DNA of 64,000 nt from Cycas panzhihuaensis (Eukaryota; Plantae; Cycadophyta). Position numbers and translations under genes: made by a program. This document shows, in pieces, positions 1 through 64,000 of this stretch. The stretch is from the NCBI GenBank assembly GCA_023213395.1, contig CM041465.1, positions 199,089,741-199,153,740 of the forward strand, read 5' to 3'. The stretch's first letter is position 1, and each line of letters starts with the position of its first letter. The notes beneath the pieces were generated by a model. The model ran no database searches. It was given only the letters and a program-made list of their open reading frames with translations, and was not told the DNA's origin.

Positions 1-926
1 TCCAAAAACATATTTAGAAATATTTTACTAAAGTAAGGGAAACCTTGGATTGGAAGTAATATCTAGTTCCCCTATTAAATCTAACATGTTTTTTCTCTTT
101 GCACACATAGCATAAACCATTATATAAAGTAGTAACAATAATAAAGCAAGCATGAAAGGCAAACAAGCACATTTGGCAACTTTCTATTTCAATTTTCAGT
201 TATATGAAAATATCTTACACTATTTCTAAAATGAATCTCATCTGTATGATCTATACTGCTAGTTCTTGACTTGTGTACACACTCTTCTTGGTTGAAATAG
301 AACAAGGTTGACTGAAGTCTAGGCCCTAAGGGAGGTGTGAATTTCATACTAGGTTTGGTCTTAACCAGAATAATGGTGGAGGGACAGGTTAGCCATACCT
401 ACAGCCTCTAATTAGGGATAATCCTTATAACCACCCTAAAAAACTAAAAATTTTAATGCAAGATTAAAATTAATTTAGTCCAATATCCATCATAGTCGTG
501 GGATATACACTATAGTTTGACTCTTCGGATGAGGTATATAGCTGCTCATTGGTGAATTGGGTGAGGACTGGGAGTACCTAAGTTCCATTATGACTTGGAT
601 TTTATCACCAAGTGCAAGTGGAGGTATCACAAGTGAATGCCTTAATCGTATACTAGAAGCCTTAGGCATTGAAACCTCACATACATTTAGACATAAGTGA
701 GAGGTTAGTGGTATGACACATCACCACTCTTTGTTAGCTCTATATTAGGCCTTATTCTTGCATCATTGCTTATATTTATTTTATTTTTTATAGTTCTTGA
801 AAAATAATTAATCATTGCTTGCTTCTCATCATAAGCATTCATTTCTACATCCTTACTGTACCAGGTGTTTTAGCCACACGTGTCAGTAGCACATACTTTT
901 ATCATCTCTTCTACTTCATCATCACC

Positions 927-3900
927 ATGCCATCTCAATTCAAGCAGAACGTTAACTATATATTGAAAGACAAAGAAAATTGGGATTTATAGTACACTAG
1001 AGTTAAAAATGATATAACGTATGAAGGCCTTTAAAGAGCCCATTTGCAGCCTACACCTAGCATACTAGCAAGAGCTACAATAACCGCTTCTGGTGAATCC
1101 TCCCCAATAGCTCCTACAGATGCTACAGCCAAACTACAATGGAAAATAGATGATGAAAAGATTTATACAGGAATTTTATTGGTCACTAATCACTCTTTGT
1201 ACAACTTGATTAATGAAGAGCAATATAATGTAGCATGAAAGGTTCTCAAAGTTCTCAAGAAGAACTTTGATACCAAATCAGATTTAGAATTTATTTATCT
1301 TATTCTAAAAATGAATAAATTAAAAATGCAGAAGGGACGGGCTCATCAGACAATAAATCTCCTTCGACCAATCAAACAAGCAATTCATAAAGATTTTAAG
1401 ACTCAATGTATCACTTGGGCATTCTTGATCCAGTCATGTCTACATGTTCCTAATTATAAAAACTTACTTAAAAGTCTTCAATCTAATGGAGTCCATAGAA
1501 TTTGATAAGACCTTTGATACGAACTTTGTAGCCTCTGACTCTCTTCCAAATGCAACCTTTGAGATAGAAGAAGAAGTTTACTATACAAGAAATTAAGGTC
1601 TCTCTCGTGGTAGAGAAAATAACCGAGTAAGAGGAAGATGAAGAAACATAAGAAATCATCCACAAGGTCAACCAAACCCCGAGTCACAACCTCGACAGTT
1701 TCAAGGCCAAGGGCCACCTCAACAAAGAGCAAGACAATCAGGCTAAACCAGTACCTCTTCAGGGACTAGTAATCAAACTATTATATATGTTCAGTGTAAC
1801 CGTAAAGGGCACTTGGCAAAAGACTTCAAAACTACCACTTATAAGTTGGCCAAGTTACAACTAAAACATGGAGCTCATAATGTTTAAGAAAGTTATGAAG
1901 AGTCCTTTAGTGGTGCAGGTTTTGTACAAGTACATGTTCAAAGAATTGAGGGATCTTCAACATCAAATACCATTGACCAACCAAAGAGGTACTTTGAAGC
2001 TCGATGTGGATATATCATTTGTGAATTCTCTTCACCAATGCCAAGGCTTATTGGAATTACCAATAGTGTGGCTTCAATCGATGGACAGTGGATCATGGAC
2101 ACAGGAGCAACTCAATATATGACATATAATTGCAGTCTATATCAGACATTTAACTCAAATATTCAAGGAGTTATTCACGTGGTTGATAAATCACAACAAC
2201 TTATTGAAGGAATTGGTAACGTTCACCTAAAACTCCCAGGCTTAGAAGAATTTACATTGCTTGATGTCTTATACATACCCAATCTTAAACAAAACCTACT
2301 TTTCTTATCCACACTTGTCTCTCATGGATTTGATTTGAGTGTAACCATAAATGACTAGACTCTCTAGGTCATTCACCCTCCAACTAATTAGGTGGTTTTG
2401 ACTGGACATCTCTCTAGTAAACTCTTTCGACTGAATGGCTTTCTATCTTCTGAAGCCCATTGTGCCTAAAGCCCTTGTGCCAATGAAGAATTTACATTTA
2501 ATTCCATCTTGAATCATTCAACGTTATCACCATAAGCTCTTTGGCATGCTCGCATGAGCCATGTTCACATTGATAGACTTAGAGATCTTTCTAACACTCT
2601 TCCAAATCTTCCAAAGTTCTCCTCTAATCCCTTTAAATGCAAAGCTTATATCATTGTCAAATCTCATAGACAACCCTTTCCCAAAAGTCAGTAGAAATTA
2701 AGCCATCCATTATAATTGGTACACTCTTATTTGTGCAGGCCAATGCCCATTCCTTCACTAAAGGGTAAGTTATTTTATATCTCCTTCATTGATGATTTCA
2801 CTAAAAAAATATGGGTAGCTTTTCTACTCAAGAAAGATAAAGCCCTTCATATATTCAAAGAATACAAATCCCTCATTGAAAAGGAGTCAGGTTATTAACT
2901 CAAATATCTTTGAACTGATAATGGTGGCGAATATACCTCACATGAGTTTGAAAGCTATCTTCGCGATAATGACATAAAGCATCAAACAACAGTAGCAGGT
3001 ACACCATAGTAAAATGGAGTCGCCAAGTATATGAACAGGATAATCATAAACATGGCTCAGGCTATATTGATATACAAAAATATACCTTCCTACCTATGGG
3101 CCGAAGCTATCTAAACAACTATTTATTATATCAATGTTGTTAGCCCATCAAAAGTAGTACAATCACCTAATGAAAAGTGGTTAGGACAAGTCCCCATTGT
3201 TCACTACAAAATTTTTGGCTCTACATGCTATGCCCACATTCTGGATGCAGATCAAAATAAACTATAGCCAAGGGCACTTAAAGGTATCTTTGTTGGATAC
3301 CCTATGGATAAGAAAGGGTATAAGGTTTTTATACCTTCACAAGGAAAAATCATTATTACTAGAGGTGTCATTTTTGTAGAGACAGAAGATCAGTTATTTA
3401 AACTGGACTTTAAAGTACCCTCAGGGTGCTATAATCGTGTTATCAAGTATGATGTTCAAATTTTAAAATTTAGGACGGGGGATAGAAATAAATTACTCTA
3501 AATATTGGAAGCTGATAGTAGAGCCTCAGAGGATATAAGTTGTGACTCTGAACTGATGAGTGCACATCTAGCACCATCTTTTGAAGATAGTAAAATTAAC
3601 AAAGGCAAAACCATTATAGAAGAACCATCCTCTCTACCTTCAGTCAACAAAGATAAAACATTGGTAGAAAGACCATCTTCCTGAGGCGCATCAACATCCT
3701 CCTCACAAAATAATCATTTCAATGAACAAGATGAGAATCAAGAAGTTGAGAAAATGACCACATTCCCAACTCGAGGATCTCAAGAAGCCTACCAAATCAA
3801 TAAGGACATATGACTAGATGATGTGGGAAAAATTGGCACTCGAAGTACCCATAGCAAAAGGATGCAAGAATTATTATATATTGAGCTTGAACCGGTAGAA

Positions 3901-4452
3901 CTACACCTTACTCTTAATGAAGAGCCCTTAATGTACCAAGAAGTAATGCAATGAACGAATAGTACCAATCTCTTATCAACAACGGTACATGGGAGCTCGT
4001 TGATCTACCTCTTGGCAGAAAGGCAATTCAAAATAAATGGGTCTTCAAAAGTAAATATGGAACAGATGGCACATTGAAAAATGCAAGGTGACATTGGTAG
4101 CTAACTAATTTACACAAAGGAAAAGCATCGACTATACTGAAGTATTTGCACCTACAACCAAGTAGCCTACAATTAGAACTCTTGTGGCCTTGGGCGTCAA
4201 TGTGGTTGGAAAATCCACCAACTCGATATTAAGACCGCGTTTCTCAATGGAGATCTTAAAGAAGAAATTTACATGGCTCAGCTAGAAGGATATGAGATTG
4301 AAGGTCAAGAGCATAAGGTTTGCGGTGCTCGTAAAGTCCTTATACTGACCTCAAACAAGTCCCTCATTCTTGGTTTGCCAAGTTGTCCGAAAGAATTAGG
4401 CAACTTGGATATGAGGTTCAGGACTACCAAGATATTGATGCAACATTGTTCA
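927..4452 (+). mobile_element. Degenerate Ty1/copia gag-pol (gag, zinc knuckle, PR, GAG-pre-integrase, INT, 5' part of RT), truncated in RT
   Basis: Zinc knuckle CVQCNRKGHLAKD ~1787-1825; protease WIMDTGATQYMT ~2089-2125; LWHARMSH ~2540; INT SFIDDFTKKIWV and TDNGGEY 2716-3400; RT IHQLDIKTAFLNGDLKEEIYM ~4213-4275; many C>T stops and frameshifts. Confidence 0.9.
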
Positions 4453-4779
4453 TTATTTTTTAGCTCTAGGTGGATTTCTTTTGTTGGTTCATCATCTAAA
4501 TGATAACATATTAAGAAAAATAAAAGATGAGTATGTACCTTTACTTACTTGTTACTCTAATGTCCATGCCATTCTTAGTTTATGGGAAACACTTACCTCC
4601 TTAGCAGTAAAACCTCTTCAACTTATGGCTAAAAGATAGTAAATTCTATCAATAAAGATCTCTTTAAAGATATTACCCTTAGTTTAGCCACATTGGAAAG
4701 ATAAGTTAGAGGTGTATTGACTAGGAAGGGTAATAGGTCAGTGACTAGATCAAACCAATATAGGCTAGTGGTTGTAAGG

Positions 4780-6230
4780 AACCTAGATAAGTATAAATAG
4801 GGCCACCATAGTTTATCCTCATGAGTGGCTATCTTTTATAGTGGTCTTAGGTAGTTGGAGGATTGGACTAATAACTAAATAAGATAGGCATGATAGCCAA
4901 AATTTGTGTTCAAAAGCTTAGGGACTTGGACAAATGAGGTAATGCTTTGAATACTAAGGGAGAGGACTCAAGTGTCAAGGTAGGTTGCCATAGTTTAGCC
5001 TCATTAGTAGTCGTTTGTCGAAGGAGGTCTTTGGGATTATCTTAGAGCCATAGTTTTTATTTTTATGGTTTTATAATTTTCTTGTATTTTTGTTATTTTA
5101 TAATTTTTTTAGAAACTTTAATAGTTTTATATTAGGTTTTTAGTTTTTAAGATGTTTTCCTAAAATGAGGTAGATAAACTAGAAAGGAAATGACATAAAT
5201 AAGCAAGAAAGAGGTTTTGGATACTAACAGAATAATACCCTCTAGGGACATTATAGCCTAACTAAGTATATATAAGTGTTTACAAATGTACATAATAGTT
5301 TATCCATATTTCATAGTAAAAGTGATAATTTAGGCTCTTATCAAAGTGAAGGGGAAGCTGCCACCTTGGCCTAACTTTCATGGTGGGCTAAGGATACCAG
5401 AAATTATCACCACAATTTAACTTCTTTGGTGAGTACCCCTTAGAGGTAGTGATAGAGGAGTTGTCTAATAGACAGGGTCTTAATAAAAGGCCTATTAGGT
5501 TAGAGGAGGATCTTCCATCTATAGAAAATGGTACTCAAGAATGAAGGTGACCAATCGATTTATCTCAATCTTATATTCTTGTGGGATATAGTCGGTGCTA
5601 ATAGGAGAGAATCGTGCTAAGTGGAAGCTAACCTAGTTAGAAAGGGCATGCAATTTAGGACAATGAACTTGGTAGACCTATGTAAGTTATGAGACAATAA
5701 GCTAGGAGTCTAAGTATAATATAATAGGGACTTGATGAATACCTAAAGCATTAGTCGAGGCCTTTATAACAGTAATGTATTTAGCTATGTTATTAGTTGT
5801 TATAGGCAAATAGACTCCAAAGTGAATAAGTAGGTGTCTTGGGTGATTATAAATGGTTTAAGATACAATTGAATGGATAGGATTCCCATGGCTAGCTCTA
5901 TCGGTATGGATAATCAATGCCATGGGGAAATGCAATAGTAACTTAGAGTAGGCTTGATGAATGAAGGGGATGGGAAAAAATTAGCCAACATCACTAGGGC
6001 ATAGGTTTGTTTATAAGCTTTGACTAAAACAACGGATTAAATGCAAACATTATTAGTGGATCTATGTTAGTATCATGAGTAATTTTATGGTTTATTTTGA
6101 ATTTATCTATGTTGAGTAGGTTTCGATCGTAACTAAGGCCACAATGGACCCAAGTAGTTAGATCTAAAGGTCCTAAATAACCCATACATCTAGACCTAAA
6201 TTACAAACTATAGGTGGGGATAAGACTGAT
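4780..6230 (-). mobile_element. Highly degenerate Tat-like gypsy remnant: integrase C-terminus, then aRH-like RNase H remnant and 3' region
   Basis: Minus strand: INT tail (KAYKQTY ~6000-6025, YLKPF ~5850-5866). Then DGRSSSN (~5500-5520) and S*IVV (~5408-5422), matching DGRSCGN and SQIVV of the aRH at 45130-45549. Shares a 30-nt motif with that element. Confidence 0.5.
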
Positions 6231-6804
6231 ATGTGACCTTCCCTAGATATTATAAAAGTGGTGGTAAGTACATACAACTTGTGCTCCCAGAAATAATTAT
6301 ATATCTCTCATATGATATCAAAATCCAGTGGCATTAGTTGTATTCTAAGTTGACTCTTGGAGGTTTTAATAAGTGGTCATATAATATGCTTTGAAGATTT
6401 TTTAAGGCAATTTTAATGATATTATGTTTGAATATTGATTTGACAAGATGTTAAAGTGAAGCATGTGATTTAAAAAAAAGGTGTTTTGTCACATGGGACT
6501 ACTTAGATTACCATTTCTACAGGTTTGTTCCATGGTGTAGTGGATGGGGCTGAGAGTTTTCAGCTTGATTTGTCTCTTCTGCTTATGGCCTTAGTTGAGA
6601 GAGGCAAAAATAGGTAAAATGAGAGCAGGTGAACACTACTTAGAAGGTGGATATTAGTGAACCATGTACAAGAAATCTATTTTAGAGAACTAGTGAGTAC
6701 AATAATCGGTTACACATGTGCTTTAATAGATGTTTGGTTTTTATGTAGACCCATCATCAAGATTTAAAGTAGTTATGTGATATGGTCTAACATTAAAGGG
6801 GGAA

Positions 6805-7155
6805 TATTAGGTAATGTTAACCTATAAAAAAAATTAATTAATGTAAATCAATGTGGTTATCCCTTTAATGTAGTTAATTAATTGACTAAGTGGCTTGTGA
6901 AATGTGATTGGATAACTAAGTGGTTTAATATACCATAAATACATATCAATTTAATAATATAATTTGGAGGTGGCTATTTCCCACAAGTATGTTATATTCC
7001 GAACATACATATTTATATTTATTCTTTATTTCCACATGTATGGAATAGTCTCATAATCTTGTATGAACATAAGACCTATATGACATGTGTTTATGCACTT
7101 TTATTTCCATCATTTGGTATCTCGTGATATGTTTTGATCCTACCATATTCTAACA
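6805..7155 (+). mobile_element. 3' LTR of a copia element, preceded by a PPT (possibly the end of the 927-4452 element)
   Basis: PPT aaagggggaa 6795-6804 abuts tattag; ends ctaaca (degenerate TGTTAG...CTAACA termini). Confidence 0.55.
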
Positions 7156-8684
7156 AAGATAATATATGTTATGTGTTTCATGCTATTTATTATATGTGGT
7201 TATTGTATCTCTAGCTAAATATACATCTTCAACTAGACTTTTTGATGGCTAAAAATTTTATTTTATGCATAACTTAGAATTTTTTTCTTTTCAATTAATC
7301 TCTCTCAAATAACATATGAGATCTCTCCTCATCTCATATGAGATAGTTAACTATAACTATTCATTCTTAAACAATATCAACATCTCAAATAATATTCTCT
7401 CCTTTATCAACATGCATCTCAATTCTTCATTCTCACCTTCCATTTCAAACCAACTAAGTCAAGATTCAACAAGATAATAATGTCATTCATTAATAACATT
7501 CTTTTAAATATATCAAGGTGTTTTCAAATATATCCTTCAATCATTCATTCAATTAGGTGATTATTATCATTTTTCTTCAACATTTCATGTCTTAAATTTA
7601 TCATAATTTAATCGACTCACTATAAAGAGTTTTACTCTTCTTCATGGGGGATCAACAAACATCTTCTTGGAATGTAAATGTGTCATTTTTCATCATTATA
7701 TATGTTCTTAAGTGTGTTTAAAACTTGAAAAATAGCCAATATTTTTTTCCTTCTCTTTTCATTAAAATTCATTAAAACATTTATATAAAATGTACAAATA
7801 CACCAACGAACCTTCAACCATTCAAAAAGGATTCTCATGTATTTTATATTTTTTAAATTTAAGCCATTAAATATATTAAATAAGATATTCAAACATCCAA
7901 TTGTAAGTTTTTCATCAAACGAATATTTATCATCATTAACATGCATTTAATATACTTCGGCATACACCTAAGAACCCTTAAAATCATTTTTAAAAAAAGT
8001 TAGATATGGTTTTTCATTTCTCAACAAATGACTTTATAACTATACCTAAAAATACTTTTCCAAATTTACTAATTAAAATTTTTATCCTTTAATTTCTAAG
8101 TTATACCTCATAATCACTCATTATGTATGTATATGAGTTTAATTTCTAATGCCTTAATTAAATCAAAATTTTGACTTCATATGTAATAACTATTCTTAAA
8201 ATACTACTAGTGTATCATAATATATATATGTATATATAGATACACATGCCTCTTGTAATAACGTTCACTCATGTATGCAGAGGGCTAGCCTATGTAGGTG
8301 AATTTTAAATAGTAATAGCCTTCCTCACATATTTATGGACTAGTTCAAACTTATATGTTTAATGAAATATGGTGCACCACGTGCATAAATACATCCATGT
8401 AAAAGCATCAATAAAATATCTCCACTGTTTTAACTTTCAATACTATCAACATGCCCTTGATATATGGTCACATCTCATTGGTATACCACCAATTTATAGC
8501 TTATCATAATAATCTATTAATTAGCTTTTAAAATGACTGATGCTAGCTTGATACTTGCTTTTTAATAGCTATACACAATGCATATATAGATCATCTTTAG
8601 ATAGCAAAGATTTCCACCAAGTTCTTATGGTCTTTAATATTCTAATTATTTACTTCATTCATCTAAAACTAGCTTTTCACACAT

Positions 8685-8900
8685 CTCCTAGGATCTTCTA
8701 CTGACTCCAACCTCTTTCTACATACTTCTTACTTTATTCAGGCTTTTATACCATTTAAATTTTATGAAATCATCTTGTGTGTAGCTCTAAAATTATCTCA
8801 CAGGCCTCCTGGGATCTTCTACTAACTACAAACTCTTTTTATATACTTCTTGCTTTAATTAGGCTCTAATATCATATTAAAATTTCTGAAATCATCTTAT
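8685..8900. repeat. Diverged 121-bp tandem duplication containing a minus-strand PBS/LTR junction
   Basis: ctcctaggatcttctactgactcc (8685) vs ctcctgggatcttctactaactac (8806); PBS-like gcttttatacca 8742-8753 and gctctaatatca 8863-8874 (degenerate reverse complement of tggtatcagagc). Confidence 0.75.
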
Positions 8901-9399
8901 TAAAATTTAACATACTTTAATACTATATTGGATTTGTTATACATATAAGTTGGTTTTATTTTATAAAGAACTCATACCCTATAACTTGCACAAATAATAA
9001 ATGAATTATGATTCATAAGTTAATCATAAGATAAGACATTAAACACATATAAATAAGATATATATACAACAATATAACATAATCATACATAGAAAAAATA
9101 TCATATAAGATAAGATTAATATATGAAAAGCTCTTGATTAGAAAAACCATAAGAGAAAAGTGATCAACTCAACTCTTAATTGATCTTTTGATATATGCAC
9201 ATATATATAATGATTATCACCTCATATATAAGTAATAGAATATAAGAACTTCAACAATCAATGATATCATATTAGTACATTGACCACTTAAATTATATGT
9301 AAGAACCTTTATGTTGAACAATCATATTATATCACAACTTAGCCATATAAATTAAATATTACATCAAATATTATGAAATCTAGTATTTTAATAAAATTG

Positions 9400-9719
9400 T
9401 ATTATGGATTTAATCCCCTAATTCACATTCTTTTATATTCTCTTATATCTTCTACTTCTTCTCTCTCTTATCTTTTCTTATATATTCTATTTCTTCTCTC
9501 TTCTTTATATCCCATATGCATAAGTAGTAGGTTATGTAGTAGCCATAGAGCCTTATATATATTCATGTAATCCTTAGAGGAGTATCTTAAATATCATTAC
9601 TATTGTATATAATTAGGAGGTTATCCCCTTGAAGGGTATTCCAATACAAGTATTCTCTTTGGTATTATTTGGGCATTGTATTGGTGTATTATTATCATCG
9701 AAGGAATGATATCCTACCA
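9400..9719 (+). repeat. 5' LTR of chromovirus
   Basis: Aligns with 15000-15360; followed by tRNA-iMet-type PBS. Confidence 0.9.
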
Positions 9720-12700
9720 TGTGGTATTAAAGCAATCGATTCACAGACTGTGGGAGAGTCAAATGTATTAAATAGTTAGTTTTTTTTAATCAATTTTTAT
9801 TTCTGTTAGTATTTATTCTCATTTTAAATTTTTGCCTAATTACTTCTACTTTTTTGGTGTAGATAACATTGTAATCAGGTAGGTATCCTAACACTACTAT
9901 TGGGCAATTTTTCCCTACATTTAGATAGGACCTTATATTGAGTATCTATAAATATCATGAGGAACTATCATTTTAAGCTATGTTTATTATGGCTTTTATG
10001 TCCTCTATATGAAGAATTAGAGATCACACTCCTGAACCAAGCCTTAGATAAAACTTGGCTCTAAAACTATACCTCCACATACCTATGGATCTATAAGAGG
10101 ACTACTTAAGTAGGTCTTCTTAGTATAGGTAACCATAAGAAACTTATCAGCCATCTACAATTTATAGTACACTGGTAAGCAGTTAGCCTCATGAAGTTAC
10201 TCTCCTCATACCCTAGAGACGGGATAGTATACCTGTAGGGTAGAGCATTAGCCTCTATAAGTTGATACTATTTATGACTAGGATCAATATAATAGAGAGC
10301 CTATAAACCAGATAATCCTAGACCTAGTAAGCCTAATTAGTCTATTAGTAGTACGTGTATACCTAGAAAGTTAATTTACTCATTAATTTATAAACCTAGT
10401 ATGTCTAGCTAGCTTGTTGTTAATCCATACATATGTAATCCATTAGTTAATCAGCTAATTGTATGTGACCAAAAAATTTTAAAAAAGAAAGAAAAATAAA
10501 AATAAAAGTAAAAAAGAAAAAAAAATAAAGTTAGTCAGTCAATTGGAAGTGATGAAAAAATCCATATTGCTTTATTATAAAAGATTGAAGATAATAATCT
10601 ATTAACACTTTATCAAGCCCTTTTTATTCACATTTACTAATTAGGATTCAACTTAGGTCTTGTAAACAAATGGTCACTAAGTTAAACCCTAACTAGAACT
10701 GAAATCTTAATGATGTTATCATACAACTTGAAGGAGACATGTTGCAAATCCAAACTAACTTCAATGAAAATTTTGAAAGGGTAATACAAGAGCTCATAAT
10801 TATGAAACTTTCTAATGAAGAAGACAACCATTACAAGTTAGAAGAAAATATTGAATTCAATGATACTACTCACATACATGAGGGTCACTTTAATAACGAA
10901 GATAAAGATAATGATAATAGATGCTTCCATCTTAACTCTCTTCCTAAGTTAGAAATCAAGAAATTGAATGGCACATATGTGCATACCTAGGTCACCCAAA
11001 TGGAGTAATACTTTTATCTTTACTAGGCTCTAACTGACAAGAATATCCCTATTATCTCTCTACACATGGATGGGCTTAGTTATTAATATGAAGGTTTTGT
11101 CAAAGACCTTATAGCTTAATATAATAACACATAAGATCACAACCACTTCAACTAATTAGCTAAAGTCAAATAGAAGGGCACTATTTCAACTTATACAACA
11201 TAATACCAATGTCTCTCCATAAGGGTTTATGGTCTCTATCATGACAAATTACTTGAGTTATACATTGGTGTATTATAGGATGACATCGCACATGAGTTAT
11301 AACCCTTAAAACTTAATAACATCTCTATATCTATCAAATTTTCTTAACACATTGAAGCTAAAAATAATGTATCTTGACCATTTCCATGAATTTTCCTAGA
11401 AAAATGATCGTAATCTTAGCTTTTTTATATGTGATAAATGACTTCCCCAGAGATAGATGAAAAATGATTGAAAGGGTTATGTTTTTTTTACAATAAAAAG
11501 TAGAACAAAGAACATAAGTGCCTTGAACGGTGCTTATTAATTATTAAGGACATCCTAGATGATGGACCAACAAAAGAAAGCCACCTAGAGCTAAAAAATA
11601 ATGACCATGATCCACTTGAGGAGGAAGACAAAGATTACCACTATTATATCTATGCATGCCCTTATTGGAATTGTGACCCCACAAACACTCAAACTTATTA
11701 GGTATATCAAGAAAACGAAAGTGGTTATCCTCATAGATTTTAGGAGCACCCATAATTTTTTAAATTAGAAACTTATTGAAGAACTCAATTATGTTCTATA
11801 TCTTATAAAAAATTTCTAGGTTATTGTGATTAATAGAGGGACACTCTCTTTATGGGAAAAAATATCATTATATCAAGCTATAAATAGGTTACTATCACCT
11901 CTTCACTTCTATGTATGCCATTCCTATTAAAGAAGTCGATGTTGTACTAGGGGTATAATGGCTTAAACCATTAGAGACCATTCAACTAAATATGAAAGAG
12001 CTCTTCATCTGATTTACTTATGAAGGAATTGACTATGAATTGAATGGGATAATTCCTCCCCCAACCTAAATCATCAACTCGCATTGTATGGAGAGGCTAA
12101 TTAAAAATGGTGGTATAAGGATCATTTCTAAATATTATGCTCTGGAAGGTTAGAAACTTCCAATAGAGGGGGGTATTCTCCAAGATGATAACATCCTCAA
12201 TGACTTGAAATTAGTGCTTTATCACTAAAACCAAGTCTTTAAGGATATTCCTCAAGGTCTTCCCCTAACATAAGACTAAGATCATGACATTGACCTAGTA
12301 GCTAGAAGTAATCCTCCTTATATTCAGCTATATTAGTACCCCTACTAATAAAATAATAAATTTAAATAGATAGTTTAATAACTCCTTAATGCCAGTATTA
12401 TTAGGAAAAGTAAAAGTACCTTTTCTACCCTAATGATTTTAGTAAGAAAAAGTAATGGCTCATTTTGCATGTGTGTAGACTATCATGAGCTTAATAAGAT
12501 AACCACGAAGGATAAATTTTCTATATCATTCATCGATGAACTCTTAGATGAGTTCCATGGAGTAACATTCTTCACATCATTAGACTTGAAGTTAGGATGC
12601 CATCAAATTAGGATCAAGGCAAATGATGTTTACAAGATGATATTTCATACACATGAATGGTATTATGAATTTTTAGTCATATCATTTGGCCTTACTAATA

Positions 12701-14999
12701 CCCCATCCAACTTTCAATAACTCATGAACAAACTCTTTTAGCCTTATTTAAGAAACTTTGTGCTAGTCTTCTTTTATGACATTCTGATCTTTAGTCACAC
12801 TTGGGAAGACCATCTTCATCATGTTGATAAGGCATTATAGGTGTTTACAAATAACTAACTTTATGCCAAAATTTAAAGTGTTACTTTAAGCAAATAGAAA
12901 TAGAATATTTAGGCCATATTATCTCCCAAGAAGGAGTTAAGGTGGATCTTAAGAAATTTCTAATTATCATAAATTGGCCTAAACCCAAAAATATCAAGGC
13001 CTTCATTGATTCTTAGTAATCATAAGGTATTATTAAAAGTTTATTTAAGGTTATGCAAGGATTACTTCTGCATTAATTAACTTGTTAGAAAAGGATTTGA
13101 ATACTTAAAGGTGGCTTTAACTACCACTTCAGTTCTTGCAACACCAAGCTTTATAAAGACCTTCACTATTGAATGTGATGCATTAAGGTAAGGAATTAGA
13201 GCAATCTTAATATAAGAAGTGAAACCTTTAATCTTTAAAAGTCATCAACTTACAACCAGGGATAAGTTAAATCCACATATAAGAAGGAGATGATGGTAAT
13301 TCTCCATGAAATTAGGAAATGAGGATAATATTTACTTGGGATACATTTTTAGATTAAAACAAACCATGATAGCTTAAAACATTTCCTAGCTTAAACGATG
13401 ATATCTGAGGAACAATAAAAATCGGTCACTAAAATGCAAGATCCTTGAAATCATATATAAAAAATGCAAGGATAATATAGTGGCTAATGCTTTATGTCAC
13501 AAGGAAGAAGGCTCTGTACTATATCCTATCGCCATGGTCAATCCCTCTTGGATAGCAGTTGTCAAACAAGAATAGGATCATGACCTCTTTATGAAGTAGA
13601 TCATTCAAGACCTTCAAGATGGGGTAGGGTACTCAACCCACTACACATGGTTCATAAATATTCTTTGGTATAAGAATAGGATATATATGTACCCTCACTC
13701 TAGTCTTAATGAGTAAATTTTGCATGATACACATGCCTCCCCAATAGTATGTTATTCACGTTTCCTATGGATATAGTACTACTAAAAATAATATTTATTT
13801 TGGAAGGTCAAAAAAGAAGATGTAAAGCAATATGTTTCCTCATATGAAATTTGTCAATGATATAAGATAGAAATAGTCAAGTCCCAAGACTGTTGTAACC
13901 CCTTCCTAGACCAAATCAGCAATGGGAAGAAATTTCCATAGACTTCGTAGTGGGTCTTCCTAAGTTTGAAAGAAAAGATGTTATACTTGTGGTTGTTGAT
14001 ATGATAACTAAATATTCTCATTTATATAGCATCCAAACCATATATAAGGTAAAATAAATTACTGAGATCTTTTTAAGGGATATACACAGGTTGCATGGCA
14101 TGCCCAAACATATAGTTAATGATCATGATCTAGTTCCCTAACAACTTCTAAACAAAACTCTTTTATCTACTCAGTAACAAGCTAACAATAAGCTCATCCT
14201 ACCATGTACAAATAGATGGTTAAACTAAGGTGGTTAATAAGTGCCTTCAAAGATACATTTGTTGTTATGCTTTAGACAAGCAAGGCTAGTGGTATCATTT
14301 GCTTCCCTTAGTAGAATGGTGGTATAATGCAACTTATCACGTATCAACTAGAATGGCTTTATTCCAAGCATTATATATCTATGAACCACCTACACTTAAG
14401 AATTATGCCATAATTAGTTCTAAGTTTCAAGTAGTCAAGGACCACATCCATCAAATAATAGAGATTCTAAAGATACTAAAGGAAAATTTGAACCTTGTAT
14501 AAAATTAAATGAAAGAACAGGTAGATAAAGTGTGAAGTGAATAAGTACTTTAACTAAGTAATTAGGCATACTTATGGTTGCAACCATACAAGCAGGCATC
14601 TCTCAAATAAGATGGGAAGCGAAAATTACAACCATAACTTTATGGACCTTACAAAATTCTCAAGAAGATCGATGAAGTTACATCTACATTGGACTTACCA
14701 CCACCATCAAGGATCCATAATGTCTTTCATTTTTTATGTCTCAAGATGGTAATTGGGTAGTGGACACAAGTTCAAATAGCATTACCTATCTTAAATGATG
14801 TGGGGCAAGTTCAACTCATTTTAAAATGCATCATCAAGAGAAGAATTCAACATCTACGATCTAGATAAATCATTGAGTATCTCATCAACTAAAAATAACT
14901 TCCATAAGAAGATGTAAAATGGGAGAATGAACAATTTATCCATGAGCAATCTGAGATCAGTAAGATTTAAGGGCAAAGCTTTTTTAGGGGGGGGGGACT

Positions 15000-15360
15000 T
15001 ATTAGGGATCTAACCCCTAACTCACCTTCTCTTATATCTTCTACTTCTTCTCTCGCTTATCTTTTCTTATATTTTCTACTTCTTCTCTCTTCTTAATATC
15101 CTACATACATAAGTAAGAGTTAGTGTAGTGGCCATAAAGCCCTATATATATTTATGTAATATGCCACATGTATAAGTAGGCAATTGTGTGGCTACCATAG
15201 AGAGAAATATATATTAATGTAATCCTTAGAGTGGTGTATCTTATATATCATTACTATTGTATGTAATTAGTAGGTTGCTCCCTCAAAGGGTATTATAATA
15301 CAAGTGCTCTCTTTGGTGGTGTTGGTATGTTATTTTCATTGAAGGAGTAGTATTATATCA
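15000..15360 (+). repeat. 3' LTR of chromovirus
   Basis: Follows the PPT, aligns with 9400-9719, followed by the TSD. Confidence 0.9.
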
Positions 15361-15449
15361 AATTGACTCCATATCTTTAACGATCTTTTATAAAGTATAC
15401 TTAAGTTTTCCTAGTGTAATAATTTAGAAATACTAAAGTACTATTAGGG

Positions 15450-16933
15450 GATTTGATTATGGTTGCATCATACTAGTGTGTATAATTTCTAATATCTTCT
15501 TATTTCTCTAAGATTTCTCCTAAGCAAAAAGATATTTGTGATGTTTACCATACATACACCCTTCACATATACCTCTTAAACATAAAATCTATGGTAAACT
15601 TTCCACTATCTTCATTATGTCCATAAGCTACATGTTTTGATAATTTAGGTATCATAATCATTCATGCCATAATTATGTTGTATCATTTACATTAGCAGCA
15701 AAAGCATAGGCTTAATTCTAACTTTAAAGTTTCTTGAACATCAAGAAGTCATCATTTAGATTTCTAGAAATAACAACTAAAACGCATTTCATAAGATCTT
15801 TAATCAATTAGTTATCCTTGTAGAACTCATTTTTTTGTTTTATTTACAAACTTAATAGGAAAAAAGAAGATTCTTCCTCATGTATGGTGCGTAATATACT
15901 CAACTGAAATTCCCCATTAAAAGGCTGGCTATTTTAAATCCATTGATAGGCACCATGCTAGCATCCTTAGGTATGATTTTAGCATCATCAGAATTAGAAT
16001 CCATTGTAGTGTACTGCTCTCAATAGAAAGACGTATACCTTTATGTACCTAGGTCAAGTATCCAATAATCCTTTTAATCTAAAATTTGAGAAGATGAGGT
16101 TAATACTTTAGTATAGTAAGTTGTAATTTTCTTTCATTTTTTATTGTGTTTTTCCTCTTGCATATCCTTTCTTCTAAACTGATAGTTTTTCACCTTATGG
16201 CCTTCTCTCTTCTAATAGTGACACTTTCCAATGCACTTCTTCCTCTTCTTTTCTTAATTTTGCCTAAACTTTCATGCACTTTTCCCTACCTTCTTATCTT
16301 GTTCCCTTTGCATCTTTATAATTATGTCATGATTTGACTTTAGACTCATAAGAATGCTATAGTATTTTAATTTAAAATTTTTAGCTAGAATGAGATTATT
16401 TAGCTCATCTAAGGCCATTCCTTCCATCATATCATGCTTTGCATAATCCATCTAAAGTATACAAAATAAGGTTGGTAGTCTTAATACAATGAATGCAAAT
16501 AGTAACTTATTATCAACTAACTTTCTCTTTATCTCTTCTAGCTTATTCTTCAAATCCATTATCTTAATCAGATAAGCAATAATATTACATTAATCTTTAA
16601 TAGTTGCATTTAACATCTCCATTAACAAAACAACTTTATGTTTTGTCCACATCTTCTTAAAACCATTATATAATTTCATCAAGATTTTATTTGGTATATT
16701 TAGGTTATGGATAAGAGCTATGTGATCCAAAGCTAATAATAATTTTAATAAGCAAATAGCCGTACATTATTTTTTTCTTAAGGTGATCTCTCTTTCTCAT
16801 CTAACGATATTATGGTCAATTCATATTTAATGATTTTCCATAATAAAGTTCACCGTTAAAGTGATTTCCATACTTTCTTTCCATTTGTTGAATTTGTTTC
16901 CATTAAAAGTCACTTGCAAAAATTTCTCCATGG
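15450..16933 (-). mobile_element. Degenerate Ty1/copia gag-PR-GAG-pre-integrase fragment
   Basis: Minus strand: MEKFLQVTFNGNKFNKWK gag start ~16933; YWILDLG protease ~16050-16070; LWHE ~15660; CEGCMYGKHH ~15540-15570; PBS-like ctctaatacca ~18813-18823 further upstream. Confidence 0.7.
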
Positions 16934-17899
16934 TTGCAACCTTACTAAATGATTGAGAATAATCTTCTTTCAATGTTCTCCAATATTAAGAGCTTCCTAT
17001 CCATAGATCAGAGCCTTTTCTTCCATAATTATCTCATCAAAATGTTTGCTAAACATCCAAAACACCTATTTAAGTAGCCCCCATACCTTTATTGGATCCT
17101 CCATGCTTTGCACTATTATATTTACTTTTTTATAACCTCTACATTTACTAATGTGGCTTAAGACGGCTTGCATAGCCTCCCAGAAGTTTTATACACCAAT
17201 AACAATTGCTTTGTGGTTTTTCAATGCTTCACACAAGCCTTTTTTAATGTTTTCTTTGTGTCTAATGCATTACACTTCACTTATAAAGATTTTGCAATCA
17301 CCACATACCCTTATGTATTTTACACAACCATTAACAAGTCCAAAATAGCTTCAAACTTAGATTTGTATGATGTTACTTTGTTTCATGGCTTTCAATGGCT
17401 TAAGAAAAGAGTCTTGCATGCCTCAAAATGACTTAACATGGATTTGATGGTGTCCTACACAATAAATCTAGTTTACAAAATCTTCTGAATAAACTTTAAA
17501 CTAAGTTTTTTGGCTTATATGCCTTGCATAGCCTTTAAACAACTTCAAATGTTTTTAAACATTTCAAACAACCTTCAACAAGTCCAAGCATTAATGAAAT
17601 GAAACCTAGGATGTGTACCAACATTCCCATAGCTATATATGTTGTCCTCAAACTCTAATGTTTATTTGGATTTCTCTTAATGCTACTCACATAACTCACA
17701 TTTGATTCCAATGCACCCTCAACTTCAAACAATCCAAAAGATCTTAATTTATATGGTTTGAATGACCTCCCATGACCATCATATATAATCATGCTCTTTA
17801 ATAAATCATGCTTTCCTTTAAAATTTTAATTTATCATTAGGTTTGTGAATGTCACACCACTTCACCAAGTCATGCCACCTTATGCAATTATTGTTTTGT

Positions 17900-18700
17900 T
17901 TAAGAAATTCTTATATTTGACCTCCAGTAGTCAAATTTGAAGATATGACCTTTCTATAAAGGTTGTTACTTTGTAAAATAAAAGTTTCTTTTTTAATCAA
18001 AATAGTCAATAACTTTCATATGTTATACGGTTATCATTAGAAACTTGTAGGGGCCTATGGAAAATTAACACCATTAAATGCAATGGAAGTTATATATTTT
18101 CATAGCAAGTAAAAGATAGATGCTTTGTTGAACTCACAATGGATCCCAACAATTTAACTTCAATGAAAAATAAATAATTCTTACGCTTAACCACCTCCAT
18201 GAACTCCAAAATGAAGCATGACATTACTAGATTCATCCAATCACTTTTGGAGATGTCTAACATACTTTTACTTTATTATATCATGTAAAGATGAGACTAA
18301 ACATTGTCCATCGAATGTTTTACAACTCCAAACACATATAGTTCATCCCCAATCACCATTCCATTCTCTAAATGGGTCCCAAAGTATTAAGAATAATGTT
18401 CATTCATGGTTGGATCCTTTAAAATGATCCCCAGCACTTCAGATGAAGCCCAATGCAACTATCCTCCATTTAACATATGGAAATAAGGCTAGCATGCTTT
18501 AAATAATGCCCAATAGCCATTGGAGTTGCCTAATCATGCATATACTCTACCAAATAAGTAGAAACATTACCTAACCTTACTTAATTGGTACATATGGCCT
18601 CTTAATAGTGGTAGAAGTCACCACATGATAGAAAGCATGTTGTTGAATGGATAATTTCCTTCATGTTATTATTATACAGCAATATTTAATCACTTAGAAA
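17900..18700 (-). mobile_element. Possible very degenerate L1-type LINE RT fragment
   Basis: Scattered minus-strand motif remnants (LDISK ~18250-18260, GDPL-like ~18140); no continuous frame. Confidence 0.25.
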
Positions 18701-19823
18701 TAGAAAAGGATTGTAATCACATTAACAAGACCTTCTTTTACATTAGAAAAAGGCCTTTTGATTTGTCCTATGTCTACATCTACTTTGCTTCAACTATATA
18801 CTCAGAACCTGACTCTAATACCATATGAGAAAACATGCATACAAATGTAGACATGATCTTGACCATACATAGCAAGTAGAGGACAAGATATATAGGTTTT
18901 AATTGTCCTTAACCCATATAGGAAAATCTACTAATACTTTTAATTTAAACCCATTTCAACACATGTTTGTCTTGTGACTTATTAGGTTCACTTAACCTTT
19001 TAACATTGTGTTTCAATTGACTTTCATTGAATTGTGTTAAATTTGATATGCTTGGTTGGTCGATTTCGATCAGATAATTTTTAATTAAATAGGGTTATAT
19101 ATTTGTAAGTCCAAAACAATACATCACACTAACGATTGTGGCCCTTCATCATATCTTGTGACCTTTTGCCATGTGTGACTCTTTGTTGTGTTTGAATGAA
19201 TCTTCAACATATCTGTATAACACTCTCTATGTTTGTTAACATATTATTGAAGCGTAATAATTTTTCAAACATAAGGAGGACAAGGATGTAGAGCAATCTT
19301 ATTGATATGTTTTATGCTTATTTATAGATTTATAAAAATCCATATCATTGATTTTAGTATAATGTTGTAGTGTTTCAATGTTGATGTTTTCCTTCAATGG
19401 TAGCTTTTTTCCTTCTATAATCATTACATAATTAATAAGCTTAAGTATATATTACTCGATAGTTTTTTACTACTAAAATATAATTTAAACTTTTATGAAC
19501 AAGAACTAAATTAATACTCTAGCACTCAAGCACTTTTAAGCCCACACCTTATACCTTTACCCTACTTTCTCGCGTAAAGGTTGTTTTACATATTTGATGT
19601 AGTCAACTTTACTAGAGAATGTAATTGCTTAAGAAACTTAATATCTTATTGCATTGATGAATGGATTTTGTCTCTTTTTATTATAAGCTCAATGTAATAG
19701 TTCTTATATTAATATGCTCATACTTGGAGCCATAAATCTAATGTCTCTCAAGTATAGGTATATATGTGGAAGTCATTATATTGAGCATATCATGACATGA
19801 AGTAATGGGTTCAATGTCTCTCC

Positions 19824-20043
<220 letters not shown>

Positions 20044-20068
20044 TGGTGGGTGCTATATTGGAGATAAA

Positions 20069-20074
20069 CACGTG
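20069..20074. promoter_or_regulatory. G-box/ABRE-like CACGTG upstream of SWEET
   Basis: aaaCACGTGtcc about 700 bp upstream of the ATG; motif match only. Confidence 0.3.
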
Positions 20075-20368
20075 TCCTTTTTAAATTTAGCGAGAATAGC
20101 TTACATATAGACATTCCAATAAGTAAATGCCTATTTCCAAGACATTTTGAAAACATAACATATAGGCACACTACACAATAATATTTCTATTTAAAGATGC
20201 AAAATTTCATGTATTCCATTATAATACATGTTTGCCCTGGCCAACTTTTCTATGGATATTTGGCATATCCGTGATGCCCTAATTCATGGAATTAATCATT
20301 ATTTGATATAATTGTGACGGCCATGAAAAGATTCCTGCCCTTTGCGTTGCTCCCTCGCTTTTGCAAGT

Positions 20369-20392
20369 TATATATATATATATATATATATA
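20369..20392. repeat. (TA)n microsatellite in the SWEET upstream region
   Basis: Directly visible. Confidence 0.9.
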
Positions 20393-20770
20393 TTATAGGG
20401 GGAGAAAATTTTTAAAGTATATATAACATATATATATATTTGGAGAAAATTGACTTTAATATTTGATGTGCTACAGGGATCCCACTTTCGGATTTCTATT
20501 GTGGTAATCCCCACTTTAATTGACAGCAATCACGAAGGAACAGAACGGGTGACCAATCAAATGGGGGCACTTGGAGCTCTGGCAAAGTTCGTCAGGCTGC
20601 AGATGCACTTTTCTCTACGTTTTGAAATCTTTTACGTGGTGCAAATCCAGTGGTCACTCGACTGTATTTTAGAGACGTGAAATTTCCACACAAACAATCA
20701 CAACCGAGGTTCTGAAAATATCTTCAATTTCGGGCGTTGGACTCGAGCGGCACATCCTACAATTTGTTTG

Positions 20771-20804
20771 ATGGCGAGTTTTAGCTTCATTCTTGGAGTT
20801 ACCG
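20771..20804 (+). CDS. SWEET exon 1
   Basis: [12 protein letters not shown]; donor gtaatg at 20805. Confidence 0.85.
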
Positions 20805-22075
20805 GTAATGATAAAACCCCTTCCTTGAACGAGCAATTTATAAGCTTCAGTAATTTTTCTGTTGCACCGTCGCAGTTTATCGAATTTGTCGTCGGGGCAT
20901 TAAAATGATTCGTACTATAAATATATATCGTCTGATTTTGTTCCAGGAAACGTGCTATCGCTGTTGGTTTTCTTCTCGCCAATGTAAGTTCACGTACTAA
21001 TTGTGATGAATTAGCGCTCTGAAATCATTGTGCCTGTGGTTTGGGATATTCTATTTAGATTTGTAACGCGTTGTGTTGAAGATTTCGGTTGACAGGAAAA
21101 CATTCTGGCGGATAGTGAAAAACAAATCGACGGAGAATTTCAAAGGGTTACCTTACGTCTGCACGCTGCAAGTAATAGTTGATAGGATTAAATTGATTAA
21201 ATAATCATTTTCCCTGTACCGAAACATTGTGTTTGCACGTATTCAATTCCCCGTATTAAAGAAAGTTCGAATTTAAATATAAATTGTGAGGAGTTCTTAT
21301 TTGTCTTGCAGGTGAAAACCGCTCGGTTAGTGCTGCTTCTGAATGTAACATTTCTGGCATTTCATCATAAGCTGCGGATAAATTCAGTGGGTGCCCTATG
21401 CTGTGGGTTCACCTTTGGAATGTATGCATCCCCCATGTCCGCCATGGTAGGTTCACGTTGCCGATTTATCTCAAATAATCATCTAATAATATATGGGAAT
21501 TATGTGTCGAGCAAGTAGAGTTATATTTTAAATTTAATTACATTCAACGTCCATTAATATGTAAATACGTATTGATTTCTTATATATTCTTGAATATGGC
21601 GAATGAAAGAGAACCGTCATCCTAACAAAGAGCGTGGAGTTCATGCCATTTTTTCTGTCATTTTTTCTGTTTTTGAATGGAGTTTGGACAGCATATGCAG
21701 TATTTGTCCGGGACATGTACATTGGGGTTAGTAATATACCGCTTATTTTTTTTCTGATTTACGATTGTGCAATCTAGAAATTGTTTCATATGCATGTTCT
21801 TTAAAAACTCGATTGAAGTATGAACCGAGTGCTGTTGGGAATAAAAATTCCTGCAGATCCCAAATGGAATCGGGTTCGTGATGGGAGCTGCACAGCTAAT
21901 TCTGTACGTGATGTATTATAAAAGGGGAGAGCCCAAGAGTGGAGAAGAGGAAGCAGACGATCAGAAGAAAGCAGGCTCCGTGGACGTGGAGATGGCAGCT
22001 CCTGAAGAAATTGTCAACAAGAAGTCCATCAATAATGATCTGCAAAACGGATGGAAACATTCAGTGGCAAAATAG
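20771..22075 (+). CDS. SWEET16: Clade IV SWEET sugar transporter (SWEET16/17-like), 6 exons, 205 aa, with three in-frame internal deletions (truncated variant or young pseudogene)
   Basis: Exons 20771-20804, 20947-20983, 21096-21171, 21312-21446, 21610-21726, 21857-22075, all GT-AG, total 618 nt and open. Motifs [77 protein letters not shown]. Confidence 0.88.
20947..20983 (+). CDS. SWEET exon 2 (canonical 37 bp)
   Basis: ttccag|GAAAC...CCAAT|gtaagt. Confidence 0.92.
21096..21171 (+). CDS. SWEET exon 3 (76 bp; typical 211 bp)
   Basis: gacag|G...[25 protein letters not shown]|gtaata. Confidence 0.8.
21312..21446 (+). CDS. SWEET exon 4 (135 bp; typical 162 bp)
   Basis: ttgcag|VKTARLV...MYASPMSAM|gtaggt. 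Confidence 0.9.
21610..21726 (+). CDS. SWEET exon 5 (117 bp; typical 120 bp), weak purine-rich AAG acceptor
   Basis: gaatgaaag|[14 protein letters not shown]...DMYIG|gttagt. Confidence 0.85.
21857..22075 (+). CDS. SWEET exon 6 (TM7 and acidic cytosolic tail)
   Basis: ctgcag|[17 protein letters not shown]...SVAK*. Confidence 0.9.
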   Translation: MPNGIGFVMGAAQLILYVMYYKRGEPKSGEEEADDQKKAGSVDVEMAAPEEIVNKKSINNDLQNGWKHSVAK

Positions 22076-24512
22076 CATGGCCATTGTAATAACCGTCTCC
22101 CAGATTGGAGACCGACTTAGCAGAGGATGGAGGAGAATATTGGAGTAGATAAATAACATAGGAGACTCCTCCTGCTCCTTCCTTGCATCCCGTTTTTGTC
22201 GTTTGAAATAAAGATAAATTTCGGGCAAAGCTGATGCCCTGGTGTCCCAATGCTGCGACCGGTGAATACGTGTTATTTCATTAGTTGAAATGTTGAAAAA
22301 TATTGCCCCATGTGATCATTTCGTAGCAGCAGATATTCGCCCCCGTAGGGTAGATGATTATGTTGTGAGAATCTATGATAATAAACAAATTGGGCACGCT
22401 ACGCTCTGAAGGGGAACGTGAATCTAACGTTTTTGTTGAGAGGATAAATCACAATTTGTAATACAACGATAACACTCTAAAAGGATCACCGTCGTAATTA
22501 TTAAAGTTTGGTAAAGTTTGTTCCCATGGAAGGGGATGGTGGAGTGGCCGTTCGTGTCGAAATTATTTATGTGAGTAACCTCAATAATCCTTTGTAAATT
22601 TGCTAAGTTTTGAAAATATTTTTTGTAGTCTTTTTTTTAATTTAATGAAATTTAAATTATATTATAAAAATATAGTACAACTTAAAAAGGTTCTTTGATA
22701 AAAAGTCTTAATGCATCTAAAACTAAAAGTATGTGTAATAAAACTAAGCACCATAACTTAAAAAGAAAGAAACATGCAAGGAGTGACCTTTACCCATAAA
22801 CCCATTGTCGGAATGCCTATAGTTAGAGCTAAGAGTGAAAAGACACCAATCATTTTATTTCTTATTTTTTACTAGTTAATAGGGTATTGAAACCTAGGTT
22901 AATAATATCATTGGGCTCTTTTTTTATGAAGATTGGCAAAGGGACAAGGTCTAGTTCAAATAGTTTGTAATGGAAAACATTATTTCAAGTTAAAAATTGC
23001 TATTAGTGAATAAGGTTAAAGGGTGTCCTATTAGAAATAACAACTCAACTTTCCATGAAATTGGAGTTATGGCAAAGAAATTATAGAAATGGCTACATTT
23101 CCTATCTTACCGTGGAACATCTAGTGATGTAAGAGCATTTGAAAAATACTAATTTGAAGGATAAATTTATTGTGGCCATAACTTTTAATTTGGGTGTCCA
23201 TTTGAGTCTTTTTTTTTTCCCTTAAATAACATCTTAGAAAGTTGAACATTATCATTAAAGGCACTAACTACTTAGCCACCATTTGTCAAAATTTTTAGGT
23301 CCAAACAACATCATATAATGGCTTAAAATTGTATTTTAAAATTATTTCTCACTTATATAAAAATTAATGAGTTTTATTTTTATTAATAAGGTGATTAATT
23401 ATATGTAAGTTATGATTTTGTGGGGTTTGTTATATGCTTAAGTACTCATAGCACAATTTTGAATAAATTAGAGTTTTTTTTTCAATTTATTAAAAATAAT
23501 AGTAGTTAGGAAGTTATAAAAACATAAAATTTTTGAATTGAGAGCCTTTTCACTTCAAATTAGAGGAGTAATTTTAGGAGTTAATTGTTAAAATTTTCAC
23601 ATAGCTACAGATCTTGTATTTGTATATTTTGGATTATAAACAAATGAGCTTTTTCAATTTGGGAAAGGAAAATTAAAAGTTTCATGGTGGTGTTTCTCTA
23701 TGTGAATTGGCTTTGTTCTACTTTCAACTTCTTATTTCCTACATGCATGATTTGAGGATCCACCACTCTATCATTTAACCCTACCTTTATCAAGCAAAGT
23801 AATAGACTTGAACAATTTTTTTATGTTATCCATATTGAGAAATGATTATATATTGGTAAATAGTTACCTTAACATATCTGTAGCCAAAATGTTTGCTCTT
23901 AAAACATCCTTTAACTATAATACAAAAGAAGGCAATAAGTTAAAGAAAAAATTAGCAAGGGGAGAAGATTCATTTTTAAAAAAATAAGTTCATAGAGATT
24001 TTATATAATGACTTATCTCTCACAAACATGAAATAGTAACAAAATGGCTTGCTCTAATAGTAATTTATAATGTTCTTTAAGACTAGTTGAGCTTATAAAA
24101 CATATACATTTGAGCCATATGACTAATGAGCAATACAACATGCTAACAATATGAAGCTAAATATCATGCGTGCTTTCTATGTGAAATTAAAAAGTCTCTA
24201 ATAATTCTTACAATAGTATCTATGCACATCACAACTTATGAAAGAGTAATTATTTATCATTTGATTTTCTATTATGTACAAACATAAAAGAAAGAGATGC
24301 AAAATGGAATAAAAACATTTATCTTTTGATAGAAAAAAAAATAGATAATTCAAAATGGACTTGCCACCCAATGAACTAGAAATTATCCTTGAGAATATGC
24401 CCCTAAGATAAGGCACATAAAATGAACTTAGAAGAATAGTTTAATGGCTTTAAATTTTGATTTATAGGTTATAACACTCAAGCTAGAAACCTATCAAACA
24501 TCACCCTAATAA

Positions 24513-24993
24513 TGTAATAAGCTCCAAACAATTAATATTTAATTAATCAGGAGAAGTCAACTTTATAATTTATACACACATAATTCAGTAATCTCCCAAG
24601 GTTAGTGGCACATAAGCATCTAATCGCATGGTTAAGGTGGAGAAGGTTAATGCTAATTATCAATTTGTGTGTGGAGGCCATATATCTCGACCAATGAGAT
24701 TGAAGGTCATATAATTCACTAATAACTGGTTAGAAAAAGTAGCCACTTTTGTCTACTTATGGCCAAACATTTGTAAAGAGATTTGTTATATCATAATCTT
24801 ATCTTATTAGATTGTACTTACATACACATTATCTATTGGTATTTTCTAAACTTCATTGCACTCTTCTCTTATACTTTTGATGTAATCTAAGCTAATGAAG
24901 TGTTAATAAAGATCTATTATGCTCTCTTTTCTTTCATAAACTTTTATTCGTGTAAAAATTACTAGTCAAATTCGTATCATATGGTATTAGGGC
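24513..24993 (+). mobile_element. LTR and PBS of a degenerate element whose leader is interrupted by the copia at 25209 and resumes at 32297
   Basis: tgtaata (24513)...gtatca (24979), followed by PBS tggtattagggc 24982-24993; LTR start approximate. Confidence 0.55.
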
Positions 24994-25208
24994 AAGGTGT
25001 AGAGATCAAGTGCAAGCATTCAGAAGTTGTAGAAAAGGAAGTTTTTTTTCGTTGGTGAATTTTGAAACCTTTCCTTATAAGTAATTTTATTTTAAAGTTC
25101 TATTCAATTTTTCTACTATGCATTAGTCAACTATAAGTGGGCAATATAAGTCTAAATCTTAAGTCTCATTTTCCCTTCCCTTAAAGTCTACGTATAGACC
25201 CTATGCTA

Positions 25209-25673
25209 TGAAAGGGGAGAGGTCTGCCTAGTTTCAACCTAGGTTCAAGACTCATGAACACCCATACAACATTCAATCAATAAACATATGAAGTAATTGA
25301 ATTCTTCATAAATGCTCCAAAGTATAGCTTACATTAACTCATAAAATAAAGGTATATTACATGATAAAAGATTACATACAAGAAAGCCTTGCATAAAAAA
25401 AAAAAAAAAGAGGTTTTACAATCCATATTAAGAATATTAAATGTAAGATCATACAAGGTGATAATTAGCACCTTACATGATTAAACCAACTTTATAACAA
25501 TTAAATATTAACAAGAAATAAACCCCCATATGCCTAGGTTCAAAACATTAAGTTGTGACTCAACCCTTTTATGATAAAGAAGCCCTCAATACAAACTATG
25601 TATAAACATTACATCAATATAATATAATGGATCCTTAATAAATTAATAAAGTCAATCATTAATTTTTCTATCA
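25209..25673 (-). repeat. 3' LTR of copia
   Basis: Aligns over its full length with 31830-32291. Confidence 0.9.
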
Positions 25674-28600
25674 CCATCCCTTAATGATGAGTTTATTCAT
25701 TTTGACATCGAGGCCAAGCCCAAAACTTTTAAATTTGTTGCAAGAGAGTGCCCCCATGAATATATCTATAATCTAATCATTGACAAGTTTATAGATCAAA
25801 TCTATCTTACCATCCTATATATGCTCCCTTTTGAACTAATGATAAACCTCAATGTGTTTAGTTCTAACATGGAACACATGATTCTTGGTCAATTTGAGAA
25901 CACTTTGATTATTATAAAATAATGATGTAGCTTGTGTCTGACTAATTTCAAGCTCTTTAAGAATCCTCCTAAGCTAGATAGCATCAATAATTGCACTAAT
26001 AGTGGCTTTATACTCAAATTTAGTTGAAGATAGAGTGACATTAAGCTATCTTTTGTAATACCATGAAACTAAATCAGAACCCATGTTAAAATAATAGTAT
26101 GAGGTTGATTTGTAACTATCTTTGTGTCCAACCTAATCTACATCAGTGTAACCTATTAATAAAAGATTTTTCACATGACAGTAATCAAGTCTAAACTAAA
26201 GAGTATCTTAAAGATATCTTAGGATCCCCATTAATGCTTTTTAAAATGAAATCATGGGTTTTGTCATGAACTTAGAATAGATCCCAATGACATAGATAAT
26301 ATTAGGTCTAATATAAATGAGTTAAATTAATTTTTCCATAAGTTCGTTATGCAACATAAGATCCATAGGTTTTCCACACTCATCAATGTCAAATTTTAGA
26401 CTTGTCTTCATAGGAGTTGACAATCAATTACATTTATCCATCTTAATTTTTAAAGAATTTCCTTTATATATTTTGACTATAAAAGGAAAATATAGCTTAG
26501 CTCCTACCAAACTTCCATGCCAAGAAAATAATGAAGTAGTTCAAGGTAAGTCATCTCAAAGCTACTATTTAGTTCTCTTTGGAGATATGTAATCCATTTT
26601 ATGTAATTACCAATTATCAATAACTCATCAATATAAAGTACGACAAGAGTGATCAAACCATTATGGATTTTAACATATAGATTTAGATCTAAAGATAAGT
26701 AAATGAGTCCATGCTTTTGAAAATATTCATCAATCTTTGTATACCAAGCATAAGGTGATTGCTTAAGGCTATATAATAGTGATTTTAGTTTACAGGCTAA
26801 GTGTTCTTTTCTATGAACAACAAACCTAAGAGGCTAATTTATGTATATTTCATCTTATAAGTTACCATTTAAGAAGGTACTTTTTATATTAATATGGTAA
26901 ATAGGCCAATTGAAATGAGTTGCAAGTGTCAAAACAAGCCTTATAATGGTCATCTTGGCAATTGGTTTAAATGTATCATCATAATCAATACCTTCAACAT
27001 GCTTGAAACCTTTGGCAATCAAATATTTTTTATGACATTAAATAGAGCCATCTATATAAAATTTTATTTTATAAATCTATCTATAATCAATTAGTTTCTT
27101 CTCTTCAAGCATCTCAACAAGGTCCTAAGTATTATTTTGTAAGATAGAATCCACTTCTTCAGTCATTGTTGTTTGTTATTTTAGATCTCAAACAACTTCC
27201 TTAAAAGTAGACAATACAAGAGCTTATAACATTTCTTCCATTAAGGAAAAATTTGTGTATGGCTTGTATTTCAATTGTCTCTTTGCTTATTATGGTGATG
27301 AAGGAGTATAAGAGATTATTTACATATACCATTTAGGCAACTGCTTTAAAGTAGCACCATCCTTAATATCCTTTAAAGGGTTGATAAGAGTAGATGTAGA
27401 TGTAGAGGTAAGTGGTGCAGATAATGTACTACGAGTGTATGTTGATGTAGGAGGCATATGTTCTATAGGAATATTTTATGGGGTAAGAGGAGCAATCATT
27501 CTTTGTCAGACTAATCATTAAATAATGAAATCTATATGATATCCAAATATTGATTCTCTTATAAGAAAATAACATATTAATATATATACATTTGCTTGGT
27601 GGTATGATCATACAATTTATATACTTTACAATTGAGTTGATACTTATTAAAGATTCATTTCTTACTCTTATCATCCAAAATTTTCCTTTCTTCTTTTGGT
27701 ATGAGCATGTATGCTATATAACTAAAAGTGCATAAATGTAAGATTGTAGATTTTTAACCTGACTAGGCCTCCTTGGGGGTAATGTTTAATACTACCTTAG
27801 TTAGATTTCTATTTATGACATATATTGTTATATGAAGTATTTTAACCTAGAATTAAACTCCTAAATTCTTGACGGTAAGCATGCCTTTGCCTTTACTAAC
27901 CAAGTTCTAATTCATTCTCTTAGTAACTCCATTTTGCTAAAGGGTGTATGGGGTAGAAAATTATTGTTTGATGCTAATATCCTTATAGAATTAAGTGAAC
28001 TCATTTGATGTGTATTCACCTCTATTATCAAAATGAAGGCTTTTTAGTAGCTTTCCATATTCAAGTTTAACATTATACTTAAACTCTTTGAATTCATTAA
28101 AGGCTTTTTATTTCTACTTTAGGAAATATACCCATATTTTTCTAGAGTAGTCATCAATAAATATTATAAAATAATGACAACCTCTAAAGAATACTTAGGA
28201 CATAAGTCTATAAATGTTTGAATGTACTATGCCTAAAGGTTCCTTAGTATACTAGGCTCTTTCATCTCACCTAAAAGGAGCCCAATAATGTTTGTCCATA
28301 ACACAAGCCTCACAAATACATTTAATCCACTTTAAATTTGGTATACCATATACTATATTTAATTTATAAAGTAGATGAATATTGTTCATGTTCAAGTGAT
28401 CTAGGCATTGATGCCATAATTAGTCTTTTGGAATTCTAGGAGAAATATATTATTTTAAAGTAAATTAATCATTTGAATCTAATGTTGAAGTAGAAGGATC
28501 AGAAGTGGAAGTTGAATTACTATAAGAACCCAATTCATGTGACTAGATCAATGGTCTAGTTATAGCACCAAGCTTGTATAGTCATTCATCTCCGTATCCT

Positions 28601-31600
28601 AAGGAAATTAAGTTGCCATTTAGATATATAATTAGGTATTTTCCACCATGGCTAAACAAAATATCAAAGTTTTATTGATCTATTTAGCTAATTGATAGTA
28701 CGTTACGTGTTATGCTAGGTACATAGTAAACATTATTAAGATGATGTGGAATATCTGAATTCTTTAATGAGATAGGGACATTACTAATCTTGATAACTTC
28801 TAGAGTACTATCATCTCCAAAAGTGACATATTGATCCTAAATTGGTCTTGTATCAGTGATGAGTTCTTCTAAACCAATCATATTATGAGGCACTTAAATC
28901 GATCAACTAGGAAATATTAGAATGATGAGTTGATAAAGAAGCAAAGAAAATATTTCGAGAGTTGGCCATGCAGCTTTCTTAATTCTGTCTCTAGTTACAA
29001 TTCCTATTTTATTAGTTTCTCTAAGAAGCATTCTAATTTTGTCTCCTCGATCCCTGGTAATTTAGCTCATTTTATCTCTATAGTCCTTGATAATTTCTAT
29101 ATCAATGATTTTAATTACCCTATATAGTAGGGTGATTTTAAAACTAATACTTCTAAAGGTTGACTATCTTTTTCCTATAGTTAGGTGTTATATGTCTAGG
29201 TTTTCCATAATAGTGATAAACAACCTAAGAATTATAAGGTGGTTAAGGCTGACATGGTGATATAACTACTAATTAGTCTACTAGTTCAAATTCATTAAAC
29301 CAAATTCTTCTTAGAGTAGTAGACCCTTAAATGTATTGAAATTAATATTAGCAAGTCAATATGTATGTGATAGATTAGATATAAGGGAGTTATAACTAGC
29401 TGGAAAGATATTGACAATGCAATAGATGAGATCACTATCATCTCGTGGCTAACCCATCACTATTAACCATTTCTTAATCACCTTAATTTAGGACAAATAA
29501 GTTGTTATAGATCCTTCAAATAGAATGGAGTAAAGCTAGCCCTCCAGCATCACTACTCTAGCATTATCCTTCCTCTTATAAAGTGCATGTATAATATTCC
29601 AAGCATCTAGAGAGGTAGGGATCAATTTAATATTCTAGTCAACACTATCTTCACATAACAAGTTTAAAAAAGAAAGGGAAACTTCATCAATCTCTTCAAA
29701 GATAGCTACAACATTAGAATCAAGAGGAATGAGGTTATTAAAATCATTAGGTTATTGAATGGGAATTAGCTTAGGAAATTTTTTAGAAACAAAAATCCAA
29801 AGTTTATTTATTATCAATATATGCTTAACTTATTTTTTCCAAACCAAGAAATTATCACTACCAAAAAGTTTAATAGTACTAGTTATAATCATTTGAGATG
29901 CCATGATATCTGATATGTATCCTATCTAAATAAAAAGATATACTAATCTAGTATCTATGTCTCAGTGTCTCTAATCCTAATAGTCTTTGGTAGTTGAGAT
30001 GGTACTATCTAATGGCACACTTTATCATAAGTGGTAGATTGAGGACCTAATATACTTGAATATACATAAGTACTATAGAAGACTTGACTGCCTCTCTGAC
30101 ACTATTAATCCACTTGCGCTAGATTTATGACATAAATGGCAGATCCTCATTTAAGGGTACACTTATAGCCAAGGTGCTTATCCTCTCCAAGTCTAACCTA
30201 GTATCCAAACTCTAAGATTTTCTATAACACCTTAGATTACTACTAAATACACTTGATAGTCAATGGGCTTCTCTAATATCTATAGAATTTGAGAAAGACC
30301 ACTAGCATATATAGAGTGGTAACTTCAGGGATCCAACTCATTGCCCTTATAAGGTTAGTAATAAGGCAGTTTAGTTAGGTATTATTTTTTAAATATTTTT
30401 TATTAATTTTTAAAAGATTTTATTATTAAAAGACTAAATTTTATGTTTGAAGTAGTAAAAATAGAAAAAAGAAACCCTTAAAAAACTAAAAATTTACCTA
30501 AAATAGATTAAAAATAGGCCCTTGAAAAGCTTATAAAATGAGAAAAAAATAAGTTTTAAGTTGGGGACCTTTATCAAATATCGAATATTTTATGAATATA
30601 CTAATCTAAATAACTTAAAATTTTTAAACTTTATAAAAAATTAAAATAAATTATGGGATTTTGAAAAGATGATAATAAAGTTTAGATACTAGTAACTAGT
30701 TCTTTCTATAAAAGTTATAAAATCTCATTCTGTCTTCTCCATTACAAAGATGACATTTCTAAGATCAAAATATATAGTCATATGGTATAGTTTTAGTTGT
30801 CTAATAGTAAGTAAGAATTTGATGAAATTAATAACTTTATTTAAATCCATAATTTAAAGCAGATCGATCAAATTTAAGTGATAATAGTTTCTATTTGCCT
30901 CTGTATTAGCTCTTAAACTACTCTAAATCTTTTGCATCCTGGTTTAGTCATTAAACAACCATAAAAAAGGCTGGGATTATAGTCCACCATATAAAAATAT
31001 AGCCTGTAGAAATCACTATTATGCAGATGACAATGTTGTGGAGATCCAAAGAAGACCACTAGAGATTAAATGAGCTAATAACCACAAAATTAACAAGCCA
31101 TCAATGACACATCCTATGTAGAGGAACACAAAGGCCACATAATGAGAGAATAGTTGAGCACGAAGGGCCATAAATGATAGATGATAGCCATGTAGGGACA
31201 AATAATAGACATGTAAGTAGATGTAGAGATTCTAAAAAAATGCATAGGGACATGAGGGTATTTCATAAAGATCATCATGATGGCAGCTATATAAATGGTA
31301 GCCATGCAGATGAGAGAAGTAGGCCCAAATAAAGATGCAGATGGGAGCCACAAAAGGTAGTCCTACATGCAATCCCTCATATAGATAGAAGCCAAGTATA
31401 ATATTTAAAGAGAATTATGTCTTATGCAAAGGTAAGTATAAATCACCAAAGCCAAGAGATGAATGGAGGTCACCACTCTAATTAACAATTGTAATACATC
31501 TTGAACATAGCCAATAAATCATATTATAATGAGTACCTTTTCATATATAGATCAAATTCTTAAATACATCTACTAAATCATCTATTCAATATATCAAGCA

Positions 31601-31829
31601 TTTCAATATTTATTCAATGATGTAAACAATAATGATGAGATTTTATAAACGATAACTCTTTAATATAAAAGTCATTTGATTTGATTAATAAATTAAAAAT
31701 AGTAGAAGCATAACTACTTTCTCTAATTCAGTTGAGACAATGAAGGCAATAGTTGAAAGTAGTTAGTACAAAGAGGGAGGTTGAGTAAATAGACTAGAAA
31801 TTGGCTACAAACTTGGTTTTTACACCAAG

Positions 31830-32291
31830 TGAATGGAGAGAGGTCTGCCTGGTTTTAGCCCAAGTTTAAGACTCATAAACACCCATAAAACATTCAATCA
31901 ATAAGTACATTAAGCAACTAAATTCCTCACAAATGCTCCAAATAGAACTTACATTAATCTGTAATATAAAAGTACATTACATGATATAAAATTACATAGA
32001 AGAAAGCCTTGTATAAAGAATAAAAGAGGTTGTTATGATGCATATTGGGAATATTAAATGTAAGATTATGCAAGGTGACCATTGGCACCTTGCATAATTA
32101 AACCAAGTTTATAACAATTGAATATTGAGAGCAAATAAACCCCCACACACCTAGGTTCATAATATTAAGTTATGACTTAACCCTTTTTATGATAAAGAAG
32201 CCCTCAATATAAACTATGTAGAAATATTACATCAATATAATACAATTAATCCTTGATGAATTAATGAAGTCTATTATTAATTATTCTATCA
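31830..32291 (-). repeat. 5' LTR of copia
   Basis: Aligns over its full length with 25209-25673. Confidence 0.9.
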
Positions 32292-33084
32292 TACTAGAGG
32301 TCTATAAAAATCATGGAGATTAGTTATTTGTAGTTAAGAATAATTAGGTATATGCTATTGCATTGAGTGAGGTGTAAATTACATTAATACCTAAGCCTTA
32401 GATAAAACACATCTACAAAATTAAGCCTCTGCATACCTTTAGGTATAAAGGAGGACCCTTATAAGTTCTCTTACCGAATTAGTATAGGAATACTATCAAT
32501 TGATTATCCTCTTATAGTGCATAGGCTAATAGTTAATGCTTAGAAGTTACCCTACTTAAACATCATTGAATGAATGTAAAACCTATGGGTGCTGATATTT
32601 CTTTATAGATAGTATCCTGAGATATTAAGTTGATCTATAGTAATGATAGAGAAGTTTATCTTAGGGCCTATAAATATAAATACTCCTTTATTAGAGTCTA
32701 TTAGGTCCCCATATCACCTGTATAACATTTATTACATAAATATTCTATACAAAGATCTTGAGACTATTGTACTTCTATTGATATTATTAGAAAACTACTA
32801 CAATTTTATGATTACAAGTTAAAGAAATGATTGTTACTTATTATTGAATCTAAATTAGTAAAAACACTCCTTATAAATACTACTACAATCAACAAAATGA
32901 TCATTAAAAAAAAAAAGGAAAGAAAGAAAGAGCAACAAGACTATAAAATTAGAGCACTCATTCTATTTTTATAAAATTTACATAATTTAGCTTTGAAGCT
33001 CTTTTAGTATAGTCATCATCTAGAAACACAACATTGGAGACCCTATCTAAACTTTTAGTATTATCTATATCCTATTTGGTATAC

Positions 33085-33152
33085 ATTAGAGTCAATATTC
33101 AATTTAATTGAGTCAAGTCCATATTAGAGTCAATATTCAATCCAATTGAGTT
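33085..33152. repeat. 38-bp tandem duplication
   Basis: attagagtcaatattcaat(tt/cc)aattgagt occurs twice (33085 and 33123). Confidence 0.8.
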
Positions 33153-33197
33153 TAGTTCTTTACACCCTCAATCCCTTAGTTTGTCCACTTTAATCTT

Positions 33198-33201
<4 letters not shown>

Positions 33202-33232
<31 letters not shown>
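33202..33232. repeat. (AG)n microsatellite
   Basis: Directly visible. Confidence 0.95.
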
Positions 33233-33234
<2 letters not shown>

Positions 33235-33719
33235 TTTGTAAATACTTCTCATATTCAAATAAGACCTACACCATTAGACTTGGCAAAAAATAAAATATCC
33301 ATGACTCTAGAGTAACCATAAAAGTTTATATATCTTATTTTAATCAATATATTACAGTGAGAAATCTCCATTAAGCCATTTTTAACTATCATTTTTTAGA
33401 AAAACTAGCCTATAGGCATCCCATAGAGTTCACAAGTCTAAATGTTTTATTTACTTACCACTCACGTATATCATCCCGATGAGTTTGTTATACTTATACA
33501 AGTACACTAGGTGATTTTCTTACTCAAATTTTAGGGTCAACAATCTATAAACACCCCACACCCCACCCTCTTTTTCCCTTTCATACATTCCCATTTTTTA
33601 ATACCCGTTCTACTTATCTTTCCCCATTCGATCAAAACCTATTCTTTCTTATTTCTCTTATTTTTTACATCCCTTTCTTCTTACTATATTCCACTTTATA
33701 AAGACCTTTTTTATCTTTC

Positions 33720-36580
33720 ACAAATGATGGCACCACTAAGCTAATTCAAGTGCCTCTCCTCTTTGGAAACACAACCCCTTACTATGCAAGACATGCATGA
33801 ATATAATATATCCAAGCTCTCAATGAACTTTGTAAATGTAGCCAAAGAGACTACAACCATACATATCTAACTTTCTAGTTTCATCTTAACATTAAACTCC
33901 AACACCACAAATACCTCACAAGGCAAACCTTTATAAGGTAGAACCCACCTCTCCAATATCCACGTTAGTAAATAGTTAATCATAAAATCAATATACTAAT
34001 ATTTGATCTAGACCTCAACAAGGATGCAACTTGCAGTTAGATTAGTAAACTAGATTCATATTTTGTAGTTAATTAGATATCCTAAGTTGATTAGTTGATA
34101 TTTACCTTGATCCACTTGAAACTCAATTACCACTTTATACATCCCATATGGTTTTGTCACAAGGCATTAGACCTTGCATTCCTTCTCCTAGAGCGTCTAA
34201 TATGGTACCCTCTTCCCAACATATTTCTCATACTTACCACGTTCATCCTCATACCTCAATTAGCCAATATTAAGTTTTAGGAGTTATAAAACCTACTTCT
34301 TCATTACATATTCCTAGGCCCACTTCACAACTAGCTTCTTTTCCTTTATTTAATCCCATCCTTGCACAATATCCTATGCCCTAAACTAACTCTGTGGTTA
34401 ACCATGTAGCTTGGTTCAATCCTTCATCTACTTTTCCATCCCATCCTATTCCCCAACAGTAACTACAACAACCTATTCATTCTTTTATTCCATATCCATC
34501 ATCCTTGCCTCAATGCCCTACTACATTGAGGCCAAGGAAACTGTTTTTTTATTACGTGAAATCTCCTTTTATGTGTGAGGTCCTTTTATCTCCCATACCT
34601 CCATTCCTTCATGAGTTACCTAAATGTTTGGGTAACTCTTCTCAAGACCCCACTTCCCACATACAAGCATTTGTACTTACTTGTGTAGATTTCATACCGT
34701 ATGATTACAACATGATATGCTTGTTACCTAAATCACTTCAAGGTGATGCCTTGAAATAGTTTTACCAATTTCCTTCAGCCTTTGTCCTCTCGTTCCAACA
34801 ATTAGTTGATTTTTTTATCAACTATTTTGATGTAGTGAGGCATCAAGTCCCTTCTAACTATCAAATAAAACCATGATGAAACCTCTAGAGACTTTGTGAG
34901 AAGGTTCCAAGACTAAGTACATGCTTTCCATTCACGTCTTTATCATAGTCTCCTATTTGATTTGTTCATCAATGTTTTGAGGCCACATGTATATCTTAAA
35001 GTTCTTAAGCTTGGCCCTCAAACTTATTAAGAAATTATTGATTGTTGTCAAGCTTTAGAAACATTTGATATTTAAGCAGATATTTAGAAGGTTGGGAAAC
35101 ATATTCCTTCCAAAGAAACTATTTAAACAATGAAGGCTTCTCATCCTTAACCTATCTACAATCACCTAACCTCTTCAATTAGATTGTTGGAGCATTCAAT
35201 CAGTACTAAGTTACATGTTGATGGTCCTTTCAAGAGTCAACCCTCTCAAGAAATAAAAGTGATCTATCTTACTAAAAGAAGAAAGAAACAAGTTCCTCCT
35301 CCACTTCCTTCTTCTTTCAGAAAGACAAAATGGTTTTCATATCATTAAATAGATGCTCATGAAAGAAATGAGTGTCATATGGTTTAAACTATTTCTCAAA
35401 ATATGAATGTTTAATTGAATCGCTCATCTAAGTCATCCCAAGATCAAATGACTCATAAGGATCCTTTGCCTCAACCTAATCAAAAAGAAAATAAAGATAA
35501 TAAAGGCAAGGAAAAGTAGGTTTATGATGATGAAGGTGAGCCTTTGGGTTCTAATTCATTAAAGAAGACTGCTACTCTTTTGAATTATTCAACAAAATAA
35601 ACTTATAACCAAACTTGCCTGCCTCCCAAAGGTGGTGACACCAAGAGAATGATAAACATGGTGGAGACAACCAAAAGTGCAGGTAGATCTAAATCACCTG
35701 ATGATTTAATGGTGAGGAATCCCGACTCTTTACCTCTTATAACCCTATGTCCCATCAGGTTTAGGTCCATTTCCTTCAATTTAAATGATGGATCATTCTC
35801 TTTGGTCGATGAGCTAAAAACCATTCCTACAAGTATTTTAGTTATTGATTTAATAAAGTGTTATCCTTAGTAATGTCAACTCTTGTTTGATACATTGGGA
35901 GTTCCTATTATAGCCTCTTCATCTGCTTCCATACTTTCTTTTAACCTAGCTTCCTTGTCTAATCATTCTACTCATGCACCAAATGATATACCTCCATTCT
36001 ATATTGAGATTATAAAGGATGATATTAATATTAAGTGTGTTTTTATTGATGAGGGATCATTTGTTAATGTAATCCCTCTTTATCTTGTTGAGGATTTTAA
36101 AATTTTGGTTTTTGATCTGTGTTAGTGGATTTACCAGGGATATGATAAGAATTAGAAAGTACCCCTAAGTCAAGTCATTATCCCTCTTACTTTGGAAGAA
36201 AAAGTAGTCCTCACTGAGTTAACTATCATTGAGCTTGACTTTAAGTACAATATTCTTTTAAGTAGACCATGGATTACCTAAATATCAATAGTTTATTCCT
36301 CCCTCTTTGGTGAACTCATGTTCATCCATTAAAAGTTGTGAAGCAAAAATCAAAACCAATTAAGCAGTCAAGCCCTCTTGTTGAGACTCTTTCTAAACCT
36401 GGTAAATCATCAAAATATTTAGAGTACTTCTTTTAATCAATTGGTCTAGGCCACTACTTTTCCATTGAAGCTCCTTTTACTCATCAAGAAGTAAATGTTC
36501 CTTTTTCTTCATGTTCCTCATCTATTCCTTCTACCTTGGGTATGACTAATCAATATTTGGTTTCCTCTTCCTCTCGTAAT
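33720..36580 (+). mobile_element. Degenerate Tat-like gypsy gag and protease fragment, related to the 41676-54095 element
   Basis: Gag DPTSHIQAF...SLQGDALK*FYQ (34640-34770) parallels DPMKYVRSF...GDALKWFYY (52010-51890); protease VFIDEGSFVNVIP ~36038-36077; no RT seen downstream. Confidence 0.75.
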
Positions 36581-37000
36581 AAAGTAACCCATATATATGA
36601 ATGGTTTAGACTTATTTTTTCTACTTACAAGTAGCTGAAAATTTACCCTACAACTTTACATCATGTATTTTATAAATAATAATTGATTTATGATAAAAAA
36701 ATTAATACAATCTCTCTTAGTAAAATAAAAAATTAGTTACAAAGATTAATAAAAAGTTAATTTTTCTTAGGAGGCCAAAGCCAGGAAACCTTCTTTGGAC
36801 TAACAACTTTGATCCTTAATACACCTGTAAATAAATAGAGGATATTAAAATATTCTATAAATGAAATACAAACTTTGCATGATAAAACAACTCTTAAAAT
36901 TTTAAAAATAATAAATGCACTCTCAATACTTCATATTGAGGGTGAAAGAGAGGCCAAATGACTCCATGCAAGTAGAATGGAGTGAATAGATCCCCTTCTA

Positions 37001-37326
37001 ACTCTGATACTACATGAAGGAAGGACAGATCTAGGGAATAAATCACTTACATATACATAATGGCAATGAAGAATGAAAAAGAGATGAAACAAGATATGAG
37101 AATAAAGCTTGGAGGTGAGAATGAATAATAACTCTCTTTTTAAGATTTCGACTTTTATTATTGAGGGTGAGCATTAGGGTTAGAATTTTCTCACCTAATG
37201 ATATAAATCTGAAATTATATCTAAATACACATAAAACACATTTTACTAAGAGACTAATGCTAATAATATATCCTAAGGTCACTTAATTAATCTACATAAA
37301 TGACCTTGACACATTAACCTCTTTCA
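37001..37326 (-). mobile_element. Orphan 5' LTR with PBS of a truncated LTR element
   Basis: PBS reverse complement actctgatacta 37001-37012; LTR tgaagg (37015)...ctttca (37326). Confidence 0.55.
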
Positions 37327-40034
37327 TTAAAATTAGCTTCAAAGCATACTAAATTATGACAAAAAAATAAGGGTTTTAAACTAATATTTAAATAATTTAG
37401 ATGGAATCAAATTTTGATACCTATAACAAAATTCATGGCTCTTTTAAGGCATGTCATAATTTAGGATTTTTAGGGATTATAGTAATACCTATTATTAAAA
37501 TATTTATAATCTTTTACCTTAATATTCAATAGTGTCAAAACCACATCCAAATGAAAGTAGACTTTGAGATATATGTATTCAAAATAAAATTAAGGTTGAT
37601 CAAATACTTATAGCTAAAGTTATGGACATATGAAATTATAGGAGTAGATTTTAAGCCTTATGAACAATGATAAACAATAGGCCAAACTTGAATTCCTTGT
37701 ACCATTTATAATTTCACTATATAATGTATTGTATAACCACTCAAAATTTATATAATAGGTATAGTTATCATAAATCTATTATTACTTTTCCTAAATTTAT
37801 CCATTTGTACTCTAAAAATGTTAGATCTTTAATAGGACAAAAATAAAACTTTGATGACACTTGTAGTGATCCTAAATTAGATCTACTTTATCAAACATGA
37901 AAAAAGTTAAAATGATTATCCTATGAGTCCATTAGTCAAAATACCCTAAATGAATTACCTCATCGAGGATAATTTATGAATGAATAATAATTCCATATTT
38001 ATAAGTAATAAACTATGTGTTTAATAATTATTATAATTGAGGTTGACTTACAAATTGTGTTAGATCATAACACCATGAGTGTTGGACTATGGATTAAAGA
38101 ACCATTTATAGACTTAAGTATTGAAATTCTAAAGTCAAATTATTTTTTTCTTAAAGAAGTGAATAAGAATCTAGGTGATGATTTCCCTTCTTTCAAGCAA
38201 CAAAGAAATTCAAAAACTTAAGAACTTTTCATTTTGAGCTCCTTATATAGTAACTCAAATATAATATATGATTCCCTAGAATGTAGAGAAGTACCAAATA
38301 GAGGAGAGTTGAGGTGACTTAAAATATTTTGAATGCTTATTTCAAGCTCATATTCTCTTCTTTTGTGAAATCTAGCCATCTACTTCCTAAAATTAAGAAA
38401 TCAAAAACAAAAAAAAAAATATCCCATTACTTACTCCAACTAAATAATCCTACCAATGTCAATTAATAGATGTAAAACCAAATTTTAAATTCAGAAAAAA
38501 TTAATATAGTTATAGGAGTAATTGAGGATAAATATAGTAAATTTAAATAAACACTTTGTAGAGGGATTCAATTTACACCTACTAAGAAAATAACTGTAAA
38601 TCAGTGAATACAGATTCCTATAAGTAAAGATATACAATTCCATGGTAATAATAGTCTAGATAAAAGCAAACTCAATTAGCACTTGGCCTCCCATTACAAA
38701 AAATGAACCTTGATATATTGGATTGAGCTAGACCATAATAAAAAAGACCTAGGTGAGATTTGAGTGCATACCAAGATTAAGCTTCTACATAATAAATGAA
38801 TTCAAAAAGACACCCAAACCTTGTCCTTGATAAATTCTACAATACTAAAATCATCAATTAAATCCTAATAGGAAAAATAAAGGAATAATTACAATCACAT
38901 TCATCTAACCAAATGAATTGAAAAATTAGGACACATAGATATTAGCAACATAAACTAATAAAAAATTAAAATAAAAAACTACCCATATATTTTACATTTG
39001 TATAATATAACTCAAACAAACATGTAAATCTTTAAGCCTTGTAGCATAGCACATAATCATTCCACTTATGCCTTACCTATGAATAGAAACAACAAAATTA
39101 TTAGAACTCTAAATATTCCTAATAACATTTATAAGTTTGAAAACTACTAGTTTACATTTTTATAAGCTTAATAATTTAGAAATACCTACTTCTATGAGAA
39201 TGCAAGATTTGAAATTACTTCTTTTCAAAGTAAGATAAAATCCTATAATACTTTAAGAAAATATAGAGAAATGCATATAGATGACTAGAAAGAAACTTAA
39301 TGAGGACCAACTAGTAAAACTAATATATGTTTTAGGAAAATCTTCTTTTATTCATGTATTATCTTTGAGAAGTATTCAAACTTATTATCCTTGTTCTCAA
39401 TCAAAGCTTCAATAAAATACTTAAAGTTCTAACAACCTTCCCTCCCAGAGTGGGACATAAGAAAAATAGATTTATTTGGAGACTTAAAAATAGACTACAA
39501 AGGATTGTACATAAGAGAGAAATTAATATATTTTTTAGACCTAGAAACTATAGATCATCCATAATCTTGATCATGTGGGGAAGTGTGGATCTCTTTAACT
39601 ATGCTTTTCAAATTAACAATAGATAAAAATTGGGATGACAAAAGGGATCTTTAGACTAATAATAATTAGGATTCTTAGATGCATACAAAAATTTTTATTG
39701 AGGAGTTTATGCTTGAGGATAAGGAATGACTAAAGGGTTGGACTTCATAATGTATCTTAGTTTACTATAATGAAAACATGCATTTAGAATATTATTGTAT
39801 TAAATCATTTAGAGAAAGTTTTCCTTGCAGACATAGTTGGAGATTTCTTCAATAAGGTTTTTCAATAGATTTTATTCCAAAAAATCTTAGGGATAATGAT
39901 GACTACTAAATTGATCATTAGGGGTTTTAGATATTAATCAACTAAGAGGAGATACTAAGATATCTAAAGAAATGTCATGAGTAAAGGGAAAGTTTTGGTA
40001 GTATCACTTATATTATATTAGATCTGGTATTGGA

Positions 40035-40355
40035 GTGATACCACATCTTAAGAGAAGAAATATAAAATACAATGATGAACTATAAAAATAAAATCAACTT
40101 GTTATATTATAATACAAAATATTCATACATATATAAGATAGCCACATATGGGTGAGATCTTTGAAGATCAATAATGGTGTGCTCTTGGTGGCTTAGCATA
40201 TAAACCGGGATGCTACTTACATATATATTAAGATGAGTGCAATGTAATAATAAGAATAATATTGAGGGTTACAAGAGCATAAAGGGGGGATCTATATAAT
40301 CACTAACAAATTAAACATTAGTCTAAACATTATACATAATATTGCTCTCCCTTAA
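40035..40355 (-). mobile_element. LTR flanked by a PBS-like and a PPT-like motif
   Basis: gtgatacca 40035-40043; LTR ~40046-40341; ttgctctcccttaa 40342-40355 (reverse complement of a PPT). Confidence 0.45.
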
Positions 40356-40689
40356 TACTTAATTCATAGTTGTCATATATGTTATCTTTATTGCTTTATT
40401 TTCTTATTATTATAGTTGCTCTAAGTTGCATAGAATCTTTATCAAATTGCTAATGTCTGTATGAATATAACTCCATCTATTGGATCATAGTGGTAGCTAA
40501 CCATTTTGATCACTAGTTCTATAGATAGTCACTTTGGTTATATGATTCAATCAACTCTACCATTAAGACCACTCTAGGAACATGTCATCCTATATGGCCT
40601 ATTAAGTGTGTTAGAAGTATGTAAGAGTAACTAGAAAGAATGTCCCACCTCTTACTAAATTGGACTATAAGGTAGCTTTCTAATGGCTA

Positions 40690-40820
40690 GAAATACTATG
40701 ATGGGTACTATGGCCTTAAATTTTCCACTATGGGCTCTAAATCATGCCTTAATAGGCTACAATCATGCCACTATGGGATTTAACATACCTCTTTAGGCTT
40801 CAACATGCCTCTATGGACTT
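40690..40820. repeat. Degenerate ~21-bp minisatellite (aatcatgccactatgggct-like)
   Basis: About 5-6 diverged units. Confidence 0.55.
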
Positions 40821-41675
40821 ATAAATGAAGACCCTAACAAATAAGTGTTCTTAGTAGCTAAATAAGACTACAAGCATGGGGATTTTATTTATCCCTCAAA
40901 GGCTATAAGGTAGCATAAATCATACATTTGACTTCTATATATTAAATATTTTGAAAAACATATACATATATATCATGCTCATATAAATTGAATCAGTCTC
41001 ATACCAAAAAATGATTAAGCTATAATATTTTCCTCTTATAGTTATTGCTTATAGTTGATCATAACCTATTGTTGTTAAGAAAAGACTCTCCCTTAATGCC
41101 AAACTCTTTAAATTTATCACACATCTTTATCTTTCAACACTTAGCCAATCATATGCAATGTCTTATATTAAATCTTAGATGCCAAATCATATAACATCAT
41201 AATTGATCATCTTACAGGGTGCCAAAAATCACTAAACTTATTTGTTTTAGGCTTAATTTTTAAATGGACTTCTGTGACATAATGCCAAACTTTAGTCATG
41301 TAAGATGCTAAAAGTAAATCATTAAACATGACCTTGAAGGTCTTATATAACATTAAATTCTACATTTATTAAGTACATAAAATTTTGACCTAACTTTAGA
41401 CTATATTTTCACTTACAAGACAAACTCAAACGGTGTCAAATAAGTGATCATTTCAAAGACATGTGAAATACGATTCCAACATAATTGACAGAATCAAAAT
41501 TGAAGTCCATATGAAAAGGATATGATGAAAATAGTACAAATAAGTGTTTAAAAAATAAAAAGGACCTTTGAAAATGTATTTAGCCACTTTGACGTTAGCC
41601 CCATGTCACATAGTTACCTCCATGTTATAGTTTGTTAAGTCTACTAGACTCTAAATAATATTTTGAAATTACGTA

Positions 41676-42274
41676 TATAGGGATGGTAACTACACCTAGT
41701 TGGGATTAAGACTATCGATGGAAGGCTCTAGGATAAAGGGATCAAACCAACAAGTGCAAGGAAGCACTGACACAGGGCATTTGTGCATCAAAACATAGGT
41801 TCGGGACCCACGAATGACGTACAACTTCCTCTAGGTAACTTAACTTTTAACTTCGAAGGGGAGCTTAAGTAAGGGACTTTCTTAGTTACTCGAGTAACCT
41901 CAAAACAAGGGTCTTCTCACCCTTGGATGGACAGAAGAGGAAGGCAAGACCCAACGATGAAGCAGATCCTTATGAAAAAAAAGAAACTAAGGGATGTAGA
42001 TAAGATGTGTGTAATTATGATGAAGTAAAAAGGGGGAGATCTTAGGGGATGAGTCCTCTAAGAACTAACCCACCTAAAGGGAGTGTTGGACAGATAAAAA
42101 GTGGTAGCAGAAGGAGTTCCCACCACTCCACATGTGAGGGAGTCTAATATCTATATGCAATAACGGGGCAGAGACTAATTATATGCGTATGAAAATGAAA
42201 GGTATATAAAGCATATATGTGTAAAGAACAATAAATACACTTTTCTCTCATTTTCCCTCAAAGATAAATCCTCA
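41676..42274 (-). repeat. 3' LTR of Tat-like element
   Basis: Aligns with 53498-54090. Confidence 0.9.
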
Positions 42275-45129
42275 TTCTCATTTCGTTTTAAGCAAGGGAA
42301 AGAAGAAGAAAAAAGAGATAAACTAAGATATCACATAAAGTGTACGGCTATACAATTGAACAGAAAGAGAGGAGGAGATATCTCCTAATGAACGTTCTTT
42401 CTTAAAGTGCAAACTAATGTGCAAAGAAATGATGTGAGTTGGTTCCCTTTTACTTTATTCCTTTATGTCTTTTTCATGCAAATATATAAACTAAAAGAAA
42501 TAAGAAAAGACCAACGAAATGAAAGTGACATACCTAGAAGAGCTATGCAGCTGAAATACGATTTTCATCTTATGCTACACTCACTTCTTCTTTTCCCTCT
42601 CCTAACGCATGAGCGGCGTAGGAGTTTCCTTACCTCCCCCAAAATGGAATGAAAAAAGCAAGAAAAATGCAAAGGAAAAAGGAACTATACAAAGGCTAGA
42701 ATAACCAAAGGAAAGAAGGCTAAGAAACACACCTGGATTATTATCGTTTATCCTTCTATGCAAATGGCATAGAAAACTTGTAATCACAAAGTTCCTTTCC
42801 CTTTCCCAAGGGCCTGCTAGGCTACAAAGTAAATATATGCATGTATATATAATAGTAAAATATTGAAGTTAGGGTGTTTTAAGTTAAGTAATCTTCCACC
42901 AAAGTGTAACTCTACATCTCCCAAGAAAACTAACAACACATGATAAGGTATGGGGTAGGTTAGCCTCGAAATGGCTAACCCTCCAATAAGTACACCTCCA
43001 TGCTTCCCTTAGACACAGGAAACAATAGATTAGGACAACTTATTAGCAGTGAATAGTAAAAGAAATAAGCATCACGAGGTTTATGAATGTTACCTATATT
43101 ACAAGTATGCTACATACAGTAAATTACAACGTTGGCTAAGTCGCAACCCAAGATGGATGAGAGATACCATTTGGGGCTAAAAAAGATGACCAAGAGAGCT
43201 GTGCAGGCCTAAAAATAGCATAGTAAGGGTTGCATATGCTGATATCCAGCGCAGGCCAATTCTCAAAGACTCCCTGGTAACATAAGAGAGGCACAAGTAG
43301 AAGAGAGGAAAGAGGGGAAGGGGGGTTGCCCTTGAAGAGTAGGCCTAGTTAGGTATAGAACCCACCTTAGCTCCTTTCTCTCGCTCTTTAGGATCCTCTC
43401 CTATGGCCTCCTTGGAAAAACTAGGAGATGAAAGGGAGATGAAGAGCGTAGAAATATAAGAAATGGAGGAGTACCTCCTATGTAAACTAAAAAAATAAAG
43501 AAAGGAGGGATATGCTCAAAGATCTAACCTTTTACAAGACATTCCAAAGGAAAGACATGGAGCAACAATAAAATAATACCTGCTAGGCTAAGTAGGAGGT
43601 AGGTCTACCACTGAGAATAGCAAGAATTAGTAGATCTGATATGCTTACAAGGGGGTCCTTAGGAGGATGCTACAATTTGGAAACAAACTTATTCAAAGTT
43701 GTAAGAAGGGCATGGAGACCAAACTTGGGCATCAATCCTTCCTTGGAGACATTTGTTGATGAGCCTACTACCATGGATCGAAGCTAAAATGGGCGGATCT
43801 TAGGCTGGAGCATAGGGAACTCAAGTCTTGCAGGGTGTTCCTGTAGAAAACTCCAGTGGAAGAAAGAGAAGAGAAAGTGGAAGAAGAGGAAGAAAATGAG
43901 GTTGTTTTGGGATTTTTAGATAACCTTAGGGTAAATGGATGATTAGGGTTAAGGTAGGGCTCGAGAGGTGTCAAATCCATGTGGCAATTTCATGAAAAAA
44001 GTGAAATTTACTATGGGAGATTTTTTAAAATATGTTATAACAGTTGCCCCGGGGAAAACTTCACGGTACTATAAAGTTTACTGTGGTACCACGATATTTA
44101 TCGTGGTGAGTGACAAAGACCAAAATAGGGAAAAAAGGGCATGCCTGGGAGCCTTAAAAGAGGGTACCCTAGGCCTAAGAGGGGCTGTCCCTCTCTCCAG
44201 ATGGCTGCGGATAGTCAAATAAAGGGGATGAACTAAACCAGATGGGGTACCAAAGTGGCAGGACTCCTAGGAAACTAATAATTGGCATATGGATAAACCA
44301 ATCACACTCAGTGGGGTGCTAAGGGCTGTGATATGGTAAGGGGTGTAATGGATCACATGAGCTGAGTGGTGCTTAGGATAACACAAAGGTGCATAGGAGG
44401 GTTGTGGAGTGCCATGGGGATGTATGTCCCATTGATCGTCATAGGCTGAAAGAGTAACAAGCAGTATGATCAAGCAACAGGTGCAAGGTGATCACTCAAG
44501 TGTGATAGTCAGTCATGCAATGAAACAATGCTTCTATTTACCTTTCTAGAGAAGCTATAAAGGTAAAGGATAGAAGCATACCTGTACTTACCTGAGTTGA
44601 CTTTCCAAGAACCCATTCCTGGGAGCTAGGAAACACTACCCCCTTGGCAGCAGAGCCTCACAGCTTAGAAGCGTAATACGATGACGAATGCTGGCAACAC
44701 AATGTTAGTGGCACATATATATACAAATCATAATAATAGTGTAAACCAAGGGCGACGACGAGTGTCATGGCAGAACATGTGGGTGTAGAGGCAAGGGTTC
44801 ATAGGGGCTGCCTATGTATCGTTGTATAGACAACAGGTAATAATAACGAATAAGAGGGATGCCCCCATCATAAGAAGAAGATGAATAGGTGGTGAAGGCC
44901 ACATATAAGACTTGATAGATTTCATGAACAAGGAGATATGTGAAAACACAAATTAAGGATAATGAGTATTATACGTTGTGGTGTTAAGAGTAGAGTAAAG
45001 AAAATAAACCTAGTGGTTGCCATAGTTTAACCTCATTAGTGGTTAGCTTTCAGAGGTGCAAATAGATCAAAATGTGGAGTGCAAGATGACCCGAGACTTG
45101 GGTGCATGGGTGACCAGACAAGTCTCTCA

Positions 45130-45549
45130 AGGTGGGTCACTAAGGAGAGGAAGGTGACGCTCAATGACGGGATGAACTAAGCTATCTGCCTTAGCGTTGA
45201 GAGCTTGAGGGATGTGTCAGATGTCAACAGATAAAAAACAAGCCAACAGGGATCTGGCAGTCGAGGTAAGGGCTCTCAGGCATGGGTACCACACCTGGTA
45301 GACCTGGGTGAGATGGGACACCACAATCTGAGAGTTGCAAAGGAGGACGATGGGTCCATGGTAGAAGCAGACTGTATCGGTAAGGGCCTCAATAATAGTT
45401 ATGTACTCAGCTTCGTTATTGGTGGCTTCGGGAAGGAAGATCCTAGAACACATGAGGTCGTGTTCGAAAGGGTCATAGAGAATCCACGTGGTGGTGGAAG
45501 GGCCAGGGTTTCCACAACTTCTGCCATCGGTAAAAATGAGTAAAGCCAT
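45130..45549 (-). pseudogene. Stand-alone archaeal-type RNase H (aRH) ORF of the Tat-like element
   Basis: MALLIFTDGRSCGNPGPS...ATNNEAEY...CNSQIVV...*HIPQALNAKADS. RNase HI D-E-D-D layout with the third acid changed to N (G>A) and one TGA. Confidence 0.85.
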
Positions 45550-46564
45550 AACAAAAGATTGGAGGTCTCGGTAGAAAGGAAAAATGATGATGGGACCGAT
45601 GAGTGGAGAGGACTCAATAATGGGAAACCATCGTAAAAGACCTAAATGGCTATCAATAAAGGTCACAAAAGGTAGGAAGACTCAAAGACGAGGCTACCCG
45701 AAGGTGAAGAGGGTCGTCCGGTGGATAGGAAAGTACCAGTGGCGAAAAGGCCTCTATGGGATACCAAAGGTCATTTAAGGAAGCAAAATGCAGTTCCAAA
45801 TGGAGGGGACGCTTCCTTTAGAAGCCGCAGAGGCACAAACGGGCAACAAAAATGGATCTAGGATGGCAAAATGAGTCAAACAAGTATAAACTCAAGTATA
45901 TGTGGAGGTGGCACACAAAACAAGATAGAAGGGGCCTCGCAAGGCCAAGGAAGGGGTACCATAAATGCACCCGACATGTACAAGAAAAAAGAAGGCCACA
46001 AAGGCAAAACGAGAGATGGACCTAGAAGGAAAAGGTGATTAGAGAAGGGAGATGATCTCAAGGGCTGTCGCAGTGAGGGAAACAGGAGAAGTGCCTGTCG
46101 GGGCCCCCACCTATATAAGGAAAACTCAACGAAAATGGAATTTATTTTCACGGGCTCACAAACGATTCAGAGACCTTCTCCTTACACAGCAGAGTGTCGC
46201 CCAACTTCAGAGGCATAGAGGGAGAGATTTGACTATTGGATTAGGACATAGAGATAGCCGATGAGACCAAAGAGACGAGATGGCAGTAGCGAGGCCAAAT
46301 CTGGTGAGTGGATCGCCCATACCAAAACCCATTTCATCGTTAAAGTTTGATTTCTTTTAGTGATTTTTGACATAGTTTTGGGCCCTTTATGGGCAAATAA
46401 TGATCTCCTAGAGTTTGAATTAGACCTAGCGAGAGGGGGAACTAGGGCATTAGGAATCCCTGGTCTTGGTGGGCTTAAGTGTGGCCCACTCAGGTAAATT
46501 TTTTTTTTTTAAGGCAGGAAACCCCTAATTTTAGGGGGGTGACATCGACACTGCAGCAAACATC

Positions 46565-48660
46565 ATGGTACCGTGATCTTTGCCATAGGGCTTCTCAGAT
46601 GAGGACAAAATCTTAGCAGGCCCCATGCTAAACTCTGTAGTACCACATAGTTTAGCATGGTACAAAGGCAAACTAACTAAAAAACATAAAAGATGGCCCG
46701 AAGGATAGCTAAATCTTAATCTGGGAGGATTGAGAGGCGATCCTAAAGGCAAGCAAATAGGTTTAGATAGGTTTTAACTATTTTTTTTTGTGTTTTGCAG
46801 GCAGTTATCGCGGTGGACAACTGCAAGAATATAGGAGTGGCTATGCACAGTTTCATTGAGATGATGACTCATGGAGACTGACGAGTGCTAGGGAGATGTG
46901 GCCTATTGAAGGCTATCTAAATGCCACAATACGCATTCAACCAGCACCTTCTAGTGGATACTGTCTCCCACTGGGGTCGACAGAGGCGCATATTCCATCT
47001 CCCCCAAGTGGGAGATGTCACAGTCACACCAGGGAGATAACGACCTATTTAACAGGTCAGGCTTGGTGGGAGAGGAGAGGCATACTAGTGCAGAGTATGA
47101 TCATGTCCAGGATTCCTCATGTCAAGAAATTGATTACACTATACATTCTATTCTGGATATCCCAGAAATAGAATTATAGGGACATACACAACAGATGGAT
47201 GGATACGATGAGGAGATGTGAGGCTGGGGAGAGATTGGACTAGGTCACACTGATAGCAGCGAACTTGGTTGCCCAGCTAGATGTCATCAGGGTAGTTATG
47301 AGAGGAGGACTATCCTACAGCATGCTACTATAGTGTTGGTTCTTTGATCGCTTTAGAGCAGTGGCACCACCAGGAGGGCCCCACCTGATTTTAGCATGGG
47401 CTCCTATGGTACGCAGGTGGTAGACTCAGCTCAAGAGAACTGAAGACTAGGCACATATAAGGCATTCAGTGGAGGCTACATTGCTAAACCTCCTCACCAT
47501 GGTAGACTACACATCAGATCCATATAGAGGGGTGAGGTGGGATAGCAATGATAAGGCATGAGGAGTAGGAGGTGCCCCTAGCAAGGGAGACGATGATGAC
47601 GGAGGTGACAGAGGTAATGGGGCCAGCCCATCAGGAGTAGCAGGTGGAGAGGTGGGTCTATCAGGGACCGCAGGAGGAGAGGTAGGGCTATCAGGAGCCG
47701 TACGAGTAGAGGTGGGTCCGTTAGGGACTACAGGGAGAGGTGGAGCTTCCCAGATACCAGTCCAAAAATTAAGGATAGTAGGGAGAGTCTGGGCAGTGGC
47801 ATCACCAGTAGAGGAGGGTGGAGATGCCCCGACAGGCCAAACAGTTGGAGAGGTGGTACTAAAGGAGAAGGAGATACCAGCAGTGGGTGGAGAACCCAAG
47901 GAGGAGGTGATCGTCTAAGACAGGGAGCTGGCAGTTCCAGCAGGTGAGACACTATATTTTCTTGTCATCTTTCGATCACTAGATATCTAGTTGTGGTGCT
48001 TTATTTAATTTGTTTAGTGTACTTATGGATGTATAAACTGACACATGCCATATTGGATTTTGCAGGAATGGTGGGCATCGGGAGGTTGGTTGAGGTGATA
48101 ATCTAGGAGATGTTTCCCCTGATCTACACAGAGGGATAACCTCCCATCTAGGTAGGGGAAGAGCCACAGTTGGTAGGGGACCACATGGTGGTATTCGCCC
48201 CTTTAGTCAAGGCCAGAGATATGTGGGTGGTAGAGTCCCAAGAGCACGAGGCGTGAATCAGAGAGCTAGAGGTGACCAGAGTGGAGAGAGATTCTTTATG
48301 AGGCTAGGTCTAGGCTCTAAAGGCTTAAGGAGGAGCAAGTGGTGATGAAGAGAGTCACATCAGGATAGTAATACTGGAGGAGCAACTCCAAGGAGTGGAG
48401 GGCGAGATGGATCGTATCTAAGCACGATACAATCAACTAGTGGGTTAGATGATATCAAGGTCATCAAGGAGCAAGACATATACCTGCACGATGATGACAA
48501 CCCCAAGGAAGCCTCGGGATGAGGGTAGTCAGGCAAGGAGCTCACAGAGGTGCAGGAGGAGTCTAGGAGGTATGTGGTCCCCTGGAGAGAGATCACATAG
48601 ACTAGGAGATGAAACCCCAGGATCAGGGCAGTACTAGAGAGTAGGATACTATAGTTTTTT
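46565..48660 (+). pseudogene. Plant Mobile Domain (MAIN/MAIL-type, aminotransferase-like) plus Gly-rich repeat and coiled-coil gene, spliced, antisense to the host element
   Basis: HLLVDTVSHW...FHLPQVGDVTVT, LL*CWFFDRF, VRRW and DPY match PMD motifs (LxERW..FHLP.GEMT.T; LLQxWxxER; RW; PY). Acceptor ttttgcag at 46793-46800. Intron 47944-48065 (gtgaga...ctgac...tttgcag) whose removal joins the frames. Confidence 0.8.
47627..47745 (+). repeat. 30-bp coding tandem repeat (xSGxAGGEVG, ~4 copies)
   Basis: PSGVAGGEVG LSGTAGGEVG LSGAVRVEVG PLGTTGRGG. Confidence 0.85.
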
Positions 48661-48786
48661 ATATGGGAAAGTACCGGACCTCTAGGGAGTCACCATATAT
48701 TGCTACATGAATGTACTCCTCCCTGCAAGGATTCCAGCTTCCCACAAATGATGTACCATACCATTTATATGACATGACACATGACG

Positions 48787-48915
<129 letters not shown>

Positions 48916-49699
48916 GACCATTGGCACCCCATTGATATATGTTGATGTGTATGATGACACGTGATGATAAATGATGTTATATTTTCTTTTATATGTATGT
49001 ATGTATATATGTAAGGGTGCACAGATGCACAAGGAGTTATAAATTATAATGTTTTTTGGTTGATTATTATATAGTTTATGATAGAGGATTGTCTGAGCTA
49101 CACACACTTCCTTCCATGCAGTGCCATATTCCTAGCAGGCGCACACACGATCACCATGAGTATCGATGATAGATGTATATGAGACTAGGAGATAGGGTGG
49201 CATACATGTCCACATAGGAGCATAGCAGGATATATAAAGGAAGCACTAGCAAGAAGGGAGTGACGATACTCCAACATACCATCCTAGTTGGGGAATATAC
49301 CCAGGATCAAGAGCGATAGGGACAATATACCCAATTAGGAAGAGGAGGGCCCCTTAAGGAAAATGGGGACAAGGGGTTCCATGGGAGGAATCCAAAAAGC
49401 AAGAAGGCCACCCTAGCCCTCCATTCCACCTATGACTAAGGGGAATGGGGACATGTCTAGGGTAGTAGTTTAGGCTCATTTTAGAGTGCAAAGAGAGAGA
49501 GAGGTATGCCTAGCCCATGCAGGGGTAAGGGTAGTCACACGTAGGAGTGGAGATAGGTGATGAAGGGTAGGCCTTGTGTGGCTAGGATTATAAGTAAAAT
49601 GGTTTTGGTTGAAACCATATGAGTGTAGTAGGCCTAACATGTGATGGATCACGTGGCAAGGTCACATCTGAGTAGGACAGACTTTGGTCCTGGGTGATG

Positions 49700-52600
49700 A
49701 TCTAGAGCATTAAGAATAAGTACCTCTATGAGTGGCCAGTCAGCGCAGATGCCTATATGAAGCCACTTGGGGAGGGTAAGATGGTGAAAGAAGTGGTTGG
49801 TTTGAAACCAATGCCTTAAGAGCCAATGTAGAATGAAGAGGAGTAGGAATATCTGATTGAGATATATCCCTAGGTACACATGAAACCAAGGTGACACACC
49901 GAGGAGGGGACTCATAACCCTCACTATTTGACTTGGAATCACTTATGATGACTAAGTAACTATAACTACTTATACTAATAGGGGCAAACCTGACTAGATT
50001 TGGCTCATGACAAGGCATAGGTTCTGACTGATGAAGGTTGGTCTCCTGAAACAAAGGCCTCTCAGAAGGGGTGGCCTCCTCAAGATCATTATCTTCATCA
50101 TCGAAGATAGCCTGGCAAGCTAGATGAGAAGTGTGAGATGGCATAGGCTCATGAGTGATAACCTTAACTTATCTTTCATGGACAAATTTAAGTTGCCCTT
50201 AATGTGAGGAACAGATTGCTCCCATTTGGTCAAGTCATGGTCAGCCTAGTAAGAGGTTATACTCCACATCGATATCGAGGACAACAACTTCGACAGAAAC
50301 AGTCTTCCCTCCTAAGGTGATGGAAAGGGAGACTACCCCTAAGGGGGACTTCTTAGTCCCATCATACCCTTGGCATTTCTAAGGGACAGACTCAAGAGCT
50401 ACTATGCCTAGCTCCTTAAGCATACGTGTAGGCATCGCATTAACCGATGATCCATTATCTATAATAGTCCTCTTTATGATAAAATCGAGAGTCTCAACGG
50501 AAATGACAAATGGGTAATGCAAAAGCTTCTCCCATTCACTAGGAGATGGGAGATCTCACAGATCGAACAAGATGATAGGCGATCCATGGGAGGTGGCACC
50601 TACCGCATGGATGGAAGCATCTTGTTGGCTAAGAGCTTCAAGAAGAAGAGTGTGTTGCTCAGGATAGCTTCTCAAAACATCCATCAAGGACATCCCCGCG
50701 ACGACGGTGTGGAGCTCATCAACGATAAAGAAAAGCTTCCCCTTCATAATAGGTTGGGGAAGAGCCCTTTAAAAATCTTAATGACCGGGACATGTGGGAA
50801 CAGTATTGGGAAACGCAGGGATTTCTGGAGGAGGGACCTCCAAAAGAGGATCAGCGTGAGGTATGGATGAAGAGGCGTCGTTTGCCTCTTTGATTTCTTG
50901 AGACCAGTTAAGGCATACAATGGGGTAGTCTCGAGCAACTGAATGACCTTCTTTGCCTTATTCTGGTATTGCAAAGGTGAAGGGATATGTCGGTTAGGGG
51001 AACCCGAGGAAGAGGATGAATTGCTCACACCCTTCCCTTTAGCTTATGAAGGGTGAGGGTTTAGAGACCTTCTTCGATTTTGATTATTCTTCTAATGGGG
51101 TTGCGATCATATTCCTTATGTTTGGGGAAGGGATCTTTATGAACGGGCTGGTCTAGGTTGGGCCTAGAGGCCCGTTTAAAGGAAGAGTCACATTATAGGG
51201 TAGCCTTAGGATGCTAGGCCCGAGATCACGAATCATCGTGGAAGCACTCCCCATGGATAGAGCACCACTTCTTCTCAAGGGAGGAGTCGAATTTTCTCGC
51301 TTGAAAGGAATGGGTGTTGCCACCCTTAGAAGAAGTGGCTTGGGAAGCCTAGTGAATTGGCTTGTTATACGTAGGAGATGAAGGAGCTTGAAGCTTGAGC
51401 TCTTTCATAGTACGTTCAAATGAACGTATGGCCGAAGTAAGAGGGTCTAGGGTCTTCTCAATAGAATGGGAAGTAGACCTAGTGGGTTACTGGGTTTTGG
51501 TTTCTTTTGATGGCGAATGTGCCTCACGTCATTGTGAGGACTTTAGAGGCTTATTGAGTCTAGCCTAGATCTCAATGGCTTTGAGTGCCAAGCACTTCGC
51601 TATGGTGGAGTCACATGTAGTTGCCCCCATCTTAAGGACTTCTACGTGGACTTCTGGACAAAGAGCATTGACAAAAAAGTCCCTCTTCAACTCCTCAGGC
51701 AAAGTAGCCTTCGTAGAATAAAGAAGGTCGTGGAAACACCACACAAAGTCGCGATTCATTTCATCGTGACCTTATTTAAGTGAAAAAAGGGATTTCATTC
51801 CACTCTCAAATGGATGAGCCACATTAAAGTAGTTGATGAACTTATCCATGAGCTATTGGAATGAAAATATAGAATGCGCAGGTAGGTAATAAAACCATTT
51901 GAGGGCATCGCCTTAAAGAGATCATAGAAATAGTTTCATGAAGATGTGATCATAGGCCCAGTAGTTAATACATACCATAGAGAAACTACGAACATACTTC
52001 ATTGGGTCATATGATAAGGTCCCATCGAATTTGTAGACTTTAGGGGGATGAGGCGATAAGTTAGTTCTTAACACCTCAACGGATAAGGGAGTTGATCGAT
52101 AGTCCATAAAAGGATGTGCCCTTGACTGGACTATAGGGTCAACAGAAGCTGGAAATGATGGGGGGTAGGTTTGCCCAAATCCTCCTTGGAGGGTTTGGTT
52201 CGAAAGGGAATGTTATCCTCCCACCACTTGGTGAGGAGGCGTAGATCCCATATTCAAAGAAACCTGCATGGGAGTGGATAGGTATGACTCACCCATCCCT
52301 CCTAAGGAGAGTACTCCTTATTGAAAAGGAGCTTAGGGGAAGAATCCTTGGGAAGGAGTTGGCCCTCCTTCCAAAGGCATAATGTAAGGTCCCATACAAG
52401 ATGGTAGAAAGGAGGGGTGAGGGACTGGATTCTACCTATATAGGCCACCTGTGGATGGCGTGACACCATAAGGATGTAGAGGGTCCATCCCATAAGCAGG
52501 TAGGGAGTTCCCTTTACCATGCCCCCATGGTTGAGTAGTGCAACTGAGAGGTAGGTAGAGAGAAGGGTCTCTAAGTTGATATTGGGATTGTGTGGGGATG

Positions 52601-53200
52601 GAGCCCACATGACTAGAAGTAGGGGGACACATGGGTACCTTAGGTCTAGAAGGTGGATAAACAATGATGGGAGGAGGATTAGTGGTTTGACTAGTTAGGG
52701 GCATGCTCAACCCAAGTTGAGAAGATGACATGCCCTCAATGATCCCCAAGGAACATACACCATTGGGGGAAGGAGAAGAGATTAAAGACAGGCTCATCAT
52801 GGGTAAAGCAACTGAACAAGATGAGCAAGGGGAAGGAGATGTAGAAGAAGGGGGCACAATGTTTCGTAAGATGTTCTCAAACCACTTGGGATATGGTTGG
52901 AGACGAGCGGTTTGGAAACATTGGCTCAAGGCTTCTACTACATCGATAGGAGGAGTATCTTCCTGATGGTAAGAGGTAGAAGGAGCCTTGTACGAAGTAG
53001 ACCCCACATGACGATCCTCATGAGAATCACCATGATGGTGGTAAAACTCTAAAGGAGATGAAGGTTATACTCTGTGAGTAGAGGAATGGTGAGACTAGGG
53101 GTGTGGCTGGTTACTTGGATAATAAATGGGATATTCGCTTCCTTAGTCAAATCCTTAGAAGGAAGTAGGTGGCTCAAAGGAATCAGACACATAAGCATGG
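49700..53200 (-). pseudogene. Degenerate gag-protease of the Tat-like element
   Basis: Pro/Ser-rich N-terminus; retrotransposon gag core; WCSIHGECFH knuckle-like motif ~51240-51270; aspartic protease ~50520-50200. Confidence 0.85.
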
Positions 53201-53497
53201 TATGCCCAATTCGAAAGATATCCCTCTATGATTAGATCAGGATCTGATGTGGGAAGGGAATAATATGAGGGCTTTTCCAACAACAGAGGTAGGCCTTGTA
53301 AGCAACGTGAGAATTGTCACATACAAGTCCTACCTATGCACTAGAAGAAAAGAGAAACAAGGTAGTGCACACGTTGGGGGCTACCCAACAAGATCAAAAG
53401 GGAAAGCTATCAAGAGGTAGTGGCACCAACAAGAAAGGGAGAAAAACTAATTCCATTACTAGTGGGTCCCCAGTATGGTCGCTAATAGAATCACATC

Positions 53498-54095
53498 TAT
53501 GGGGATTGTAATTACACCTAGTTGCAATTAATACTATCGACGGAAGGCCCTAAGATGAAGGGATCAAACCAACAAGTGCAAGGAAGCACCCACACAGGGC
53601 GTCCGTGCATCAGAACGTAGGTTTGGGACCCATGAATGGTGCACAACTTCCTCTAAGTAACTTGACTTCTGACTTCGAAGGGGAGCATAAGTAAGGGACA
53701 TCCTCAGTTGTCTGAGTAACCTCAAAATAGGGGTCTTCTTGCCCTTGGATGGCTAGAAGGGGAAGGCAAGACCTAATGAGGAATCGGATCGTCATTAAAA
53801 AAAAAAACTAAGGGATGTATATGAGATGTGTGTAAGTACGATGAGGTAAAAATGGGGAGATCTCAGGGGAAGAGTCCTTTGAGAACTAACCCACCTAAAG
53901 GAAGTGTTGGACGAATAAAAAGTGGTAGTGGAAGGAGTTCCCACTACTCCATGTGTGAGGGAGTCTAATCTCTATATGCAACAACAGGACATAGACTAGT
54001 TGAATGCGTATGCAAATGAGAGGTATGTAAAACATATATGTGCAAAGAACAATAAATACACTTTTCTCTCATTTTCCGTCAAAGACAAATACTCC
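53498..54095 (-). repeat. 5' LTR of Tat-like element
   Basis: Aligns with 41676-42274; PBS nearby. Confidence 0.9.
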
Positions 54096-57000
54096 CATAG
54101 TCTGATACTAGTTCTAATGGATAAGTAAAATGAACAATGATATTTTCATACAAGAATTTCATGGTACTAATAGTCTCACAATGCTTGAGGGGTCAAGCTT
54201 CCATCCATTTTATGAATAAATCAATAGCCACTAATATGTATCTATCATTCATTTATTTTGTAGGAGAACTTATCGATCCAATGAACTCCAATCCCTATTT
54301 CTTAAAGGGTGCTTGCACTGTAATTAGATGTAAAGGTATAAAATGACATTTACTAGGTTTTCCCACTCGCTAGTAAACATTACAACTCTTTATCCATTTT
54401 GTAATGTCTTTAAATATTGATAGCTACCAAAGGCCTACTAATAGAATTTTTTAGATTATGGATTCCATGCCTTGATGTTTGGCTACAACTCCTTCATGAG
54501 CTTCTTGTAGAATGCCTTATACTTCATGTTCTAGTATACATCATCTCAGCATACCATCTAGACTAAGTATATATATCATTCCTCATATGAATTGGAAGGA
54601 AAATGTTTTATGAATAAAACTTTGCCTTTCCACATATTTTAATCCTTTAAGTGTTTGACCAGTAGCCAAATACTATGTAATTCCTTTGTACCATTTTGGT
54701 ATGGCCTCTACAAAAAATAGTTAAGCATTAGAGAAGTCATTTGGTATTCTCATAGTTGGTTCCCCATCTACTTCCCTTGATAATATATCAAGTACAATAT
54801 GTTTCTCTCCTTTCTTGACAATAATTTTAAAATTAAACTACTGAAATAACATCAATCATTTACTAATCCTACCCTGTAAAATGGGTTTGTTTATCAAATA
54901 TTTCAAGGCTTGATGATCCACATAGAAGATAAATGACTTGGTTGAATAGATAATATCTAAATTTTTATAAAGTGTAAACCATGCTTAACCCTTCTTGTTT
55001 AGTAACTGGATAATTTTACTCAATATGTATCAAATTTCTACTAGTGAAATGAATGGGAAAATCCATTTTACTGTCACTTAGTTGAGTTAAGATGCATCCA
55101 ATTATAATCAATGAAGCATCAACATATACGTGAAATGATCAATCCTAATCTGTAAATCTCAAAATGGGAGCTTTTGTGATTTTTTCTTTAATAAATTGAA
55201 TGCTAATTACTATTGTAATTCCCATCACCAAGTTGTTTTCTTCTTGAGAAAATTCTCTAAAAGGTTTATAATCTATATGTATCCTTTAATGAATTTATAG
55301 TAATAACTTGTTATGCTAAGAAAATCCTTTACCTGCTTCATTACCTTTGCCAGGTTCAAGTAGAGTTTACTTTTTTAACACATTTGTAGCATCAATCATA
55401 GGTTTGCCAAATGATCCTTTAACAATGAAGAAATTGTCTAATCGTCTAAAAATACTTCAATTAGCTTATTAATTACTTGCCAAAAATTATTTAGAATTAT
55501 CCTTTGAAAGGTGGTTTATGTATTCGTCAATGTAAAGGGCATAACTTTATGCACATAAGTTTCCCACTTCGTAAAAAAGGTCATCTTCAACTAGTCTTGT
55601 GCTATGATTCCAACTTGATTATATCCACTAAAATTATTTGTGAATGAATATATTTCATGTCCAGCTACCTTTTCAAGAATATCTTTAGTGAATGGTATTG
55701 GAAATGGATCCTTCTCCGTTGCTTTATTGAGGGATTTATAATCTACATAGGCACAATGTTTTCCATTCTTCTTGGGTACCACCACTACTGGACTTATCCA
55801 TTTACTAGTTTCAACTTCAAAGATATAGCCAACCTCCAATAGTTTATCTAATACAACTTTTACCTTTCCTTTATGCTTTGGACTTATTCAATAGGGGTGA
55901 TGTCATACAGGCTTTACTCCCTCTATCAATTCATTCCAATGTTCTCCTAATTCTAGCAGTATCCCTTTTAAATCTTGATAAGACCATGCAAAAATATCTC
56001 TATATTTTGAAAATAAAATTGTGGCTTTATCCCAATAATCTCCCATCGAAACCTCTAGGGTGCTCTTTTATGCCCAAATTTATTTGTTGAATTTTTAATT
56101 GTTCATTTTGCATTGTTCTACCATCTTCATTCAACACATATGCTGTTGTTTAATTGATTACTCAACTTCTATATTCTATACTAGAATATTCACTAGGAAA
56201 TCTATGGTCATTACTTACTACTTCAATTTGATAACAACTTTGCTCAACCTCAATCCCAAGGGTACTCAAAATTTTTGGAACTAGTGAATCCTAGTTATGG
56301 TATGTAAAAGTTTTATAAAACTCCTTATTGAGCAAATCCTAATTTGTCAACTTCATTTTTTCGCATTGATTATACCATAAACTCGAGATTCCTTTGAGGG
56401 TCTAAGCCTATTTTACACTCATTCACATCTTAGAACTTACTTTATTTTCTAGATTTGTTCATAATACTTTATATAAGCTGTGGGGTCATCATTATGTCAA
56501 AACATCGATAATTCATTTTCTTGTTTTTAAAATCTTAATAAAAAAAATTTACATAATTCATTCCATGATTTAAACTTACTACCATAAACAGAAAACCATA
56601 TAATAGACTGACCCTCAAGAGACAATGGAAACAACAAGTAACAAGAATCTTTGTGTTGTTTATCATTCATAATCAATTGAGTACAATACTCTATATGATT
56701 GTTTACTTAGTTTTCTTAGCCCTAGAATTTATTTCCATTCATAAAACTTTCTTTTAAGTTCTTTACAATTTCTTCTATTTGGAAAATTGCTATCATTATT
56801 TGAAATTACTTGATCTTTTGGTTCTAGAGGGTCTATACATACTTCCAGTTTGTATCATAGAGTGGATTCTATTTCACCCTAGGTATTTTGCAACCAATTC
56901 ATCATGTATACCAATAATGCACTACTTAGTAGAGTTGTTCTAACTGATATATAATTTCTAAACAAGGAATTATAGTGGGTTCCAATCCCATAGTTGTGGA

Positions 57001-59946
57001 TGATGCCCATTCCTCATCTACTATTTTCTCAATATAAGGCCCATCTAAGTATAGTGGTAGGGTCACAACTTTGTTTCTTACCTTTAATGTAAATGAGAAT
57101 TCACCCCAATCTTGAATATCCTTTATGGCTAATAGCCATGGTCTACCCAATAATACTGGATAAGTTCTCTTTTTATTTTACATTTTTACCATCATAAAAT
57201 TCAACAAAATAATGATCTTTACAACTGTGGTTAGTATATTCATCAATGTTCCCATTAGTCTAACCTGCAATTGGTTAACTAATCTTATTCAATAATCTGG
57301 GACAACTATTTTTAGCCTTTCTAATTCTATCAAAGAAGATTTATGGAGTACATTAACTCTTGACACCCCATCCATAATTGTTTTGCATAGCATTATCCTA
57401 AATATGACCATTGGTACCTTCGATTCAGCCCCCTTGTCTTTGACGACACTTATTATATATTTTTCTATCTAATCTAAAATTAATTGTTGGAAATAACTAG
57501 CCTCCCACTATTTAAATACAACAACAATGGGGATTAAGACTTCTAATTCAATTAATAAATCCTTAACCATTTGAAGCTTTTGCCATGGATTCGTATATTC
57601 TTTTGAATGGAGTTTTTCATGGGTTGATCATCGCTTATATGTTTGTCCCTTAAATTGCCCCTCATGATATGATTCTTCTTGTTGAGCTTCACCCATTACA
57701 TCTTACAAAATCTTGATAGCTTCTTGGAGTCTTTGTTTTTCTACTATTGGATCCAGAAAAGTGTCTTGAATAAGTGTTAAAGTTACTTGCCTACTTTTTA
57801 TTTGTAATTGAAGCGGCACCTCCTTATCTGGGATAATCGTGACTAAATTAGCATTTTTATGATTTATTTTTTATATGATTTATCCATTAATGATATGTTG
57901 ATCTATATTCTTCACAAATAAATTCACCATCTTTTTCTTCTAACAGGTAATCTGATCTAAAATGTTCCCAACTTTGACATAAAAAGTAATGGATTGGCTT
58001 TGTCTTTCCTTTATATTATTTTCCTAATCTCTCCATCTTCTATAAGAATACATTATGGACATTACTTTTGGATTGAGAAAAATGTTCCCACATATTATGG
58101 TTAGTTTTTCTATAATACTCACACCATATTATTTCTTTATTATATTCATTTCTTAGATGGCCTTATTGATTGCAAGGTGGAGGGCACCATATACTGTCTT
58201 ACAACTTTTCCAATTATAACCTAGCTAATTTAGCATATAATTTTTCTATTTCTTGATTCTGGTATATATTCGTATGTATTGATATTGGCAATTATCATTT
58301 TAATACTTCTACCTCTTTTTTTAATGCTTCAATCTCTAGATTTGTTCCCATCTGGGGTGTTTGATTGTATGCTCCCCATGTCTAGACTCATAATGATGGT
58401 AGAGGAAAGGCTAGACCCATTTGTACCATCTATTATATTGCCCATTAAGAGTATGTAGTCTTCATCTTATTTTTAAATTTTAGGGCTAATTCATATACTT
58501 GTTCATAATTATTCATTGGGTTCAACATGACTTTATCCCTTAATTATGGGATTAAGCCTTAGACAAAATATTTCATTGCCAACATCAGGTTAATTACTAT
58601 TATTGGTTTTATTTTGTTTATTATTATCCCCATTCGACCATCAAAATTATTTATAGACTCTCTAAGGTATTGCTTGATTTCCTCTAAGGCCTGAAAGATG
58701 GCCTGGGATCTCTTAATTTTTGGAATCAATCCAAAAATTAATCTTGCAACCTTTCCCATGATAAATTTTATGTTATAACATACTAGAACCATACAATTAT
58801 CACTCCTTGCGATGTAGAAAAAAATCAAGCTTTTATCTCCTCTAGGTTTGTGACTTTATTTTTAGCATATTTTTGAATAATGCTAAGTAGTCACCTAGCT
58901 ATGTGGATCCATCAAAATGTATGCTTAAAAATTTGAATCATTTTATATAATGATATAAGGTCCAACTAGTCCTACGCTACCCCCTTGGCCCATTTCACTT
59001 AATGGTTGATTACCACTTCCTTCTACATTGGTAAAAAATGACTGGTTTCACGATGGGCCTCTGCCCCCCAAGTTCTCCCCTAGTGGTGGGATTCTGCCTC
59101 TTGAACTCCTTCCAAGACTTACGATTATTGACTTAAAAAAGAGGATTTAAAATGTGACTCAAAGGGGTTTTGACTTCCAACTAATGATGGTTCCACTCCC
59201 TATCTGTTATACTATATAATTCTAATTCAATTGAACTACTTTTACCTTCTTGAGATGGTAAATATTCGATAAGTTCCTTCTCACATTTTCTCCTTTGGAC
59301 TTCTATTTCAATAGGATCCTCTTCCAATGTATACCCTTGGTTATCTATAGCTTATATCATCTTTTCTTTAATAGACTCTCCAATTATTTTTTCCTCTCTT
59401 TACCTTTTGCCTTCCACACTTGATTTTCTTCTTTGAATCGAGTTAGTAAATAGTCACCTCTTCACTTGGTTCTCTAGTGTGATTATAAATCTTGGCTTTC
59501 TTACTGTAGTCTATAGTCTATCCTTATCCTAACACTCTCTATGTTCTCCTTATGATTTTGTTTCTACCCTGGGTGGCATAGAAGATGACCTAATCATTTA
59601 CTTTTTGTTGTGTTAGATAATGTAACAATAATATTTTGGAGGCTAAAATTTTAATAGGTTGATAGCACGGTTTCTCCCCCAAACTTCCTTAGGGGGTTCC
59701 AAGAGGGGCGGTAGTCCCCCTTTGCTGGGGGGTATGGGGGGAGTTAGAACCTCGCCTTCGCCCCTCCCCCCAACAAAGAGGGGGTTCGAGGGTGATAGCC
59801 CCCGACCCAAAAAACTAGCATTGAAAAGCATACTAAATTGTAAAGAGAATCGGGGTCATTCACTCAAAATATCCTAGATCTTATGGTCAAGATTTATGTC
59901 TTATATGACTCTCTCATATAGCCTAATTTAGGGTGTTTTTTCATTA
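54096..59946 (-). mobile_element. Degenerate non-chromovirus Ty3/gypsy (gag-PR-RT-RH-INT), truncated in the INT core; probable 5' LTR piece at 59839-59946
   Basis: RT ORF 55591-55839 (WISPVVVVPKKNGK..VDYKSLNKAT.KDPFPIP); RH FHVYVDAS ~55110-55135; INT YILVAIDLFIKWMEA...LVSD 54100-54240; protease LLGRPWLL ~57130-57155; gag ~58000-58900. Confidence 0.85.
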
Positions 59947-62900
59947 TGTTGATGGTGTTCGATGTATTAGATGTAATGTACAGTGTTGGGCAACTAGTTG
60001 TTGTTGTTGCGAGTATTCTACTATAGATTATATATATTTCTCCATTCTTTCATAATATAGATCGATACCTTGCCTATGTAGATATTTCCCTAGTATACTA
60101 CTAGGGTTTTACCATGTTATATCAGGTGTATATGTGATGCTTTGGCTTTCTAATTTATTTTATTGTATTATCTCTGGTTTAAGAACTTGCACGTTAAATT
60201 TCAGTTTCGATTCTTGTAACTAGTTGCAAAATAGTTTAGATCTTGGTGGTGGTTTCAAGTTATTGGTACTTTTTCTTCTCAACAAGTGGTATCAGAGCCA
60301 CTTTTAATTTTGTAACGAGATTGTGAAGGTTTTGGTATCATCTTTTTCTACACCACATGGAAAAACTGGTGAATGCAAAGTTTGAGGTGGAGAAATTCAA
60401 TGGCAAGAATAACTTTGAGTTGTGGAAGTTAAAAGCATATGACATTCTAGTACAACAAGGTTTGTACATAGCTCTTGTAGGTAAATCAAAGAAACCTGCA
60501 GGGATGGACTATGATGAATGGGATGATCTAGACAAAAGGGCTCTTAGCACAATACGATTGTGCTTGGCAGATGAAGTTCTATTTAACATTATAAGGGAGC
60601 AAATAGTAGTAGGATTATGGACCTGGTTAGAAGGCTTGTATATGACCAAATCAGTGATGAATCAAATCTACTTAAAAAGCTAATTATACTCATTACGAAT
60701 AAAGGAAGGTACAAAAATTACTGATCATTTGAATATTTTCAGTACTCTTATTTGTCAGTTGGCTAGTATCGATGTCACGATTGAGGATGAGGATAAGGTT
60801 GTTACCTTGTTATATTCATTACCAGAATCCTAGGATAATATTATCACCTCAATTAGTTTTGCCACTATAGATGAATTAGATTATGATTCTATTGTGAGTT
60901 CTTTGCTAATGGAAGAAATGAGGAGGAAGTTTAGTCTTGAAACCTCCACACTAGAAGCTTTGATAGCAAGGGGTAAAACAATTGAGAGGAGATAAAGCTT
61001 TAGGGACACATCAAGGTCAAAGTCAGAAGGCAAGAAGAGTAAGCTTAGATGTTGGCACTATAATAAGATAGGCCACCTTAAGAAGGATTGCTACAAAAGG
61101 AAGGAGTTCCAGAGAAAGGAAGATCCTGCTAAGGAGGCTAATCAGGCGGAGTCAAATCAAGGTACAAATGATGATGTCTTGGTTACTTATAATGTTTCCC
61201 ATTATCATCATGATTGTTTATTAGATCCAAGTGCTTCACATCACACGTGTCCACACAAGAGTTTGTTTTCATCATACCAACCCCTTAATGATGATGATGT
61301 GCTTATGGGAAATGAAGTTTCTTGTAAGACAGTGGGCATTGGTAGCATCAGAATTAAAATGTTTAATAGTGTAATGAGAATATTAACTGAAGTTAGACAT
61401 GTACCTAATCTGAAAAAGAATTTGATTTCCTTGGGTGAACTAGATTCTTGTGGTTATAAGTACACAAGTCATGAAGGAGTCTTAAAGGTGTCAAAGGGCA
61501 CCTTAGTTGTTATGAAAGACTTAAAGAAAGGAAACCTTTATATTTTAATGGGAAGTATAGATGTCAGCTATGCAGTTACATCATCAAAGAGTATAGAAGG
61601 TTCAGCTCAGTTGTGGCATCAGAGACTTGGGCATATAAGTGAGAGAGGACTTAAGGTGCTGATGAACCATAAGTTACTTCCTAACTTACAACTTTCAGAT
61701 TTGGCTTTTTGAAAACATTATATTTTTAGAAAGCAGTATAGACTCAAGTTTAAAGTAGGGAGTCACACTAGTAAAGATGTTTTGGATTACATAAATTTAG
61801 ATGTGTGGGGACCAGCCCCTATAATATATTATGGAGGATCATTATACTTTGTCACATTTATAGATGATTACTCCAGAAAGGTATGGGTCTACTTTTTCAA
61901 AAAGAAATCTGAAGTTTTCAGTGTATTTAAGTAGTTCAAGGCTCTAGTTGAGAAGAGCATTTATAGGTCAATCAAATATTTAAGAATTGACAATGGATGT
62001 GAGTTCAATTGCTTAGAGTTTGAGAACTATTATAGAGAAGTTGGGATTGAAAGGCATAAGACCACTAGCTATACTCTACAACAAAATGGCATAGCTGAGT
62101 GCATGAATATGACACTCTTGAAAAGAGCAAGAAGCATGCTAAATAATGCAAGAGTGTAGTAAGGATTATGGGTAGAAGCTATACAAACAACTTGCTATTT
62201 GGTAAATAGGTCACCATCACTTGTAATAGACTATAAGATTCTTAAAGAGGTATGGACTGGACATCCATATGACTATTTAAATTTGAAAGTTTTTGGTTGT
62301 GATGCTTATACCTTAACTGATAAAAGTCAACGTTCAAAGTTAGACCCAAAATCCAAGAAATATGTCTTTGTTGGTTATGGTGATAAAGATGGTATGAAGG
62401 GATACAAGTTATGGGATCCTACTACCCATATAATCACTATTAACAGAGATGTTGTATTTGATAAATCTCCCTTTCTAAAATTAGATAGTATAGAAGTTAA
62501 AGTGAAATATGATCAAAAAGTTGAACATTAACAGGTTAAGCTTAAGACCTAACCATCTTTGGAAATAGAAGAGTAGGAAGATCTTTCTGAAGATGAATCT
62601 ACAACAGATTTATAGGAGTATGTGGACACTCCTCCACCAACTATTAGAAGATCTACACGAATTAGTCATCCACTTAACAAGTATAACCCTTCTATTTCTA
62701 TTGCTTTGGTTTTTAATGATGATGAGCCTACATGCTATTAAGAAGCAGTGGATGATATCCATAGTGAGAAGTGGAAGAGGGCTATATAAGAAGAGATAGA
62801 TGCTTTGAAGAAAAATAATTCATGGGACTTGGTATAACCTCCACATGGTAAGAAGCTTGTTGGTTGTAGGTGGGTTTTGAAGAAGAAAATAGATGTTGAT

Positions 62901-64000
62901 AGAAAGGTTGATAAATACAAGGTAAGACTTGTGGCTAAAGGCTTTGCATAGAAAGTAGGTATTGACTTTCATGAGATCTTCTCACCAGTTACCAAACTTA
63001 TTTCAATTTGAGTTTTGTTAGCATTGGTAGCTTCTCTTGATTCAGAGTTGGAGTAATTAGATGTAAAAATAGCTTTTTTACATGGAGATTTAGATGAGGA
63101 GATCTATATGGATCAGTTATAAGGGTTTGTACAAGATGGCAGGAAAGGACTTATTTGTAGGCTCATGAAATCATTGTATGGCCTAAAGCAATCTCTCAGG
63201 TAATGGTATAAGAAGTTTGATGCCTTCATAGAGAGCCAAAACTTTAAAAGAAGTGAGTATAATCATTGTGTTTACTTTAAATTCTTAGATAATGGCTTAT
63301 TCATTATCTTGGTATTGTATGTTGATGACATGCTAGTTGTAAGCAAGAGCATGGTAGAAATTAATAAATTAAGGCTCAATTGACTAAGACTTTTGATATG
63401 AAGGATCTAGGAGCTGTAAAATAAATCATAGGTATAGAGATACATAGAGACAGGAAAAATGGTAAGCTATGGTTATCACAACAAAAATATGTAGAGAAGG
63501 CACTAACCAGGTTTGGTATGGTAAATATGAAACCAATGAGTATCTCATTGGCTTCCCATTTCAATCTTTCTTCAAGTATGAGTCCTAGTAATAAAGAAGA
63601 AAAGGATTATATGTCTCGTATACCTTATGCCAGTGTAGTAGGAAGTTTGATGTATACTATGATATGTACAAGACCTGATATTTCACATGCAATTAGTGTA
63701 GTTAGCACATTTATGGCAAATCTAGGAAAGGTACATTGGCAAGCAGTGAAATGGGTGCTTCGATATTTGAGAGGCACAAGTGATTATTGCATCACCTTTG
63801 GAGGTACAGGTAATCAGGTTTGTGGATATATTGATTTAGACTTTGTAGGAGATTTAGATAAGCAAAGGTCTACTTCAGGTTATGTATTTACTCTTGCAAA
63901 TGGTCTAGTTAGTTAGATGTCAAAATTGTATAGCACAATTACATTATTGACTACAGAAGTTGAATATATTACTATAACACATGCTTGTAAAGAAGCAATC
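59947..64000 (+). mobile_element. Ty1/copia element (Tork/Tnt1-like), degenerate, runs off the window end
   Basis: LTR TGTTGA (59947)...TCAACA (60284); perfect PBS tggtatcagagcc 60287-60299; gag MEKLVNAKFEVEKFNGKNNFELWK at 60357; CWHYNKIGHLKKDC; LLDPSASHH; LWHQRLGH; LYVDDML; RSTSGYVF. Confidence 0.93.

What the first reader, a model, noticed from the sequence alone, without database searches (positions are those of the whole stretch)
45130..48660. Head-to-head PMD / aRH cassette in place of pol in a gag-PR-only Tat-like retroelement
Seen: between the protease (~50200) and the 3' LTR there is no RT, RH or INT. Instead a PMD gene on + (from ~46565) and an aRH ORF with its own ATG on - (from 45549) diverge from a ~1-kb spacer. 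The spacer holds a near-symmetric TATA, cctatataagg (46110-46120), and keeps more CpGs than the surrounding TEs. Known: Tat/Ogre elements carry aRH and extra ORFs, and host PMD proteins (MAIN/MAIL1) act in TE silencing and gene expression. Inference: a non-autonomous family kept a bidirectionally transcribed accessory module (possible anti-silencing PMD plus an R-loop-removing RNase H) and borrows RT/INT in trans.
Basis: partly seen in the sequence, partly recalled or inferred. Interest (0 to 1): 0.8.

Follow-up and report, generated by a model that had tools for sequence, protein, structure and literature searches.

The report
Pol-less Tat family keeps PMD/aRH tail
This is an old, broken copy of a plant retrotransposon from a multi-copy subfamily that lacks reverse transcriptase and integrase; its back-to-back PMD and RNase H genes are likely the ordinary tail of complete sister elements rather than a cassette that replaced the lost genes.

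Summary
The anatomy is real. A 12.4-kb Tat element (41664-54095, minus strand) has gag, protease, an antisense intron-bearing PMD gene and a solo archaeal-type RNase H ORF, and no RT, RH or INT. The copy is decayed: LTRs 86% identical, 21 stops in PMD, no target-site duplication. In four genomic runs, contigs only 79-85% alike run from the protease tail into the PMD-side spacer, so the pol-less layout recurs and is not a one-off deletion. Other contigs join that same spacer to what reads as an integrase C-terminus, so complete sisters likely exist. PMD and aRH then most likely sit behind pol in them, not 'in place of' it. Both parts are published for gymnosperm Tat: solo post-integrase aRH and antisense PMD. 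The promoter evidence is weak: the TATA fits the consensus only towards PMD (18% of shuffles give one), and CpG retention equals that of gag. aRH more likely serves reverse transcription than R-loop removal. What remains new is the head-to-head order and a pol-less subfamily that keeps it. Transcription and selection were not tested.

The parts
41664..42274 (-). 3' LTR (611 bp)
   Evidence: 86% identical to 53486-54095; TG...CA ends
42275..42289 (-). purine-rich tract next to the 3' LTR (likely decayed PPT)
   Evidence: sequence; role inferred from position
42290..45126 (.). 2.8-kb 3' region with no recognised domain
   Evidence: 0 Pfam families in 6 of 6 frames at E up to 5
45127..45549 (-). 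solo archaeal-type RNase H (aRH) ORF, 140 codons, one internal stop; the third catalytic position reads N in this copy
   Evidence: RVT_3 7.5e-10, RNase_H 2.3e-8; PDB RNase HI hits; Met at the same position in 4 of the 5 closest relatives that cover it
45550..46564 (.). 1,015-bp spacer between the two start codons; candidate internal promoter
   Evidence: CpG o/e 0.535; promoter activity untested
46112..46119 (+). TATA-box match pointing towards PMD only
   Evidence: only TATAWAWR in the spacer; 359 of 2000 shuffles have one
46565..48637 (+). antisense PMD gene, predicted three coding exons: PMD, a G/E/V-rich 30-bp repeat (47640-47743), and a last exon that looks coiled-coil-like by eye; 21 stops in 603 codons and at least one frameshift near 47030
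   Evidence: PF10536 on two collinear pieces; the element's only two TTTTGCAGG acceptors (46793, 48058) lie here on plus; intron 47944-48065 has a canonical donor and keeps the frame; stops; repeat
48791..48912 (.). (TA)61 microsatellite behind the PMD gene
48913..49534 (.). non-coding spacer; its upper end is shared with sister copies that continue into an integrase-like end
   Evidence: loose ends at 49496-49502 in 3 of 4 runs
49535..49550 (-). likely scar of the pol deletion: Tyr-Val-stop matching the last codons of the sisters' integrase-like end
   Evidence: window sequence against loose ends; Tat integrase of L003 ends L-K-M-Y-Y-S-stop
49740..50471 (-). protease domain (50241-50471) and a 142-codon stop-free tail ending at 49740
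51664..51936 (-). gag capsid core (decayed; 8 stops in the 300 codons of 51399-52299)
   Evidence: PF03732 E 5e-4; stops
53466..53484 (-). primer-binding site, likely tRNA-Arg type
   Evidence: position and sequence; the match to tRNA-Arg is recalled, not computed
53486..54095 (-). 5' LTR (610 bp)

Best explanation
This is a decayed copy of a multi-copy, pol-less subfamily of Tat retrotransposons, likely derived from a post-integrase (structure #3, TatIII-like) parent by loss of the RT-RH-INT reading frame, with the parent's 3' tail (antisense PMD, then solo aRH) likely inherited as it was. Shown: the domains, the absence of pol, and recurrence of the protease-to-spacer join in diverged copies. 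Inferred: the deletion ran from just behind the gag-PR stop to the last codons of integrase; the RNA kept its LTRs, PBS and PPT, was packaged by its own Gag and copied by a sister's RT and INT. Inferred: PMD was made from its own spliced antisense mRNA starting in the spacer, as a nuclear accessory protein. Inferred: aRH was made as a separate small protein that supplied the RNase H activity for reverse transcription, which the degenerate native RH cannot. How aRH mRNA arose is open; my own split is about 45% internal promoter in the spacer, 35% spliced RNA from the LTR, 20% other. This copy makes neither protein intact.
For: Recurrence: 42-77 contigs per run cover 49547 and no bin of 49380-50040 is empty in 4 of 4 runs. 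Listed pieces X1-1, X4-25, -26, -27, -28 bridge 49545 with 31 or more letters each side at 80-85% identity, too diverged for one orthologous locus. Complete sisters: loose ends behind 49496-49502 (13 contigs in X1, 15 in X2, 26 and 39 in X3; none listed for X4) read on the element strand as K-F-Y-Ala/Val-stop (read by eye); the Tat integrase in L003 ends L-K-M-Y-Y-S-stop. Solo aRH: start Met shared with P0003, P0005, P0006, P0032; P0004 is a 142-aa stand-alone relative with all four acidic residues. Lineage fit: TatIII has tRNA-Arg PBS 64%, aRH 92%, antisense 3' ORF 18%, size 12.7-17.3 kb (PMC6317226 supplement row); 12.4 kb plus about 3 kb of pol falls in that range. Antisense PMD in gymnosperm Tat III (PMC4408406); solo aRH ORF after integrase (PMC13468544); native RH degenerate (PMC10508981).
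Against: No listed contig spans more than about 260 bases, so PMD and aRH were not shown to follow integrase in any complete sister, nor to follow the join in any other pol-less copy. The 2015 paper places Tat III aRH at the C-terminus of Pol with PMD at the 3' end, which would be tail-to-tail, not the order here. Places 49691-49717 are not bridged by 31 letters each side among the 32 listed pieces of 19,672 (table 3 gives contigs 38-39 letters from their ends at 49698). This copy has no TSD and its flanks do not join. K-[FY]-[YF]-x(0-2)-stop occurs 25 times by chance in the window's six frames.
Confidence: 0.7

Rival explanations
1. One reading: the pol-less family itself acquired or specially kept a bidirectional PMD/aRH cassette that complete sisters lack, with anti-silencing and R-loop-clearing roles.
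For: The head-to-head order is real and differs from the order described for Tat III. The best 1-kb CpG window of the element (45364-46378, o/e 0.631) covers the spacer. aRH has 1 stop in 140 codons against 6 in 200 for the protease region. Host PMD-C proteins oppose Polycomb silencing, and TE-encoded PMD-C is proposed to do so (10.1101/2024.09.27.615353).
Against: Integrase-like ends join the same spacer. TATA fits one direction only and is near chance; gag has the same CpG level (0.630 at 50414). Four upstream ATGs lie between the TATA and each start codon in this copy. Gypsy-encoded PMDs are clade A, not the PMD-C clade of MAIN/MAIL1 (PMC5418596); this PMD's clade was not tested.
Confidence: 0.13
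2. This copy is a chimera of two family members joined after insertion, so its overall layout is partly an accident even though the protease-to-spacer join is a family trait.
For: 5-bp flanks differ at 3 of 5 places; the right flank is an older integrase cut at the LTR and its second half is not in the left flank; LTRs are 14% apart.
Against: Both LTRs are the same family and length. Later deletion or nested insertion at the left edge explains the flanks as well. The interior shows no duplicated or out-of-order part.
Confidence: 0.1
3. A single complete element lost pol by deletion after it inserted.
For: The copy is old and rearranged at its edges. Summed depth is much lower over 49495-49816 than on either side, so the pol-less form seems to be the minority (depth is not copy number).
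Against: Dozens of distinct contigs per run, 79-85% alike for the listed ones, cover and bridge the join in three organisms; a one-off deletion would leave a place that no other copy crosses.
Confidence: 0.07

Closest known systems
Tat structure #3, 'post-integrase' solo aRH (Tat H in Pinaceae, Tat I in Cycas/Ginkgo; PMC10508981, PMC13468544)
   Same: aRH in its own sense ORF in the 3' part of the element
   Different: Here pol is absent and an antisense PMD gene lies upstream of aRH; neither paper's text or searched supplement mentions PMD, and both classify by RT
Tat lineage III / TatIII of gymnosperms (PMC4408406, PMC6317226)
   Same: aRH beyond the integrase position, antisense 3' PMD ORF, likely tRNA-Arg PBS, size range
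   Different: 2015 text has aRH at the end of Pol, protease in pol and no coiled coil; here aRH is separate and downstream of PMD, the gag-PR reading ends in a stop, and the last PMD exon looks coiled-coil-like
Maize Grande gene23 and Retand antisense ORFs (PMC7264820, PMC11963269)
   Same: Antisense accessory gene between pol and the 3' LTR, transcribed from its own internal promoter in Grande; 10 of 63 recently active Retand clusters lack a core domain
   Different: Those encode TRP28 or unknown proteins, not PMD; no sense aRH ORF is described back-to-back with them
Gypsy-encoded PMD-A and host PMD-C MAIN/MAIL1/MAIL2 (PMC5418596; 10.1101/2024.09.27.615353)
   Same: PF10536 domain
   Different: Function is shown only for host PMD-C; this protein's clade and activity are untested

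Membership tests
Tat clade (Ty3/gypsy) | RT phylogeny within Tat | not testable with these tools
   No RT in the element; sister RT not retrievable
Tat clade (Ty3/gypsy) | Archaeal-type additional RNase H | tested here: met
   no tree was built
Tat clade (Ty3/gypsy) | Tat-like gag and protease | tested here: met
   Protease 34-36% identical to Nicotiana polyproteins P0001/P0002; gag and protease hit by the aRH-bearing pol locus L003
Tat structure #3 / TatIII | aRH in a separate sense ORF downstream of integrase | tested here: inconclusive
   Separate ORF with conserved Met met; position behind integrase inferred from sisters' loose ends only
Tat structure #3 / TatIII | Antisense 3' PMD ORF | tested here: met
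   PF10536 E 2e-4 and 0.075, below the curated cut-off
Tat structure #3 / TatIII | tRNA-Arg PBS | tested here: inconclusive
   PBS-like 19-mer next to the 5' LTR; tRNA match recalled
Tat structure #3 / TatIII | 5-bp TSD | tested here: not met
   Flanks differ at 3 of 5 bases in this copy; likely later rearrangement, so it lowers the claim for this insertion, not the family
Tat structure #3 / TatIII | Gymnosperm host | not tested
   Host unnamed; no genome held
Non-autonomous LTR subfamily | Same deletion layout in many diverged copies | tested here: met
   for the protease-to-spacer join only
Non-autonomous LTR subfamily | Independent insertions with their own TSDs | not testable with these tools
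   Contigs too short; no assembly
Bidirectional promoter | Divergent transcription starts in the spacer | not testable with these tools
   No RNA holder listed

The most novel reading that the evidence does not exclude
In this Tat lineage one internal promoter drives both an antisense spliced PMD mRNA and a sense mRNA for the solo aRH. That would answer how a stand-alone RNase H outside pol gets expressed. A pol-less subfamily keeps this module under selection and supplies Gag, protease, RNase H and PMD to partners that supply RT and integrase, a division of labour rather than pure parasitism.
Probability: 0.2. Interest if true: 0.7.

Novelty: new variant of a known kind. Interest (0 to 1): 0.42.

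Why it matters
Biryukov and Ustyantsev (PMC10508981) state as an open question how an aRH placed outside pol can work from a separate ORF. A PMD gene with introns and an aRH ORF back-to-back across 1 kb give a concrete place to look for its transcription start. RT-based TE classifiers miss pol-less subfamilies like this one, which appears to have many copies in very large plant genomes. The single copy here is a fossil and has no function of its own.

Tried and rejected
No whole genome is held, so no LTR-based copy census, TSD survey or dN/dS. No RNA holder listed. Word-indexed homolog search: aRH 0 of 1 candidates; PMD 0 of 490; protease region 2 of 3,859, both distant. Searches for family members with context: viral 1 of 89 (L001, 27%), metagenomes 1 of 144 (L002, 35%), genomes 1 of 49 (L004, bacterial). 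L001 and L002 gave no hit to the window at the cut-offs used; L004 was not examined further. One search was in the wrong frame and means nothing; two PMD frames and one were also off and were redone. A paper search for the integrase end motif found only unrelated papers, so L003 was used instead. A splice-acceptor-like tract on minus at 46022 (12 of 14 pyrimidines) was not accepted: at least 11 other minus-strand sites score as high. No atlas look-alikes were obtained for PMD, so its clade stays open. No structure or complex was predicted: aRH is a known fold and PMD is too broken. Earlier scan notes: nothing.

Full report
Observation. The window holds an LTR pair at 41664-42274 and 53486-54095, 520 of 607 bases identical, with 66 transitions and 23 transversions, K2P 0.166. 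The element reads on the minus strand. Six-frame Pfam scans with stops read as X found gag, protease and an RNase H only. tblastn with two Tat pol proteins hit only the protease and aRH at meaningful E-values; the best other hit was E 0.038. So RT, native RH and integrase are absent. aRH runs from ATG 45549 for 140 codons with one stop, and its 4 PDB hits are three RNase H proteins and Rv2228c. PMD is supported by two collinear but weak Pfam hits, profile 1-44 (E 0.075) and 91-245 (E 2e-4), split by a frameshift.

The PMD gene looks like a real spliced antisense gene. The element's only two TTTTGCAGG acceptors are inside it, both on plus. The second intron (47944-48065) has a canonical donor, and removing it keeps the frame into a last exon rich in E/L/R that looks coiled-coil-like by eye (no predictor run). 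The first intron's donor is uncertain. Introns on the antisense strand survive retrotransposition, so they imply a separate plus-strand mRNA in the ancestor (inference). The gene carries 21 stops in 603 codons; the gag core has 8 in 300 and the protease region 6 in 200. This copy is a fossil.

The aRH start is probably real. Of 1,360 representatives with E up to 0.001, four stand out at 49-70% identity. P0003, P0005, P0006 and the weaker P0032 have Met at the same position, and P0004 is a 142-residue stand-alone protein with all four acidic catalytic residues. These are gene-caller products from unnamed short contigs, so the support is moderate. The third catalytic position is N here, D in P0004-P0006 and G in P0003.

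The promoter evidence is thin. The motif matches TATAWAWR only towards PMD; 13 such sites lie in the element; 359 of 2000 shuffles of the spacer hold one. CpG o/e is 0.535 in the spacer, 0.34 in the rest of the element (P 0.017, post hoc), 0.52-0.56 in gag, 0.12-0.21 in flanking DNA and 1.03 over the host gene at 20300-22600. The contrast with surrounding TEs mostly reflects this element being less decayed (inference). Four ATGs lie upstream of each start codon within the spacer in this copy.

Is the layout a family trait? Seventeen runs from 9 studies hold part of 44900-48700, the best six 21-25% of its words. Four were laid. Over 48930-54300, 64,000-72,000 contigs per run were laid and all 30 bins were covered. 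Over 49380-50040, all 29 bins were covered in 4 of 4 runs. Table 3 lists 42-77 contigs at 49547, 26-46 at 49698 and 7-20 at 49737, the thinnest listed place. The 32 listed pieces (of 19,672) are about 79-85% identical to the window and overlap from 49420 to 50038. Five bridge 49545 by 31 or more letters each side; 49691-49717 is not so bridged among them. Many differently diverged copies therefore run from the protease tail into the PMD-side spacer with no room for pol. No listed piece links this join to PMD or aRH.

Complete sisters. Loose ends behind 49496-49502 were listed for X1 (13 contigs), X2 (15) and X3 (26 and 39), not among the six shown for X4 (1,149 rows not shown). Read by eye on the element strand they give K-F-Y-Ala/Val-stop with synonymous variation. 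A full Tat pol in L003 ends L-K-M-Y-Y-S-stop. The window keeps Tyr-Val-stop at 49535-49543, followed by bases that match those loose ends apart from transitions. The simplest reading is that complete elements join integrase to this same spacer and that the pol-less form lost the whole second reading frame. The motif is short, and a looser version occurs 25 times in the window, so this is good but not conclusive.

This insertion. The 5-bp flanks do not match. The right flank is an older integrase core cut at the LTR, and its second half is not found on the left. The copy was rearranged after insertion or is a recombinant.

Mechanism. The element RNA would be packaged by its own Gag and copied by a sister's RT and integrase (inferred). 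PMD would come from an internal antisense promoter, as for maize Grande gene23 (PMC7264820). aRH would supply RNase H for reverse transcription, since the native RH is degenerate in every aRH-bearing Tat structure (PMC10508981); R-loop removal has no evidence here. Whether aRH mRNA starts in the spacer or is spliced from the LTR is open. An anti-silencing role for PMD is a published speculation for TE-encoded PMD-C, while Gypsy PMDs belong to clade A (PMC5418596; 10.1101/2024.09.27.615353).

Literature seen. PMC10508981: whole main text and a supplement search. PMC4408406: passages, section 6 and a supplement search in which file 1 could not be searched. PMC6317226: passages and one supplement row. 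PMC13468544, PMC11963269, PMC5418596 and 10.1101/2024.09.27.615353: passages. PMC7264820: parts 1 and 2 of 3. Steinbauerova 2011, Kejnovsky 2006, Gomez-Orte 2013 and Du 2010 were seen only as citations. I found no description of a head-to-head PMD/aRH pair or of a pol-less aRH-bearing Tat family (searches; one search returned 0). Figures are not held, so Fig. 2B of PMC4408406 and Fig. 2 of PMC10508981 could already show the order.

Verdict. The 'cassette in place of pol' is more likely the inherited tail of a known Tat type. New variant of a known kind; interest 0.42.

Noticed in passing
window 20300-22600 (+): Host SWEET sugar-transporter gene (PF03083, E 4e-10) in several exons, in the only CpG-rich island of the window (o/e 1.03).
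   Followed up: partly
window 46623-46660: Inverted repeat with perfect 12-bp arms and a 14-nt loop inside the first PMD coding exon (sequence).
   Followed up: no
window 54096-59000 (-): Older decayed gypsy pol (RH and integrase zinc finger by Pfam, RT by tblastx) cut in the integrase core exactly at this element's LTR; its remainder is not on the other side.
   Followed up: partly
window 43700-44220 (+): Acidic E/K-rich stretch and an 89-codon open frame in the 3' region; may be a second decayed antisense ORF; no Pfam hit.
   Followed up: partly
window 9438-15317 and 25209-32291: Two more LTR pairs, 81-88% identical, i.e. other old retroelements.
   Followed up: no
window 19773-20102 and 48791-48912: Two long (TA)n arrays; the second sits right behind the PMD stop, where its transcript would end.
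   Followed up: no
L003 1-9247: A plant Tat retrotransposon (gag, protease, RT, RH, aRH, integrase, broken antisense frames behind) is filed as a viral contig in IMG/VR.
   Followed up: partly
window 49449-49494: Short stretch just behind the integrase stop with far higher summed depth than its neighbours in all four runs; may be a conserved cis element.
   Followed up: no
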